Part shown: one piece after another, positions 1 to 64,000 of the stretch
Layout: every line of letters begins with the position of its first letter
Position numbering within the stretch: position 1 is the stretch's first letter
Assembly: GCA_035513335.1 (NCBI GenBank)
Contig: DATKCE010000039.1
Location: 6,861-70,860, forward strand
DNA length: 64,000 nucleotides
Reading direction: 5' to 3'
From: Acidimicrobiia bacterium
GTDB lineage: Bacteria > Actinomycetota > Acidimicrobiia > Spongiisociales > ZC4RG35
Notes under the pieces: model-generated
Seen by the model: the letters and a program-made list of their open reading frames with translations, nothing else
Database searches by the model: none
What the model was told of the DNA's origin: nothing
Made by a program: the position numbers and the translations under genes

Positions 1-2156
1 GTGGCGAAGCGGAATCCGAGATCCTTGATCCCGTCGAGGGTCATCGCCACCGCGGAACGCGGGTAACGCTCGATCAAGGTCTCGATCAGCAGCTTGAGGT
101 CGCTCTTGATGACCACCGAGTTGATGTACGGGAAGTCCTCCGGAAACACCGTGTTGAGCATCGCCCGGCCCAGTGTGGTCTCGGTGATGCCGCTGGCGTC
201 ACTCGGCTCCTCGCTGACCAGCTTCTTCAACGTCTGACGCAACTCGCCGTGGACGTCAGGATCACCGGCGAGCTCGCCGAGACGCACTTTGATCGGAGCG
301 TGGAGCGACAGCTCGTCGATCTCATAGGCCATCATGGCCTCGTCGAGGTCGGCGAAAGTGCGGCCCGCGCCCTTGGCATCCTCAACGAACTCGGACAGGT
401 AGTAGATCCCGATGACCATGTCCTGAGAGGGAGTCACGATGGGTCGCCCCGAAGCCGGGGAGAGCACGTTGTTGCTCGACAGCATCAGGACGCGCGCCTC
501 GGCCTGGGCCTCCGCCGACAGCGGGAGATGGACTGCCATCTGGTCACCGTCGAAATCGGCGTTGAACGCCTCACACACCAGCGGGTGGATCTGAACCGCC
601 TTGCCCTCGACGAGGACCGGCTCGAACGCCTGAATGCCGAGACGATGCAGGGTGGGAGCGCGGTTGAGAAGCACCGGATGCTCCTGGATCACATCGGAGA
701 GGACGTCCCAGACCTGGGGTCGCTGGCGCTCCACCATCCGCTTGGCCGCCTTGATGTTCTGAGCCAGGTCGAGGTCGACCAGGCGTTTCATGACGAAAGG
801 CTTGAACAGCTCCAAGGCCATGATCTTGGGCAGACCGCACTGGTGCAGCTTGAGCTGTGGTCCGACGACGATCACGGAACGACCCGAGTAGTCGACGCGC
901 TTTCCGAGCAGGTTCTGACGGAAGCGACCCTGTTTGCCCTTGAGCATGTCCGAGAGCGACTTGAGGGCGCGGTTGCCCGGGCCGGTCACGGCACGTCCGC
1001 GGCGCCCGTTGTCGAACAGGGCGTCGACGGCCTCTTGGAGCATGCGCTTCTCGTTGTTGACGATGATCTCCGGGGCACCCAGGTCCAACAGCCTCTTGAG
1101 ACGGTTGTTCCGGTTGATGACCCGGCGGTAGAGGTCGTTCAGGTCTGAGGTGGCGAAACGGCCCCCGTCGAGCTGGACCATCGGGCGGAGATCGGGTGGA
1201 ATGACCGGGACCGTCTCGAGGATCATGTCCTCGGGGCGGTTCTTGCCCTCCCAGAACGGCTTGACCACCTTCATCCGCTGGGTGGCGCGCTGACGCCGCT
1301 GCTGCGACGACCCGTCCAGGTTCTCCTCGAGCTTGTCCATCTCGGCGTCGAGATCCAGGGTGAGCAGCAGCGTCTTGACCGCTTCGGCGCCCATGCCTCC
1401 CTCGAAGTAGTCGGCGTAGCGGAAGTAGATCTCACGCCAGAGCTGCTCGGATTCGATGAGCTGCTTCGGTCCCATGGTGCGGAAGGTGCTGAAGGCCTCC
1501 TCAATGAGCTCGATCTCGCGGCTCATCCGCTCCTCGCGCTCTTTGATCTCCTTCTCCACTTCCTTGCGCCGGGCGTTGATCTCCTGGGTCTTGGCTCCGC
1601 CCTCCTCCATGCGCTCGAGTTCGTCTTCGAGGGCCTCGAGACGGACCTCGTGCCACTCGCTGAACTCGTTCTTGACCACTTCGATCTCGTCGGTCATGGC
1701 GACCTCGAGCTCGGGGAGGTCCTTTTGGCGGGCCTCGTCGTTCACCGAAGTGACGATGTAGCTGGCGAAGTAGATGACCTTCTCCAGCTCCTTCGGTGAC
1801 ATGTCGAGCAGGTAGCCGAGTCGGCTGGGAACGCCCTTGAAGAACCAGATGTGGGTGACCGGGGCGGCCAGCTCGATGTGACCCATGCGCTCGCGGCGCA
1901 CTTTGGACCGGGTGACTTCGACACCACAGCGCTCACAGATGATCCCCTTGTAGCGGATCCGCTTGTACTTGCCGCAGTAGCACTCCCAGTCCCGCTGGGG
2001 ACCAAAGATGCGCTCGTCGAAGAGCCCTTCCTTCTCGGGGCGGAGGGTCCTGTAGTTGATGGTCTCCGGCTTCTTCACCTCTCCGTACGACCAGGCGCGC
2101 ACCTGGTCGCTGGAGGCGAGGCCGATTCTCAGTTCATCGAAGATCTGTTGAGCCAT
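1..2156 (-). CDS. rpoC: DNA-directed RNA polymerase subunit beta-prime, N-terminal ~718 codons (3' end runs off window)
   Basis: Absent from ORF track because it has no stop in the window. Minus-strand translation from ATG at 2156 reads [38 protein letters not shown]... The catalytic [11 protein letters not shown] motif is encoded near 540-585. Lies directly downstream of rpoB. Confidence 0.97.
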
Positions 2157-2161
2157 ATCTT

Positions 2162-2209
2162 TTGCCGGCGGACTTTGGCCGAGAGTCTCCTCTCGTCCGC
2201 CGTTCTCTC
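2162..2209 (-). repeat. Structured ~48-nt repeat, copy 1, immediately 5' of the rpoC start
   Basis: ttgccggcggactttggccgagagtctcctctcgtccgccgttctctc. Contains the inverted repeat GGCGGAC(2167-2173)/GTCCGCC(2195-2201) enclosing a GAGAG..CTCTC inner stem. About 45/48 identical by eye to 2341-2388. Confidence 0.85.
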
Positions 2210-2277
2210 CTTCAGGGGATCAGTTATAGATTCTGTCGAACACGGATGATCCGTCGGCCAAACAGACGCCGGTCCGG

Positions 2278-2293
2278 CGGGGCTTCCGCCCCG
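2278..2293 (-). other. Stable tetraloop hairpin in the rpoB-rpoC spacer
   Basis: Sense-strand CGGGGC-GGAA-GCCCCG (6-bp GC stem, GNRA-type loop). It is followed about 12 nt later by UCUGUUUGG. Function (processing site or attenuator) is unknown. Confidence 0.4.
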
Positions 2294-2340
2294 TGACAAT
2301 TTCTCGATCGGGCACTCTTACAAACAAACGGCTATCTCGA

Positions 2341-2388
2341 TTGCCGGGCGGACTTTGGCCGAGAGCCTCCTCTCGTCCGCCTTCTCTC
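2341..2388 (-). repeat. Structured ~48-nt repeat, copy 2 (179 nt upstream of copy 1 on the sense strand)
   Basis: ttgccgggcggactttggccgagagcctcctctcgtccgccttctctc. Same stem architecture as 2162-2209. The following bases GGCAATCGAGATAGCC resemble the rpoC start context GGCAAAAGATATGGCT. Confidence 0.85.
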
Positions 2389-2482
2389 AACTTGGGGGTC
2401 AAACTCACCTCTCGGAGCTCCCAGCTTCTCGGCCGGCCAAAACAGACGCCCGTCAGCCGGAGCTGCCGCTGCGTGGTTGCAG

Positions 2483-5860
<3,378 letters not shown>

Positions 5861-5907
5861 GGGGTGCCTCCTTGAGGTGGACGTCGGTCAGGGGATAACG
5901 CAAGAAA

Positions 5908-5937
5908 GGACATGCTAACACACGCGCGAACATGTCC
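5908..5937 (-). terminator. Candidate attenuator hairpin in the rpoB 5' leader
   Basis: Sense strand: UUUCUUUUUU-GGGGACAUG-(16 nt loop)-CAUGUCC-UUUCUUGCGUU. The stem is 7 bp, or 9 with G-U pairs, and is followed by a U-rich tract about 45 nt before the rpoB SD. The long loop makes it weak. Confidence 0.25.
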
Positions 5938-6018
5938 CCAAAAAAGAAATCTCGTTTGTCGAACCGTACTTCCGACTGGCCGGACAGACGGCACCCGGGC
6001 CCGCAGACCCGTGGGGTC

Positions 6019-6048
6019 ACTCTATCGCACTAGCGCGAAACCCGTCAA
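6019..6048 (-). promoter_or_regulatory. Candidate rpoB promoter (TTGACG-18 nt-TAGAGT)
   Basis: On the minus strand, the -35 TTGACG is at 6048-6043 and the -10 TAGAGT (TAnnnT class) is at 6024-6019, with an 18-nt spacer. This would give a ~150-nt leader. Confidence 0.4.
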
Positions 6049-6065
6049 CCTTTTGATGGAGGGCC

Positions 6066-6385
6066 GCGTTGATGGTCGGCCGGCTTCGAGCGATTGTCTC
6101 CCGTCCCCCGATCTCGCGGCGCTGCCGGGGATTCCACCTCACTACCCGGTGCCCGCCGACTGGATCGCCGCTCGAACAGACGCCGGTCGGCCGACTGCTA
6201 CCGCGCCGTTTTGATGGTCGAACGACTTCGAGCGACTGCCTCCCGTCGTCTCGAGTCGAACGCCTGGCTGGGGACCACCTCGGCCCCTCCCGCCCTCCGG
6301 TGGATCGTCGCTCGAACAGACGCCGGTCGGCCGACTGCTACCGCGCCGTTTTGATGGTCGGCCGACTTCGAGCGACACTTGGAAT
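6066..6385 (-). repeat. Tandem repeat array, period ~140 bp, about 2.3 copies, upstream of the candidate rpoB promoter
   Basis: 6161-6220 and 6301-6360 are 59/60 identical by eye. GATGGTCG..CTTCGAGCGA recurs at 6071, 6213 and 6353. The 10-bp palindrome GTCGGCCGAC occurs at 6186, 6326 and 6357. A degenerate further copy covers about 5975-6065. Confidence 0.9.
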
Positions 6386-6434
6386 CGGGCACTCCGTGCC
6401 CTGAGGTACCAGGTGGGTCCAGATAACCGATACC

Positions 6435-7163
6435 TCATACCTGATACCTCTTACCTGATACTTCCTCGAGACGGTCAGGATCGAGAATCTGGATTTTGCG
6501 GTACCCGGTCTCCACGACGCCCATCTCACGAAGACGGCTCAGGGACTCGTTCACCGACTGCCGGCTGGCTCCGAGGAGGACGCCGATGGTCGACTGAGAT
6601 AGGTTGACATTCGGTTGACGCTCAGTCTCCTCAACGAGGAGATCGGCCAAACGTGACAGCACGGGCTTGTGTGCCAACGAGATGACGCGCTGCTGGGTCT
6701 GTTCGATCCGGCGCATGGTGGCCACCAGCCACCGGAGCATGATCCCCGGGTTGACCGCCAGCTCCGGGAGGAGACGAGCGCGGGTGAATCGATAGGCCCT
6801 GAGTGGCTCCACCCCCCTGGCATCGGCGATGTGAGGGCGGCCACCGAACATGGCGAAGTCCCCGAGGACCGACCCGGGCTCTGCGTGAGCAACGATCCGG
6901 CGTCCCGATCCGGCGCCACGGATGATCTCGACGGAACCTCGCTCGATGATGTAGGTCGCCTCCGCCGGCTCCCCCTCCCGAAAGAGATAGGCGCCCGGGA
7001 CCAAGACGACCATCTCCGCCACCCGCTTGATCGACTCGATGTCGGACGATCGCAGCGTTCGGTAGTCGGCTCGCGCCAGCGAGCGGGCCAGCCAGTCGAG
7101 GTGCTGTCGCTCGGCCTCACCCATGCCCGTGCCAACGGACGCCGGGCCGACATTCTTCCCCAT
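6435..7163 (-). CDS. Crp/Fnr-family transcriptional regulator (cNMP-binding domain plus C-terminal HTH)
   Basis: 242 aa. Nucleotide-binding beta-barrel region (LFREGEPAEATYIIERGSVEI...GDFAMFGG) and HTH region (LSQSTIGVLLGASRQSVNESLSRLRE). Confidence 0.85.
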   Translation of the reverse strand: MGKNVGPASVGTGMGEAERQHLDWLARSLARADYRTLRSSDIESIKRVAEMVVLVPGAYLFREGEPAEATYIIERGSVEIIRGAGSGRRIVAHAEPGSVLGDFAMFGGRPHIADARGVEPLRAYRFTRARLLPELAVNPGIMLRWLVATMRRIEQTQQRVISLAHKPVLSRLADLLVEETERQPNVNLSQSTIGVLLGASRQSVNESLSRLREMGVVETGYRKIQILDPDRLEEVSGKRYQV

Positions 7164-7205
7164 GTGCCCTTATTTCACCTCACACATCCTTACCATCTCC
7201 TCGAC

Positions 7206-8879
7206 ATGGCCAGGCATCGTGAGCACTACTTCGGCTGGCTCTGGGTCCTACCCTCCCTGGCCATTCCTCTGGTGATCTCTGCTGTCGCCTGGACGTCCCA
7301 CGTCTCGAGTGAAGGCGACGTCATCGCTGCGAACGTCCGGTTCGCCGGCGTGGACGTCTCCGGACTCTCACCCGAAGTGGCCGCTGCCCACGTCGAATGG
7401 AGAGAGGCCGCATTCCTCGAGACACCGGTCACCATCGACCTCGGCGGCCGCCTGGTGAAGCTTCCCGCGCGTGAGCTCGGCTACGACTACCTGTACGTCG
7501 ACACGGTCAACTCGGTGGTCTCCGCCCGCCACGAGGACAACGCGTGGGACGAGTTCGTCGCCTGGATCACCACTCCACTCCGTCCCGTGACCGTCGAGGA
7601 CCAGTTCGTCCTGGACGAGAGCGTGGCCCGGGAGCGGCTGGCTGGTGAGGACTTCGTCGTCGAATCCCCGGTGGAACCCGAGCTCACCTACTCCGACGGA
7701 GCAATCGAGGCGCTGGCCGGTGTGCCCGGCACGGGGGTGGACATCGACTGGATGATCGAAGCGCTCTCCATAGCTGATGTCGACGCAGGCCCGACGACGA
7801 TCAATGCCACGTTGGCGGAAATCGCTCCGACCGTGTCGGTTGGAGAAGCCGATGCCGCCGCAGAGCGTGCCCATGAGCTCACCGCGGAGGAGGTGGTGGT
7901 GAGGGTGGGGACCTCGGTCGGCCGATTGGCGCCGACCCAGATCCGTCGCCATGTTGTGAGCGCGGTGGAGGATGGTGAGATGACGATCTCGATCGACTTC
8001 GAAGGCCTCCACCGCGCCCTCGAGGACCTCTTCACAGACCCGGTTGGCGAGATCGAGAAGCCAGTGTTGGAAGTGGTCGATGGGGAGGTCGCGGTGGTCC
8101 GTGAGGGTACACCTCCGCCGATCTGCTGCTCAGCGGAGTCGATACGCGAAGCTGCCGAGCTGCTGCTCGACCCGGATGTCACGATCCTCAGGCTCGAGCC
8201 CCGCCCCGATGACGACCCCACCATCGGCGCCTGGGCAGATGGCTCGCTGGTGACCGAAGCTATCGCCGAGTTCACGACCACACACGCCTGCTGTGAGAAC
8301 CGGGTCACCAACATCCAGACCATGGCCGACGCGGTGACCGGCTACTACATGCTTCCAGGGGAGACCCTCTCGTTCAACGACTACATCGGTCCGCGCACCA
8401 GAGAGAAGGGCTATCTACCGGCCGGGGCGATCCGGGGAGGGCACATGACCGACGAGGTGGGTGGCGGAGTGTCCCAATTCGTGACCACGATGTTCAACGC
8501 CGCCTACTTCGCCGGGTTGGAGCTCGACCAATACCAGAGCCACTCGGTGTATTTCTCGCGCTACCCGTTCGGGCGGGAAGCCACCCTGTCGATACCGGGG
8601 CCGGATCTGGTGATCACCAACAGCACCGACTATCCGGTCCTCATCTGGCCGACCTATGACCCCACATCGATCACGGTGACCCTCTACTCGACCCAGCACA
8701 TCGACGTCGTGGAATTGGATCAGAGAATCAGCTTTCGTAGCCAATGCCGACACAGCCAGATCGACCGTCAACGTACCTATCCCGATGGCCGGGTCGTCGT
8801 CGACACCATCGTCGCCAACTACCGCCCCGCCGACGGCATCGACTGCAACGGGGACGTGATTCCGCCGCCCCCAGATTGA
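7206..8879 (+). CDS. VanW-family membrane-anchored protein
   Basis: The track ORF 6669-8879 was trimmed to the ATG at 7206 (MARHREHYFGWLWVLPSLAIPLVISAVAW, a TM anchor), because the upstream part is antisense to the Crp gene. C-terminal VanW-like region: TLSFNDYIGPRTREKGYLPAGAI...GGGVSQFVTTMFNAAYFAG. Confidence 0.8.
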   Translation: MARHREHYFGWLWVLPSLAIPLVISAVAWTSHVSSEGDVIAANVRFAGVDVSGLSPEVAAAHVEWREAAFLETPVTIDLGGRLVKLPARELGYDYLYVDTVNSVVSARHEDNAWDEFVAWITTPLRPVTVEDQFVLDESVARERLAGEDFVVESPVEPELTYSDGAIEALAGVPGTGVDIDWMIEALSIADVDAGPTTINATLAEIAPTVSVGEADAAAERAHELTAEEVVVRVGTSVGRLAPTQIRRHVVSAVEDGEMTISIDFEGLHRALEDLFTDPVGEIEKPVLEVVDGEVAVVREGTPPPICCSAESIREAAELLLDPDVTILRLEPRPDDDPTIGAWADGSLVTEAIAEFTTTHACCENRVTNIQTMADAVTGYYMLPGETLSFNDYIGPRTREKGYLPAGAIRGGHMTDEVGGGVSQFVTTMFNAAYFAGLELDQYQSHSVYFSRYPFGREATLSIPGPDLVITNSTDYPVLIWPTYDPTSITVTLYSTQHIDVVELDQRISFRSQCRHSQIDRQRTYPDGRVVVDTIVANYRPADGIDCNGDVIPPPPD

Positions 8880-8880
8880 C

Positions 8881-9169
8881 TCAGCCTTCTTCGAGAATCC
8901 GGCCCAACGTCACCTTCCCCACCGCCGCCATCACGGGGTTGTCAGCGGAGTGGGCTGCAAACGCCGAGCCATCGCGCCTCGTTCTCGATCAGGTCGGCTG
9001 ATAGTTCCCGTCGAGGGAATCGAGCGACGAGCCTGTCTCCGAGGCGGAGTGGGACGTTGTCCCAACCATGGGGGAGCGGTTCCAGGTCGAGAGCGGCGAG
9101 ATCCGGGCACTGGTCGCCGACCAACCGACGGACGAGCTCTGGTGTGACCTCCGCCTCGGCTGGAGGCAT
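8881..9169 (-). pseudogene. Aminoglycoside/choline-kinase-type phosphotransferase (APH family) remnant with a large internal deletion
   Basis: N-terminal ~70 codons (MPPAEAEVTPELVRRLVGDQCPDLAALDLEPLPHGWDNVPLRLGDRLVARFPRRELSADLIENEARWL) run into a stop. A different frame immediately downstream encodes an APH-like C-terminal tail, SADNPVMAAVGKVTLGRILEEG-stop (stop at 8881-8883). The kinase core is missing. Confidence 0.6.
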
Positions 9170-9186
9170 CCGCTGACCACCCGGGC

Positions 9187-9333
9187 TCAACCTCCCCAGC
9201 TGCCCAGACTTCCTACGACCGGATCGTCACCGAATCCGAGGAGGTTGATGGCGGTCAGAGCCAACACGAAGAACACGATGGCGATCATCAACCCGAGCAG
9301 CCACGGCGACAGTTTGCGCTTGTGCTTTTCCAC
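9187..9333 (-). CDS. Possible 48-aa single-pass membrane peptide
   Basis: Below the ORF-track size cutoff. GTG at 9333: VEKHKRKLSPWLLGLMIAIVFFVLALTAINLLGFGDDPVVGSLGSWGG. Basic N-terminus plus one hydrophobic helix. Starts 22 nt after the cupin stop. Confidence 0.3.
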   Translation of the reverse strand: MEKHKRKLSPWLLGLMIAIVFFVLALTAINLLGFGDDPVVGSLGSWGG

Positions 9334-9354
9334 CGCGGCGACTCTAGGGCCCGA

Positions 9355-9663
9355 TCAAGCCTGGGCGGCGTCTCCGGAGGACGAGATCGACCACACTGCG
9401 AAGTCGGGGGTGAAGTCCTCGAAGTTGTGGGTGGTGCCTGCCTCTGCGAAGAGGAGATCTCCCGGCCCGAAGGGCTGCCTGTCACCGTCGACGCTGAAGA
9501 ATCCCGAGCCGTTCAGGACCACGTAGATCTTGTGAGCCTGGTGCTGATCGGGATCGTCGCTCTCGTGTGGCGCGTAGATCCCTGCACTCAGGCTGCCGTG
9601 ACTGAATACCTCGGAGTAGCGCTCGTCGCTGGCGAGTTTCGCCAGAGCCATCTTGTAGGACAT
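9355..9663 (-). CDS. Cupin-domain protein
   Basis: Small beta-barrel signature (HQAHKIYVVLNGSGFFSVDGDRQPFGPGDLLFAEAGTTHNF). Start uncertain: ATG at 9663 is chosen, while the track ORF extends to 9717. Confidence 0.7.
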   Translation of the reverse strand: MSYKMALAKLASDERYSEVFSHGSLSAGIYAPHESDDPDQHQAHKIYVVLNGSGFFSVDGDRQPFGPGDLLFAEAGTTHNFEDFTPDFAVWSISSSGDAAQA

Positions 9664-9777
9664 GCTTGTGCCACTCATGCGGACCGAGCGTACCCAAATA
9701 GCCGAAGTCATCCACAAAAAGAGCCCCGATCGCCGAGATCAACCGGCGATCGGGGCCCGTGACCGGGGAGATCATGA

Positions 9778-10191
9778 TCAGGCGGTGAGTGCCTCGTGTG
9801 TGGGGCTCACCGAGATCTTGCGAGGCTTGGCGGTCTCAGCGACCGGGATCGCGAGGGTGAGCACACCGTGGTCGTAGCCAGCCTCGATGGCGTCCGTGTC
9901 GAGACTCTCACCGAGGAAGAACTGGCGTGAGTACGATCCAACCGGGCGCTCGTTGAGCAGGATTTGCTCTTCACCGTCGCGCTCCCACTTACGCTCCGCA
10001 GAGACCGAAAGCGTGTTCTTCTCCACCGTCACGTCGATCGACTCGGGGTCGATGCCCGGGAGATCGATGTGGAGATAGAAACGATCGTCCTTGCGATAGG
10101 CGTCCGCAGGCATGTAGTTGGTCCGGGTGTTACCCCACACCTGACGGGTGACACGATCGAAATCAGAGAATGGATCGAATCGCATGAGCAT
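9778..10191 (-). CDS. Hsp20/alpha-crystallin small heat-shock protein
   Basis: 137 aa with an alpha-crystallin domain (YLHIDLPGIDPESIDVTVEKNTLSVSAERK...GVLTLAIPV). AGGAGG lies 9 nt upstream of the ATG. Confidence 0.93.
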   Translation of the reverse strand: MLMRFDPFSDFDRVTRQVWGNTRTNYMPADAYRKDDRFYLHIDLPGIDPESIDVTVEKNTLSVSAERKWERDGEEQILLNERPVGSYSRQFFLGESLDTDAIEAGYDHGVLTLAIPVAETAKPRKISVSPTHEALTA

Positions 10192-10238
10192 TTGTGGATA
10201 CCTCCTATTGTCAATACTCGACTTGTGATTACTACTGC

Positions 10239-10267
10239 ATTATGCCTGATCTAATCTGATATGTCAA
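10239..10267 (-). promoter_or_regulatory. hsp20 promoter TTGACA-17 nt-CATAAT inside an AT-rich island
   Basis: On the minus strand, the -35 TTGACA is at 10267-10262 and the -10 CATAAT is at 10244-10239, with an exactly 17-nt spacer. The -35 sits in the centre of the dyad TGATAT-N5-ATATCA (10258-10274). Confidence 0.6.
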
Positions 10268-10352
10268 ATATCAAGTTTACTGAGGGCGAAGGCAGGGCTT
10301 ACTCGGTGATGCCCGGCGACGGATCCCGGGCAGTGGGCCTATCCTGCCGGGC

Positions 10353-10808
10353 GTGACGGAGCCAGGACTGACAACCATCGGGTGGCGGGAATGGGTGGCT
10401 ATGCCCGACCTCGGCGTGACCGAGATCAAGGCGAAAGTCGACACTGGGGCCGACAACTCGTCGCTACACGCCTTCAACATCGAACGGTTCGAGCACGACG
10501 GGGTCGGTATGGTCAGATTCGACGTCCACGTCCGACAACGGAAACGCAAGCCCAGTGTGTCCTGTGTGGCCGAGGTCGCCTTCGAGCGGAACGTGAAGAA
10601 CCCCGGGGGCAGGTCCGAACTTCGTCCCGTGATCCGCACTCGGCTTATTGTTGCCGGTAAGGAGATCGACGCCCTGGTGAACCTGACGACGAGAGACGAG
10701 ATGACCTTCCGGATGCTCCTCGGCCGCCGCACGGTGAGAAAGCACTTCCTGGTCGACCCCGGCCGCAGCTATCTGGGTGAGCGCCCCAGCAGAGGGGCCA
10801 CCACGTGA
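10353..10808 (+). CDS. RimB-like retropepsin-fold putative protease (often annotated ATP-dependent zinc protease family)
   Basis: 151 aa, [29 protein letters not shown] (DTGA aspartic-protease-like motif). GTGA overlap with the rimK start. Confidence 0.75.
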
Positions 10809-11680
10809 GGATCGCCATCCTGTCGCGGGGATCCACCCTCTACTCGACGGCGCGGCTCAAGGAGGCTGCGCTCGGCCGCGGACACGACGTGGTCGTCGTC
10901 GACTATCTGCGCTGCTACATGGACATAACCGCGCGCCGGCCCAAGGTCATCTACAAGGGGGAGGAGGTCCGGCCCCATGCGGTGATCCCCCGCATCGGGG
11001 CGTCGTACACCTTCTACGGCACCGCCGTGGTGCGCCAGTTCGAGATGGCCGACGTGTTCACCCTCAACAGCTCGGATGGGATAAGCCGCTCCCGGGACAA
11101 GCTCCGCTCCATGCAGATTCTCTCACGCTCCGGGGTCGGCCTGCCCACGACCAGCTTCGCCCACTCCATCCAGGATGTGAACGGTGTCCTCGAAATCGTC
11201 GGCGGCACCCCGGTCGTGGTCAAGCTCCTCGAAGGGACACAGGGTCTCGGAGTCGTGCTGGCCGAGACCAAGAAAGCGGCCGAGTCGGTGATCGGGGCCT
11301 TCCGCCAGCTCGACGCCAATATCCTGGTCCAGCAGTTCATCAAAGAGGCGGGAGGCTCGGACATAAGGGCTTTCGTGGTCGGAGGCAAGGTAGCGGCGGC
11401 TATGCGACGCCGCGGGTCGCCCGGAGACTTCCGCTCCAACCTCCATCGTGGGGGCAGCGCCGAAGCGATGAAGCTGACCCCGTCGGAGCGCTCGACCGCG
11501 GTACGGGCCGCGAAGAGCATGGGCCTCAACGTGGCCGGCGTCGATCTCCTCCAGTCTGAGGAGGGCCCGATGGTCCTCGAGGTGAACTCCTCCCCCGGTT
11601 TGGAGGGGATCGAGAACACCAGCGGAGTCGACATCGCCGATCTGATCGTCGAGTACATCGAAGACAACGTTGGCGCCTGA
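10805..11680 (+). CDS. rimK: RimK-family alpha-L-glutamate ligase (ATP-grasp)
   Basis: 291 aa, [29 protein letters not shown]...[18 protein letters not shown]...[12 protein letters not shown], typical of RimK. Confidence 0.9.
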
Positions 11681-12683
11681 GAACCATCGCATAAACGAGC
11701 CCATCACGGTGGGCGACGTCACCGTGCGGCCGGGACGAAAGGTCCAGATCGAGCTCCCGTTCGCAAAGGTCGTCACCGGGGCCACCGAATCTCTACCGGT
11801 GAAGGTGATCAACGGGCGCTCCGCCGGGCCCAACATCTGGCTGTCGGCGGCGATACACGGCGACGAGTTGAACGGAATCCAGATCATCCGCAGGGTGCTC
11901 AAGGAGATCGACGCCAAGGCCCTGCGCGGGGCGATCATCGCGGTCCCAATAGTCAACCCGTTGGGGTTCATCACCCAATCGCGTTATCTGCCCGATCGCC
12001 GGGACCTGAATCGCTCGTTCCCCGGCTCCACGCGCGGGTCGACGGCAGCCCGTCTCGCCCATCTGTTCATGGAGCACGTCGTTGCCCACTGTTCGGTCGG
12101 GATCGACCTCCACACCGCCACGAACCATCGGATCAACCATCCCCAGATCCGGGCGAATCTCGATGACTCGGTGACGCTCGAGCTGGCCCGAGCTTTCAGA
12201 GCTCCTTTCTCGATCCATGCCCGCCTGCGAGACGGCTCGCTGCGCCAGGCGGCCGCGGAGCGGGAGAACACGGTTCTGGTCTACGAGGCCGGCCAGGCCC
12301 ACCGGTTCGACGTCAACGCCATCGAGACAGGAGTCGCCGGCGTGATGAGATCGCTCCGCCATCTCGGAATGATCGACGCCCGCCTTCCTCGTGCCCAGCC
12401 CACCCGACTGATCCGGAGAACCCGCTGGGTCCGGGCCCGTCGGGGTGGGATCGTGGAGATGGAAGCCTCGCTGGGCGAGCGTGTCACCAAGGGTCAGACG
12501 GTCGCGTCGATAGCGGATGCATTCGGGATGCGGCCGACCCAGGTGAGGGCCTCTGAGACCGGATGGGTCATAGCCCAGTCGATGCGGCCGCTGGTCAACG
12601 CAGGCGACTCGCTGGTCCACATTGGGGCAGAGACCGGGCCCGATCGTGAGGAGAGAGCCGAGAAGATGAGGAATGGCCGCTAG
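11670..12683 (+). CDS. Succinylglutamate desuccinylase/aspartoacylase-family (M14-like) zinc deacylase
   Basis: 337 aa with [13 protein letters not shown] metal-site motif. Overlaps the rimK 3' end by 11 nt. The TTG start at 11670 is uncertain; a GTG at 11709 is the alternative. Confidence 0.8.
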
Positions 12684-12695
12684 TGGTCAGGGGCA

Positions 12696-12974
12696 CTAGC
12701 TCGCTCTCTTGGTCTCCTCCAACCACCGACGTCGCAGCCTGCGACGCTCCTTGGCGGTGTGCCCGCCCCAGATTCCCTCGGACTGGTTGGTTTCGATCGC
12801 CCAGGTCAGGCAGATGTCAGCCACAGGGCAGGTGGCACACACCGCCTTGGCGAGGAAGATCGCGCCAAGGTCTTCCTTGTCGGGAAAGAAGCTCACGTCG
12901 TCTTCGACATCGAGACAAGCCGCCGCTTCCCTCCACGGGGTAACTGTCAGATCGATCACTGGAGGCCCCATCAT
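12696..12974 (-). CDS. WhiB-family (Wbl) Fe-S transcriptional regulator
   Basis: 92 aa. Four Cys (AAC...CATCPVADIC), a GIWGG turn and a basic tail KERRRLRRR. Confidence 0.92.
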   Translation of the reverse strand: MMGPPVIDLTVTPWREAAACLDVEDDVSFFPDKEDLGAIFLAKAVCATCPVADICLTWAIETNQSEGIWGGHTAKERRRLRRRWLEETKRAS

Positions 12975-13103
12975 CTTCGGGCACTGATAAACGCAGAGTC
13001 AACGGGGTTCGTTCCCCGCCAGTCGGCCCTACGACACTCGTGCCGCAACCTTCTTTCGGACTATTCGGTGCAGACCGGGCGCGCGGTTCGAGTTGGTGGG
13101 GCC

Positions 13104-14339
13104 CTACTTCTCGAATGGCTCGGGAACGGCTCCGGGCCCCAGCCTGCCCAACTCGGCCCGGGCGACGGAGCGGCGATGGACTTCGTCCGGCCCGTCGGCG
13201 ATCCGCAGCCAGCGGCCCATGGAGTACAGCGATGCTATGGGCCAATCCTCGGTGAACCCGGCCGCTCCGAACAATTGGATCGCCTTGTCGGCGATGGTGG
13301 TGAGCAGGTTCGGGGCCGCCACTTTGATGGCGGCGATCTCGATGCGGGCACCTCTGGTGCCGACATTGTCGATGAGCCACGCCGTCTTGAGGACGAGGAG
13401 CCTGACCTGTTCGATCTGGATGCGGGCGTCGGCGATCCATTCCCGAACGACTCCCTGATCCGCCAGGGGCTTGCCGAACGCCGTCCTCGCCTGGGCTCGT
13501 TGGATCATCAGGTCGAGACACCTCTCGGCCGCCCCAATCGCTCGCATGCAATGGTGGATGCGCCCCGGCCCCAGACGGGCCTGCGCGATGGCGAATCCGC
13601 CTCCCTCCTCACCGAGGAGGTTCGAGACCGGTACCCTGACGTCGTCGAAGAGGATCTGGGGATGACCACCTCGGTCCTGATATCCGAACACGCTCGGGGC
13701 CCGCTCGACCACCAGTCCAGATGCGTCCATGGGAACGATCACCATCGACTGCATCCGGTGCCTGTCGGCGCCCGGGTTGGTGACCCCCATCACGATGGAG
13801 AACCGGCAGCGTTCCGACGCCGCGCCGGAACTGAACCACTTGCGCCCGTTGATCACATACTCGTCTCCATCGCGTTCGATCCTCGTCCTGATGTTGGTGG
13901 CGTCGGAACTGGCTACGTCGGGCTCGGTCATCGAGAAGCACGACCGGATCTCACCCTCCAGCAGTGGATGGAGCCAGACCTCCTTTTGCTCCGGGGTCCC
14001 GAACATGTGGAGGATCTCCATGTTCCCGGTGTCGGGCGCCGAGCAATTCAGTGCCTCGGGAGCGATCTCGACACTGCGCCCCGTGATCTCCGCCAGTGGC
14101 GCGTACTCGAGGACCGAGAGCCCGCCGCCGTCGTCGGGGTCGGGGAGGAACAGATTCCATAGCCCACGGCTGCGGGCCTCTTTCTTCAGGTCTTCCAGGA
14201 TGGCCGGGTGATGATGAGGATCTCCCGACTCCTCCATCTGGTCCCGGTAGACCGGCTCTGCCGGATACACGTGGGACGCCATGAACTCGAGAAGCCGTGC
14301 CCGGTAGTCCTCGACACGGTCGCTATAGGAGAAGTCCAT
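13104..14339 (-). CDS. Acyl-CoA dehydrogenase
   Basis: 411 aa, ACAD signatures (CFSMTEPDVASSDATN, GEEGGGFAIAQARLGPGRIHHCMR, IADGPDEVH). Confidence 0.92.
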   Translation of the reverse strand: MDFSYSDRVEDYRARLLEFMASHVYPAEPVYRDQMEESGDPHHHPAILEDLKKEARSRGLWNLFLPDPDDGGGLSVLEYAPLAEITGRSVEIAPEALNCSAPDTGNMEILHMFGTPEQKEVWLHPLLEGEIRSCFSMTEPDVASSDATNIRTRIERDGDEYVINGRKWFSSGAASERCRFSIVMGVTNPGADRHRMQSMVIVPMDASGLVVERAPSVFGYQDRGGHPQILFDDVRVPVSNLLGEEGGGFAIAQARLGPGRIHHCMRAIGAAERCLDLMIQRAQARTAFGKPLADQGVVREWIADARIQIEQVRLLVLKTAWLIDNVGTRGARIEIAAIKVAAPNLLTTIADKAIQLFGAAGFTEDWPIASLYSMGRWLRIADGPDEVHRRSVARAELGRLGPGAVPEPFEK

Positions 14340-14350
14340 CGCGCCAGAAC

Positions 14351-15115
14351 CTAGCTCCTGTGGTGGAGGGGTGGCTCGCCGCCATCATCGGGTTCCGCCG
14401 GCTCCACGGCCTCCACGGCCTCCTCCAGATCGTCCTCCGCCTCACCGGAATCGTCGTAGGAGAAGACTGGCAGGCCCGGCGAGGGCTGGGTCTCCCGGCC
14501 GATCGTGAACTCGGAGAGGAGCAGCCATCCGGCGAGCGCGGCGATGAAGTACAGCTGCATCGACAGCGATATGGCCAGGGCGACGGCGGCGGTGGACGAG
14601 AAGACGACCCGGGCGATCATGTCTGCCCGTCTCGGAACGACCTTTTCGAGGAGTGACTCGAGGAGGTGCCCTCCGTCGAGGGGTCGGATGGGAAGCCAAT
14701 TGAGGAGACCCCAGAAGACGTTGACGTAGATGAGGCTCTCGAGGAAGAAGCCGGCCAGCCGTGGATAGGGCCCGAACTGTGATGCCACCAGCCAGACCAC
14801 CCCGCCGAACGCCAGACCGGTGGCCGATCCTGCCGCCGCGATGAGGGCACGTGGTCCTGGTGTGATCTCTCCATGCGGCACCGACCATCTCGTCAGCCCC
14901 CCGAGCCCGTTCAACTCGATCGCCACTTCGGAGCCAAAGCCCCGCGCGGTGAAGGCATGGCCCAACTCGTGGATCAGGATCGAGAAGAAGACGACCGCGA
15001 TCCAAGCCACCGTCTGGGCGACGTCCCCCACACCCACCAGCCCGATCAGAGCTGCAATGAGCAGGAATGAGCCCCTGACGGTGACGGGCATATCGAAGAG
15101 ACGGAACCTGAGCAC
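14351..15115 (-). CDS. M50-family (site-2 protease-like) membrane metalloprotease
   Basis: HELGH zinc motif and NWLPIRPLDGG motif. The track ORF (to 15391) was trimmed to the GTG at 15115 (VLRFRLFDMPVTVRGSFLL), because the longer form overlaps the divergent dipeptidase gene. Acidic C-terminal tail. Confidence 0.8.
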   Translation of the reverse strand: MLRFRLFDMPVTVRGSFLLIAALIGLVGVGDVAQTVAWIAVVFFSILIHELGHAFTARGFGSEVAIELNGLGGLTRWSVPHGEITPGPRALIAAAGSATGLAFGGVVWLVASQFGPYPRLAGFFLESLIYVNVFWGLLNWLPIRPLDGGHLLESLLEKVVPRRADMIARVVFSSTAAVALAISLSMQLYFIAALAGWLLLSEFTIGRETQPSPGLPVFSYDDSGEAEDDLEEAVEAVEPAEPDDGGEPPLHHRS

Positions 15116-15147
15116 GGTCTCATCATGGCATCGGTACGCTGCTGGGC

Positions 15148-16494
15148 ATGCACGAAGACTTGAAGTCGGCCGTTGCCGCCGACATGCCCCGTCTGAAGGA
15201 ACTGCTCGCCACCCTGATCCGGATGGAGTCGGTGTCCGCCGACGACTACGACCCCCAGGCGGTCCGCCAGGCCGGAGCGACGATCGTCGAGATGCTCGAC
15301 GAGGCCGGGTTCGACAACGCCCGGCTGCTCGAGTCGTCCAATGGCCACCCGGCGGTGTTCGCCGAGAAACCCGGCCCCGAAGGAGCTCCAAAGCTGCTGC
15401 TCTACGCCCACTACGACGTTCAGCCGCCGGGTCCGATCGAGGAGTGGGAGACGGGCCCGTTCGAGCCCGTAGAGCGCGCTGGACGCCTCTACGGGCGAGG
15501 AGCGAGTGACGACAAGGCCGGGGTGGTGATGCATCTCGGAGCCATCGCGGCCCACGGCGACGACCTCCCCGTAGGCGTCCAGCTCTTTCTCGAGGGCGAG
15601 GAGGAGGCGGGCTCCATCGGGCTACCCGAGATCCTGGAGAAGCACTCCGACCTCCTCGATCCCGATGTCATCGTCATCGGCGACGGGGGCAACTGGGAGG
15701 TGGGCACACCGGCGTTCGTCTCGTCGCTCCGGGGGATCGTGGCGGTGAAGCTCGAGCTGCGAACCCTCGAATCGGCGGTTCACTCCGGCCAGTACGGAGG
15801 CGTCGTGCCCGACGCGTTGATGACCCTGTCCCGGCTTCTGGCCACTCTCCACGACGCCGAGGGCAGGGTCGCGGTGGCAGGAATCCTCTCCGAGGAGACC
15901 GAAGGGTCCCTCGACTTCCCCGAGGAGCTGCTCAGGTCCCAGGCCGGTGCAGTCGACGGTCTCGAGCTGATCGGGGAGGGCTCCCTTCCGTCCCGTCTCT
16001 GGACGCGCCCGGCGGTGTCCGTCCTGGCCATCGATGCCCCACCGGTGGCCGAGGCCATCAACCAGCTCGTACCCGTCGCCCGGGCCAAGGTGAGCATGCG
16101 TATCCCGCCCGGCCAGGACACCAAGGCCGCCTTGGAGGCGCTGAAGACTCATCTGGAAGCCAACGTGCCCTGGGGCGCGCAGCTCAGCTTCCTCCACGAA
16201 GAGTGGGGAGACGCCACCGTCCTCGGCTCGGACAACTATGCCGTTGAGATCTGGCGCCAGGCGTTCCGTGAAGGCTTCGGGGCCGAGGCAGTGGAGATGG
16301 GGGCGGGCGGCTCGATCCCCTTCATCGCCACCTTCGCCGAGCTGTTCCCGGAGGCTCCGATCCTGGTGGTCGGTGCGGCCGACCCCACCAGTGCCTTCCA
16401 CGCCCCCAACGAGAGCCAGGACCTCGGCGACCTGGAGCGGGTCGTCCTCAGCGAGGCCATCGCCTTCCGGCTCCTGGCGGAACGGGCTTCCTGA
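15148..16494 (+). CDS. M20-family dipeptidase/deacylase
   Basis: 448 aa, LLLYAHYDVQPPG...GRGASDDKAG motifs. Confidence 0.88.
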   Translation: MHEDLKSAVAADMPRLKELLATLIRMESVSADDYDPQAVRQAGATIVEMLDEAGFDNARLLESSNGHPAVFAEKPGPEGAPKLLLYAHYDVQPPGPIEEWETGPFEPVERAGRLYGRGASDDKAGVVMHLGAIAAHGDDLPVGVQLFLEGEEEAGSIGLPEILEKHSDLLDPDVIVIGDGGNWEVGTPAFVSSLRGIVAVKLELRTLESAVHSGQYGGVVPDALMTLSRLLATLHDAEGRVAVAGILSEETEGSLDFPEELLRSQAGAVDGLELIGEGSLPSRLWTRPAVSVLAIDAPPVAEAINQLVPVARAKVSMRIPPGQDTKAALEALKTHLEANVPWGAQLSFLHEEWGDATVLGSDNYAVEIWRQAFREGFGAEAVEMGAGGSIPFIATFAELFPEAPILVVGAADPTSAFHAPNESQDLGDLERVVLSEAIAFRLLAERAS

Positions 16495-16495
16495 A

Positions 16496-16548
16496 CCGTT
16501 CTGTGAACGCCAGGCGTGACATAGTCTCAGCCAGCGTTCACAGAACGG
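16496..16548. repeat. REP-like palindromic element, family A, copy 1
   Basis: CCGTTCTGTGAACGC-(23 nt)-GCGTTCACAGAACGG, perfect 15-bp arms. The loop carries the stop codon and the right arm carries the last codons (..PRSVNAG-stop) of the DUF559 gene. Confidence 0.9.
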
Positions 16549-17453
16549 GGTGAGAAGGGTGCCATCACGAAACGGGTGAGCTCTTCGATCACCTCTTGCG
16601 GTTCACGTCTCACTCTGCGTGCCGAGAACCGGCGTATCTCCCAGCCGAGCTGCATGAGCCGATTCTGCCGATGGAGGTCGTGCTCCAACTGTTCATGGGT
16701 GGAGTGCGCCTCGAGACCGTCGACCTCGACGATGCGCATCCGGTCTGGCCACGAGAAATCTGGATAGGCATTGTCCCCCTGGGGAAAGCGGATCTGGAGC
16801 TGCTGGATAGGTGTCGCGATCGGAGCGAGTCTGATGAGTTGCCCCAGATCGACCTCCGCGAAGCTCCCGCTTCTGTCCCCGGCCACCACGGCGAGGACTC
16901 TCCGCAAGCGGCGGGTTCCGGCAACGCCTCGACCACCTCGCAATCCGATGTGGGCATCGAGCGCCTCCACCGTCGTCAGCTTTTTCCGCAGAGCGGATGC
17001 GACCACTCGTTCCAAGGCCATGTCACCAAACATCGCAGCGAGATCGAGGCTCGTCCTCTCGACAGTCGTCACGCGAATCGCATCGACCACGGTGGCGTCG
17101 AGGGGACGCCGGGATCGATGCATGATCACGCTCTCGGGCTCGGGACTCTCCCGGTAGGGGACAGTGATGTCGATTGGCCGGCCGTAGACACCGTCCAGCC
17201 CGTGCAGCTGGGCGGCAGTTCGATGGGATACGACCGCATCAGGGCCCGCAGCCATCACCGACGCCAGGATCTCGGTCCGCCAGGTCGCCGGAGTTACGTT
17301 GAGGTAGTAGACACCCGGATGTATCTCATCCCAACGACCGGTATACAAGCGATGCCGCACCAGATGTAGCGAGCCGCCCAGTTGCACCGCGTTGTCCCGA
17401 TCGACGAGACCATGGTGCTCACGAGCGTAACGAGCGACTTCTTCCTCCCACAC
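16527..17453 (-). CDS. AbiEi-like wHTH N-terminal domain plus DUF559 (Vsr-like endonuclease fold) protein
   Basis: 308 aa. The C-terminal region (YPDFSWPDRMRIVEVDGLEAHSTHEQLEHDLHRQNRLMQLGWEIRRF) matches the DUF559 pattern common in Actinobacteria. Confidence 0.75.
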   Translation of the reverse strand: MWEEEVARYAREHHGLVDRDNAVQLGGSLHLVRHRLYTGRWDEIHPGVYYLNVTPATWRTEILASVMAAGPDAVVSHRTAAQLHGLDGVYGRPIDITVPYRESPEPESVIMHRSRRPLDATVVDAIRVTTVERTSLDLAAMFGDMALERVVASALRKKLTTVEALDAHIGLRGGRGVAGTRRLRRVLAVVAGDRSGSFAEVDLGQLIRLAPIATPIQQLQIRFPQGDNAYPDFSWPDRMRIVEVDGLEAHSTHEQLEHDLHRQNRLMQLGWEIRRFSARRVRREPQEVIEELTRFVMAPFSPRSVNAG

Positions 17454-17511
17454 ATCTCCGACAATTGCCGTATCCGGAGAGCGAAATCAACCCCCATCTC
17501 GAGCCCCTCCT

Positions 17512-17564
17512 CCATTCTGTGAACGCCACGCGACAAATATTCTCAGCCCCCGTTCACAGAACGG
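17512..17564. repeat. REP-like palindromic element, family A, copy 2
   Basis: CCATTCTGTGAACG-(25 nt)-CGTTCACAGAACGG. Same length and orientation as copy 1, 45/53 identical by eye. The loop holds the trmL stop, and the arm encodes its last codons (..HRSVNGG-stop). Confidence 0.9.
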
Positions 17565-18025
17565 TGGGAGCCGGGGAAGCCGAGCTGGCGCCAGGCCTCG
17601 TAGACGACGATGGCCGCGGAATTGGAGAGGTTGATCGATCTCACTCCCGGGACCATGGGCAACCGGAGACGGCGGGTGATCCACACGGCGCTGTGAACCT
17701 CCCCGGGCAGGCCCACCGACTCGGGCCCGAAGAGGAAGGCGTCTCCCTCCCGATACTCCTCGTCGGTGTAGAGAGCTTCGCCGTCGACGGTGAACGCCAG
17801 CACCCTCTCGGGGGCGACCGACGCCCGGAAAGCCTCCAGGCTGTCGTGGACGGCCACGGACGCCAGATCGCGATAGTCCATCCCCGCCCGACGCAGGCGG
17901 GCGTCGTCCATCTCGAAGCCCAGTGGCTCGATCAGGTGCAGCCGACATCCGGTCACCGCGGCGAGACGCATCGCGTTCCCGGTGTTCGGCGGGATCTCCG
18001 GGGTGTAGAAGACGATGTCGAACAT
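17543..18025 (-). CDS. trmL: tRNA (cytidine/uridine-2'-O)-methyltransferase, SpoU/TrmL type
   Basis: 160 aa, [23 protein letters not shown]...LFGPESVGLP...INLSNSAAIVVYEAWRQ. Confidence 0.88.
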   Translation of the reverse strand: MFDIVFYTPEIPPNTGNAMRLAAVTGCRLHLIEPLGFEMDDARLRRAGMDYRDLASVAVHDSLEAFRASVAPERVLAFTVDGEALYTDEEYREGDAFLFGPESVGLPGEVHSAVWITRRLRLPMVPGVRSINLSNSAAIVVYEAWRQLGFPGSHRSVNGG

Positions 18026-18693
18026 CAGTGGAGGTCGAACAGGCGCAACGAGCCGTCCTCGGCCTCGCGAAGACCGTCGTAGTCGACCTCGATCGCCTCG
18101 ATCCCTCTCGCCTCCGCCATCACCCGGGCCTGAGGGGTGATCGACTGGGCCGCGAATATCCCACGCACCGGGGCCAGGCGGGCGTCGTGGTTGAGACGCT
18201 CGATGTATCGAGAGAGTTGTTCGACCCCATCGATCTCGCCCCGGCGCTTGACCTCGACCGCCACGGTCGCCTCGTTTCGGTCGGCGCAGAGCAGATCGAC
18301 GGGCCCGATGTCGGTGGGGTACTCGCGTCGAATCAGGGTCAGGCCCTCCTCGAGGAAGTCGGGAGAGGCCGCCAGCATCTCCTGGAGATGCGCTTCGACC
18401 CCGTCCTTGACCAGCCCCGGATCGTCACCCAGCTCATGGATCACGTCCTCGATGATCTCCTCGATCCAGATCGTCAGCCTCTCCCCCTTCGCGTTGGAGA
18501 TCTCCCAACGGTCGTCGTGGATCTCGAGGGCATTGGGGGCGATCATCCAGTTGAGGGGTTTGGAGGCGTTGCCGTCGGAGTGGATGGCGAGAGTCCCGTC
18601 CGCCTTGACCATGATGAGCCGGGTGGCCTCGGGCAGGTGTGCGGTGAGTCGTCCCGAGTAGTCGACGGTGCAACGTGCGATGACCAGTCTCAT
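18025..18693 (-). CDS. nucS: Endonuclease NucS (EndoMS), mismatch-specific
   Basis: Trimmed to the ATG at 18693 ([33 protein letters not shown]...). 222 aa, with the PD-(D/E)xK region [26 protein letters not shown] overlap with trmL. Confidence 0.93.
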
Positions 18694-18700
18694 CGATCGA

Positions 18701-19879
18701 TCACTTGACGGCGACCCTACCGCCGTCGGGGATCCTGAGCGCCAGGGCGGCCGAGGTGGCCATGAGGACACCGGTGGCGAGCCAACCCGGCGTGTAGGTG
18801 CCGAGGGCGTCGACCGACCACCCCATCAGCGGTGGCCCCACGGCGTGGCCGAACAGGAACCCGAGAAGCACCACCCCCGTTCCCTTGCCGACGAGATGGG
18901 CGGGGGCGATCTCCATCACGGCCACCATGCCCACCGCGTTCCATGCTATGGCGCCGGCACCGAACAGAAAAGCGGCCGGAACGAGAACCCAGCTCGGGAG
19001 CACCCCCAGGCCGGCCAGGGCGAGGAGCACCGAGGTGGCGGTGGTCATCCCGGCGAGGATCCGCAGGGTCCTGCCGTGTCCCAGCGACCGCTCGGACCAG
19101 CGAGACCAGATGATCCGGGAGAAGATGCCGGTGAAACCGACCGCGGCGAGGATCATCCCGGCCATCGTCTCCGACCACAACTGGTCCTCCTCGGCGAACA
19201 GGGGCAGGAAGGCGATCATCGCCGATGTCGCCAGACCCGACACCATGCCATAGGCGGCGATCCACTTGATCGAAGTTGGCAGTTTGTCCCCGGCGAGCAC
19301 CGTCGTGCGCGATTCGCGCCTCTCGGCATCCCTGCGCCCGATCATCCCGATGAGACCGCCGACAGGCAGCGCGAGGAAGACCAGCACTGCCATCCGCCAG
19401 TCCCACCAGACAGCGAAGACCGGCAGCAAGAGCCCGCCGAGGAAGATCCCGACCTGCACCCCGGATTGCTTCACACCGGTGACCACGCCCCGGGACCCCA
19501 CGGCCACGTTGTCGGCGATCAGCGCATTGGTCGACGGATTGCCCCATCCGTTGGGAACCCCGCCCAGCAGCGCCGCCCCGATCAGCACCGCGTACGTGGG
19601 GCTGAAGGCGATGGCGATGAGGGTGACGGCTCCGGCGAGCATCGTGAACGTGGTGGAACGGACCGCGCCGAGACGGTCGGTGAGCCTTCCGCAGACCGGA
19701 GACAGCAGTGCTCCGACGAGGCCGAAGGCGGTGACCAACAATCCGAGCTGGGCGCGACTGATCTCGAATTCCGAGATCAGCGAGGCGGCGAGGACGCTGA
19801 AGATGACTATCGGAAAGGTGGTGGTCGCCATCGTGGTCGCGGAGACGACCCCCAAGCCCCACCGGGAGACTGACCGCAT
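18701..19879 (-). CDS. MFS transporter
   Basis: About 12 predicted hydrophobic segments and the GRLTDRLG loop motif. Trimmed to the ATG at 19879, because the longer form would overlap the upstream gene. Confidence 0.85.
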
Positions 19880-19898
19880 CAGCCGGACGGTACCTGTC

Positions 19899-20315
19899 TC
19901 AGATGGTCGAGCGGTCCCTCGTCGGGCGGGAAGAGACGAACCAGAGCGCATATACGCCCACCGCGACAAGAATCAGCCTGACCCAAGCCAGATCGGTCAG
20001 AAAGACCCCGGAGACGACGAGGGAGGTCGTGATCCCGGCCGCGGCCACCCACTTCATCCGCGTCGTCAACCCGTGATCCCTATAGCCGCGGATGACCTTC
20101 CCGAAGTAGCGATGATTGAGCATCCAGTTGTACATCTTGTCCGACGACATCGAGAAGAAGAATGCCGCCAGGAGGATCAGGTCGAAGGTGGGAATGCCGG
20201 GGAGATAGCTGAGCGGTATCAGTGCCAGACAGAGCATTCCGAGGACGAAGTAGAACGCCCTGGCGATGGGGTTGCGCGCTTTGCGCGGTGCTGATGCCTT
20301 GACGGTTTCAGCCAT
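19899..20315 (-). CDS. YbaN/DUF454-family inner-membrane protein
   Basis: Trimmed to the ATG at 20315 (MAETVKASAPRKARNPIARAFYFVLGMLCLALI...), 138 aa. Confidence 0.7.
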   Translation of the reverse strand: MAETVKASAPRKARNPIARAFYFVLGMLCLALIPLSYLPGIPTFDLILLAAFFFSMSSDKMYNWMLNHRYFGKVIRGYRDHGLTTRMKWVAAAGITTSLVVSGVFLTDLAWVRLILVAVGVYALWFVSSRPTRDRSTI

Positions 20316-20404
20316 CGCCGTGGCAAAGTATCGACCGTGGTTGCCGACGGCGAGTCGGGAAATAGGGTCGATAAGGTTCGCGCCAGAAGACAAGGAGACG
20401 ACCG

Positions 20405-21433
20405 GTGCCCATCGCCACACCTGACAAGTACCGCGAGATGCTCGATAGCGCCAGGGAGGGCCAGTACGCGCTGCCCGCGATCAACACCACCTCGTCCTCG
20501 ACCATCCTCGCCGCCCTCGAGGGCTTCTCTGAAGCCGAGTCCGACGGGATAGTCCAGTTCTCCTACGGGGCCGGGGAGTTCGCTTCGGGACAGTCGAACA
20601 AGGACATGGCATTGGGCGCGCGCGCCTTGGCGGAGTTCGCCCACGTGGTGGCGCCGCAATATCCGGTGAACATCGCCCTCCACACCGACCACTGCCCGGC
20701 AGACCGAGTCGACGGCTTCGTCCGTCCCCTGCTGGAGGTGAGCCGAGAACGAGCCGACTCCGGACGAGGGCCACTCTTCCAGAGCCACATGCTCGACGCC
20801 TCCGACCTCCCCATGGAGGAGAACCTGGCCCTCGCCGACGAGCTGCTGGAGAAGTGTGCTGCTCTCGACATCATCCTCGAACTGGAGATCGGCATCGTCG
20901 GAGGAGTCGAGGACGCCACCGACCACTCCGACGTCGACCGGTCGAAGCTGTACACCTCACCCGGCGACATGGTCAGAGTGTCCGAGGTCCTCGGCACGTT
21001 CGACCGCGGCCGCTACCTGCTCGCCGCCGTGTTCGGCAACGTCCACGGTGTGTACAAGCCGGGTTCGGTCAAGCTCGACCCCACCATCCTGCTGGAGGGC
21101 CAAAGGGCGGTCGCGGACCAATTCGGTGATGAGGCGCGCCACTATCTGGTCTTCCATGGCGGAAGCGGCTCGACGCTCGAGGAGATCCACGAGACACTCG
21201 GCTACGGCGTCATCAAGATGAACATCGACACCGACTGCCAGTACGCGTACACCCGGCCGATAGTGGATCACATGTTGTCCAACTACGACGGGGTGCTCAA
21301 GGTCGATGGAGAGGTGGGGAACAAGAAGGTCTATGACCCCCGCTCGTACATGAAGAAAGCCGAGGTAGGGATGGCCGCCAGGGTCGTGGAGGCCTGCCAG
21401 ATGCTGAGATCGGCGGGGAACACCATCGGCTGA
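20405..21433 (+). CDS. fbaA: Class II fructose-bisphosphate aldolase
   Basis: 342 aa, MPIATPDKYREMLDSAREGQYALPAINTTSS...HTDHC...VFHGGSGS. GTG start with AAGGAG 8 nt upstream. Confidence 0.95.
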   Translation: MPIATPDKYREMLDSAREGQYALPAINTTSSSTILAALEGFSEAESDGIVQFSYGAGEFASGQSNKDMALGARALAEFAHVVAPQYPVNIALHTDHCPADRVDGFVRPLLEVSRERADSGRGPLFQSHMLDASDLPMEENLALADELLEKCAALDIILELEIGIVGGVEDATDHSDVDRSKLYTSPGDMVRVSEVLGTFDRGRYLLAAVFGNVHGVYKPGSVKLDPTILLEGQRAVADQFGDEARHYLVFHGGSGSTLEEIHETLGYGVIKMNIDTDCQYAYTRPIVDHMLSNYDGVLKVDGEVGNKKVYDPRSYMKKAEVGMAARVVEACQMLRSAGNTIG

Positions 21434-21434
21434 G

Positions 21435-22775
21435 ATGGACGCCAGACATCGCACCTGGGCGACGTCGGAACGGTTCGTCCCCAAGACCTTCATCCGACCG
21501 TTCGTCCGCTTCAGCCGTATCGAGGCGTCTTCGGGCATCATTCTGCTGTTCGCAGCGGTAGCCGCACTCGTCTGGGCCAACAGCATCTGGTCGGACACAT
21601 ACTTCTCACTGTTCCAGGAGCGGTTCACCATCGACTTCTCCGGGTTCCACTTCGATGAATCCGCCCTCCATCTGATCAACGATGGGCTCATGGCCGTCTT
21701 CTTCTTCGTGGTCGGGCTGGAGATCAAGCGGGAGTTGGTCCTGGGAGACTTGCGCGACCCGAAGGCGGCAGCCCTCCCGGTGCTCGCCGCGCTCGGGGGG
21801 ATGGCCGTGCCGGCACTCTTCTACCTCTCTCTCAACTGGGGAACCGACGCGGTTCATGGATGGGGGATCCCAATGGCGACCGACATCGCTTTCGCCATCG
21901 GGATCGTGGCCCTCCTCGGCTCACGGGTCCCGTCGGGCGCGAAACTGTTTCTGCTCGCCGTCGCCATCGCCGACGACATCGGGGCGATCACCGTCATCGC
22001 CCTCTTCTACACCTCTGACCTGAGCAACGGATACCTGGCCGCCGCGGTGACCGGCCTGGTGTCGGTCTGGATCGCGGGACGGATCAACGTGAGGGCCATG
22101 TGGTTCTACGTGCCGATGGCCTTCGTGATCTGGTATCTCACCTACCGATCGGGCATCCACGCCACGCTGGCCGGCGTCGCCCTCGGTTTCCTGACCCCGG
22201 CCAGGCCCCTCTACCACCCGGGGGACTTCGACCGGCGCGCCCGTGCCATCCTCGACCAGTATCCCCACGAAGTCCTCGACCGGCATGCCCAGGAGCACGC
22301 CGACCACGAGACGCTACTGCTCTCCGAGATCGCCCACGAGGCGGTGTCTCCCCTGAATCGCATGGAGCGCCGGCTGGTTGGCTTGAGCTCTTTCGTGATC
22401 GTCCCCCTGTTCGCTCTGGCCAACGCCGGCATCGACTTCCGTAATCTCGACGTCGGCGATGCCTTGACCTCCCCGATCTCGATCGGTGTCGCCGGAGGCC
22501 TCATCCTCGGCAAAGTGGTCGGAATCTCCTCCGCCTCCTTCGGCGCGGTGCGTCTGGGTGTGGGGAGGCTCCCGCCGGACACCACCTGGCCCCAGGTGGT
22601 GGGGCTATCGGCGGTCGCCGGAATCGGTTTCACCGTCGCTCTGTTCGTCACCGGGCTCGCCTTCGCCGACCCTGTCGTGGCCGGGCTCGCCAAGATGGGC
22701 ATTTTCTCGGGCTCGGTGGTCGCTGGCATCATTGGATCGATCATCTTGATCAAGACACGAACCAGGGGTGAGTGA
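21435..22775 (+). CDS. nhaA: Na+/H+ antiporter NhaA
   Basis: 446 aa, NDGLMAVFFFVVGLEIKRE and FLLAVAIADDIGAI motifs. Starts 1 nt after the fba stop. Confidence 0.93.
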   Translation: MDARHRTWATSERFVPKTFIRPFVRFSRIEASSGIILLFAAVAALVWANSIWSDTYFSLFQERFTIDFSGFHFDESALHLINDGLMAVFFFVVGLEIKRELVLGDLRDPKAAALPVLAALGGMAVPALFYLSLNWGTDAVHGWGIPMATDIAFAIGIVALLGSRVPSGAKLFLLAVAIADDIGAITVIALFYTSDLSNGYLAAAVTGLVSVWIAGRINVRAMWFYVPMAFVIWYLTYRSGIHATLAGVALGFLTPARPLYHPGDFDRRARAILDQYPHEVLDRHAQEHADHETLLLSEIAHEAVSPLNRMERRLVGLSSFVIVPLFALANAGIDFRNLDVGDALTSPISIGVAGGLILGKVVGISSASFGAVRLGVGRLPPDTTWPQVVGLSAVAGIGFTVALFVTGLAFADPVVAGLAKMGIFSGSVVAGIIGSIILIKTRTRGE

Positions 22776-22942
22776 TGACCGAACCAACACCGACCATCAT
22801 CTGTGTCGAGTGCGGAGGCACCGCACACTTGCTCAGCTACCTCCCGCCCGACGAGCCGCTCGAGGAGGGGTTCCCGATCGCCTACCGCTGCTCGGACTGC
22901 ATGGAGCGTTTCGACCTCGTCTGGGAGGGAGACTCGGAATAG
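22775..22942 (+). CDS. 55-aa zinc-ribbon (CxxC...CxxC) small protein
   Basis: Below the ORF-track cutoff. ATG overlaps the nhaA TGA (TGATG). MTEPTPTIICVECGGTAHLLSYLPPDEPLEEGFPIAYRCSDCMERFDLVWEGDSE. GC-rich third positions, like neighbouring genes. Confidence 0.55.
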   Translation: MTEPTPTIICVECGGTAHLLSYLPPDEPLEEGFPIAYRCSDCMERFDLVWEGDSE

Positions 22943-23033
22943 ACGGCCTACTCGAGTGGAGGGTTCACGGGTCGTCCCTCGTCCGTGCTGCAATCCGTCG
23001 CGATAAACGCCACGCTATGCAGCGCGGTCGAGC

Positions 23034-23906
23034 TCAGTCCGCCCAGCGATGGACGTCGATCGCGTCAGGGTCGAATCCCATGGATGCGCAGAACTCCCGG
23101 AACCGCTGCTCCGGAACGCCAGGCCAATGCAGGTCGTCGAGACTCTCGGGGATTGGGGCGTCGAGACGCAGCGTGGTCAGTTCCCGAAAGAGGTAGACCA
23201 CCTCCTGGTTCTGAGCCAGGGTGGCGGCGAGCTTCTCCGCGCCACGCACCCTCACCCCCCAATCGGCGGGATCGGCGGGGATCAACTCGAGACGAGCAAA
23301 CCGTGCCAGGACCGTGGATGCGCTCTTGGCTCCCCAACCGGGGAGCCCGGGCACCCCGTCGGCGGTGTCACCGACCAGCGCCAGGTAGTCGGGTATCGAC
23401 TCGGGATGGATACCGAATTTCTCCACGACACCGTCTTCGTCGACGATCTTCTGCTCCCTACGGTTGTAGGTGACGATGCGGTCCCCCACGACCACCTGGG
23501 CCATGTCCTTGTCGGGCGAGCAGATGACGACCTGTTCGACGTCGTCCACCCATTTGACCGCGGCCGCGGCCAGGGTGTCGTCCGCCTCGAACTCGATGTT
23601 TCGCCACACCACCACCCCGATGGCCTCCAGGGCTTGCTCCGCAAATCGGAACTGGCGCAGCAACTCCTCGTCCATGCCCGCCGAGGACTTGTACCCGAGG
23701 AACATCTCGTTGCGGAAGGACTCGATGACGGTGTCGAAGCTGGCGGCGAGATGGGTCACCCCCGGCTCGCGGAGCAGGGACAACGTCGACTCCAGGATCC
23801 CCAACGTGGCGTGGATGTCGTGCCCGTCGGGGGCGAGCGCAGTGTCCCTGCGCCCGTAGTGGGAACGAAACAGCTCGTAGGTACCATCCAGGAGGTGGAG
23901 ACGCAC
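23034..23906 (-). CDS. 5'-3' exonuclease (FEN/Pol I N-terminal-domain family)
   Basis: Trimmed to the GTG at 23906 (VRLHLLDGTYELFRSHY...), 290 aa. H3TH region IPDYLALVGDTADGVPGLPGWGAKSAST. Confidence 0.85.
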   Translation of the reverse strand: MRLHLLDGTYELFRSHYGRRDTALAPDGHDIHATLGILESTLSLLREPGVTHLAASFDTVIESFRNEMFLGYKSSAGMDEELLRQFRFAEQALEAIGVVVWRNIEFEADDTLAAAAVKWVDDVEQVVICSPDKDMAQVVVGDRIVTYNRREQKIVDEDGVVEKFGIHPESIPDYLALVGDTADGVPGLPGWGAKSASTVLARFARLELIPADPADWGVRVRGAEKLAATLAQNQEVVYLFRELTTLRLDAPIPESLDDLHWPGVPEQRFREFCASMGFDPDAIDVHRWAD

Positions 23907-24263
23907 GAGAGTGATCCTACGACAGGAGAGGCCACCGACCCCTGGGACACCGTCCAGGACGAGTTCGGGGACCTCGGCTCGCGCCTCAAAGAGACCTATC
24001 GGAAAGTGGCCTCCGACGGAGGGCCTTCCGACGAAGAGATCAAGGACGCCTTCGGGACACTGGTGGGGGCGTGGGGCCAGGTGGCCGGGTCGGTGAGCAC
24101 GGCTCTTCAGGACCCGGAGGTGCGCGAACATCTGAAGGCAGCTGCCAGTTCTCTCGCCACCGCCCTGGGCAGGACGATCAGCGAACTGGGGAGTGAGCTG
24201 AGTAGCCACGAGCGTTGGTCGGCGACGAGCCCGGACGAAAACGCCAGAGGCGAAGAGGAGTAG
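23895..24263 (+). CDS. Hypothetical small acidic/helical protein
   Basis: The C-terminal part of track ORF 23049-24263 has coding-like GC3 from about 23930 onward (..DPWDTVQDEFGDLGSRLKETYRKVASDGGPSDEEIKDAFGTLVGAWGQVAGSV..). It ends 7 nt before the rhodanese gene. Start is uncertain: GTG at 23895 or GTG at 24006. Confidence 0.45.
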   Translation: METHESDPTTGEATDPWDTVQDEFGDLGSRLKETYRKVASDGGPSDEEIKDAFGTLVGAWGQVAGSVSTALQDPEVREHLKAAASSLATALGRTISELGSELSSHERWSATSPDENARGEEE

Positions 24264-24270
24264 CCGGGAC

Positions 24271-25077
24271 GTGAGGCCCCTGATGGACGTCGACGAGCTC
24301 GCCGCCGCGCCCGGCAAATTCCGGATCTACGACATCCGCTGGGATCTGACAGACCCCGACAAGGGGCGAACGACCTACGAGGCAGGGCACATCCCGGGGG
24401 CCGTCTTCGTCGACCTCGATGAGGACCTGTCGGCTGATCCCGACGGTGGAGGGCGGCACCCCCTACCGGACATCGACGAGTTTGCGGGGACACTCGGCCA
24501 ATTGGGGGTCAGCCCCGAGTCTCACGTAGTGGTCTACGACGACGTCGCGGGACGCATCGCAGCCCGTCTGTGGTGGATGCTACGGGCGATCGGCCACGAG
24601 CGAGCCCAGGTCCTCGATGGTGGGTATCAGGCTTGGATCGCTTCCGGGCACGACGTCGGGGTGGGCACCGTCGCCCCGAAGCCGACCCGTCCCTACCCGG
24701 TGCCCGACGGGTTCGAAGGTGTGGTCACCCGAGCCAACCTGGGCGACCGGGCCCTCGTCGATGCCCGGGCCGAGGAGCGCTATCGCGGCGAGACCGAGCC
24801 CGTCGACCCCAAGGCGGGTCACATACCCGGAGCGATCAACATACCCACCTCGAGCAATCTCACTCCAGAGGGGCGCTTCCTCCCCGCGGAGGAGCTCGCC
24901 TCGATCTACGTCAACCTGCCCTCCGACACGGTGGTCTCATGCGGCAGCGGAGTCACCGCCTGTCATGACGCCCTGGCCATGGTCATCGCCGGCCACGAGA
25001 TGCCGCACGTGTACGTCGGTTCGTTCTCGGAGTGGTCCCGTCTCGATCTTCCGGTGGCCACAGGGCCCAATCCGTGA
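24271..25077 (+). CDS. Thiosulfate/3-mercaptopyruvate sulfurtransferase (tandem rhodanese)
   Basis: 268 aa, YEAGHIPGAVFVDLD and active-site loop SCGSGVTAC. The start may instead be the ATG at 24283. Confidence 0.88.
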   Translation: MRPLMDVDELAAAPGKFRIYDIRWDLTDPDKGRTTYEAGHIPGAVFVDLDEDLSADPDGGGRHPLPDIDEFAGTLGQLGVSPESHVVVYDDVAGRIAARLWWMLRAIGHERAQVLDGGYQAWIASGHDVGVGTVAPKPTRPYPVPDGFEGVVTRANLGDRALVDARAEERYRGETEPVDPKAGHIPGAINIPTSSNLTPEGRFLPAEELASIYVNLPSDTVVSCGSGVTACHDALAMVIAGHEMPHVYVGSFSEWSRLDLPVATGPNP

Positions 25078-26036
25078 TCAGTCGACGAGCGATCGAGGCC
25101 ATCGAGGCATCGGACACCGATGAGCTACTCCGCGTGGCAGACGGCCTCTGCGAGAGCTCCGCCTGGGATGAGCTCGTCGAGCTGAAGGCCCGCTGCCGCG
25201 AGGCGGTGGGCCGGGGCAAGCAGCTCTGGGGTGTCGAGGAGCACATCCGATACCGGCTGACTCTCGAGGCGCCGGGCGAGTGGGCAGGGGCCGCGGTCAG
25301 CGAAGGAGTCTCACGATTCGCCCTCGGCCCGCTCCCGGAAGTGGCCGCCTCGACAAAGAGCTGGGCAGAACTGGACGAGCACCTCGACGACGGGCCCTGG
25401 CGTTCCGTCACCGCCGCCGAAAGAGTGGTTCGCGGTGACACCGAAACGCCCCCCATCCCGGACCTGCCCAACCGTCTCACATCCTGGGAGCCGGAGTACC
25501 CGGTCGCCATCTACAAGGCCGACAAAGTCGAAGCACCCTCGCCGTCTCCCCCGGACGTGGTCGAGTCGGAGCTGCCGCCGACGTTCACCTCGATCGACGA
25601 CCCCCACTCGGAAGGCGCCCTCTTCGATCTGGTCCAGCCCTGGGTGACCGAGTCCAACGGCCGATACGAGACGTCTGCCGTGGAGGGGACCGCCCTCGAT
25701 GCGATACGCGCCCTGGGTCTCACCAGGGCGCGTGTGGGAGAGATGTCCACTGACGAGGCCATCCGCTGGATGGCCTGGGCCGGCGCCTCGGGCGGAGCCC
25801 ACGGGCGCAGGAGAGGGGCCGCCGCAGGCCGGGTCGGGGTGTGGTGGGCGATAGCCACACTGTGCGACCTCGCCTGGCCCGTAGAGCCCGATGTGATGGA
25901 GACCGCCCTACGCAAGCTCTCGTTCTATTGGTTCGACGACGGCTCTCCGGGCACGGGCTGGGAACTGCGTCTCGCCATCGAAGACGCCTCGTCGGGTCTG
26001 GGGTGGGCGATATCGGCGGTCGACGCCGCCGACTGA
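25074..26036 (+). CDS. Conserved hypothetical protein
   Basis: The GTG at 25074 overlaps the rhodanese stop (GTGA). 320 aa. No motif I can assign. The Trp-rich C-terminal block (GAHGRRRGAAAGRVGVWWAIATLCDLAWP...LSFYWFDDG) recalls uncharacterised actinobacterial proteins. Confidence 0.6.
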   Translation: MISRRAIEAIEASDTDELLRVADGLCESSAWDELVELKARCREAVGRGKQLWGVEEHIRYRLTLEAPGEWAGAAVSEGVSRFALGPLPEVAASTKSWAELDEHLDDGPWRSVTAAERVVRGDTETPPIPDLPNRLTSWEPEYPVAIYKADKVEAPSPSPPDVVESELPPTFTSIDDPHSEGALFDLVQPWVTESNGRYETSAVEGTALDAIRALGLTRARVGEMSTDEAIRWMAWAGASGGAHGRRRGAAAGRVGVWWAIATLCDLAWPVEPDVMETALRKLSFYWFDDGSPGTGWELRLAIEDASSGLGWAISAVDAAD

Positions 26037-26043
26037 ATCGAGA

Positions 26044-27579
26044 TCAAGCGCCGGATTCGACGAACACTGACCGGGTGTGCCAACCCGTGGCTCCGTCGGG
26101 GGCGGGTGGCCTCATCTCCCGGGTCTGTGTCTCCCCGTGGCCGTCCGTTGCCCGGCATCGGAGCAGGTGGCGTCCCTCGGCGGTCACGTCCCAATCGATC
26201 CTCCACTGCACCCAGGCGTTGTCCGAGAGGGGTTCGCTCAACTCGGCACCCAGCCATGGCTCGTCCTCTCCCAGCTGCACCTCCACTCTGGAGATGCCCC
26301 GGGTCGGGGCCCAGGCCACTCCGGCCACAACGTGACGCCCGGGTGCGATCTGAGTGCTGTGGCCGGGGGTGTCGATCCTCGACTGGGTCTTGATCGGAGC
26401 CTCCTTGGCCCATCCTCTCGGCACCCAGTAGGCGTTGAACCCATCCCAGGTGGTCAACTCGATCTCGGAGAGCCACTTGGTCGCTGACACATATCCGTAG
26501 AGACCGGATACCACCAGACGGGCGGGGAACCCGTGCTCGAAGGGCAGAGGCTCACCGTTCATGCCCACCGCCACCAGCGCCTCCCGTCCGTCGTAGGCCG
26601 CCTCCACCGGGAACCCGACGGTGAACTCGTCAACGGACCGCCCGACGATCTGGCCCGCATCGGGATGGACGCCGGCGCGATCGAGTATCTCGCTGAGGGG
26701 GACGCCCAACCATCGGGCGTTGCCCACGAGCCCTCCCCCAACCTGGTTCGACACACAGGAGAGGGTGATGTCTCGTTCCACCATGCGCATGTCCGCCAGA
26801 TCGGAGAAGTCGATGGAGTAGGGACGATCGACCATCCCCGTGACACTCAGAGTCCACTCCTGCAGGTCGACCCTCGGAACCGAGATGGCGGTGTCGATGC
26901 GGTAGAAGTCCTCGTTGGAGACCAGGATCTCCGCCAACCCCTCGATCTCGAAGTCCGCCGCCTCCGACACCGGCGGCAGAGTGTCCGCCGCACCGGGCAG
27001 CACGACTTCGTCCCGTCCCGCCACCGCCCGTTTCGCCCGCTCGATCAGCATGCGACCCAGGCCACCGGCGAGGGCAGCGACTCCGATGACTGCTCCGGCG
27101 CCGAGGAGGAAGTCGCGTTTGGAGGTGTCACGGACTTCACCGCCATCAGGCTCGCCCAGGCGGTGGAGCATTCGCAAGGTCGCCAGACCGACGAACACCG
27201 CGGCGCCTGCCGGAATCACGGCCATGCCAGGGGACACCCGGGGGTCGATGGCACCAGCAGCCGCGGCGACAGCACCGAAAGCTAGGAACATCCCGAGCGC
27301 CAGTCCGAATCGGGCCCGGGACAGGACGCCGACGATCGCACCGATAACGATCGTGACTACGGCGATGCCCACCAGGAGAACCAATTTGTCGTTGGTCCCG
27401 AACACCGAGATAGCCCAGTCCTTGACCACCGGCGGAACGTTGTCGATGACCCAGTTGCCCAAACTCTCCACGAGCGAGGGCACCGAGGTGAGGAGACCGG
27501 CGATCAACTCGGACACACCCAGGCCGATGCCGGCGGCCAGGCCGCCGGCAGATGCGTCGCGGAGACGTGTCGAGCTCAC
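26044..27579 (-). CDS. Membrane-anchored molybdopterin-dependent (sulfite-oxidase-family) oxidoreductase
   Basis: 511 aa. N-terminal hydrophobic domain, then the SUOX-fold region (ITLSCVSNQVGGGLVGNARWLGVPL...GFPARLVVSGLYGYVSATKWL). Confidence 0.85.
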   Translation of the reverse strand: MSSTRLRDASAGGLAAGIGLGVSELIAGLLTSVPSLVESLGNWVIDNVPPVVKDWAISVFGTNDKLVLLVGIAVVTIVIGAIVGVLSRARFGLALGMFLAFGAVAAAAGAIDPRVSPGMAVIPAGAAVFVGLATLRMLHRLGEPDGGEVRDTSKRDFLLGAGAVIGVAALAGGLGRMLIERAKRAVAGRDEVVLPGAADTLPPVSEAADFEIEGLAEILVSNEDFYRIDTAISVPRVDLQEWTLSVTGMVDRPYSIDFSDLADMRMVERDITLSCVSNQVGGGLVGNARWLGVPLSEILDRAGVHPDAGQIVGRSVDEFTVGFPVEAAYDGREALVAVGMNGEPLPFEHGFPARLVVSGLYGYVSATKWLSEIELTTWDGFNAYWVPRGWAKEAPIKTQSRIDTPGHSTQIAPGRHVVAGVAWAPTRGISRVEVQLGEDEPWLGAELSEPLSDNAWVQWRIDWDVTAEGRHLLRCRATDGHGETQTREMRPPAPDGATGWHTRSVFVESGA

Positions 27580-27644
27580 CGCGTGGAACCTAGGAACTCT
27601 CCAGCTAATGAGGGGTAAAGCCCGCTTTCGGTAGGGTCGGGGGC

Positions 27645-28628
27645 ATGCAATTTGGAGCCTTCGTACAGCAAGGCTGGAGACTCACTCTCTCCGGCATCCC
27701 CACCGATCAGCACTGGCCCACCATGCTCGGCGTGGCCCGGGACATCGAGCGCCTCGGCTACGACTCGCTCTGGGTGTACGACCATTTCCACACCGTCCCC
27801 GAGCCGATCCAGGAGGTGACCTACGAAGCCTGGACGATGATGTCCGCGCTGGCCGCCACCACCGAGACGGTCCGGCTGGGACAGATGTGCACCTGCAACA
27901 CCTACCGCCCGCCGTCGTATCTGGCCAAGGTGGCAGCCTGTATCGACGTGATCTCGGGCGGCCGTCTCGAGATGGGAATCGGTGCGGGGTGGTACGAGCA
28001 CGAGCACGACGGCTACGGCTACCCCTTCCTGTCCCCCGGGGGACGTCTGGGGATGCTCCGCGAAGGGGTGGAGATCATGAAGGCGATGTGGACCGAGGAC
28101 GAGGTCGACTATGAGGGCAAGCACTTCACCTTGAAGGGCGCCATCTGTCAGCCAAAGCCCGTCCAGGAGCCTCACATCCCGTTCTGGATCGCCGGTGGCG
28201 GGGAAAAGGTGACCCTCAACATCGCCGCCAGATACGCCCGATACACCAACTTCGGTGGTGACGACCTGGACTCCTTCGTCCGCAAGTCGGAGATCCTGCA
28301 AGGACATTGCAACGACGTAGGGACCGACTTCGACACCATCACCCGGTCGGCGAACTTCAACATCTTCTGCGCTCCAACCGAGGATGAGGTCGAAGAGAAG
28401 AAGCAATGGCTGGCCCAGCATCTCGGAAGGTACGTTCCAGAGGAGAAGGCGAAGCGCTCGGCGGCCCTGTTCGACCGGATGTCAGGCACTCCAGATCTGG
28501 TGATCACCAGGTTGAAGGAGTACGAGGAGGCCGGGATGGGCTACGCCATCGTCCACTTCGCCGATGCCGCTTTCGACCGGAGCAGCCTCGAGCTGTTCGC
28601 CAGAGAAGTGATTCCCGCGTTCACATGA
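27645..28628 (+). CDS. LLM-class (luciferase-like) F420-dependent oxidoreductase
   Basis: 327 aa, LGYDSLWVYDHF...GRLEMGIGAGWYEHEHDGYGYPF. Confidence 0.85.
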   Translation: MQFGAFVQQGWRLTLSGIPTDQHWPTMLGVARDIERLGYDSLWVYDHFHTVPEPIQEVTYEAWTMMSALAATTETVRLGQMCTCNTYRPPSYLAKVAACIDVISGGRLEMGIGAGWYEHEHDGYGYPFLSPGGRLGMLREGVEIMKAMWTEDEVDYEGKHFTLKGAICQPKPVQEPHIPFWIAGGGEKVTLNIAARYARYTNFGGDDLDSFVRKSEILQGHCNDVGTDFDTITRSANFNIFCAPTEDEVEEKKQWLAQHLGRYVPEEKAKRSAALFDRMSGTPDLVITRLKEYEEAGMGYAIVHFADAAFDRSSLELFAREVIPAFT

Positions 28629-29230
28629 TGGAGCTGGTGGTCGGCGACGACGGCGTGCCCCGATGTTGGTGGGGATCCGACCCCGACATCTACCGCGCCT
28701 ATCACGATGACGAGTGGGGTCGACCCACCACCGACGACCATCGCCTCTTCGAGAAGGTTTGTCTGGAAGGCTTCCAGGCAGGCCTCTCCTGGCTGACCAT
28801 CCTGCGCAAACGCGAGGACTTCCGGACCGCCTTCGCTCGATTCGACCCGCGGATGGTCGCCGACTTCGACGAAACCGACGTTGCCCGGCTCCTCACCGAT
28901 CAAGGGATCGTCCGTCACGAAGGCAAGATCCGGTCCACGATCAACAATGCGGAGAGGGCCCTCGAGTTGAGAGACGAGATCGGCTCGCTGCGCGACTACT
29001 TCTGGTCGTGGGCCGAGCCGGAAACCACTCCGCCGGACGACATTCCGGCGGCGACGCCGACCTCGACCGCCCTGGCCAAGGACCTGAAGCAACGGGGTTG
29101 GACCTTCGTCGGCCCCACGACCGTCTACGCCTTCATGCAGGCGATGGGTTTGGTCAACGACCATCTCGGGGGATGTCATGTGCGCGAGGTCTGTGCCACC
29201 GAACGACGGTCTCTAGTCTCTGCCGCGTGA
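28625..29230 (+). CDS. tag: DNA-3-methyladenine glycosylase I
   Basis: ATGA overlap with the upstream stop. MMELVVGDDGVPRCWWGSDPDIYRAYHDDEWGRP...FEKVCLEGFQAGLSWLTILRKRE...GPTTVYAFMQAMGLVNDH. Confidence 0.9.
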   Translation: MMELVVGDDGVPRCWWGSDPDIYRAYHDDEWGRPTTDDHRLFEKVCLEGFQAGLSWLTILRKREDFRTAFARFDPRMVADFDETDVARLLTDQGIVRHEGKIRSTINNAERALELRDEIGSLRDYFWSWAEPETTPPDDIPAATPTSTALAKDLKQRGWTFVGPTTVYAFMQAMGLVNDHLGGCHVREVCATERRSLVSAA

Positions 29231-30366
29231 TCGAGCGGCCCGAGTTCACCATCGGCATCGAGGAGGAGTACCTCGTCGTCGACCGCGAGACCCGGGATCT
29301 CGTCAAGAAGCCGCCCAAGGAGATGTGGGACGCCCTCGGCGAGGTCTTGGGTGCCCAGGTGACCCAGGAGTTCCTTCAGGCCCAGATCGAGGTGGGGACC
29401 AAAGTATGCGCCCGGGTCTCGGAGGCGCGGGAGGATCTGGCCACGCTGAGAAGGGATCTGTCGAAGGTGGTGGGCGAGTACGGGGCCGCCATCATCGCCG
29501 CATCCACCCATCCTTTCGCCAATTGGGCCCAACAGGAGACCACCGAGGACCCCAGGTACCTCAGACTTCGGGCGGACTATCAGCAGGTGGCCCGTCAGCT
29601 CGTCATCTGCGGCATGCACGTCCATGTCGGTATCGCCGACCCGCACCTGCGCATCGACCTGATGAACCAGGTCAAGTACTTCCTACCCCACCTGCTCACC
29701 TTGTCCAGCTCCTCTCCCTTCTGGGACGGGGTGCTCACCGGTCTCCAGGCCTACCGACTGGTCATCTTCCAGAACATGCCCCGCACCGGCATCCCGGAGG
29801 AGTTCATCTCCCACGCCGAGTATGAGAGGTATGTGGAGATCCTCGTGGACGCCGGGCTGATCGAAGACGGCTCGAAGCTTTGGTGGGACATCCGGCCATC
29901 CGCCAAGTACCCGACGCTGGAGATGAGGGTCAGCGACGTGTGCACCCGGCTCGACGATGCCATCACCATCGCCGCCCTGTACCAGTCCCTGCTCGGGTTC
30001 CTCTACCGTCTTCGCCGCAACAACCAGAAGTGGCGCATCTACGCACCCGGCATCATCGAAGAGAACATCTGGCGCGCCCAGCGCTACGGCACCGAGGGCT
30101 CACTGGTGGACTTCGGGAAGGGAACCCTGGTCCCGTTTCCGGACCTCCTCGAGGAGATCATCGAGCTCGTTGCCGCCGACGCGGTGGAGTTCGAGGTCCG
30201 CGAAGAAGTCCGTCATGCCCGGACGATCGTGCGCGAGGGAACCAGTGCGCAGCGTCAGGTCTGGGCCTACGAGAGAGCACTGGAAGACGGAGCGTCTGAG
30301 CATGGGGCCCTGCAGGCCGTGGTCGACGAGCTGATCGTTGACACCCTCTACGGGATCGAGGTCTGA
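29227..30366 (+). CDS. Carboxylate-amine ligase, YbdK/GCS2 family
   Basis: GTGA overlap with tag. FTIGIEEEYLVVD...CGMHVHVGI...WWDIRPSAKYPTLEMRVSD, typical of glutamate-cysteine ligase family 2. Confidence 0.88.
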   Translation: MIERPEFTIGIEEEYLVVDRETRDLVKKPPKEMWDALGEVLGAQVTQEFLQAQIEVGTKVCARVSEAREDLATLRRDLSKVVGEYGAAIIAASTHPFANWAQQETTEDPRYLRLRADYQQVARQLVICGMHVHVGIADPHLRIDLMNQVKYFLPHLLTLSSSSPFWDGVLTGLQAYRLVIFQNMPRTGIPEEFISHAEYERYVEILVDAGLIEDGSKLWWDIRPSAKYPTLEMRVSDVCTRLDDAITIAALYQSLLGFLYRLRRNNQKWRIYAPGIIEENIWRAQRYGTEGSLVDFGKGTLVPFPDLLEEIIELVAADAVEFEVREEVRHARTIVREGTSAQRQVWAYERALEDGASEHGALQAVVDELIVDTLYGIEV

Positions 30367-30367
30367 G

Positions 30368-31150
30368 ATGAGCCGCCCGATTCGCATCGCCCTGCAACTC
30401 CAGCCCCAGCACGCCGAGTATGCCGAGATCCGGGATGCCGTGAGACGCGGGGAGGAGATGGGCGTCGACATCGTCTTCAACTGGGACCACTTCTTCCCCC
30501 TGAGCGGTGACCCCGAGGGGAAGCACTTCGAGTGCTGGACCATGCTGGGGTCTTGGGCCGAGGTGACCGAGCGAGTTGAGATCGGAGCACTCGTCACCTG
30601 TAACAGCTATCGCAACCCAGAGCTCCTGGCGGACATGGCCCGGACGGTGGACCATGCCTCCGACGGCCGGCTCATCCTCGGGATCGGCGCAGGGTGGTTC
30701 CGGAAGGACTACGACGAGTACGGCTACGAGTTCGGCACTGCCGGGATGCGGCTCGCCGACCTGAGGCAGGCGCTTCCCCGCATCAAGAGTCGCTTCGCCA
30801 GGCTGAACCCCACACCCACGAGGGACATTCCGATCCTGATCGGGGGTGGCGGGGAAAAGAAGACGTTGAGATACACCGCCGAGTTCGCCGACATATGGCA
30901 CGGATTCGGGACACCGGAGGTGATCCGGCACAAGAACCAGGTCCTCGATGACCATTGTGAAGACATAGGCCGCGATCCGAGAGAGATCGAGCGCTCGTGT
31001 GGTGCACGGCCGACCAGCGTCGAGCGTGGAGACGAGCTGATGGAGGCCGGAGCCACCCTGATCACCCTCGGGTTCGACGGTGACACCGGATACGACCTCT
31101 CCCCGGTGGCCGACTGGATCGCGTGGCGAGACGAGAGAAACGCCACCTAG
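30368..31150 (+). CDS. Second LLM-class F420-dependent oxidoreductase
   Basis: The ATG is 1 nt after the GCS2 stop. MSRPIRIALQLQPQHAEY...GRLILGIGAGWFRKDYDEYGYEFG. Confidence 0.85.
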   Translation: MSRPIRIALQLQPQHAEYAEIRDAVRRGEEMGVDIVFNWDHFFPLSGDPEGKHFECWTMLGSWAEVTERVEIGALVTCNSYRNPELLADMARTVDHASDGRLILGIGAGWFRKDYDEYGYEFGTAGMRLADLRQALPRIKSRFARLNPTPTRDIPILIGGGGEKKTLRYTAEFADIWHGFGTPEVIRHKNQVLDDHCEDIGRDPREIERSCGARPTSVERGDELMEAGATLITLGFDGDTGYDLSPVADWIAWRDERNAT

Positions 31151-31216
31151 CGACAGCCTCCAGCCGTGGACAGACCGGAATCAGGGTAACCCCGCATACC
31201 GCTAGAGTGCCCGCCC

Positions 31217-32395
31217 GTGAGTGACGTTCAGACCGCCGGGGCCGCGATGGGGATCCCGCCCGATCTGGTGCAACGCTCGGCCGCAGCCCGCGCCGAAGCC
31301 GACGGGACATCGATAGACGACGTTCTCGCCGCCTGGGCAGGCGATGCCCCGCCACCAGCCCCGTCAGCCCCGCCCGAAGATGAGCCGACAGCGGACGCAG
31401 AGGCGCAGCCGGAGCCGGAAGCGGAGACCGAGGAAGAGCCGGCAGCGGAAGCGGTCGCCGTCATTGACGAACCGGAGAGCGATCCATCACGGCCCGAGGT
31501 CGAGTACGAACCGGAGCCCGAGGAAGAGCTCGAGCCCGTCCCGCTCGGTGTGCGGCTCAAGACGGCGGTCCGGGTGGGGGCGTGGACCGGTGCCGCCCTG
31601 GGCGTGGTCGGGTTCCTAGCCGCCAGCGCATTCTGGGCGCCCAATGCCACCGCTCTCCCCGAGGCCGGACCGGTGGTCCAGGTGGGACCGACCGGTCTGC
31701 TCATCGGAGTGGTCCTGGTCAGCCTGGCCTTCGGTGCGATCGTCGCCGGGGTGTCACGCGCCGCTACCGGATGGGCCAACCCCGCGATGCAGCTCTCCGG
31801 ATCCAATGCCGGGACCGTCTGGCTGGGGGCCGCGGTCGGCGTGGTCCTGGGGGTCGTCGCCGGAACGATGCTCAGCGGATTCGGAACTCCCGTCGAAGGG
31901 TCCGACCCGCCATTGGTACAGCTCCCCGTGCTGCCCACCCTGTTCGTGATGGTGATCGGAGGGGCCATCCTCGGCGCCGCCACCGCCCTCGTCCCCCAAT
32001 TACTCGGCGTGCCGGTGGCTCTCGACGACGAAGACAGCGAAGAGGTCGACACGGTCAAGACCCGGCTGGGCAATGCCATCGGCATACCCCTCGCCGGCGT
32101 CATTCTCCTGGTCATGTTGGTTCTGCCTTTCGGCTTCACCCTCATCGAGTCGAACCATCTCGCCCCCGGAGTCGGCGGAGCGGTGGTGGCCATAATCGCC
32201 GCCGGCGGGATACTCGGCTTCGCCGCGCTGGCCGGTTCCAGACCGGAGATGAAGATCTCGTTCGGAGACCTGATGGTGGCTGTCATCGGCATCGGAGTGG
32301 TGCTCATCATCATCATCTCGGTCCTGTTCGCGCTCCAGAGCGATGATGACGGCGAAGAGCACGTCGAAGACCAGGCTGTGGTTCAGGTGATCTGA
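31217..32395 (+). CDS. Hypothetical polytopic membrane protein with a soluble N-terminal domain and an acidic Pro/Glu linker
   Basis: 392 aa, GTG start. N-terminus GIPPDLVQRSAAARAEADGTSIDDVLAAWAG, a PE-rich low-complexity stretch, then about 7 hydrophobic segments. Confidence 0.65.
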   Translation: MSDVQTAGAAMGIPPDLVQRSAAARAEADGTSIDDVLAAWAGDAPPPAPSAPPEDEPTADAEAQPEPEAETEEEPAAEAVAVIDEPESDPSRPEVEYEPEPEEELEPVPLGVRLKTAVRVGAWTGAALGVVGFLAASAFWAPNATALPEAGPVVQVGPTGLLIGVVLVSLAFGAIVAGVSRAATGWANPAMQLSGSNAGTVWLGAAVGVVLGVVAGTMLSGFGTPVEGSDPPLVQLPVLPTLFVMVIGGAILGAATALVPQLLGVPVALDDEDSEEVDTVKTRLGNAIGIPLAGVILLVMLVLPFGFTLIESNHLAPGVGGAVVAIIAAGGILGFAALAGSRPEMKISFGDLMVAVIGIGVVLIIIISVLFALQSDDDGEEHVEDQAVVQVI

Positions 32396-33354
32396 TCGAG
32401 CTCCAGTGCGTTCAACGCATCGGCTCGGTTTCCGGTCTCCAACAACAGCATGATCTTGTGAGCCACATCGCTGGCCACCCCTTGTTGGGCCTCGACCGTC
32501 GATGCACCGATGTGGGGGGTGAGAACGAGATTGGGAGCCCCCCGCAACGGGGAGTCGGCAGGCAGCGGCTCCCGATCGTAGACGTCGAGAGCCGCACCGG
32601 CAATGGTCCCGTCGTGCAATGCCCTGGCCAAGGCTTCTTCGTCGACAACACCCCCTCGAGACGAGTTCACCACGAAGGCCGACTTCTTCATCTGCCGTAG
32701 TGCCCCATGCCCGAGGATGCCTCTGGTCTCCTCGTTGAGGGGCACATGGACGGAGAGGAAGTCGCTCCTCTGGATCACATCATCGAAGCCGACCATTTCG
32801 ATGCCCAGCCCTTCGGCTCGAGTCGGCGACAGGTAGGGGTCGTAGGCGATGACATTCATATCGAATGCCATGCACCGGATGGCGACCTCGCTTCCGATCC
32901 GCCCCGCTCCGATGAGACCCAGCGTCTTGCCTCGGAGCTCCACACCTCTGAAATCGGACCGGTTCCATCGACCGCTGCGCACCGACGCGTCCGCGGCCGG
33001 GACCTTTCGGGCGACAGAGATCAGCAGAGCCATGGTGAGCTCAGCTGCCGCGATCGTGTTGCCCCCGGGAGCGTTGAACACGGCGACTCCCTTCTCGGTC
33101 GCCGCCGCCATGTCCAAGTTGTCGACGCCCACGCCGGCCCTCCCCACCGCCTTGAGATTCGGGGCAAGGGCGAGCATCTCGCGGGTGACGCTGGTCACAC
33201 TTCGCACGATCAGAGCGTCGGCGACGGCCAGCTCGACAAGGAACTCGTCACTCGCGGAGTCGTTGACGGAGATGACTTCGAAACCATCGTCGCCGAGGAG
33301 AGGGCCCAGAGCGGATAGCGTCACCGTGTCGGTGACGAGGACCCGATAGGTCAT
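32383..33354 (-). CDS. D-isomer-specific 2-hydroxyacid dehydrogenase (short phosphoglycerate-dehydrogenase-like)
   Basis: 323 aa, NAD site GLIGAGRIGSEVA and SRGGVVDEEAL...TPHIGAST. Confidence 0.88.
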   Translation of the reverse strand: MTYRVLVTDTVTLSALGPLLGDDGFEVISVNDSASDEFLVELAVADALIVRSVTSVTREMLALAPNLKAVGRAGVGVDNLDMAAATEKGVAVFNAPGGNTIAAAELTMALLISVARKVPAADASVRSGRWNRSDFRGVELRGKTLGLIGAGRIGSEVAIRCMAFDMNVIAYDPYLSPTRAEGLGIEMVGFDDVIQRSDFLSVHVPLNEETRGILGHGALRQMKKSAFVVNSSRGGVVDEEALARALHDGTIAGAALDVYDREPLPADSPLRGAPNLVLTPHIGASTVEAQQGVASDVAHKIMLLLETGNRADALNALELDQIT

Positions 33355-34442
33355 GACATGACGTCGGTGAGAGCTTCGAGCAGAGCTTCGAGCTCGTCGA
33401 GAGTGTGATCACCCATGTGGCCGATGCGGAACGTCGACTCGCTGAGCTTGCCGTAGCCCCCTCCGACGACCCATCCTCGCTCCCGGAGCTCGGCAACGAT
33501 ACGCGGCGCATCGTCTGTGGCCACGCAGGTGACGGTGGGAGAGCGATGGCCTTCGGCGGCGAAGACACCGATGTCGACACCGCGTTCTCCCATGCCCCCC
33601 ACCCACTCGAACGTGCGTTGCTGCATGTCGAGGTGTCGTCGCCAACGCCGCTCCATCGTCTCTTCGGCGATCTGCTTCAGCTGGTAATCGAGTGCGTAGA
33701 GCAGTGACACTGCGGGGGTGGCCGGTGTCTGGTGGTTCTCGATCTGGTCGTGGAGGTCCACGAGATCGAAGTACCAGCCTTTGGCGGACGCCTTCGCCGA
33801 CCGCTCCAGCATGGCCTCCCCGGCGACACCGAACGCCAGTCCCGGCGGGAGCGCCAGTGCCTTCTGCGAGCCGGTCAGGATGAAATCGACGCCCCAGGCG
33901 TCCGTGTGGGTCTCGACCCCGCCCACCCCGGTGACGGAGTCGACGAGGAGCAGAGTGTCGTCGTGGCGCCCTACGATGTCGGCGATCGCCTCTAGGTCCT
34001 GGAGGGCGCCGGTCGACGTCTCCGACTGGGACAGGGTCACTGCGTCGTAGGTCTCACCGGCGAGCCGCCGCTCCAGCTCCTCCGGCGAGTGGACCTGACC
34101 CCAGTCGACCTCCCATCGGTCCACCTCGTGACCGCAGGACACCGCGATCTCGGCGAATCGATCGGAGAAGGCACCGTTGACCAGACTGAGCACCTTCCGC
34201 TCGGCGACCCCGTTGCGGACCGCGGCTTCCATCAGTCCCGAAGCGGACGATGTGGAGACGATTACCGGTCGCTCCGTCCGGAACACCGGCTTCATCCCGG
34301 CGTCGATGGAGGCGAACAGATCCTGTATGGCCTGGCCCCGGTGGCCGATCATGGGACCGTCCTGTGCGGCCAGGACGTCGGGACGGACCTCGGTCGGGCC
34401 GGGCAGGAAGAACCGGCCGGGTTCGAGGGGGTTGGTCATCAC
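33351..34442 (-). CDS. Class V aminotransferase (serine-glyoxylate/phosphoserine aminotransferase-like)
   Basis: 363 aa with SQKALALPPG PLP-lysine motif. ATGA overlap with the downstream dehydrogenase, so a serine-pathway pair is plausible. Confidence 0.85.
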   Translation of the reverse strand: MMTNPLEPGRFFLPGPTEVRPDVLAAQDGPMIGHRGQAIQDLFASIDAGMKPVFRTERPVIVSTSSASGLMEAAVRNGVAERKVLSLVNGAFSDRFAEIAVSCGHEVDRWEVDWGQVHSPEELERRLAGETYDAVTLSQSETSTGALQDLEAIADIVGRHDDTLLLVDSVTGVGGVETHTDAWGVDFILTGSQKALALPPGLAFGVAGEAMLERSAKASAKGWYFDLVDLHDQIENHQTPATPAVSLLYALDYQLKQIAEETMERRWRRHLDMQQRTFEWVGGMGERGVDIGVFAAEGHRSPTVTCVATDDAPRIVAELRERGWVVGGGYGKLSESTFRIGHMGDHTLDELEALLEALTDVMS

Positions 34443-34531
34443 GCTTTTTTACCAGGGTGGACCGCGATGGCGAAGGCGATGGTTTCCCCACTTTCCAGGG
34501 GCCCGTGTGGCCACGGCGGATTCAAGGTTCG

Positions 34532-34843
34532 CTAACCGCGGATGGCGACGATGCCCATGGCGGCCAGGACGACCAGGTAGAGGGCGACGGCCAGGATGAA
34601 ACCGGCGGTGAAGAACCGATTGATCAGCGGCTTCTCGAAGCGGACGTGCATGAACCATCCCACCACCACGATGAACTTGATCGCGGAGAGCACGATGAGG
34701 ATGGCGGCATTGATGAACCCCAGCTCCAGCTGACGATCGATGTAGTACATCGCCACCTCGACGGCGGTGACCACCGCCAGGAAAGCGGCGATCTTCCAGT
34801 ACTGGCCGGGAGTGGGATGGTGAGCGTGCTCTTCGGTGGTCAT
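34532..34843 (-). CDS. ctaF: Cytochrome c oxidase subunit IV (prokaryotic COX4_pro type)
   Basis: Trimmed to the ATG at 34843 (MTTEEHAHHPTPGQYWKIAAFLAVVTAVEVAMYY...), 103 aa with 3 TM segments. ATGA overlap with ctaE. Confidence 0.8.
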   Translation of the reverse strand: MTTEEHAHHPTPGQYWKIAAFLAVVTAVEVAMYYIDRQLELGFINAAILIVLSAIKFIVVVGWFMHVRFEKPLINRFFTAGFILAVALYLVVLAAMGIVAIRG

Positions 34844-35466
34844 ACGGGCGGCAGGGAGAGCAGGTAGACCACGGTGAAGATGACGATCCAGATGATGTCC
34901 ACGAAGTGCCAGTAGAGGCCGACCAGCTCCAGGTTCATGCCATGCTTCTCGCTCAAGCCCCCTTGGCGCCGGGAGATCCCCCACAGAGAGAGCAGCATGA
35001 TGATGCCGAGCGCGACGTGGGTCCCGTGGAACCCGGTCAGCACGTAGAACGCCGATGCCGCCGGGTTGGTGGACAACGTCATGTCATAGATGGTGATGAA
35101 CTCGTAGAACTCGAAGACCTGGCCCCCGAGGAACACAGAGCCGAGGGCGGCGGTGGCGAAGATCCAGGTCCGCGCCCCGTTCTGGTCCCCCCGGGAGAGG
35201 GCGTGATGGGCCAGGACCATCGTCAGCGACGACATGAGCAAGACGAACGAACTGACCGAGGTGAACGGGATGTCGTAGATCTCAGCCGGGTACACCCCTT
35301 CGAACCCTCCCCGGTTGGAGTAGAGGAGATAGTTGGTGATCAACGCTCCGAAGAAGAGGAACTCCGAGCTGAGGAAGACCCACATCCCCAGCTTGCGGTT
35401 CTCGATGCCGGTCGACTCGTGCTCCTCGTGGTGGGCGACCGGGGCGTCGTGAGCGATGTCACTCAT
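34840..35466 (-). CDS. ctaE: Cytochrome c oxidase subunit III
   Basis: 208 aa, KLGMWVFLSSEFLFFGALI...FHGTHVALG...YWHFVD. Confidence 0.93.
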   Translation of the reverse strand: MSDIAHDAPVAHHEEHESTGIENRKLGMWVFLSSEFLFFGALITNYLLYSNRGGFEGVYPAEIYDIPFTSVSSFVLLMSSLTMVLAHHALSRGDQNGARTWIFATAALGSVFLGGQVFEFYEFITIYDMTLSTNPAASAFYVLTGFHGTHVALGIIMLLSLWGISRRQGGLSEKHGMNLELVGLYWHFVDIIWIVIFTVVYLLSLPPV

Positions 35467-37570
35467 CTGGCACCACCTCTCCGGCCTGCTCCTCGGTGAG
35501 GAAGTCGGCGGTCTCTATCTCGACCCCGCGGAACGCTTCCTCGTCGGCGACGCCCTCTTCGCCCTCATAGTGGTCGCCCTCATCGTGGTCCATGGGCTCT
35601 TCCAGTGGCTCGATGCCCCACCCGATCAAGGCGGCGAGGCTGATCAGCGCTCCAACGACGATCATCGCCTTGCCCCACATGGTCTCGTGATAGATGATCC
35701 CGTAGAAGACGATCGGGATGCCCAGCGCCATCACGATCGGGAAGTAGGACGGCGCCGGCAGATGGATCGGGCTCTTGGGGTTGCGCCCCTCCTCTTCGAG
35801 GCGGGCAAGTAGCTCGTCGGCGTCGGGTTTGCGCACCGCGCGGCCCTCTTCGTCCTCGTCGTACTTCATGTGCCAGAAGTGGTCGAGACGGGTGACCACC
35901 GGCGGCTCGGCGAAGTTGTACTCGGGGGTCGGGTTGGGACTCGTCCACTCCAGCGTGCGCGCGTTCCAGGGGTCGAGACCCGACGGCTCACCGTGACGTC
36001 GGCTGTGATACCAGTTGTACATGAAGACCAGGATGGAGAGGGCGATGGTGAACGCACCGATCGTCACTGCCACGTTCCAGGTCTCCAATCCTGCCCCTGA
36101 CGGGTACTTCCAGGTGCGGCGGACCATCCCTTGCAGACCCAGCCAGTGCATGGGGGCGAAGGTGAGGTTGAAGCCCACGAACATCAGCCAGAAGTGGAGT
36201 TTGCCCAACCTCGGGTTCATCACCCTGGCGGTGAGCTTGGGGAACCAGTAGTAGAGACCGGCGAATATCCCGAACACCGCCCCACCGAAGAGGACGTAGT
36301 GGAAGTGGGCCACGATGTAGTAGGTGTCGGTCTGCTGCCAATCGGAGGGCACGATCGCGTGGGTGACCCCGGAGAGACCCCCGATGGTGAACATGGCGAC
36401 GAATCCGATCGCGAACAGCATCGGGGTGGACAACCACAATCGCCCGCCCCACATCGTCCCCATCCAGTTGAAGATCTTGATCCCGGTGGGGATGGCGATG
36501 GTCATCGTCGCCAGGCCGAACGCGGCCTGGGCCACCGGGGTGACGCCCGACGAGAACATGTGGTGGGCCCAGACCCCGAACCCGAGGAACGCGATCGCCG
36601 CTCCGGCGAAGACCACGGCGGAGTACCCGAATAGCGGCTTGCGGCTGAACACGGGTAGCACCTCGGAGACGATGCCCATCGCGGGAAGGATCAGGATGTA
36701 GACCTCGGGGTGGCCGAAGAGCCAGAAGAGGTGCTGCCAGAGGATGGGATCACCGCCGCCGACTGGTGCGAAGAACAGCGTTCCGAACTGGCGGTCGAAG
36801 GTGACCATGAACAAGGCCACGGCGATGATCGGGAGGGAGAAGAGCAGCAGGAAGGCGACGACGGTCGTCATCCAGGCGAACACCGGCATACGCAGCAGCC
36901 GCATGCCCTTGGCCCTCATGTTGAACACGGTGACGATGAAGTTGATCGCCGAGACCAGGGAGGCCAGGCCGAGGATCTGCAATCCCAGGGCCCAGTAGTC
37001 CATCGCGGTGCCCGGCGAGTACAGAGGGCCGGCGTTGGGCTGATAGCCGAACCATCCCCCGTCCGGGGAGTTGGCGAGGAAATTGAACGATCCCGGTCCT
37101 CCGCCGGCGGCGAGGCTCCCGAAGTTGGCCCCGTCGGGGGAGACCGGAGGCAGGGATGTCCCGAAGATGAAGGTGCTGTAGAGGAAGATGCCGCCGAAGA
37201 AGAAGATCCACCACGAGAGTGCGTTGAGACGGGGGAAGGCGACGTCTCGGGCCCCGATCAACAAGGGGAGCAGATAGTTCATGAACGCCGCCCCCACCGG
37301 CATCACGAACAAGAAGATCATCGTGGTGCCGTGCATGGTGAAGAGGGCGTTGTAGGCACCGGCGGTGAGAAACTCCGCGTCGGCCTGGGTGAGCTGGATG
37401 CGGAGCAGCAGCGCCTCGGTGCCGCCGAGGATGAAGAAGAAGAAGGCGGCGTAGCCGTACATGATGCCGATCTTCTTGTGATCGACGGTCGTGACCCACC
37501 CCCAGAGACCGGTGGTCGACTTGGGACGACGGAAGATGGTCGTGGAGGGGCGTTCTGCCGTGGCGGTCAT
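35459..37570 (-). CDS. ctaD: Cytochrome c oxidase subunit I with a ~125-140 aa C-terminal two-TM extension
   Basis: Trimmed to the ATG at 37570 (MTATAERPSTTIFRRPKSTTGLWGWVTTVDHKKIG), 703 aa. Canonical heme-copper motifs (WFFGHPEVYILILP, HHMF). See the finding on the tail. Confidence 0.93.
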   Translation of the reverse strand: MTATAERPSTTIFRRPKSTTGLWGWVTTVDHKKIGIMYGYAAFFFFILGGTEALLLRIQLTQADAEFLTAGAYNALFTMHGTTMIFLFVMPVGAAFMNYLLPLLIGARDVAFPRLNALSWWIFFFGGIFLYSTFIFGTSLPPVSPDGANFGSLAAGGGPGSFNFLANSPDGGWFGYQPNAGPLYSPGTAMDYWALGLQILGLASLVSAINFIVTVFNMRAKGMRLLRMPVFAWMTTVVAFLLLFSLPIIAVALFMVTFDRQFGTLFFAPVGGGDPILWQHLFWLFGHPEVYILILPAMGIVSEVLPVFSRKPLFGYSAVVFAGAAIAFLGFGVWAHHMFSSGVTPVAQAAFGLATMTIAIPTGIKIFNWMGTMWGGRLWLSTPMLFAIGFVAMFTIGGLSGVTHAIVPSDWQQTDTYYIVAHFHYVLFGGAVFGIFAGLYYWFPKLTARVMNPRLGKLHFWLMFVGFNLTFAPMHWLGLQGMVRRTWKYPSGAGLETWNVAVTIGAFTIALSILVFMYNWYHSRRHGEPSGLDPWNARTLEWTSPNPTPEYNFAEPPVVTRLDHFWHMKYDEDEEGRAVRKPDADELLARLEEEGRNPKSPIHLPAPSYFPIVMALGIPIVFYGIIYHETMWGKAMIVVGALISLAALIGWGIEPLEEPMDHDEGDHYEGEEGVADEEAFRGVEIETADFLTEEQAGEVVPDE

Positions 37571-38631
37571 TCCATGCTCTCCAACCAGACGATGAGGGCG
37601 TCGATCTCCTGCTCGGTCAGCGCCAGGTCGGGCATGAAGCTGCCCGGCTTGATGTGGGGTGGGTTTTCCAACCAGCGCTTCAGCGCCACTTCCCTGGTCT
37701 CGCCGTCCTCGGGGAGGATCGCCCCGGCGAACATGTTGCGTGAGGCGAAGTGGGTCAACTCGGGACCGTTGAACGCCTCTCTCGGGATGAGACGGGACGC
37801 CTCCTCGTCGTCGAAGCGCACCTGGTGACACTGCAGGCATTGCCGGTTGAGATACACCTGGTACCCCTCATAGGTGGGATCACCCTCCTGAGGCAAGATG
37901 GCGGGCTGGGTTTGGTCGGCCAGCCAGCGGTCGTAGTCGGATTGGCTGACCGCCTGCACCCGGGCCCGCATCAACGAGTGAGACAGCCCGCAGAACTCGG
38001 CGCAGTGGCCCCAGTACTCCCCCGGCTCGTCCGCCTGGAGACGGAGCTCGGTGGTCTGCCCCGGGATCAGGTATCGCTTCCCGTTGAGGGCGGGGACCCA
38101 GAAGTTGTGGATCACGTCGTCGGAGGTCATCTGCGCGCACACCTCCTGCCCGGCGGGAATGACCATGACGTTTGCCGTGTAGATGTCAGCCTCGGGGTAG
38201 TAGTACTCGAACCACCACTGGTGCCCGATGATCTCGATCTCCAAGGCGTCCGGGCTGCATTCGGTCAAGTCGAAGATGGACCTGACCGTGGGCACGGCGA
38301 TGAAGGCGAGGATCAAGGCGGGGATCACGGTCCAGAGGACCTCCAGCTTGGGACTGCCGTGGAGCTGCTTAGGCTCGGTGCGACCGTCTCCACCGCGGTC
38401 GCGGAACAAGAAGAGGATGGCTACCAGGCCCCCCATCACGAGGACGAAGACGGCCGTGGCGATCCAGAAGACCAGCCAGAAGAGACCATCGATCTCCTCG
38501 GCGAACGGCCCGGCCGGCTCGAAGGTGGTGAGGGGATTCTCCTCGACCTCGATGATCGCACACGCACTGAGCAGGAATGCAGATCCAACCAGCGCGGCGA
38601 GACGTGTCAGTCGTCGGCGGAACGGGGCCAT
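37567..38631 (-). CDS. ctaC: Cytochrome c oxidase subunit II with a fused C-terminal cytochrome c domain (caa3 type)
   Basis: Trimmed to the ATG at 38631 (MAPFRRRLTRLAALVGSAFLLSAC, lipobox). CuA site HCAEFCGLSHSLM and heme-c site CLQCH. Confidence 0.92.
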   Translation of the reverse strand: MAPFRRRLTRLAALVGSAFLLSACAIIEVEENPLTTFEPAGPFAEEIDGLFWLVFWIATAVFVLVMGGLVAILFLFRDRGGDGRTEPKQLHGSPKLEVLWTVIPALILAFIAVPTVRSIFDLTECSPDALEIEIIGHQWWFEYYYPEADIYTANVMVIPAGQEVCAQMTSDDVIHNFWVPALNGKRYLIPGQTTELRLQADEPGEYWGHCAEFCGLSHSLMRARVQAVSQSDYDRWLADQTQPAILPQEGDPTYEGYQVYLNRQCLQCHQVRFDDEEASRLIPREAFNGPELTHFASRNMFAGAILPEDGETREVALKRWLENPPHIKPGSFMPDLALTEQEIDALIVWLESME

Positions 38632-38763
38632 CGGGACGGCATCATACGAAGATTCAGAAGTAGCGACCAACTCATCGCCGTGGCCGTCCCACGGGCCATC
38701 CAAAACGACACACCGCATCGAAATCATGTCGATGACGTTTGACGCGGCCCACACCTGCCGAAC

Positions 38764-39405
38764 ATGCTTGGAGGCACCTTGAGCGGTAGCCGCCCACTTC
38801 CGATGTTCCCCCTGGGCTCGACCCTGCTCCCGGGGATGGCGCTCCCCCTTCGCCTGTTCGAGCCGCGCTACCTCCAGATGTATGCCGACATCATCGACGA
38901 GGACCGGGAGTTCGGAGTGGTTCTCATCGAGAGAGGGATCGAGTCACGAGACGACAACCCGACCTACGACATCGGGTGCACCGCCTACATCGTGGGCTCG
39001 GGGATGCACGAGGACGGAAACCTGGCCCTGGTTGCCATCGGCAGGCACCGGCTGAGAGTGATCGAATGGCAGGAGTCGAACCCCTACCCCCTGGCGACGA
39101 TCGAAGATCTCGAAGACAATCCCTTGACGGAGGAAGGGATGCAATCGTTGGAGTCGGCCGCCAACCGACTCCCCGCCCTGCTCGCCGTGGCCGCGGAGCT
39201 CAACCCCGAGTTCGACGCCGAGGTGCCGGACCTCAGCGAAGACCCTGGGCAGGCGATCTATCAGCTCGCCCAGCTCGCCGGTTTGCAGGCTTTCGACCTG
39301 CAGAAGGTTCTGGAGGCGGAGCCCACCGACCGCCGCGCCGAATTGGTCGACGAGCTGATGAGCGAAACCATAGAAATGATCCAGCTCCAGCTGAGTCTGG
39401 AGTGA
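38764..39405 (+). CDS. LON substrate-binding (LonN/PUA-like) domain protein
   Basis: 213 aa, LPMFPLGSTLLPGMALPLRLFEPRYLQMYADI. Confidence 0.8.
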   Translation: MLGGTLSGSRPLPMFPLGSTLLPGMALPLRLFEPRYLQMYADIIDEDREFGVVLIERGIESRDDNPTYDIGCTAYIVGSGMHEDGNLALVAIGRHRLRVIEWQESNPYPLATIEDLEDNPLTEEGMQSLESAANRLPALLAVAAELNPEFDAEVPDLSEDPGQAIYQLAQLAGLQAFDLQKVLEAEPTDRRAELVDELMSETIEMIQLQLSLE

Positions 39406-39415
39406 GCCCCCGAGA

Positions 39416-39466
39416 CGTTCTGTGAAGATCCATGGACACTGTGTGTCGGCAGACCCTCACAGAACG
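39416..39466. repeat. REP-like palindromic element, family A, copy 3 (diverged loop)
   Basis: CGTTCTGTGA-(31 nt)-TCACAGAACG, in the convergent spacer between the LonN-domain gene and the thioredoxin-fold gene. Confidence 0.75.
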
Positions 39467-39471
39467 GTTGG

Positions 39472-40296
39472 TCAGCCGGAGACTTCCTCCAGGGCGGCGC
39501 GTAGCTCGTCGTCGGAGACCGCTCCCTCGAAGGCGGCGGTGACGGTGCCGGCGGCATTGGTCACGTAGAGCCACGGCTCGGTGAGAAGACCCCACTCCTG
39601 GACTGCCGGGACCAACACCAGATCATCGCGATTGGTGACGTGGATGTTCTCGTACACCTCGACGTGGACATAGTTGAGGTTCGGATACTCGGAGACGAGC
39701 TCCTGGACCTGGTCGAGCATGGGCCCGCACGACTGCGACGTGCACCAGGCCGGAGTGGCGAAGACCAGCACCGACGGCCCAGAGTCGACCGCCTCGGCGA
39801 CAGTCATCTCGTAGAAGAACTCCTCAGGCGTGGGGTCGGAGGTGAGATCGTCGAGCAGTGCGTCGTTGAGGGTTCGGGTCTGCGAGCGTGGAGCCTGATC
39901 GCCCACCTCGACCTGCACGGGGTCGTCGACGGCTACGAAGCCGATCGGTGCCAGCTCCCCGAGGGCGCCGGCGTCGATATCGAGCTGGTACGTCGCCGGG
40001 CCGGGGATGTCGACGTAGAAGGCATAGAGACCGACGACATCGGGAATCGTCCAGAGGAAGCTGCCCTCGTACTCGCCCACGGGGGATCCGATGTCGTCGC
40101 GGAGGATGGCGACCGGAGTGACGTCGGGTGTGGCCACCATCTCTCCGGTGGGCAGGTCGATCACCGCGACCAGGATCCGCTGCTCGCCGGTACCGATCGA
40201 GCCGTGGCTCGAGGCGAGACGGCCAAGGGAGTTCGTCTCGCCGGAGCAGGCGGCGACGGTCGCCGCCATCAAGAACAGGGTTCCAAGCCTCCTCAC
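39472..40296 (-). CDS. Thioredoxin-fold lipoprotein with an atypical CX4C motif
   Basis: Track ORF (524 aa) trimmed to the GTG at 40296 (VRRLGTLFLMAATVAACSGE, lipobox). C-terminal Trx-like region VLVFATPAWCTSQSCGPMLD. GTGA overlap with the ctaB stop. Confidence 0.75.
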   Translation of the reverse strand: MRRLGTLFLMAATVAACSGETNSLGRLASSHGSIGTGEQRILVAVIDLPTGEMVATPDVTPVAILRDDIGSPVGEYEGSFLWTIPDVVGLYAFYVDIPGPATYQLDIDAGALGELAPIGFVAVDDPVQVEVGDQAPRSQTRTLNDALLDDLTSDPTPEEFFYEMTVAEAVDSGPSVLVFATPAWCTSQSCGPMLDQVQELVSEYPNLNYVHVEVYENIHVTNRDDLVLVPAVQEWGLLTEPWLYVTNAAGTVTAAFEGAVSDDELRAALEEVSG

Positions 40297-41192
40297 ACCA
40301 GCACGTCCAGCATCACTGCGGCGAACAGAGCCGACAGGTAGACCGTCGAGGTGGTGAACAGACGCATTGCCTCCTCCGGATGGCGCACCACCCTCCACGT
40401 GTCCCAGAGGAACCAGGCTCCGAGAACGAGCGCCGCTATCAGGTAGATCCAAGACATGCCCCCCAGAGGAACCAGGAGCAGCGAGACTCCGACCATCAGC
40501 CCGGTGTAGAGCAACATCCTCCGTGTCGTGGCCTCGACCCCGGCCACCACGGGCAGCATCGGCACCCCGGCCGCGGCATAGTCGTCCTTGTATCTCAGGG
40601 CCAGCGCCCAGAAATGAGGCGGCGTCCAGTAGAAGACGATGAGGAACAGGACCCAAGCAGGCAACCCGACCGTCCCCGACACCGCAGCCCAACCGACCAG
40701 GACCGGAGCGGCCCCGGCCGCACCTCCTATCACGATGTTCTGCACCGAGGACCGCTTCAGGGTCATCGTGTAGACAAAGACGTAGAAGAGGAGGGCTGCG
40801 ATGGCGATCACACCGGCGAGGAGTGTGGTTAAGGCCCAGAGCCAGGCGAAGCCGAGGGCACCGAGGACGACCCCGAAGACCAACGCGTGCCGTGGCGCCA
40901 CCTCGTGTCTCGCCAGTGGCCGGGTCCGGGTGCGACGCATGACCTCGTCGATATCGCGGTCGTAATACATGTTCAGGGCGTTGGCACCACCTGCCGAGAG
41001 GGTTCCTCCGATCAAAGTGGCCACGACCAGCCATGTCCCCGGCCACTCGCCGGCAGCCAGGACCATCGATGGCAGGGTCGTGATCAGGAGCAGTTCGATG
41101 ATCCGCGGCTTGGTGAGAGCCACGTAGGCACCGACCCTGGTACGGGCGCCGGGGGAACCGTCGATTGCGGCTGGGTGGTGGAGTTCTGTCAT
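40293..41192 (-). CDS. ctaB: Protoheme IX farnesyltransferase (heme O synthase)
   Basis: Trimmed to the ATG at 41192 (MTELHHPAAIDG..), 299 aa. NMYYDRDIDEVMRRTRTRPL and YWTPPHFWALAL motifs. Confidence 0.93.
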   Translation of the reverse strand: MTELHHPAAIDGSPGARTRVGAYVALTKPRIIELLLITTLPSMVLAAGEWPGTWLVVATLIGGTLSAGGANALNMYYDRDIDEVMRRTRTRPLARHEVAPRHALVFGVVLGALGFAWLWALTTLLAGVIAIAALLFYVFVYTMTLKRSSVQNIVIGGAAGAAPVLVGWAAVSGTVGLPAWVLFLIVFYWTPPHFWALALRYKDDYAAAGVPMLPVVAGVEATTRRMLLYTGLMVGVSLLLVPLGGMSWIYLIAALVLGAWFLWDTWRVVRHPEEAMRLFTTSTVYLSALFAAVMLDVLV

Positions 41193-42484
41193 CCGGAGAG
41201 AATCAATAGTGCGAGGCTGGTCAGGGCGATCATCAGTACGAGCATCGCATACTGGGATCGGCCCGCCCCACCCCCGAAGTCCTGCAACGAGCGATCGTGG
41301 GCGAGAACGACCCCTGCGAGATGCCCCCCGACGATAAACGCCACCTGGGACAACCAGACAGGGGTCGAGGTGCGGATGAAGAAGTCGACCCGGTAGTCGG
41401 AGGTGCCGAATAGGTCCCAGCCGAGACCGAACGGATCCGACAGGGCGGCAACCATCTGCTGGCCTTCGAAAAGGACGAGGGTGAAATAGTGGGAGAGGGC
41501 GTAGGCGAGCCCGATCGGGATGAGGGTGTGGGCAAAGCGCTGCGCCACCTCCAGTGGCCGCCACCCACCCCCCGACAGCCGGGCGGCGATGGCGCAGGCC
41601 AGGTAGTAGCCGAGGGCGACCACGGCGACAGACACCAGCAGCAGGACCGTGCGTCCCCCCGTGGTGTCGACCAGGCCTCCACCGAGGGCCCGAAGCCACT
41701 CGGAGCCCACGGCCCCGTCATAGGAGACCGTGGCGATCATGACCACGGCGAAGACCCACAACCCGGGCCATTCCGGGATCACGGCGAGAGCGCGCAGCCA
41801 GCCGCGCCACACCACCTCGCCGTGCCGATTCCGGCCCAGCGGTGATATCGCCGAGATCAACCTGTTGTACGGGGTGAAGAAATCGAAGACCGCCAGACCG
41901 GACTCCCGGCCGGCCCACGACATCGCCCCGAGCAGGAAGACCGTGTAACCGAGCACGACGAATCCGAGCGTCGTGGGGTCGCCGGGGTGGGGGCTGACCA
42001 GCTCGAACCAGGCGAAGGCCAGGAACACCACAGTCGCCGGCCACAGGCCGACGGTGTGTGGAAGGCCGATCCGCTCCTGGTTGCCGATTCCGAGCCCCCG
42101 GGCCAAGGTGCGCCATGGGTTGAGATCGGCATACCAGTTACCGATGACGGCACTCGTTATTGGCACCACCAGCCAAAGCGCGACCCAGACGGCGACGGGA
42201 GCCACGGTGGGTCGGATACGGGACCGCTCCATGCCGAGCAATGGAGGCACCACCTGGCCGATGACCAGGAGTAGCCCGACGAGGCCAACAGCGGCGAGGA
42301 CGGTCCGGGTGGGCACGCGAACCGACGCCCCGTCATACCTGGGCCCGTCCTGGAATCGTGGTCTGGTCCAGAGCATCCCCAGGGCGACGAAGCTGACCAC
42401 CAGCACAGCCGCCGCACCCACGACCAGGATGGATACGGGCAGGGGCAGATCGGACCGCCCGCCGATCCCGTGGGCCAGGATCAT
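41189..42484 (-). CDS. Polytopic membrane protein of unknown function
   Basis: 431 aa, about 12 hydrophobic segments, N-terminus MILAHGIGGRSDLPLP. ATGA overlaps on both sides. Confidence 0.75.
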   Translation of the reverse strand: MILAHGIGGRSDLPLPVSILVVGAAAVLVVSFVALGMLWTRPRFQDGPRYDGASVRVPTRTVLAAVGLVGLLLVIGQVVPPLLGMERSRIRPTVAPVAVWVALWLVVPITSAVIGNWYADLNPWRTLARGLGIGNQERIGLPHTVGLWPATVVFLAFAWFELVSPHPGDPTTLGFVVLGYTVFLLGAMSWAGRESGLAVFDFFTPYNRLISAISPLGRNRHGEVVWRGWLRALAVIPEWPGLWVFAVVMIATVSYDGAVGSEWLRALGGGLVDTTGGRTVLLLVSVAVVALGYYLACAIAARLSGGGWRPLEVAQRFAHTLIPIGLAYALSHYFTLVLFEGQQMVAALSDPFGLGWDLFGTSDYRVDFFIRTSTPVWLSQVAFIVGGHLAGVVLAHDRSLQDFGGGAGRSQYAMLVLMIALTSLALLILSG

Positions 42485-42906
42485 CCGACCACCCGGATGT
42501 CGAAGAGATGGATGTGACCGGTGTGGACCTCGACCTCGAAGACGCCGGGGACATCGGCTACGAAAGTCACGTGGAATGGCGTCCCCCCACTCATCTCGAA
42601 AGTCAGGTCGTAGCCGTGGACGTGGATCTCGCCGTCGGTGTCGGAGAGCACCGACACGTCCACGGTGGCTCCGAGGTCGACCTCGATCACATCGGGTCCT
42701 TCGACTTCACCGCCGCGGACCTGCACGAGAGTCGCCTCGATCGTCGTGGTCGTGGTGGAAGACGCGGTGGTGGTCCGATTCGGGCCCACGGTCTCCGTCG
42801 TCGACGGTGACACGGCCGTCGAAGTGGTAGCGGTGTCGACCTGGGCGCCTGATCCGCAGCCCATCACGGCCAACATGAGGAATGCGGCGACAGCCCTACC
42901 GGTCAT
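42481..42906 (-). CDS. Lipoprotein with a His-rich beta-sandwich (cupredoxin-like?) domain
   Basis: 141 aa. Lipobox LAVMGC, a Thr/Ser-rich linker, then EIHVHGYDLTFEM...PGVFEVEVHTGHIHLFDIRV. The fold assignment comes from memory of similar sequences and was not tested. Confidence 0.7.
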   Translation of the reverse strand: MTGRAVAAFLMLAVMGCGSGAQVDTATTSTAVSPSTTETVGPNRTTTASSTTTTTIEATLVQVRGGEVEGPDVIEVDLGATVDVSVLSDTDGEIHVHGYDLTFEMSGGTPFHVTFVADVPGVFEVEVHTGHIHLFDIRVVG

Positions 42907-42963
42907 GGCGAAACGCTAGAGGAGCGGGCGGGTTGTCAGGCAACGTGCCTCTAGTCTCCCCCT

Positions 42964-45471
42964 GTGCGCTGGATGAGGCGAATCGTCGTTTTCCTCTCGG
43001 TGGTGGTCCTCGCCGTAGTGGCATACGGGGCGTTCACCGTGCGCCATTCGTTTCCCCAGACCGGTGGCGAGATGGAACTGATGGGCCTCGACGCCCGCGT
43101 CGACGTGGCCCGCGACGAGCTCGGGGTGCCCCACATCTACGCCTCCACAGAGCACGACCTCTTCTTCGCGCAAGGGTTCACCCACGCCCAGGACCGTTTC
43201 TGGCAGATGGACTTCTGGCGGCATATCGGAGCCGGGCGTCTCGCCGAGCTGTTCGGGAGCTCTCAGCTCGAGACAGACGTGTTCCTCCGCTCGCTCGGCT
43301 TCGAGGCCCTGGCCGAAGAGGAGTGGGCGCGAATCGGCTCGCCGAGCAGAGAGATACTCCAGGCCTATGCCGACGGAGTCAACGCCTATCTGGAGACGCG
43401 TTCTGGCGCCGAGGTCAGTCTCGAGTACGCCGTTCTCGCCCTGCAGAACTCCGAGTACGAGATCGAGCCCTGGACGCCGGTGGACACGCTGATGTGGCCC
43501 AAGGTGATGGCCTGGGACCTCGCCGGGAACCTGGGCGCCGAGATCGGCCGCGCGGTGTTGGGAATCGGGCTGAGCCCCGAACGGGTGGAACAGCTCTACC
43601 CGCCGATGTCCGACGACAAGCCGGTCATCGTGGAGTCCGGCCAGGATTTGGCCAGGGACGCCGCCACCCGAGCCCATATCTCCGAAGAGATGGTCGCTCC
43701 CCTGCTGGCGGCCCGGGACGGCATCGACCGGGTGATGGGGGTCACCGGAGGCGGGTTCGAGGGGATCGGATCGAACAATTGGGTGATCGGCGGTGCCATG
43801 ACCGCCTCCGGGCTGCCCGTCCTGGCCAACGACACCCACCTCGCCAACCAGATGCCCTCGATCTGGTACGCCAACGGTCTCCATTGCGTCGAGCGATCGG
43901 ACGACTGCCGTTTCGACGTGGTCGGATTCAGCTTCGCCGGGACCCCCACCGTCGTCATCGGGCACAACGGCCACGCTGCCTGGGGTGTCACCAACCAGGC
44001 AGCCGACACCCAGGACCTGTTCATCGAGAGAACCAACCCCGACGACCCCCGGCTGTACGAGGTGGAGGGAGAGTGGGTCCCGTTCGACGTGAGGAGGGAG
44101 ATCTTTCGGGTGGCCGGTGGGGACGAGGTGACGACCGAGATCCTGGTCAGCCGGCACGGGCCTGTGATCTCCGGCACCTATATCGAGGGTGGAGCCTTCG
44201 GCGAATCTTCCACCGTGGTCACACCCGGCGAGCACCAGGTGGCCCTGTCGTGGAGGGCTCTCGAGCCGTCTTCGATCGTCGAGGCTTTCGCCGGCATCAA
44301 CATGGCGCGGAGCTATGAGGAGTTCGCCGACGCCATCGCTCTCTGGGACATCGTTCCCCAGAACCTCGTCTACGCCGACGTGGAAGGGAACATCGCCTAC
44401 TTCGCCACCGGGGAGGTCCCGTTACGAGCCTCCGGCGACGGGCGCTATCCGGTGCCGGGATGGACCTCCGAACACGACTGGACCGGGTTCGTGTCCCCAG
44501 ACGACATGCCCCGCATGCTCAACCCGCCCCAGGGTTTCATCCAGTCGGCCAACCAATCCGTTCTCCGACCGGGGCTGCCACCGCTGATCGGCACGGACAG
44601 CGCCCACGGCTATCGGGCGCAGCGGATCGTGGACTTGCTTGCCGCCGGCCCCCATGACGTTGCGTCGAGCCAGCAGATGCAGATGGACGGTCGTGACGGT
44701 GGCGCCGAGATCGTGGTGCCCTACCTGCTGGAGGTCGAGGCGGCCGACGACCCGACGGTGGGCCGGGTCCAGGAGCAACTCGAAGGCTGGTCGAGCGGAG
44801 CCGGCTCCTTCCAGGCCGACCCCCGCTCCACCGCGGCCGCGGTCTACATGGCGACCTGGCGTCACCTGTTGGCGAACACCTTCCACGACGACCTCCCCGA
44901 GGACTACTGGCCCAGTGGGGGGAGCCGCTGGGTCGAAGTGATGCGCCATCTCCTGGAGCGACCCGACGACCCCTGGTGGAACGACACCACGACACCGAAG
45001 ATGGAGACCCGGGACGAGATCCTGGTGGCGTCGATGAGTGACGCCTATCGAGAGCTCACCGAGTTGCTCGGTGACGACGACTCCTCGTGGACGTGGGGCC
45101 AGCTCCACATCGCCCGCTTCGAGAACCAGACCCTGGGTCAATCGGGCATCGGTGTCATCGAATGGCTGTTCAACCGGACCGCACCAGCACGGGTCGGGGG
45201 TAGCGAGACCGTTCTCAACGCGGTCGGCTGGGACACCGCCAGCTCCTATGAGGTCGATTGGGTGCCGTCGCAGCGAATGGTCATCGATCTGGCCGATCTC
45301 GACGCCTCGACGTTCGTCCACACGACCGGGCAGTCCGGGCACGCCTTCCACCGCAACTACGACTCGATGATCGAGATGTGGGTGGACGGGGAGCACGGGC
45401 CGATGCCGTGGAGCCGTGAAGCCGTCGACGCGGTGGCGATCGACGTCTTGACTCTATTGCCTCCGGGCTAG
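42964..45471 (+). CDS. Penicillin/AHL acylase family (Ntn hydrolase S45)
   Basis: 835 aa. GVPHIYA..DLFFAQGFTHAQDRFWQMD, and the nucleophile context GSNNWVIGG. Confidence 0.9.
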   Translation: MRWMRRIVVFLSVVVLAVVAYGAFTVRHSFPQTGGEMELMGLDARVDVARDELGVPHIYASTEHDLFFAQGFTHAQDRFWQMDFWRHIGAGRLAELFGSSQLETDVFLRSLGFEALAEEEWARIGSPSREILQAYADGVNAYLETRSGAEVSLEYAVLALQNSEYEIEPWTPVDTLMWPKVMAWDLAGNLGAEIGRAVLGIGLSPERVEQLYPPMSDDKPVIVESGQDLARDAATRAHISEEMVAPLLAARDGIDRVMGVTGGGFEGIGSNNWVIGGAMTASGLPVLANDTHLANQMPSIWYANGLHCVERSDDCRFDVVGFSFAGTPTVVIGHNGHAAWGVTNQAADTQDLFIERTNPDDPRLYEVEGEWVPFDVRREIFRVAGGDEVTTEILVSRHGPVISGTYIEGGAFGESSTVVTPGEHQVALSWRALEPSSIVEAFAGINMARSYEEFADAIALWDIVPQNLVYADVEGNIAYFATGEVPLRASGDGRYPVPGWTSEHDWTGFVSPDDMPRMLNPPQGFIQSANQSVLRPGLPPLIGTDSAHGYRAQRIVDLLAAGPHDVASSQQMQMDGRDGGAEIVVPYLLEVEAADDPTVGRVQEQLEGWSSGAGSFQADPRSTAAAVYMATWRHLLANTFHDDLPEDYWPSGGSRWVEVMRHLLERPDDPWWNDTTTPKMETRDEILVASMSDAYRELTELLGDDDSSWTWGQLHIARFENQTLGQSGIGVIEWLFNRTAPARVGGSETVLNAVGWDTASSYEVDWVPSQRMVIDLADLDASTFVHTTGQSGHAFHRNYDSMIEMWVDGEHGPMPWSREAVDAVAIDVLTLLPPG

Positions 45472-45483
45472 CCGCTGAGCCTA

Positions 45484-45539
45484 AGCGAACTCGGGGCGCT
45501 GCACTTCGCTGAGCGGGGCCTGCAACCCTGGGTTCGCGG
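45484..45539. repeat. REP-like palindromic element, family B, copy 1
   Basis: Arms GCGAAC.../...GGGTTCGC with core GGGCCTGCAACCCTGGGTTCGCG. Convergent spacer after the acylase gene. Matches 55603-55663. Confidence 0.7.
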
Positions 45540-45546
45540 ATGGTCC

Positions 45547-46449
45547 CTAACCGAGGAATTCGCGGAGCTCGTCCAACACGCGCTCGGTATGGGTCCAGAC
45601 CAGTTCGTGCCCGGCTCCTTCCACCTCGACCAGCTTGGCGTCGGGTATGGCCGAGGCCAGCTGATACTGCCAGCGAGGTGGAACCAGGAAGTCACCGGTC
45701 GGCACCATCACCATCGTCTCGGTCTCGAGCCTCCCCACCCAGTCAGTGGAATCGAACCGCAGCAATGCGAAGGTCGCCTGGGCGCCACTCTCGACGTCGC
45801 GACGAAGGGTCTCCCGCCACACCCATCGGGCATGTTCAGCCTGCACCGCTCCGGTAGCGATCAGATAGCCGCTGCGAACCTCCGGGGTGCCGAAACCGCT
45901 GATCCTCTCCCACCCTCTGGTCAGGACGGCACCGATCCATCTCGCCCATCGGTAGCCCTGGGAGTGGCTGGCGAACGCAGCGATCAACACCAGTTTGCGA
46001 ACCCGACCCGGATGACTCATCGCCAGCGCCTGAGCGATGACACCTCCCATCGAGTACCCGACCACGTCGACCTTGCCGATGCCCAGCGCGTCGAGGACAC
46101 CGGCCAGGTCATCCGCATCGTCGGCGACCTCGAACCGGAGGTCGCCACGTGCCGAGAGCCCGTGGCCCCGGTGATCGACCATGACGACCCGGCGGTCGAC
46201 CGCCAGCGTGGGCGCGATCTGGTACCACTCGGTGAGAGAGGCACCTGCCAACCCGTGCACGAGGAGGACGGGGACACCCTGATGGGGCCCCATCTCCCGC
46301 ACCAGGTATTCCTCATCTCCAACGAAGACGGTGCGGCCGGGGACCCGCAATGGGTGCTCCTGCGGCGGCCTGAACTCCGGCTGCCACCGCGGGCCGAACA
46401 ACCTCCAGAGGAGTGCGACCATTACCGCCCACTTGACCCACCTGATCAC
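45547..46449 (-). CDS. Alpha/beta hydrolase with an N-terminal membrane anchor
   Basis: 300 aa. HGLAGAS oxyanion region and the nucleophile elbow GYSMGG. GTGA overlap with the upstream ferredoxin-like gene. Confidence 0.85.
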   Translation of the reverse strand: MIRWVKWAVMVALLWRLFGPRWQPEFRPPQEHPLRVPGRTVFVGDEEYLVREMGPHQGVPVLLVHGLAGASLTEWYQIAPTLAVDRRVVMVDHRGHGLSARGDLRFEVADDADDLAGVLDALGIGKVDVVGYSMGGVIAQALAMSHPGRVRKLVLIAAFASHSQGYRWARWIGAVLTRGWERISGFGTPEVRSGYLIATGAVQAEHARWVWRETLRRDVESGAQATFALLRFDSTDWVGRLETETMVMVPTGDFLVPPRWQYQLASAIPDAKLVEVEGAGHELVWTHTERVLDELREFLG

Positions 46450-46868
46450 TTGAGGTCACCGACGACGAAAGACAACTCGTCGACGGGACGACCTGCGATG
46501 AGGTGCTCGTCGATGATCCGGTCCAGCTTCTCGAGATCTAGGTTGGCGTACCAGGTGCCCTCGGGATAGACGACGGCGATCCCCCCCTGCTCACAGATGC
46601 GGAGGCAGTCTGCCTTGGTCCGGAGCACCGTGCCGGTTCCGGGCTCCACCGGCTCGGGCTCGTGTTCCATGTCCCCTTGCCACTCCGGTGGTGCCGATGT
46701 CGCCTCCAACTGCTTCAGCCTGCTCTTCAGGTGGACCCACAATCGGTTGGTCTCTCCCCGCGGGGCGCACTTCGGGTTCGTCTGGTCGGCACAGAGGAAG
46801 ATGTGCCGGTGCACCCTGGGTATGGAGAGGGACTCGGCTATCTGAATCAGGCGTTGGTCGGGATTCAC
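46446..46868 (-). CDS. Thioredoxin-like [2Fe-2S] ferredoxin-domain protein
   Basis: Trimmed to the GTG at 46868 (VNPDQRLIQIAESLSIPRVHRHIFLCADQTNPKCAP...ADCLRICEQGGIAVVYPEG), 140 aa with four Cys in the typical pattern. Confidence 0.7.
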   Translation of the reverse strand: MNPDQRLIQIAESLSIPRVHRHIFLCADQTNPKCAPRGETNRLWVHLKSRLKQLEATSAPPEWQGDMEHEPEPVEPGTGTVLRTKADCLRICEQGGIAVVYPEGTWYANLDLEKLDRIIDEHLIAGRPVDELSFVVGDLK

Positions 46869-46876
46869 CGGGACAG

Positions 46877-47899
46877 TTAAGTCACCCGGATGACCTTCTC
46901 GGCAGTGACCCGGCCGATGGTGACGGCTCCGGGCACTGCAGCCAGGTACACGTCGACCCGCTCGGAGGGCAATGTCACGAGGAGGCCGCCTGAGGTCTGG
47001 GCGTCGATCAGCGGCTTCACCAGGTCGATGTGGTGCTCGGTCTCCAACTCGGGCATGATCGCGGTCAGGTTTCTCTGCGAGCCTCCGGCCCACATCCCGG
47101 CGATGAGTAGCTCGGATACCCCTTCCAGGAGCGGAACCGACGCCAGATGCACCTCGGCGCCCACGTCAGATGCCCGGCACACCTCGAGTAGGTGGCCGAG
47201 CAGCCCGAATCCGGTGACGTCGGTGGCGGCTGTGGCCCCCGCGGTCTTCAGGCCCCGTCCGGCCACGGCGTTGAGGGTGGCCATCACCTCGATCGCCTGC
47301 CGGGCGAGCCGAGGAGGGCAGGCTCCCCGCTTTATCGCCGTGGTGACTATCCCCATCCCGAGCGGTTTGGTCAACACCAGGGAGTCACCGATCTTGGCGC
47401 CGGCGTTGGTGACGACGTCACCGGTGACCGCAGTCCCGGTGACCGCGAAACCGTAGGTCGGCTCCGGTCCGTCGATGGAGTGGCCTCCGACCACCGTGCA
47501 GCCGGCATCGGCCATGACGTCCATCCCGGCGGCAATCACGTCGGCGGCGATGTCGAACGCCAGCTCGTCCCGTGGCCAGGCCAGATACTGGAGAGCGGTC
47601 AGGGGAGTGCCGCCCATCGCATAGACATCGGAGAGGGCGTTGGCGGCGGCGATCCTGCCCCAGTCGCGCGGTGAGTCGACGACAGGGGTGAAGATGTCCA
47701 CCGTCTGGATCAGGGCGCGCCCATCTCCCAGCGCGAACACGCCGGCATCGTCGCCGGTCCTGATCCCGACGATCAGGTCGGGATGGGAGACGGCAACATG
47801 GTCTTGTACGGGACCCAGTACCTGGGCCAGCTCAGCGGCGCCGAGCTTGCAGGCTCAACCGGCCCCGTGGCTGTACTGAGTGAGACGTATCTCCGTCAC
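46877..47899 (-). CDS. selD: Selenide, water dikinase (selenophosphate synthetase) with an in-frame TGA at the Cys/Sec active-site position
   Basis: The track gives only 46877-47740. The same frame continues upstream to the GTG at 47899: MTEIRLTQYSHGAG-TGA-ACKLGAAELAQVLGPVQDHVAVSHPDLIVGIRTGDDAGVFALGDG... This is colinear with the E. coli SelD N-terminus (IRLTQYSHGAGCGCK). The rest is canonical SelD (GRIAAANALSDVYAMGG). Confidence 0.85.
47821..47857 (-). other. Putative Sec codon (UGA, 47857-47855) plus a candidate SECIS stem-loop
   Basis: Sense RNA after the UGA: GCCUGCAAGCUCGGCGCCGCUGAGCUGGCCCAGG. Inner stem AGCUC/GAGCU, extendable with G-U and GC pairs, nested in CCUG/CAGG. It begins 2-8 nt after the UGA. 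Confidence 0.55.
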
Positions 47900-47933
47900 C
47901 CGGCCAGGTTAAGTCGCCTGGTCGTGGCAGGGG

Positions 47934-48341
47934 TCAGGCGGCTGCCGATGTGGTGGCCACAGCGTCCCGGGTCATCTCCAGGCGGGCCCTCACATCCTCG
48001 GCGATCACGTGCACGCGTCTCTCCCCCACCAAGTCCATCATCACAGCGGGATCCATGAAGTCGACCACCACGCCCTCGCCGTCGGCACGTACGACCACGT
48101 TGCATGGCAAGAGAACGCCGATGGCGGGCTCGCTGGCGATGACGGTCCTGGCGTACTCCGGGCTGCATGCCCCGAGGATCAGATAGGGATCGTGTTCGAC
48201 GTCGAGCTTCTCTGCGAGGATCGCCGCGACGTCGATCTCACTGACTATCCCGAACCCGTTGTCTGCGAGTGCCTGCTTGGTTCGGGTCACCGCTGAGTCG
48301 AACCCCTCGTTGACGGTCACGCTGAAGTGATACGACGCCAT
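47934..48341 (-). CDS. DUF302-domain protein
   Basis: 135 aa, GFGIVSEIDVAAILAEKL...PYLILGACSPEYA...IGVLLPCNVVV pattern. Confidence 0.8.
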   Translation of the reverse strand: MASYHFSVTVNEGFDSAVTRTKQALADNGFGIVSEIDVAAILAEKLDVEHDPYLILGACSPEYARTVIASEPAIGVLLPCNVVVRADGEGVVVDFMDPAVMMDLVGERRVHVIAEDVRARLEMTRDAVATTSAAA

Positions 48342-48465
48342 CTCATCTCCCTGTAGTCGAAGTGACCTCGAAGGTAAGCCCGAGGGCGTCGGGCCGGTAG
48401 AGACGAACGTCCCATGAGAAGGGGACCTACGGAAATGGCGCCGCGACGCCGAGGTCCCTGATCAT

Positions 48466-48942
48466 ATGAGTGGAGAAAGGATCACAGTGATCACCGAACA
48501 CGATTACCACGTGACCGTCACCGGAACCGGGCCGAAGACCGGGACACTGAGTGCGCCCAAGGACCACCTGCCCGAGATGGCGTTCGCTTCCCCGCCTGAG
48601 TTCGGCGGGCCGCCCCACACCTGGAGCCCAGAGCACCTCTTCGTCGCCTCCCTGGCCACCTGTCTGATGACGACGTTCCAGGCGATGGCAGCCAACTCGG
48701 GGATGGAGGTCCTCGAGTACCGCGACCATCCCACAGGCCATCTGCAGCAGGCCGACAACGGTCTCTATTCGATCGATCGTGTGGTGCTGCGTCCCACCGT
48801 CGTCATCTCGGCGGAGTCGAAGATCGACCGCGCCCATCGGCTCCTGGACAAGGCGGAGCATGTGTGTCTGATAGGGAGATCGGTCAACTCGGAGACCATT
48901 CTCGAAGCGACGGTCCTCCAGCCTCACCAGGTGGGCACGTAA
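48466..48942 (+). CDS. OsmC/Ohr-family peroxiredoxin-like protein
   Basis: 158 aa, SPEHLFVASLATCLMTTF and AEHVCLIGRSV (two conserved Cys). Confidence 0.85.
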   Translation: MSGERITVITEHDYHVTVTGTGPKTGTLSAPKDHLPEMAFASPPEFGGPPHTWSPEHLFVASLATCLMTTFQAMAANSGMEVLEYRDHPTGHLQQADNGLYSIDRVVLRPTVVISAESKIDRAHRLLDKAEHVCLIGRSVNSETILEATVLQPHQVGT

Positions 48943-49931
48943 GACCTCAATGTCTTCATGTACCCCGTTCTCTCGAACACCTCGGGATCCGGCACCGACG
49001 AGTAGCTGAGGCTCCCCCGGGCCTGGTCGACCGACTCGTAGTCGTGCTCGTCCAGCCATCGTGCCATGCCGTCCCTGACCTCGGTCAGACGTGAGGCCCC
49101 ATGCCTGAGCAGCGCCGAAGCCATCATGGTCACGTTGGCCCCCGCCAGCACGGCCTTGACTGCGTCCTCGGCGACATGCACGCCCGAGGTCGCAGCCATG
49201 TCGCAGTCGACTCGCCCGTACAGGATCGCCATCCAGCGCAGGACCAGTCTCAGCTCCACCGGGTCGGACAGGACGAGGTTGGGCTTCACGCCCAGAGTCT
49301 CCAGATCGATGTCCGGCTGGTAGAACCTATTGAACATCACGAGAGCATCTGCGCCCGCGCCGGTCAGGCGTCTGGCCATGTCCGGGACCGATGAGAAGTA
49401 GGGGCCGATCTTCACCGCCAGGGCCAAGTCCACCGACCCCTTGACCTTCTCGACCAGGTCGACATAGGACTTCTCTACATCCGCCGAGGTCAGCCTGACA
49501 TCGGATGGGAGCCGGTATACGTTCAGCTCGAGTGCGTCGATCCCCTGGTCGGCGAGGATCTGGGCGTACATCGTCCAGCCACCGGTGGAGACACCATTGA
49601 GGCTGGCGATAACGGGGATTTGCAGCTCGGCCTTGGCCCTCCGGATCAGCTCGATGTAGTCCTCGGGGCCGGTGTTGTAGTCGTCGAGCTCGGGAAAGAA
49701 TCCCTCCGCCGCTTCTCCGAAGCCATCGGCACCCATCTCCAGGGTGTAGTGAACGGCCATGGCATCGTGCTCGATCTGCTCCTCGAAGAGGCTAGGAAGG
49801 ACAATGGCAGGCGCGCCCGCCTCGACCAGGGCATGGATGTGGTCGATGTCCCCGGTCAACGGTGACGCCGAGGGCACGATCGGATGGTTCAACTCGAAGC
49901 CCAGATACCGTGTGCTCAGGTCGACTGTCAC
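48924..49931 (-). CDS. Dihydroorotate-dehydrogenase-like (class 1 DHOD/DPD fold) protein
   Basis: 335 aa TIM-barrel flavoprotein pattern (IVPSASPL...IASLNG...MFNRFYQPDIDL..ATSGV). GTGA overlap with the PFOR stop. Confidence 0.8.
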   Translation of the reverse strand: MTVDLSTRYLGFELNHPIVPSASPLTGDIDHIHALVEAGAPAIVLPSLFEEQIEHDAMAVHYTLEMGADGFGEAAEGFFPELDDYNTGPEDYIELIRRAKAELQIPVIASLNGVSTGGWTMYAQILADQGIDALELNVYRLPSDVRLTSADVEKSYVDLVEKVKGSVDLALAVKIGPYFSSVPDMARRLTGAGADALVMFNRFYQPDIDLETLGVKPNLVLSDPVELRLVLRWMAILYGRVDCDMAATSGVHVAEDAVKAVLAGANVTMMASALLRHGASRLTEVRDGMARWLDEHDYESVDQARGSLSYSSVPDPEVFERTGYMKTLRSYVPTW

Positions 49932-52900
49932 TCCTCAACCTCCTCATCCTCTGAGAACACCGCGGTCCGGTGGACTGCCACCATTTGTTCGTAGAGGTGC
50001 CAGCGGTCATCGATGTCCTGCTGCGCCCTGTCCATGAGCTGGTCGGCGCCCTCGGGATCGATCCGGCCCAACATGGCGAATCGGGCCTCGGTGGCTGCGA
50101 AGTCCTTGAAGCGGATGGAGGGCCTCCTGCTGTCGAGACGCAGTCCCGGTTCGCCCGCCGCCTCACGTGCCGGGTCGTAACGATAGAGAGGCCAGTAGCC
50201 CGAGTCGCTCGCCGCCTTCTGATGCCCGAGCTGGTGCTTCAGGTCGTACCCATGGGCGATGCAGGGGCTGTAGGCGATGACGAGCGAGACTCCTCGATGG
50301 CCCTCGGCTTCAGCGAGGGTCTTGACGGTCTGATTCGGATTCGCCCCCATGGCGATCTGTCCGACGTACACGTTCCCGTACGACATGGCGATCTGACCGA
50401 GGTCCTTCTTGCCGGTGGTCTTGCCCCCGGCGGCGAACTTGGCGATCGCGGCGCGCGGCGTCGCCTTGGACGCCTGTCCTCCGGTGTTGGAGTACACCTC
50501 GGTGTCGAGCACCAGGATATTGATGTTCCGGCCCGAGGCGAACACGTGGTCGAGCCCGCCGAATCCGATGTCGTATGCCCAGCCGTCGCCACCAACTATC
50601 CAAACGCTGGTCTCGATCAGAGAGTCAGCAACACCCACCAGCCTCCGGGGGAGGGGGCCCTCCAGCTCCTCCAGCCTCTCCTTCAACGCGCTCACGTTCT
50701 TACGCTGACGATCGACGAGAGACTCGATGTCGGAGTAGTCGGGATTCTCGACCTGGTCCAGGATCTCCACTGCCAGCTCCCCGAGCTCGGGGGCGAGCGC
50801 CGTGACCAGGAGAACCGCGTCCTGTCGTTGGGTCTCCATGGCGAGACGCATACCCAACCCGAACTCGGCGTTGTCCTCGAAGAGGCTGTTGGACCAGGCC
50901 GGCCCCTGGCCGTCGTCGTTGGCGGCCCAGGGGGTAGTGGGCAGGTTCCCTCCATAGATCGAAGAGCAGCCGGTGGCATTGGCCACGATCATCCTGTCGC
51001 CCATCATCTGCGTGATCAGCTTCAAGTATGGGGTCTCACCGCAACCGGCACAGGCTCCGGAGAACTCGAACAGGGGCTGGAGCAACTGGGTGCCCTTCAC
51101 CGACTGAGCGTTGACCTGGGATCGGTCCATCTCGGGGATCTCGAGGAAGTAGGAGAAGTTGCGGCGCTCCCGGTCCAGGTGCTCACCCTTGGGCTCCATG
51201 TTGATCGCTTTGTGCCTCACCACCTCCTTCGACTTGGCAGGACACACTTCCACACAGACACCGCACCCGGTGCAGTCGTCGGGAGCGACCTGGATCACTA
51301 TCCGCAGGCCTCTCAGGTCCTTCCCTGTCGACTCCTTCCACAGGAACCCGTCAGGAATGGGAACATCGGGCTCGAATGCCTTGAACCTGATGGCGGCGTG
51401 GGGACAGACCAGGGCACAGCGGCCGCAGTCGATGCAGAGGTCGGCGTCCCAGATCGGTATCTCGTCGGCGATCGATCGTTTCTCCCATATGGCGGTGCCG
51501 GTGGGGAACGCCCCGTCGACCGGGAGTGCGGATACGGGGAGCAGGTCGCCCTTTCCCGCCATCATCATCGCGGTGACCCGCTTGACGAAGTCGGGGGCGA
51601 TCTCGGGCACCGGGTCGGCAATCCTCTGCATGCTGTCGGCTGCGCCCGGCTCGACCCGGAACAGCCCCCCGATGGCCCGGTCGACCGCCTCCTCGTTTCG
51701 ACTCACAACCGCCTGGCCGCGACTGCCATAGCTCTTGCGTATGTGTTCCTTGATGGCGATCACGGCCTCGTCGGTGTCGAGAAAGTCACTGAGATGGAAG
51801 AAACAGGTCTGGAGAACCGTGTTGATCCGGCCCCCGAGACCGGCGTCCCTGGCGATGGCGGCAGCATCGATGGCCCATACGGTGAGCTCCTTGGCGAGGA
51901 CCTGTCGCTGCGCCTCGACCGGGAGACGATCCCAGATCTCCTCGGACGGGTACGGGCTGTTCAACAGCACCGTTCCGCCGGGTCGGGCCAGCTCCAAGAC
52001 GTCGATGGTCTCCAGGAAGTCGAACTGGTGGACAGCGACGAAGTCGGCCTCGGTGATGAGATAGGTCGACTCGATGGGGCGCGGTGAGACCCTCAGGTGG
52101 GACACCGTTCGAGAGCCCGCCTTCTTCGAGTCGTAGACGAAGTAGCCCTGTGCGTAGAGGGGGGTCGACTCACCGATGATCTTGACCGAGTTCTTGTTGG
52201 CACCGACGGTCCCGTCGGAGCCCAGGCCGTAGAACACCGCCCGGACCACTTCGTCAGGTTCGGTCCACGAGCTCGGGTCGTAGTCGACGGAGGCGTTGGT
52301 GACGTCGTCGAAGATGCCGACGGTGAAATGACGTCTCGGCTCGGCGTTCACCGCCTCGGCGAACACTCCAAGCACCATGGCGGGGGTGAACTCCTTCGAG
52401 GACAGCCCGTACCTGCCCCCGATCACGTCTGCGCTGACACCTGCCTCGGCCAGCGCCGAGACCACGTCCTGGTAGAGCGGCTCACCGACCGCCCCCGGCT
52501 CCTTGGTCCGATCCATGGCCACGACCCGCCTCACCGTCTCGGGGAGGCAGTCGACGAAGGCGTCGACATCGAACGGCCGGTAGAGGTGGACCTCGACGAC
52601 CCCGACCTTCTCTCCGTTGCCGACCAGCTCGTCTACTGCCTCCCTGGCCGCCCCGGCCCCCGATCCCATGATCACCATGACAGTCTCGGCGTCCGGAGCG
52701 CCGTGATATTCGAACAAGTGGTAGCGGCGGCCGGTGGTCTCGGCGACCTGTTCCATCGCCCTGGCCACGATCTCGGGAATGGCTTCGTAGTACGGGTTGG
52801 ATGCCTCCCGAGCCTGGAAGAAGACGTCGGGGTTCTGCGCAGTTCCGCGGAGAGTCGGTGAGTTCGGGTTGAGGGCGCGTAGGCGATGTTCTGCGATCAG

Positions 52901-53506
52901 GTCCTCATCGACGAGTGAGCGAATCGTCGACTCGTCGATGATCTCGATCTTGGTGACCTCATGAGACGTCCGGAACCCGTCGAAGAAATGGAGAAATGGC
53001 AACCTCGCCTCGAGGGTGGCGAGATGGGCCACGAGGGCCAGATCCTGGGCCTCTTGAACCGAACCGGATGCCAGCATGGCGAATCCGGTCTGGCGCGCTC
53101 CCATCACGTCGGAATGGTCTCCGAAGATCGACAGGGCGTGCGTGGCCACCGTGCGCGCCGCCACGTGGATCACCACAGGTGTCAACTCACCGGCGATCTT
53201 GTACATGTTGGGGAGCATCAGCAGCAGGCCCTGGGAGGCGGTGAAGGTGGTGCTCAGCGCTCCCGAGCTGAGCGCCCCGTGGACCGTCCCGGCCGCGCCG
53301 GCCTCGCTCTGCATCTCGACCACGTCGGGGACGACCCCCCACAGGTTTGGTCTTCCGCTGTGTGACCAGGCGTCAGCGAGCTCTCCCATCGGTGAGGCGG
53401 GGGTGATCGGATAGATGGCGATGACCTCGCTGAGGAGATGTGCCACCCTGGCCGCTGCCTCATTGCCGTCGACCGTGGCGAACACGGGCGCGGTGATGTC
53501 ACTCAT
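49928..53506 (-). CDS. nifJ: Pyruvate:ferredoxin (flavodoxin) oxidoreductase, single-polypeptide type
   Basis: 1192 aa. Two ferredoxin motifs (CIDCGRCALVCPHAAI, CTGCGVCVEVCP) and the TPP site GGDGWAYDIGFGGLDH. Confidence 0.95.
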   Translation of the reverse strand: MSDITAPVFATVDGNEAAARVAHLLSEVIAIYPITPASPMGELADAWSHSGRPNLWGVVPDVVEMQSEAGAAGTVHGALSSGALSTTFTASQGLLLMLPNMYKIAGELTPVVIHVAARTVATHALSIFGDHSDVMGARQTGFAMLASGSVQEAQDLALVAHLATLEARLPFLHFFDGFRTSHEVTKIEIIDESTIRSLVDEDLIAEHRLRALNPNSPTLRGTAQNPDVFFQAREASNPYYEAIPEIVARAMEQVAETTGRRYHLFEYHGAPDAETVMVIMGSGAGAAREAVDELVGNGEKVGVVEVHLYRPFDVDAFVDCLPETVRRVVAMDRTKEPGAVGEPLYQDVVSALAEAGVSADVIGGRYGLSSKEFTPAMVLGVFAEAVNAEPRRHFTVGIFDDVTNASVDYDPSSWTEPDEVVRAVFYGLGSDGTVGANKNSVKIIGESTPLYAQGYFVYDSKKAGSRTVSHLRVSPRPIESTYLITEADFVAVHQFDFLETIDVLELARPGGTVLLNSPYPSEEIWDRLPVEAQRQVLAKELTVWAIDAAAIARDAGLGGRINTVLQTCFFHLSDFLDTDEAVIAIKEHIRKSYGSRGQAVVSRNEEAVDRAIGGLFRVEPGAADSMQRIADPVPEIAPDFVKRVTAMMMAGKGDLLPVSALPVDGAFPTGTAIWEKRSIADEIPIWDADLCIDCGRCALVCPHAAIRFKAFEPDVPIPDGFLWKESTGKDLRGLRIVIQVAPDDCTGCGVCVEVCPAKSKEVVRHKAINMEPKGEHLDRERRNFSYFLEIPEMDRSQVNAQSVKGTQLLQPLFEFSGACAGCGETPYLKLITQMMGDRMIVANATGCSSIYGGNLPTTPWAANDDGQGPAWSNSLFEDNAEFGLGMRLAMETQRQDAVLLVTALAPELGELAVEILDQVENPDYSDIESLVDRQRKNVSALKERLEELEGPLPRRLVGVADSLIETSVWIVGGDGWAYDIGFGGLDHVFASGRNINILVLDTEVYSNTGGQASKATPRAAIAKFAAGGKTTGKKDLGQIAMSYGNVYVGQIAMGANPNQTVKTLAEAEGHRGVSLVIAYSPCIAHGYDLKHQLGHQKAASDSGYWPLYRYDPAREAAGEPGLRLDSRRPSIRFKDFAATEARFAMLGRIDPEGADQLMDRAQQDIDDRWHLYEQMVAVHRTAVFSEDEEVEE

Positions 53507-53640
53507 GATCAGAGGCTATGTCGTGGCCACGGAGGATCGAAGGGACCAAGGACCCGTATCCACGGCGCCTTTCGACCCGATCTCGAGCCGGAGCTGAGAT
53601 GCGGGTAAGGGGGCATACTTGCTTAACCTGATCCTCTCCC

Positions 53641-54117
53641 ATGACCGAGCAGACGACTTTTTTGACTCCGGCCGCTCTCGAAAAGCTCCAAAAGGAGCTC
53701 GATGAGCTGAAGACCACCGGCCGCGAAGAGATCGAGGCCCGCATCGCCGAGGCCAGGTCTCACGGCGACCTGCGCGAGAACGCCGACTACGACGTGGCGA
53801 AGAACGATCAGGGGTTGATGGAGGCTCGGATCCGCAAGCTGGAGCACATCATCCACACCGCCGAGGTGAGAGAGGTGGAGGACACGGGGCAGGTCGAAGT
53901 GGGGTCGGTGGTGACGGTGGTTGACTCCGACGGCGACGAGTTGGAGTACTTCGTTGCCTCCCAGGAGAACAAGGGGACCGGAATGCTTCTCGCCTCCCCG
54001 GAGAGCCCGCTCGGGGGGGCCCTGCTCGGCAGGACGGTCGGAGACGAAGTGGAGTACGAGGCGCCGGCCGGCACCCTCGGGGTGAAGATCATCGCAGTAC
54101 GCCCTTACGAGGGCTGA
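53641..54117 (+). CDS. greA: Transcription elongation factor GreA
   Basis: 158 aa, LTPAALEKLQKELDELK...EARSHGDLRENADYDVAK. Confidence 0.95.
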   Translation: MTEQTTFLTPAALEKLQKELDELKTTGREEIEARIAEARSHGDLRENADYDVAKNDQGLMEARIRKLEHIIHTAEVREVEDTGQVEVGSVVTVVDSDGDELEYFVASQENKGTGMLLASPESPLGGALLGRTVGDEVEYEAPAGTLGVKIIAVRPYEG

Positions 54118-54201
54118 CCGACTCATCCTCCTGGAGATCGACCCGATTCGATAGGGGAGATCTGGCACACTGAGCCGGTCCGTCCGCCCCCCGGGGGAAC
54201 C

Positions 54202-55602
54202 ATGAGACTTCGGCTGAGAAGCCCACGCCAACTGGCCCGACAGCTCCTCACGGTGGCACGGCGCGATCACGACCAGGTCGCCGACTATCTCGATGCCAAC
54301 CGCGAGGAGTGGGAGGCGCTCGCCGTCGCCACCCCCGGAGACGCCGCCGACATCCTGGAGCAACTCGACGAAGCCGATGCCGCCGAACTGCTCTCCGAGC
54401 TCCCTCCTGCCGATGCCGCCGAGATCCTGGAGCAGATCGCCCCCGAGCTGGCCGCGGAGCTCCTCGAGCAATACCCGATCACAGAGCTGGCGGCGGCGCT
54501 CGACGAGATGCCTAGCGAGGCCGCAGCAGATCTCATCGGCGAGCTGGACGAGGCGGTCACCGAGGACCTCCTCGCGGCGATGTCGGACGAGGCCGAGATC
54601 GAGGTGCGCGACCTGCTCAGCTATCCGCCCGACACGGCCGGTGGGCTCATGACCACCGAGATCGCGTCTCTACCGCTCGGGTTGACCACCGGTGAGGCGA
54701 TCGAGAGGATTCGCCAGTTGCACGAGGAATACGAGGACCTGTCGTACGTCTATGTCGTAGACGACGATGGTGGTCTCCAGGGCGTGATCTCCTTCCGCGA
54801 CCTCGTGTTCCGTCGCCCCGGTGCTCCGTTGGCCGACGTCATGGTCCCGGACCCGGTGGCCGTCTCGACGCTCACCGACCGCGAGGAAGTGGCGCAGCTG
54901 GCTCAGCGCTATCACCTCTTCGGCATCCCGGTGGTCGAGGACGGCCGCCTCGTCGGCATGGTCACCACCGAGGCGGTCATCGAAGCAGTCCAGGACGAGG
55001 CCAGCGAAGACTTCGCCGCCGCCGTCGGAGCGGGCGTCGCGGAGACCGTCTACACGGCGGTCACAGCTTCTTTTCGGATGCGCATGCCGTGGCTGGCTCT
55101 GAATCTTATCCTGGCGCTGGTGGTGGCTTTCGTGATCGAGTCCCAGACCGGGATCATCAGCAGGGAGCCGGTGCTGGCGGCCCTGATGCCCGTGATCGCC
55201 CTCCTCGGTGGCAACGGCGGGAACCAGAGCCTGGCCGTGATGATCCGCTCTCTCGCCTCCGACGACGTTCCGGCGGCACAAGTGCCGGGCATCCTCGGAC
55301 GTCAGACCGAGGTGGGAGTGCTCAACGGACTGGCCCTCGGAGTTCTCTCGTTCGGGCTCTCCTGGTTCCTCATCGGCTCCGGGATCTTCGAGAGCGGAGC
55401 TCAACCCCAAGAGGTGGCGATCATCGTCTCGATCTCGGCCTTCATCGTTCTGGTGGTGGCCACCCTCGCCGGCAGCGGCATCCCGGTGGTGCTGCGGAGA
55501 CTCGGGATGGATCCGGCCCTCGCCTCCTCGATCTTCCTGACCCTCCTCACCGACATCGTCGGCTTCGGTGGATTCCTCCTGCTGGCGGCCTGGCTGCTCT
55601 GA
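54202..55602 (+). CDS. mgtE: Magnesium transporter MgtE
   Basis: 466 aa. Acidic N-domain repeats (DAADILEQL..AEILEQI), a CBS pair, and a C-terminal TM domain with LLGGNGGNQS. Confidence 0.92.
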   Translation: MRLRLRSPRQLARQLLTVARRDHDQVADYLDANREEWEALAVATPGDAADILEQLDEADAAELLSELPPADAAEILEQIAPELAAELLEQYPITELAAALDEMPSEAAADLIGELDEAVTEDLLAAMSDEAEIEVRDLLSYPPDTAGGLMTTEIASLPLGLTTGEAIERIRQLHEEYEDLSYVYVVDDDGGLQGVISFRDLVFRRPGAPLADVMVPDPVAVSTLTDREEVAQLAQRYHLFGIPVVEDGRLVGMVTTEAVIEAVQDEASEDFAAAVGAGVAETVYTAVTASFRMRMPWLALNLILALVVAFVIESQTGIISREPVLAALMPVIALLGGNGGNQSLAVMIRSLASDDVPAAQVPGILGRQTEVGVLNGLALGVLSFGLSWFLIGSGIFESGAQPQEVAIIVSISAFIVLVVATLAGSGIPVVLRRLGMDPALASSIFLTLLTDIVGFGGFLLLAAWLL

Positions 55603-55663
55603 TCGCTGAACCCAGGGCGTCAGACCATCGCTTGCGCGGGCCTGCAACCTAATGGGTTCGCGC
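55603..55663. repeat. REP-like palindromic element, family B, copy 2
   Basis: CGCTGAACCCA...GGGCCTGCAACCTAATGGGTTCGCG, in the convergent spacer after mgtE. About three-quarters identical by eye to 45484-45539. Confidence 0.7.
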
Positions 55664-55675
55664 TTTGGGGTCGGG

Positions 55676-56194
55676 TCAGCTTCCGATCGCTCCGCCCGGG
55701 AACTCGGAGAACGGGCCGCGGAAGTCGATGCGCGCCCGACCGGTCAACGTGACGAAGTGATGACGCTCGAGCAGAGCCACCTCCTCGTCGGTGCGCTCGT
55801 CTTCGGGAACCAGAAACGCCTCGGCAGCAGCGGCGTCGTCGAATACCTCGGCTCCATAGAGGTCGGGATACTGCTCGGTGAGGTCGATGACGAAATTCTC
55901 CAGATCGACGTCGGTGTATGCCCCGTTGGGGATGACGACATGCCGCTCGATCCCGTCGTCGTTGGGGATCTCGTTGACCACCTCGTGCTCGCTGACGGTT
56001 TCACCGACGAGGGTCGTGGGTGGTGAGGTGCCGTCACTGCCCGAAGTCGTGGTGGTGGCGCCATCCGCGGGAGCCGTGGTCTCGCTGCCACCGATAACGA
56101 TGGTCGAATCGGTGGACAGCTCGGGACCGTCGCCGTTGCAGCCAGCTCCAACGAGAGCGAGCAAGGCGGTGAGGGTCAGGAGTCGAAATCTCAT
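55676..56194 (-). CDS. Hypothetical lipoprotein
   Basis: Trimmed to the ATG at 56194 (MRFRLLTLTALLALVGAGC, lipobox), 172 aa, Thr/Ser-rich linker. Confidence 0.6.
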   Translation of the reverse strand: MRFRLLTLTALLALVGAGCNGDGPELSTDSTIVIGGSETTAPADGATTTTSGSDGTSPPTTLVGETVSEHEVVNEIPNDDGIERHVVIPNGAYTDVDLENFVIDLTEQYPDLYGAEVFDDAAAAEAFLVPEDERTDEEVALLERHHFVTLTGRARIDFRGPFSEFPGGAIGS

Positions 56195-56229
56195 GTCGGC
56201 AGAACGAAACGCTAGTGCGAGAAGGTTCC

Positions 56230-57036
56230 TTACCCCACCCGCTCGGCGAATACACCCCGGAGACGGTCGGTCACCGGACCCGGCTCCCACGTCCGCTCCC
56301 CTACCGCCGCCACCGATTGGACCTCACGAACCGTAGACCAGGCGGTGACCTCGGTGGCCGAGTCGAGCCGGCTCAGGTCCCAAGTCCCCTCCGCCACCTC
56401 CAGTCCGAGCTCCTCGGCGATCTCGAGGACGACTCTTCGTGTGATCGAGTCGAGGATGCCCAACTCGAGTCCCGGGGTCTCGAGTCTCCCGTCCACCACC
56501 CAACCCATCGAGAAGGTGGGGCCCTCGAGCATCACTCCTCCGGGGGTCACCAGCAGGGCGTCCTCGAAACCCTCGACAGTGGCGCGGCGGGTGGCCGCCA
56601 TGTTGGGGGCATAGGAGATCACCTTGGCGCCGGCCAGGTCCCAGTCGACCCCGGCGGCATGCCACGGCGCGACGACAGGAAACAGGCGGGCCGGCTCGGA
56701 TCCCCTGTCCCAGACATGGCCAAAGACGATCACATTGGACGGGGCATCGAGGCCGGGGACACTCGAGCCGCGGGTGACCACGACGCGAACCGCACCGTCG
56801 ACCAGGTCGGCGGCGGTCTTCTCGATCCAGTCGGCGAGTCGGGAGCGATCCGGGAGGACGATGTCGAGCGCCCTCGCGCTGGCGGCCAGCCTGTCGAGAT
56901 GCTCGTCGAGGGAGAAGGGCTTGCCCCCGTAGGCCTTGAGCACCTCGAAACAGCCGTCCCCACGCAAGACGGACGAATCCGTGACCGGGATCCTCCCATC
57001 GGAGGAAAACCCGTTGATGAGGACCTCGGTGATCAT
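56230..57036 (-). CDS. Class IV aminotransferase (BCAT / aminodeoxychorismate-lyase family)
   Basis: 268 aa, VLRGDGCFEVLKAY fold-type IV pattern. ATGA overlap with nadE. Confidence 0.82.
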   Translation of the reverse strand: MITEVLINGFSSDGRIPVTDSSVLRGDGCFEVLKAYGGKPFSLDEHLDRLAASARALDIVLPDRSRLADWIEKTAADLVDGAVRVVVTRGSSVPGLDAPSNVIVFGHVWDRGSEPARLFPVVAPWHAAGVDWDLAGAKVISYAPNMAATRRATVEGFEDALLVTPGGVMLEGPTFSMGWVVDGRLETPGLELGILDSITRRVVLEIAEELGLEVAEGTWDLSRLDSATEVTAWSTVREVQSVAAVGERTWEPGPVTDRLRGVFAERVG

Positions 57037-58691
57037 GGGATACTTGGCCGGTAGTGGTTGGTGATCGGCAACCGCCGGTCTTTCCCGAACGCTTTCGTGG
57101 TGATCTTCACCCCGGGAGCAGACTGGCGCCGCTTGTACTCGTTGCGGTCGACCAGACGCGCCACCTCCAGGACCGTATGGGCGTCGTAACCCTCGGCGAT
57201 GATCTCAGCCACTCCCATGTCGTTCTCGATGTATCGCTCCAGGATCGGGTCGAGCACGTCATATGGGGGCAGAGAGTCGGAGTCCTTCTGGTCGGGGCGG
57301 AGCTCCGCCGATGGCGGCTTGTCGATGCTGTTCTGCGGGATTACCTCGCCGTCCTTGTTCCGCCACCTCGCCAACTCGTAGACGACCCCCTTGAACACGT
57401 CCTTGAGGACCGCGTATCCGCCGACCATGTCGCCGTAGAGAGTGGCGTAACCCACCGCCATCTCCGACTTGTTGCCTGTGGCCACCACCATCGGCCCGAA
57501 CTTGTTGGAGATGGCCATCGCCACGGTGCCACGCACCCGCGCCTGGAGATTCTCCTCGGCCACGCCGAAATCGGTCCCCTCGAAGATCCCGGCGAGAGCG
57601 TCCAGGTGCGACTCGTAGACACCGTCGATGGGAACGACATCGAAACGGATTCCCAGATTGTCTGCCAGGACGCGGGCATCTTCGACCGAGTGCTGCGACG
57701 AGAACCTGGTCGGCATGCCGAGGGCCCACACCGAATCAGGGCCCAATGCATCGGCGGCGATCGTGACTGCGACCGCCGAGTCGACGCCTCCGGAGAGTTG
57801 GACCACCACGCCCGCGAAGCCGTTCTTGCGGCAATAGTCACTCAGACCCGTGGTCAGGGCCCGATAGATCTCCTCGGTGGGCTCCAGCAACGGGGCGATG
57901 CGCCCCACGGCGGCCTCTTCGTCCCCAACCGGCACGTCGACGAGGAAGAAGTCCTCCTCGAACTGTGGCGAACGGTGGAGCAGCCGGCCGTCGGGTGCCA
58001 TCACCGCCGAAGCCCCGTCGAAGACCAACTCGTCCTGGCCCCCCACGAGGTTGAGATAGACCACCGAGGCGGTGCCCGCCCGCGCCCTGACTGCGAGCAT
58101 CTCCTCCCTCTCCCCGGCCTTCCCGCGATGGAAGGGTGAAGCATTGATGTTGAGCAGTACCCGGGCGCCGTTGGCGGCCTGTCGGGCAGGCGGTCCGTCG
58201 GGACGCCAGATGTCCTCACAGACAGAGATCCCCACCGGCACGCCTTCGATCTCCCAGACCCGGCCCGGATCGGCCCCCTCGACGAAGTAGCGGTCCTCGT
58301 CGAACACCCCGTAATTGGGAAGGAGCACCTTGTGGTACACCCCACGCAGCTCGCCACCGGATATGACGGCAGCTCCGTTGGCCACGGAACGGGCCTCGGC
58401 GTCCTCTGCGCCGCTGCCCCTGCCCGTGGCGAAATCGACGAACCCCAGGACCGTCGTGGTTCTCCCCGACCTTCGGGCCAGACGACGCAGAGCTTCGATG
58501 TTCGCTTCGACGAAGTCCCGACGCAGCACCAGGTCTTCGGGTGGGTATCCGGCGATGGCCAACTCGGGAACCAGGAGGATGTCGGCATCTGCCTCCTCGG
58601 CGCGTTCCATCGCCGCGGCGATCTTCTCCTCGTTGCCGGGAATGTCACCGACGGTCAGATTCAGTTGGGCTCCGGCAACCCTCAGGGCCAT
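57033..58691 (-). CDS. nadE: Glutamine-dependent NAD+ synthetase
   Basis: Trimmed to the ATG at 58691 (MALRVAGAQLNLTVGD...). N-terminal CN-hydrolase domain plus C-terminal synthetase with the SGGVDS P-loop. Confidence 0.93.
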   Translation of the reverse strand: MALRVAGAQLNLTVGDIPGNEEKIAAAMERAEEADADILLVPELAIAGYPPEDLVLRRDFVEANIEALRRLARRSGRTTTVLGFVDFATGRGSGAEDAEARSVANGAAVISGGELRGVYHKVLLPNYGVFDEDRYFVEGADPGRVWEIEGVPVGISVCEDIWRPDGPPARQAANGARVLLNINASPFHRGKAGEREEMLAVRARAGTASVVYLNLVGGQDELVFDGASAVMAPDGRLLHRSPQFEEDFFLVDVPVGDEEAAVGRIAPLLEPTEEIYRALTTGLSDYCRKNGFAGVVVQLSGGVDSAVAVTIAADALGPDSVWALGMPTRFSSQHSVEDARVLADNLGIRFDVVPIDGVYESHLDALAGIFEGTDFGVAEENLQARVRGTVAMAISNKFGPMVVATGNKSEMAVGYATLYGDMVGGYAVLKDVFKGVVYELARWRNKDGEVIPQNSIDKPPSAELRPDQKDSDSLPPYDVLDPILERYIENDMGVAEIIAEGYDAHTVLEVARLVDRNEYKRRQSAPGVKITTKAFGKDRRLPITNHYRPSIP

Positions 58692-58744
58692 GCCGTCACG
58701 ATACGCCGTGGCTCTTCGAAGTCCGACGTCATAGCCTGACGGCA

Positions 58745-61327
58745 GTGAACGACGTCGAGCAACTCGCCTCCACCCTTCGGCTGGTGAGCCCGCCCCTGGC
58801 CGATGCCCTGTTGCGGCGCCCACATCTGGCGGAGCCTCCGCGCGCCGCGGACACGATCAGCGTCAAGCTCCAGTCGCTTCTGATCGATGCCGCTCTCGAC
58901 GACATCACCGGAAAGACGACTCTCGAAGAGACCACGGCCCGCCTCTCCGACGAGATCGACCGCCTGGTGGCATCGGAGCTGGAGGCGGCGATCGACCACG
59001 TCGCCGACCGTCACCCCATCTCCCGAGGGATCGGGTTCGCCGTCATCGCCATGGGGAAGTGGGGAGCCCGAGAGCTGAACTACTACTCGGACATCGATCT
59101 CGTGTTCGTGCACGAGCCGGTGCCCGGTGAAGATGCCGAGAGTCGGGCAGCCGCGCTGGGCATAGCCAGCCGTCTGATCTCGACCTTGTCCGCCCCGACC
59201 TTCGACGGGCCGACTCTCAACGTCGACGCCGACCTGCGACCGGAAGGAACGATGGGACCGCTCTCCCGCAGCCTCGACGCCTACATCGGGTACTACTCCC
59301 GGTGGAGCGAGGCGTGGGAGCTGCAGGCTCTGCTCAAGGCACGACCCGCGGCCGGTGACCCCGACCTGGGCCGCCGCTTCAGGGAGATGTGCGATCGCAT
59401 CATCTGGGACGAGGGCCTCGACGTCGACGCCCTTCGCAGCATCCGGGCCATCAAGGCTCAAACTGAGAACGGGGCCAGCTCGAGGGATATCAAGCGCTCA
59501 CGTGGTGGCATCAGGGACATCGAGTTCGCGGTGCAACTCCTCCAACTGGTGCATGGGCGATTCGACGCGGATCTCCGGGTCACCTCGACGCTCGCCGCCA
59601 TCGAAGCGCTCACGCATCACGGCTATATCGAGGAGACCGAGGCGGAACGACTCGCCGCCGCATACCGATTCCTGAGAGACGTCGAGCACCGGCTCCAGTT
59701 GCGTGAGCTCAAGCAGACCCATGTCCTCCCCACCACGGAGGAGGACCGGGACTGGCTGGGGCGAGCTCTCGGCTTCAACCAGAACCCGGCCGCAGAACTC
59801 GACCGACGACTGGTTGAGGTTCGAGAGACCGCCCGCGATCTCCACGAGCGCCTCTACTTCCGCCCGATCCTGGAGTCCCTGGTCGGACTGAAAGACGCCC
59901 GACTCGACCCGGCGGCGGCAGCGATCCGGCTGGAGGCGCTCGGATTTCACGATGTGGTGGCGGCCACGGAGGCGGTCGGCGACCTGACCGCCGGCTTGAG
60001 CCGACGCTCCCGGGTGATGCAGCAGGTGCTCCCCCTGATGCTCGATTGGCTCTCCCAGTCGCCCGACCCCGATCTCGGGCTCGCCCAATTGCGTCTCCTG
60101 ATGGCGCACACACGTGACCACTCGGCTCTCATCACCCTGCTCCAGAACAACCCGCTGGCCGGCGAGCGCCTGTGCACCCTGCTCGGCACCGGGAAGCTGG
60201 TCGGCGACCTCATCGACCGGATACCCGAGTTCATCCCGAGGTTGGCCGACGATGACGCCCTTGGGACCATCCGCGAACGAGAGGACGCCACCGAGCGCTT
60301 GCTGATACTGCTCGACTCCCGTCCCGACGAGGACGCCAAGATCGGAACGATCCGCCGATTCGTCCGGCGGCGCAAGCTGCGGATCGCGGCTCGTGACATT
60401 CTCGGGGCGGCACCTCCCGAGTCGACCCTGCAAGCTCTGTCCGACAGCGCGGACGCCGCCATGGTCGGCGCCCTGCACATGATCGACGTGTCCGACGTCC
60501 GGTTCGCCGTGGTGGCGATGGGAAAATGGGGGGGCCGGGAGTTGGCCTACGGCTCCGACGTCGACCTCATCTACATCCACGGTGACGGCCGGCCCGACCA
60601 GGGGGCTCAGGTCGCCGTCTCCCTCGAGGCGATACTGTCCCGTCCCAACCGGCACGGTGACGCCTATGAGCTCGATACCGGCCTGCGACCGGAGGGGCGG
60701 AAGGGACCGATCACTCGATCGGTGGACTCCTACCGCCGCTATTACGACGAGTGGGTGGAACCGTGGGAGCTGCTGGCGCTGGTCAAGACACGGCCGGCAG
60801 GTGGAGATCAGGACCTACTCGACGCCTACTTCGAGATGATCGATCCGGTGGTGTGGCGCAGAGACCTGCCGTCGGAGATCACGCGCAGCGTGAGAGAGAT
60901 CAAGGCGAGGGTCGAGTCCGAGCGGATCCCGTCCCATGAGGACCCCGACTTCCACCTCAAGCTGGGCCCCGGGGGTCTCAGCGATGTCGAGTTCCTGGTC
61001 CAGCTGCTCCAACTTCGACACGGGGGACGGATACCCGAGCTCCGGGTGCCCGGCACGTTTCCTGCGCTGCGCGCCCTGCGCGAGGCGGGCATCCTCACCA
61101 GTGGCGATTTCAATGCTCTCCACGACGCGTATCTCTTCTGCACGAGGGTCCGTCTCCGGCTCCATCTGCAAAGTGGTCGCCCTTCGGACTCCCTCCCCAC
61201 CGATCCCGGGGCAACTGCCCGGTTGGCCGCCTCCCTAGGCTTCGACCGCACCGGGACGCTGCGCGAGCAGTACCGGAGGTACACGCGACGGTCCCGGAGG
61301 ACGTTCGAGTCTCTCTTCTATGAGTGA
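58745..61327 (+). CDS. glnE: Bifunctional glutamine-synthetase adenylyltransferase / adenylyl-removing enzyme
   Basis: Trimmed to the GTG at 58745, because upstream is antisense to nadE. Two nucleotidyltransferase cores: GKWGARELNYYSDIDLVFV and GKWGGRELAYGSDVDLIYI. Confidence 0.9.
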   Translation: MNDVEQLASTLRLVSPPLADALLRRPHLAEPPRAADTISVKLQSLLIDAALDDITGKTTLEETTARLSDEIDRLVASELEAAIDHVADRHPISRGIGFAVIAMGKWGARELNYYSDIDLVFVHEPVPGEDAESRAAALGIASRLISTLSAPTFDGPTLNVDADLRPEGTMGPLSRSLDAYIGYYSRWSEAWELQALLKARPAAGDPDLGRRFREMCDRIIWDEGLDVDALRSIRAIKAQTENGASSRDIKRSRGGIRDIEFAVQLLQLVHGRFDADLRVTSTLAAIEALTHHGYIEETEAERLAAAYRFLRDVEHRLQLRELKQTHVLPTTEEDRDWLGRALGFNQNPAAELDRRLVEVRETARDLHERLYFRPILESLVGLKDARLDPAAAAIRLEALGFHDVVAATEAVGDLTAGLSRRSRVMQQVLPLMLDWLSQSPDPDLGLAQLRLLMAHTRDHSALITLLQNNPLAGERLCTLLGTGKLVGDLIDRIPEFIPRLADDDALGTIREREDATERLLILLDSRPDEDAKIGTIRRFVRRRKLRIAARDILGAAPPESTLQALSDSADAAMVGALHMIDVSDVRFAVVAMGKWGGRELAYGSDVDLIYIHGDGRPDQGAQVAVSLEAILSRPNRHGDAYELDTGLRPEGRKGPITRSVDSYRRYYDEWVEPWELLALVKTRPAGGDQDLLDAYFEMIDPVVWRRDLPSEITRSVREIKARVESERIPSHEDPDFHLKLGPGGLSDVEFLVQLLQLRHGGRIPELRVPGTFPALRALREAGILTSGDFNALHDAYLFCTRVRLRLHLQSGRPSDSLPTDPGATARLAASLGFDRTGTLREQYRRYTRRSRRTFESLFYE

Positions 61328-61350
61328 GCCGTCCCGGTTAGTCTCGACCC

Positions 61351-62517
61351 ATGCCTGGCCCTGACGAGCTGGCGGGGCTGGTGGAGGAGTTGACCCCTCA
61401 GGTGGTCGAATTGCGTCGGCTGCTGCACCGCACCCCGGAGCCGGCCCATCACGAATATCGGACCACCGAGATCATCGGCCGATTCCTCAACACGGCCGGG
61501 CTCGTGTTCAACGACCGCCACCCAAAGACCGGCGGCTGGGTCGACGTCGGCACCAACCCCAGGGTGGGCTTTCGCGCCGACATCGATGCGCTTCCGATAC
61601 AGGAACCGGCTCACAACTCACCTCGTTCCGACAACGAGGGCTGGATGCATGCCTGCGGCCATGATGCCCACGCCGCGATCGCCGCCGGCATCGCCGTGGC
61701 CGTCTCCCGGCTGGCGCCGGACACGGGAGTTCGCATCGTCTTCCAACCCGCCGAGGAGTCGATTCCCGGGGGCGCCATCGAGATGGTCGAGGAGGGCCTG
61801 GTCGACGGGTTCGAAGGATTGCTCGCCTTCCACGTCGATCCGACCCTGCCCGTAGGTCGGGTGGGGGCACGGGTGGGAGCGATCACGGCTGGCTCAGATG
61901 CGATGAGGATCACGGTGCACGGCCCGGGCGGGCACACCTCCCGACCGCACAAGACGGTAGATCTGGTCACCGCGGCTGCTCGCGTCGCCGTCGAGCTCCC
62001 AATGGCGATCCGCAACGCGATCGACCCCCGGTCGCCGGTCGTGGTGGCTTTCGGATCGATACAGGGGGGCGATGCCCCGAACGTGATACCCACGGAAGTG
62101 GTGCTCAAGGGAACGGTTCGGACCCTCGATTCCCGTCTCTGGGACGTCCTTCCCTCCCTGGTCGACAAGACGCTGGGCTCGCTCCTCGCCATGAGCGGTG
62201 CCGGCTACACCCTCGACTATCAGCAGGGGATAGCCCCCGTCGTCAACGACGAGACGGTGGTCGAGCGGGCGACCGCAGCCATCGGCCTGGAGCTGGGACC
62301 CGACGTGGTGGTACCCACCGAGACTTCGATGGGTGGGGAGGACTTCTCCGACTACCTGACCAGGACCCCCGGAGCCCTCTTCCGCTTGGGGACCGCGTCG
62401 GGAGGGGGCGACCTCCACTCGGCCGCGTTCCTCCTGAACGAGGACGCCATCGCGGTCGGCCTTCGCGTCGGCACCGCCGCCGTCCTCTCCCTGACACGTC
62501 CCAAAATGATGCAGTAG
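61351..62517 (+). CDS. M20D-family amidohydrolase (N-acyl-amino-acid / hippurate hydrolase-like)
   Basis: 388 aa, MHACGHDAH motif. Confidence 0.88.
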   Translation: MPGPDELAGLVEELTPQVVELRRLLHRTPEPAHHEYRTTEIIGRFLNTAGLVFNDRHPKTGGWVDVGTNPRVGFRADIDALPIQEPAHNSPRSDNEGWMHACGHDAHAAIAAGIAVAVSRLAPDTGVRIVFQPAEESIPGGAIEMVEEGLVDGFEGLLAFHVDPTLPVGRVGARVGAITAGSDAMRITVHGPGGHTSRPHKTVDLVTAAARVAVELPMAIRNAIDPRSPVVVAFGSIQGGDAPNVIPTEVVLKGTVRTLDSRLWDVLPSLVDKTLGSLLAMSGAGYTLDYQQGIAPVVNDETVVERATAAIGLELGPDVVVPTETSMGGEDFSDYLTRTPGALFRLGTASGGGDLHSAAFLLNEDAIAVGLRVGTAAVLSLTRPKMMQ

Positions 62518-62554
62518 GGCCCGGATCTAACGTTCTTAGGGACGTCTCATAGGA

Positions 62555-63565
62555 TCAACTCCCCCTCACGGCGTCCGCCACCGCCCGCAGCTCCACCATC
62601 AGCGTGGCGAACTCCTCGGGGATCAACGCCTGGGCGCCATCGACGAGGGCGATGTCAGGTGAGGGGTGCACGTCGAGCAGCACGCCGTCCGCCCCCACGG
62701 CGACGGCGGCACGCGCCAGCGGCGCAACCAGGTCTCTTCGCCCTGCGGCGTGCGACGGGTCAACCATGACCGGGAGATGGGTCAGCGACTGGGCAACCGG
62801 CACGGCCGTGAGGTCGAGGGTGTTGCGGGCCGAGGGATCGAAGCCGCGCACGCCTCTCTCGACCAGGACGATGTGCGGGTTGCCCGAACTGTGCACGTGC
62901 TCGGCGGCATCGATCCACTCCTCGACCGTTGAACCCCGACCCCTCTTCAGAAGCACCGGTCGACTTTGTCTTCCCACCTCGCGCAACAAGGCGTCGTTGG
63001 ACATGTTTCTGGTCCCGATCCGGATCATGTCGGCATACGACGCCACCAGATCGACATCACGGGGGTCCAACACCTCGGCGACGAACGGAAGACCGGTGAG
63101 GTCCCTGGCCTCGGAGAGGATCTCGAGAGCCGCCTTGCCCAGACCCTGGAAGCTGTAGGGAGACGTCCTCGGCTTGAAGGCGTCACCGCGCAGTATCGCC
63201 GCGCCGGCGTCGCAGACCGCGGTGGCGGTCTCGAGGAGTTGATCCCGGCTCTCGACGGCACAAGGACCGGCGACGACAACTAGTGAGCCGCTGCCGATCT
63301 CGACCGGCCCCACCCTCACGACCGTCGTCGCAGACTGGAATTCACGACCGACCCGGCGACCACCAGGCACGACCGGCATCACCTGCTCGACTCCGGGGAA
63401 CGAATCCCATGGGGCGCCATCTTGGAGCGTCGACTCCACCGTCCCCTCGACGACGGTGCGGTCGGAGTCCGACGACACGCTCACGTCCGCCCCCATCGAC
63501 CGCAGTTGCTCGACGACGCTGGCGATCTCGGCTTCGGTCGCGTCCGGGCGCATCACGATGATCAT
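62555..63565 (-). CDS. aroF: 3-deoxy-7-phosphoheptulonate (DAHP) synthase, type I-beta, with an N-terminal ferredoxin-like regulatory domain
   Basis: 336 aa, MIIVMRPDATEAEI.. N-domain, then AGPCAVES...KPRTSPYSFQG...LLKRG...VLVERG. Confidence 0.9.
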   Translation of the reverse strand: MIIVMRPDATEAEIASVVEQLRSMGADVSVSSDSDRTVVEGTVESTLQDGAPWDSFPGVEQVMPVVPGGRRVGREFQSATTVVRVGPVEIGSGSLVVVAGPCAVESRDQLLETATAVCDAGAAILRGDAFKPRTSPYSFQGLGKAALEILSEARDLTGLPFVAEVLDPRDVDLVASYADMIRIGTRNMSNDALLREVGRQSRPVLLKRGRGSTVEEWIDAAEHVHSSGNPHIVLVERGVRGFDPSARNTLDLTAVPVAQSLTHLPVMVDPSHAAGRRDLVAPLARAAVAVGADGVLLDVHPSPDIALVDGAQALIPEEFATLMVELRAVADAVRGS

Positions 63566-63607
63566 GTCCGATGGTCGAGGCTAGCCAGAACCGTAAGATT
63601 GGCGGAC

Positions 63608-64000
63608 GTGGCCGTCGACGACCAGCTTCCCCAGGGATACATCCCGCACATAGGTGAGACTCGTCAGTACTGGCGTGACATCATCCTCGGCGTCAACGAC
63701 GGGTTGGTCTCGATATTCCTGCTCGTGGTGGGGGTCGTCGGTGGAGGGCTCGACAGGGGCCAGGTACTGCTCACGGCCGTGGCGGGCGCCATCGCTGGGG
63801 CAGTGTCGATGGCGGCCGGGGAGTACCTCGCCACCAAGTCCCAGGACGAGGTCCTGGAAGCCGAGCTGATCCTGGAGGCGACGCACATCCGTGAGTTCCG
63901 GGACCTGGAGCTGAGTCAGCTGCGCGGCTTCTTCACCGAGATGGGGGTTCGTCGCGAGCATCTCGACGACGTGATGAGTGCTTTCGAGGACAACGATCAC
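63608..64000 (+). CDS. VIT1/CCC1-family iron/manganese transporter, N-terminal part (runs off window)
   Basis: Not in the track because it has no stop. The plus strand from the GTG at 63608 (or TTG at 63599) reads VAVDDQLPQGYIPHIGETRQYWRDIILGVNDGLVSIFLLVVGV...MAAGEYLATKSQ. The listed minus ORF 63581-64000 is its antisense shadow. Confidence 0.8.
   Translation, partial: MAVDDQLPQGYIPHIGETRQYWRDIILGVNDGLVSIFLLVVGVVGGGLDRGQVLLTAVAGAIAGAVSMAAGEYLATKSQDEVLEAELILEATHIREFRDLELSQLRGFFTEMGVRREHLDDVMSAFEDNDH

What the first reader, a model, noticed from the sequence alone, without database searches (positions are those of the whole stretch)
46877..47899. selD carries an in-frame TGA exactly at the catalytic Cys/Sec codon, so it is a probable selenoprotein truncated in the ORF track
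The ORF track starts selD at 47740, which would delete the essential N-terminal glycine-rich active-site loop. Reading the same minus-strand frame upstream gives GTG(47899) MTEIRLTQYSHGAG-TGA(47857-47855)-ACKLGAAELAQVLGPVQDH...DDAGVFALGDG with no other stop. The motif LTQYSHGAG[C/U]xCK is the SelD signature, in which many bacteria encode selenocysteine. A GC-rich stem-loop (AGCUC-loop-GAGCU nested in CCUG/CAGG) begins a few nt after the UGA, where a bacterial SECIS is expected. Sec decoding is patchy in Actinomycetota. A Sec-containing SelD would imply a full selABC machinery and further selenoproteins elsewhere in this genome.
Basis: partly seen in the sequence, partly recalled or inferred. 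Interest (0 to 1): 0.72.

Follow-up and report, generated by a model that had tools for sequence, protein, structure and literature searches.

The report
Selenocysteine-type selD, truncated by ORF calling
The gene for selenophosphate synthetase (selD) in this probable Acidimicrobiia genome has a UGA at its catalytic codon that is almost certainly read as selenocysteine, which is a real but well-known kind of gene that ORF finders routinely cut short.

Summary
On the minus strand, GTG 47899 opens a 340-codon frame that ends at TAA 46877. Its only internal stop is TGA 47857-47855, which aligns with catalytic Cys17 of E. coli SelD. All seven close syntenic orthologues whose DNA I read (73-97% identity) keep TGA, the GTG start and the 14 upstream codons. 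45 of the 120 nearest database SelD proteins are N-terminally truncated gene calls. TGA is otherwise the normal stop here (26 of 33 genes). A 7-bp hairpin with a GUA loop lies 33 nt after the UGA (47828-47812). It meets the published bacterial SECIS criteria and shows compensatory changes. It is 93% paired in UGA-type genes, but only about 2.9 of 7 pairs form in Cys-type genes. However, its proposed outer CCUG/CAGG pairing competes with the better-supported second hairpin. No selA, selB or tRNA-Sec lies in the window, so the machinery in this genome is inferred, not shown. Sec-type SelD is the second most widespread prokaryotic selenoprotein family and is already reported in Acidimicrobiia. 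This is an ordinary new member of a known kind.

The parts
46877..47899 (-). Full-length selD coding sequence: GTG start, UGA (Sec) at codon 15, 340 codons, TAA stop
   Evidence: TIGR00476 selD 369 bits and PF00586 + PF02769. Aligns to E. coli SelD residues 5-319.
47897..47899 (-). GTG start codon, the only start between the in-frame TAA (47911-47909) and the UGA
   Evidence: GTG occupies the same position in all seven close orthologues. An in-frame TAA lies 4 codons upstream in the window and six of those seven (L084 reads TTA there).
47855..47857 (-). UGA codon 15, the proposed selenocysteine codon, aligned with catalytic Cys17 of E. coli SelD
   Evidence: TGA sits at the same codon in 13 of 80 genome loci and in all 7 close orthologues read.
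47829..47847 (-). Hairpin H1 (nt 11-29 after the U of UGA): AGCUCGGC-GCC-GCUGAGCU. It is probably the lower or accessory part of the SECIS region.
   Evidence: -11.0 kcal/mol. 92% of cells paired in 19 Sec-type sequences, mostly through one-sided changes. It is also partly present in Cys-type genes (3.9 of 6 pairs against 5.5 of 6).
47812..47828 (-). Hairpin H2 (nt 30-46): GGCCCAG-GUA-CUGGGUC, the proposed SelB-binding apical hairpin of the bacterial SECIS. Loop G37-U38-A39 lies at 47821-47819.
   Evidence: -9.4 kcal/mol. 93% paired with compensatory changes at 33/43, 36/40 and 30/46. RNAalifold predicts it independently. 6.5 of 7 pairs in Sec-type genes against 2.9 of 7 in Cys-type genes.
46877..47740 (-). 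The truncated 287-aa ORF given by mechanical ORF calling. It lacks the Gly-rich catalytic loop.
   Evidence: Database entry P0002 (97% identical, 287 aa) has the same artefact.

Best explanation
This is a functional selD gene (selenide, water dikinase) of the selenocysteine type. Translation starts at GTG 47899. [quoted passage not shown] The main binding site is hairpin H2 at 47828-47812, whose G-U-A loop starts 33 nt after the UGA. Hairpin H1 (47847-47829) lies between the UGA and H2. Selenocysteine is inserted at residue 15 of the Gly-rich loop SHGAG-U-ACK, and translation continues to give a 340-aa enzyme that makes selenophosphate. What is shown: the codon, the frame, family membership, conservation of the UGA, the start and the upstream codons, and conservation and covariation of H2. 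What is inferred: decoding by SelB and tRNA(Sec), because those genes are not in the window.
For: The frame is intact and the UGA aligns with Cys17 of E. coli SelD. The motifs DDAGV, VDIFTP, NALSDVYAMGG and TDVTGFGLLGH are all conserved. TGA is the ordinary stop codon in this window (26 of 33 genes), so there is no genetic-code change. All seven close orthologues read (73-97% identity; L081, L084-L089) carry TGA at the same codon, all at the same greA-flanked selD/140-aa/hydrolase locus. 45 of the 120 nearest database SelD proteins are N-terminally truncated calls, and the other 75 are full-length Cys-type proteins. In the 13 codons upstream of the TGA, pairwise differences within the clade are 86 synonymous against 47 non-synonymous. 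H2 shows 93% pairing, and pair 33/43 is G-C in 9 sequences and C-G in 8. Further compensatory changes occur at 36/40 and 30/46. The covariation score exceeded all 500 shuffles and all slid controls. RNAalifold finds H2 unaided. Cys-type genes do not keep H2 (2.9 of 7 pairs against 6.5 of 7; Mann-Whitney p = 1e-10). This includes L073, which has the same peptide, AELAQVLR, but non-pairing codons. Cys-type L093 sits at the same syntenic locus and has a decayed hairpin (4 of 7). Cys-type L092 nests among Sec-types and keeps a relic (6 of 7). H2 meets all four published bacterial SECIS criteria (PMC13188914, Fig. 2 legend): loop of 3-9 nt, stem of 4-16 bp, G then G or U at the start of the loop, 16-37 nt spacing, and MFE of -7.5 kcal/mol or lower. 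Its CAGGUACUG core resembles the SelB-binding CAGGUCUG of E. coli fdhF. The Sec trait is documented in other Acidimicrobiia (PMC5029168 supplements; bioRxiv 10.64898/2026.04.03.716425).
Against: The window contains no tRNA-Sec, selA or selB, and none lies in the flanks of the Sec-type Acidimicrobiia loci. No Rfam SECIS model matches, although those models cover bacterial SECIS poorly. The local fold is not more stable than shuffled sequence. The H2 columns are also constrained by the peptide AQVLG/R, so part of the conservation is protein-level. The 19 sequences are related, so the shuffle control overstates significance. There are no expression, proteomic or selenium-labelling data.
Confidence: 0.9

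Rival explanations
1. The gene is a pseudogene. A TGC-to-TGA nonsense mutation at the catalytic Cys codon has inactivated selD, and the open frame on both sides is simply not yet decayed.
For: TGC to TGA is a single-base change. The closest genome-collection relatives (L001-L004, 57-67% identity) carry TGC or TGT. No Sec machinery is seen in the window.
Against: The TGA is shared by all seven close orthologues and by lineages from four other groups. There is no frameshift or second stop in 340 codons. The upstream codons evolve under purifying selection. A hairpin specific to the TGA forms shows compensatory changes.
Confidence: 0.03
2. The UGA is read through without the Sec machinery, for example by near-cognate Trp or Cys insertion. 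Alternatively, a shorter protein starts downstream of the UGA, and the conserved hairpins only slow the ribosome or reflect codon constraints.
For: The SelB dependence is inferred, not shown. H1 is partly explained by the codons for K-L-G...E-L and also occurs in Cys-type genes.
Against: The UGA sits exactly at the residue that is Cys or Sec in every SelD. H2 satisfies the SelB-type SECIS criteria and resembles the fdhF apical loop. A protein starting downstream would lack the loop carrying the Cys/Sec and Lys residues that align with E. coli Cys17 and Lys20. The downstream starts chosen by gene callers differ from one orthologue to the next, so none is conserved.
Confidence: 0.05
3. The TGA is a sequencing or assembly error in this window.
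For: None specific.
Against: The same codon is present in independent assemblies from NCBI, ENA, JGI and Logan.
Confidence: 0.01

Closest known systems
E. coli SelD (selenide, water dikinase; PDB 3U0O)
   Same: It has the same two-domain AIR-synthase-like architecture and the same N-terminal motif LTQYSHGAG-x-xCK. The aligned metal- and ATP-binding motifs are also shared. phmmer gives E = 5e-79 over residues 3-319.
   Different: E. coli has Cys17 (TGC) where this gene has UGA. E. coli selD needs no recoding element.
Sec-type SelD of other bacteria, including Actinomarina in class Acidimicrobiia
   Same: UGA at the catalytic position of selD is a known polymorphism. The preprint credits its first description to Guimaraes et al. 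1996. Sec-type selD was reported in about half of Actinomarina genomes, where Rfam SECIS models also failed (bioRxiv 10.64898/2026.04.03.716425). SelD is described as the second most widespread prokaryotic selenoprotein family (PMC13188914).
   Different: This is a different, high-GC (65%) Acidimicrobiia-like lineage, with its own conserved greA/selD/140-aa/hydrolase neighbourhood, extended in some relatives by a PFOR/DUF302 block. The SECIS of this clade is mapped here by covariation, which the preprint did not do.
E. coli fdhF SECIS (SelB-binding apical hairpin)
   Same: It is a hairpin inside the coding sequence 3' of the UGA. Its loop exposes G-G-U and is closed by A-U and C-G pairs. fdhF reads CAGGUCUG and the window reads CAGGUACUG.
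   Different: The G-G-U lies at nt 36-38 here and at nt 22-24 in fdhF, which is 14 nt further from the UGA. A separate 8-bp hairpin (H1) fills the gap. No bulged U is evident. Binding by SelB is untested.
Cys-type SelD at the same syntenic locus in sister lineages (L093, L092)
   Same: These have the same 340-aa length, the same neighbouring genes, and 73-74% identity.
   Different: They carry TGC at codon 15. H2 is decayed in L093 (4 of 7 pairs) and partly retained in L092 (6 of 7), which nests among Sec-types.

Membership tests
SelD (selenide, water dikinase; TIGR00476) | Score above the curated equivalog cut-off, with AIRS N- and C-terminal domains | tested here: met
   TIGR00476 369.3 bits (cut-off 125). 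NF002098 338.9 bits (cut-off 299). PF00586 and PF02769 both match.
SelD (selenide, water dikinase; TIGR00476) | N-terminal Gly-rich loop with the catalytic Cys or Sec and a Lys three residues later (E. coli Cys17 and Lys20) | tested here: met
   SHGAG-[UGA]-ACK. Residue 15 aligns with Cys17 and residue 18 with Lys20 of 3U0O.
SelD (selenide, water dikinase; TIGR00476) | Conserved Asp and Asn motifs of the ATP and metal site | tested here: met
   GDDAGV, TVDIFTP, NALSDVYAMGG and TDVTGFGLLGH align with the identical or conservative E. coli motifs.
Bacterial selenoprotein gene (UGA decoded as Sec) | In-frame UGA at a position that is Cys in homologues, conserved as UGA in orthologues, with coding conservation on both sides | tested here: met
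Bacterial selenoprotein gene (UGA decoded as Sec) | bSECIS consensus (PMC13188914, Fig. 2): 3-9 nt apical loop, 4-16 bp upper stem, G in the first two loop positions (usually G then G or U), 16-37 nt between the UGA and the loop, MFE of -7.5 kcal/mol or lower | tested here: met
   H2 has loop GUA (3 nt), a 7-bp stem, 33 nt spacing and -9.4 kcal/mol, and is supported by covariation. H1 alone fails the spacing criterion (13-15 nt) and has loop GCC.
Bacterial selenoprotein gene (UGA decoded as Sec) | tRNA-Sec (selC), selA and selB present in the same genome | not testable with these tools
   None is in the 64 kb window. The source genome was not among the collection hits. Other Acidimicrobiia do have the trait.
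Bacterial selenoprotein gene (UGA decoded as Sec) | Selenium actually incorporated at the UGA position | not testable with these tools
   This needs 75Se labelling or mass spectrometry.
Rfam SECIS families | Covariance-model match at or near the gathering score | tested here: not met
   There was no hit at gathering thresholds in the window and no SECIS hit at E up to 10 in 47750-47900. The element is therefore not filed under any Rfam SECIS family.

The most novel reading that the evidence does not exclude
The most novel reading not excluded is that Sec-type SelD is the main or only selenoprotein in this aerobic Acidimicrobiia-like lineage. The costly Sec machinery would then be kept chiefly to make the enzyme that supplies its own selenium donor. 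At one syntenic locus the catalytic codon differs between UGA and UGC among close relatives, and L092 carries a relic SECIS. This gives a natural series for timing Sec/Cys conversions and SECIS decay. The H1+H2 arrangement is shared by Actinomycetota and Gemmatimonadota selD, and H2 also by Bacillota; Dormibacterota (L028, L042) keep H1 but not H2. This arrangement would be a selD-specific SECIS class with the SelB-binding loop unusually far from the UGA.
Probability: 0.15. Interest if true: 0.4.

Novelty: new member of a known kind. Interest (0 to 1): 0.2.

Why it matters
The main value is for annotation. The 287-aa ORF should be replaced by a 340-aa selenoprotein with U at residue 15. The same correction applies to many public metagenome proteins: 45 of the 120 nearest database entries are truncated in the same way. 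The finding also predicts that this organism decodes selenocysteine, so other UGA-interrupted genes should be looked for in the rest of the genome. The mapped hairpin (47828-47812) gives a concrete, mutable target for testing Sec insertion in this lineage. It does not change what is known about selenium biology.

Tried and rejected
- **Rfam:** gathering thresholds over the whole window and E up to 10 over 47750-47900 gave no SECIS or tRNA-Sec match. This is uninformative, because bacterial SECIS elements are poorly modelled there.
- **ARAGORN:** no tRNA at all in the window or in 17 related loci.
- **Single-sequence folding:** the region after the UGA folds no better than shuffles (z = -0.49), so thermodynamics alone was rejected as evidence.
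It overlaps H2 and scores -19.1 against -22.3 kcal/mol for the two-hairpin model. It was rejected as the main structure, although it could be an alternative conformer. In the two Dormibacterota sequences (L028, L042), H2 does not form and the nested model fits better.
- **Search for selA and selB:** NCBIfam scans of about 40 window ORFs and tblastn with E. coli SelA and SelB found none in the window. These genes lie next to selD only in other lineages, which are mostly Cys-type actinomycetes plus the Sec-type Bacillaceae locus L043.
- **Scan for other UGA-interrupted coding frames:** only ordinary gene boundaries were found. The crude composition filter also missed selD itself, because its upstream part is short, so this is a weak negative.
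- **The genome-collection scan** did not return the source genome (best hit 67% identity), so the rest of the genome could not be examined.
- **A genetic-code change** was rejected, because TGA terminates 26 of 33 genes.

Full report
**1. The observation**

On the minus strand the sequence reads GTG (47899-47897), then 13 codons, then TGA (47857-47855). The frame then stays open to TAA (46879-46877). This gives 340 codons plus the stop. An in-frame TAA at 47911-47909 makes GTG 47899 the only possible start upstream of the TGA.

**2. The gene**

With Cys placed at the UGA, the 340-aa product scores 369 bits against TIGR00476 selD (cut-off 125). It carries the PF00586 and PF02769 domains. Against solved structures it aligns end to end with E. 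coli SelD (3U0O, E = 5e-79).
- Residue 15 falls on Cys17 and residue 18 on Lys20.
- The motifs DDAGV, VDIFTP, NALSDVYAMGG and TDVTGFGLLGH are conserved.
- There is no frameshift and no second stop.
- TGA is the normal terminator in this window (26 of 33 confidently identified genes), so a changed genetic code is not the explanation.

**3. Relatives**

A scan of one genome per species returned 80 loci. The source genome was not among them. The best matches (57-67% identity) are Acidimicrobiia MAGs.
- At the aligned codon, 62 loci have TGC or TGT and 13 have TGA. In 5 loci the motif scan found no match.
- The TGA loci come from Acidimicrobiia, Nitriliruptoraceae, Gemmatimonadales, Dormibacterota and one Bacillaceae genome.

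The large protein collection holds much closer relatives.
- Of the 120 best hits, 75 are full-length Cys-type proteins, mostly 340 aa and 64-74% identical.
- The other 45 are N-terminally truncated calls of 287-323 aa. Their start points vary, and they include the closest hits at 97%, 89% and 80% identity.

I fetched the DNA for seven truncated entries (L081, L084-L089).
- All have TGA at the same codon and a GTG start at the same place.
- All keep the upstream peptide V-x-E-x-R-L-T-x-Y-S-H-G-A-G.
- Within this clade, pairwise differences in the 13 codons before the TGA are 86 synonymous against 47 non-synonymous. This is the pattern of a translated segment.
- All lie at the same greA-flanked locus, selD followed by a 140-aa gene and an alpha/beta hydrolase. 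Where enough upstream sequence is held, some (L084, L085, L088) also carry the PFOR, DHODH-like, OsmC and DUF302 genes seen in the window; the others do not.

A pseudogene or a sequencing error cannot explain this pattern.

**4. The RNA element**

Nucleotides are numbered from the U of UGA, so nt n lies at window position 47858 - n. Two adjacent hairpins follow the UGA.
- H1 spans nt 11-29 (47847-47829): AGCUCGGC-GCC-GCUGAGCU, -11.0 kcal/mol.
- H2 spans nt 30-46 (47828-47812): GGCCCAG-GUA-CUGGGUC, -9.4 kcal/mol.

That is the single-sequence MFE fold, but it is no more stable than shuffled sequence (z = -0.49).

I tested the models on an ungapped alignment of 19 distinct UGA-type sequences.
- The two-hairpin model is 92.7% paired, against 25-42% when the partners are slid.
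- H2 carries the covariation. Pair 33/43 is G-C in 9 sequences and C-G in 8. Pair 36/40 is G-C, C-G, A-U or G-U. Pair 30/46 also changes on both sides.
- The 33/43 change links a synonymous third position (Ala GCG or GCC) to an Arg/Gly first position (CGN or GGN).
- RNAalifold, given no hint, returns the H1 core plus H2.
Its covariation is not above shuffles. It also competes with the 5' arm of H2. In the window, the two-hairpin model scores -22.3 kcal/mol and the nested model -19.1.

The strongest control is the comparison with Cys-type genes.
- Across 62 Cys-type loci, H2 forms 2.9 of 7 pairs on average. Across the 19 Sec-type sequences it forms 6.5 of 7 (Mann-Whitney p = 1e-10).
- The local MFE is -2.9 kcal/mol against -9.9.
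- L073 encodes the same peptide, AELAQVLR, but uses codons that do not pair.
- L093 is Cys-type at the same syntenic locus and has 4 of 7 pairs.
- L092 is Cys-type, but its nearest neighbours are Sec-type. It keeps 6 of 7 pairs, as expected for a recent UGA-to-UGC change.

H2 meets all four criteria of the published bacterial SECIS consensus (PMC13188914, Fig. 2 legend).
- The apical loop is 3 nt (allowed 3-9 nt).
- The stem is 7 bp (allowed 4-16 bp).
- The loop starts with G followed by U.
- The spacing from the UGA is 33 nt (allowed 16-37 nt), and the MFE is below -7.5 kcal/mol.

H1 alone fails the spacing criterion. The H2 core CAGGUACUG resembles the SelB-binding CAGGUCUG of E. coli fdhF, read here from the E. 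coli genome, but lies 14 nt further from the UGA. In two Dormibacterota sequences H2 does not form and the nested fold fits better, so the architecture is not universal.

**5. What could not be shown**

The window holds no tRNA, no Rfam match and no selA or selB. A crude scan found no other UGA-interrupted coding frame. The flanks of the Sec-type Acidimicrobiia loci also lack these genes. [quoted passage not shown] It rests on the conserved UGA and the SECIS, and on the published record.
- Ilumatobacter (10-15 selenoproteins) and Candidatus Microthrix (7) have SelD, SelA and SelB (PMC5029168 supplements).
- All 84 complete Actinomarina genomes have selA, selB, selC and selD, and about half carry a Sec-type selD (bioRxiv 10.64898/2026.04.03.716425).

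**6. Comparison with what is known, and verdict**

UGA at the catalytic codon of selD has been known since 1996, as cited. SelD is described as the second most widespread prokaryotic selenoprotein family, and Sec-to-Cys reversions are documented for it (PMC13188914). The gene passes every SelD membership test that could be run, and every sequence-level selenoprotein test. The in-genome machinery and actual selenium incorporation remain untested.
- This is a correct and well-supported finding.
- It is an ordinary one: a new member of a known kind.
- Its practical value is correcting the annotation, here and in many truncated public entries, and flagging the organism as a probable Sec decoder.

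Noticed in passing
window 46446-46868 (-): A 140-aa gene starts 8 nt after the selD stop. It has a C-x6-C ... C-x3-C pattern and a weak match to the C-terminal half of thioredoxin-like 2Fe-2S ferredoxins (NF041612, E = 1e-11, below cut-off). It has no Pfam hit. It lies immediately downstream of selD in every relative examined, both Sec-type and Cys-type, so it may be a functional partner of SelD.
   Followed up: partly
window 47934-53506 (-), and OsmC-like ORF about 48418-48942 (+): A block encoding pyruvate:ferredoxin oxidoreductase (1192 aa), a dihydroorotate-dehydrogenase-like protein, OsmC and DUF302 lies between greA and selD. It is present in the window, L084, L088 and L093. It is absent from L081, L086, L087, L089 and L092, where greA lies close to selD. 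It looks like a block of about 5.6 kb that has been gained or lost.
   Followed up: partly
window 41192-42484 (-) and 42484-42915 (-): Two ORFs of 431 aa and about 145 aa have no Pfam or NCBIfam match. They are conserved as neighbours of the heme O synthase gene in all syntenic relatives. The surrounding 39.4-42.5 kb stretch also fell below the GC3 filter used for gene picking.
   Followed up: no
window 40293-41699 (-): The mechanical ORF is 468 aa, but the heme O synthase match starts at residue 185 and relatives aa. The listed start is probably too far upstream.
   Followed up: no
window 35459-37840 (-): The cytochrome c oxidase subunit I ORF is 793 aa, and its family match is split into two stretches. 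Relatives-703 aa. Either the start is over-extended or there is an unusual N-terminal extension.
   Followed up: no
locus L092 (JGI 3300036837), selD at 3001-4023: This Cys-type selD (TGC) has Sec-type genes as its nearest neighbours. It still keeps 6 of the 7 pairs of the SECIS hairpin, so it looks like a recent Sec-to-Cys conversion with a relic SECIS.
   Followed up: partly
protein hits P0001-P0120: 45 of the 120 nearest public SelD proteins are N-terminally truncated gene calls with seven or more different arbitrary starts. This is a systematic mis-annotation of Sec-type selD in metagenome protein catalogues.
   Followed up: partly
window 3-5860 (-): The rpoB gene and the 5' part of rpoC lie at the left end of the window. 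They would be good markers for placing the organism taxonomically. This was not done.
   Followed up: no
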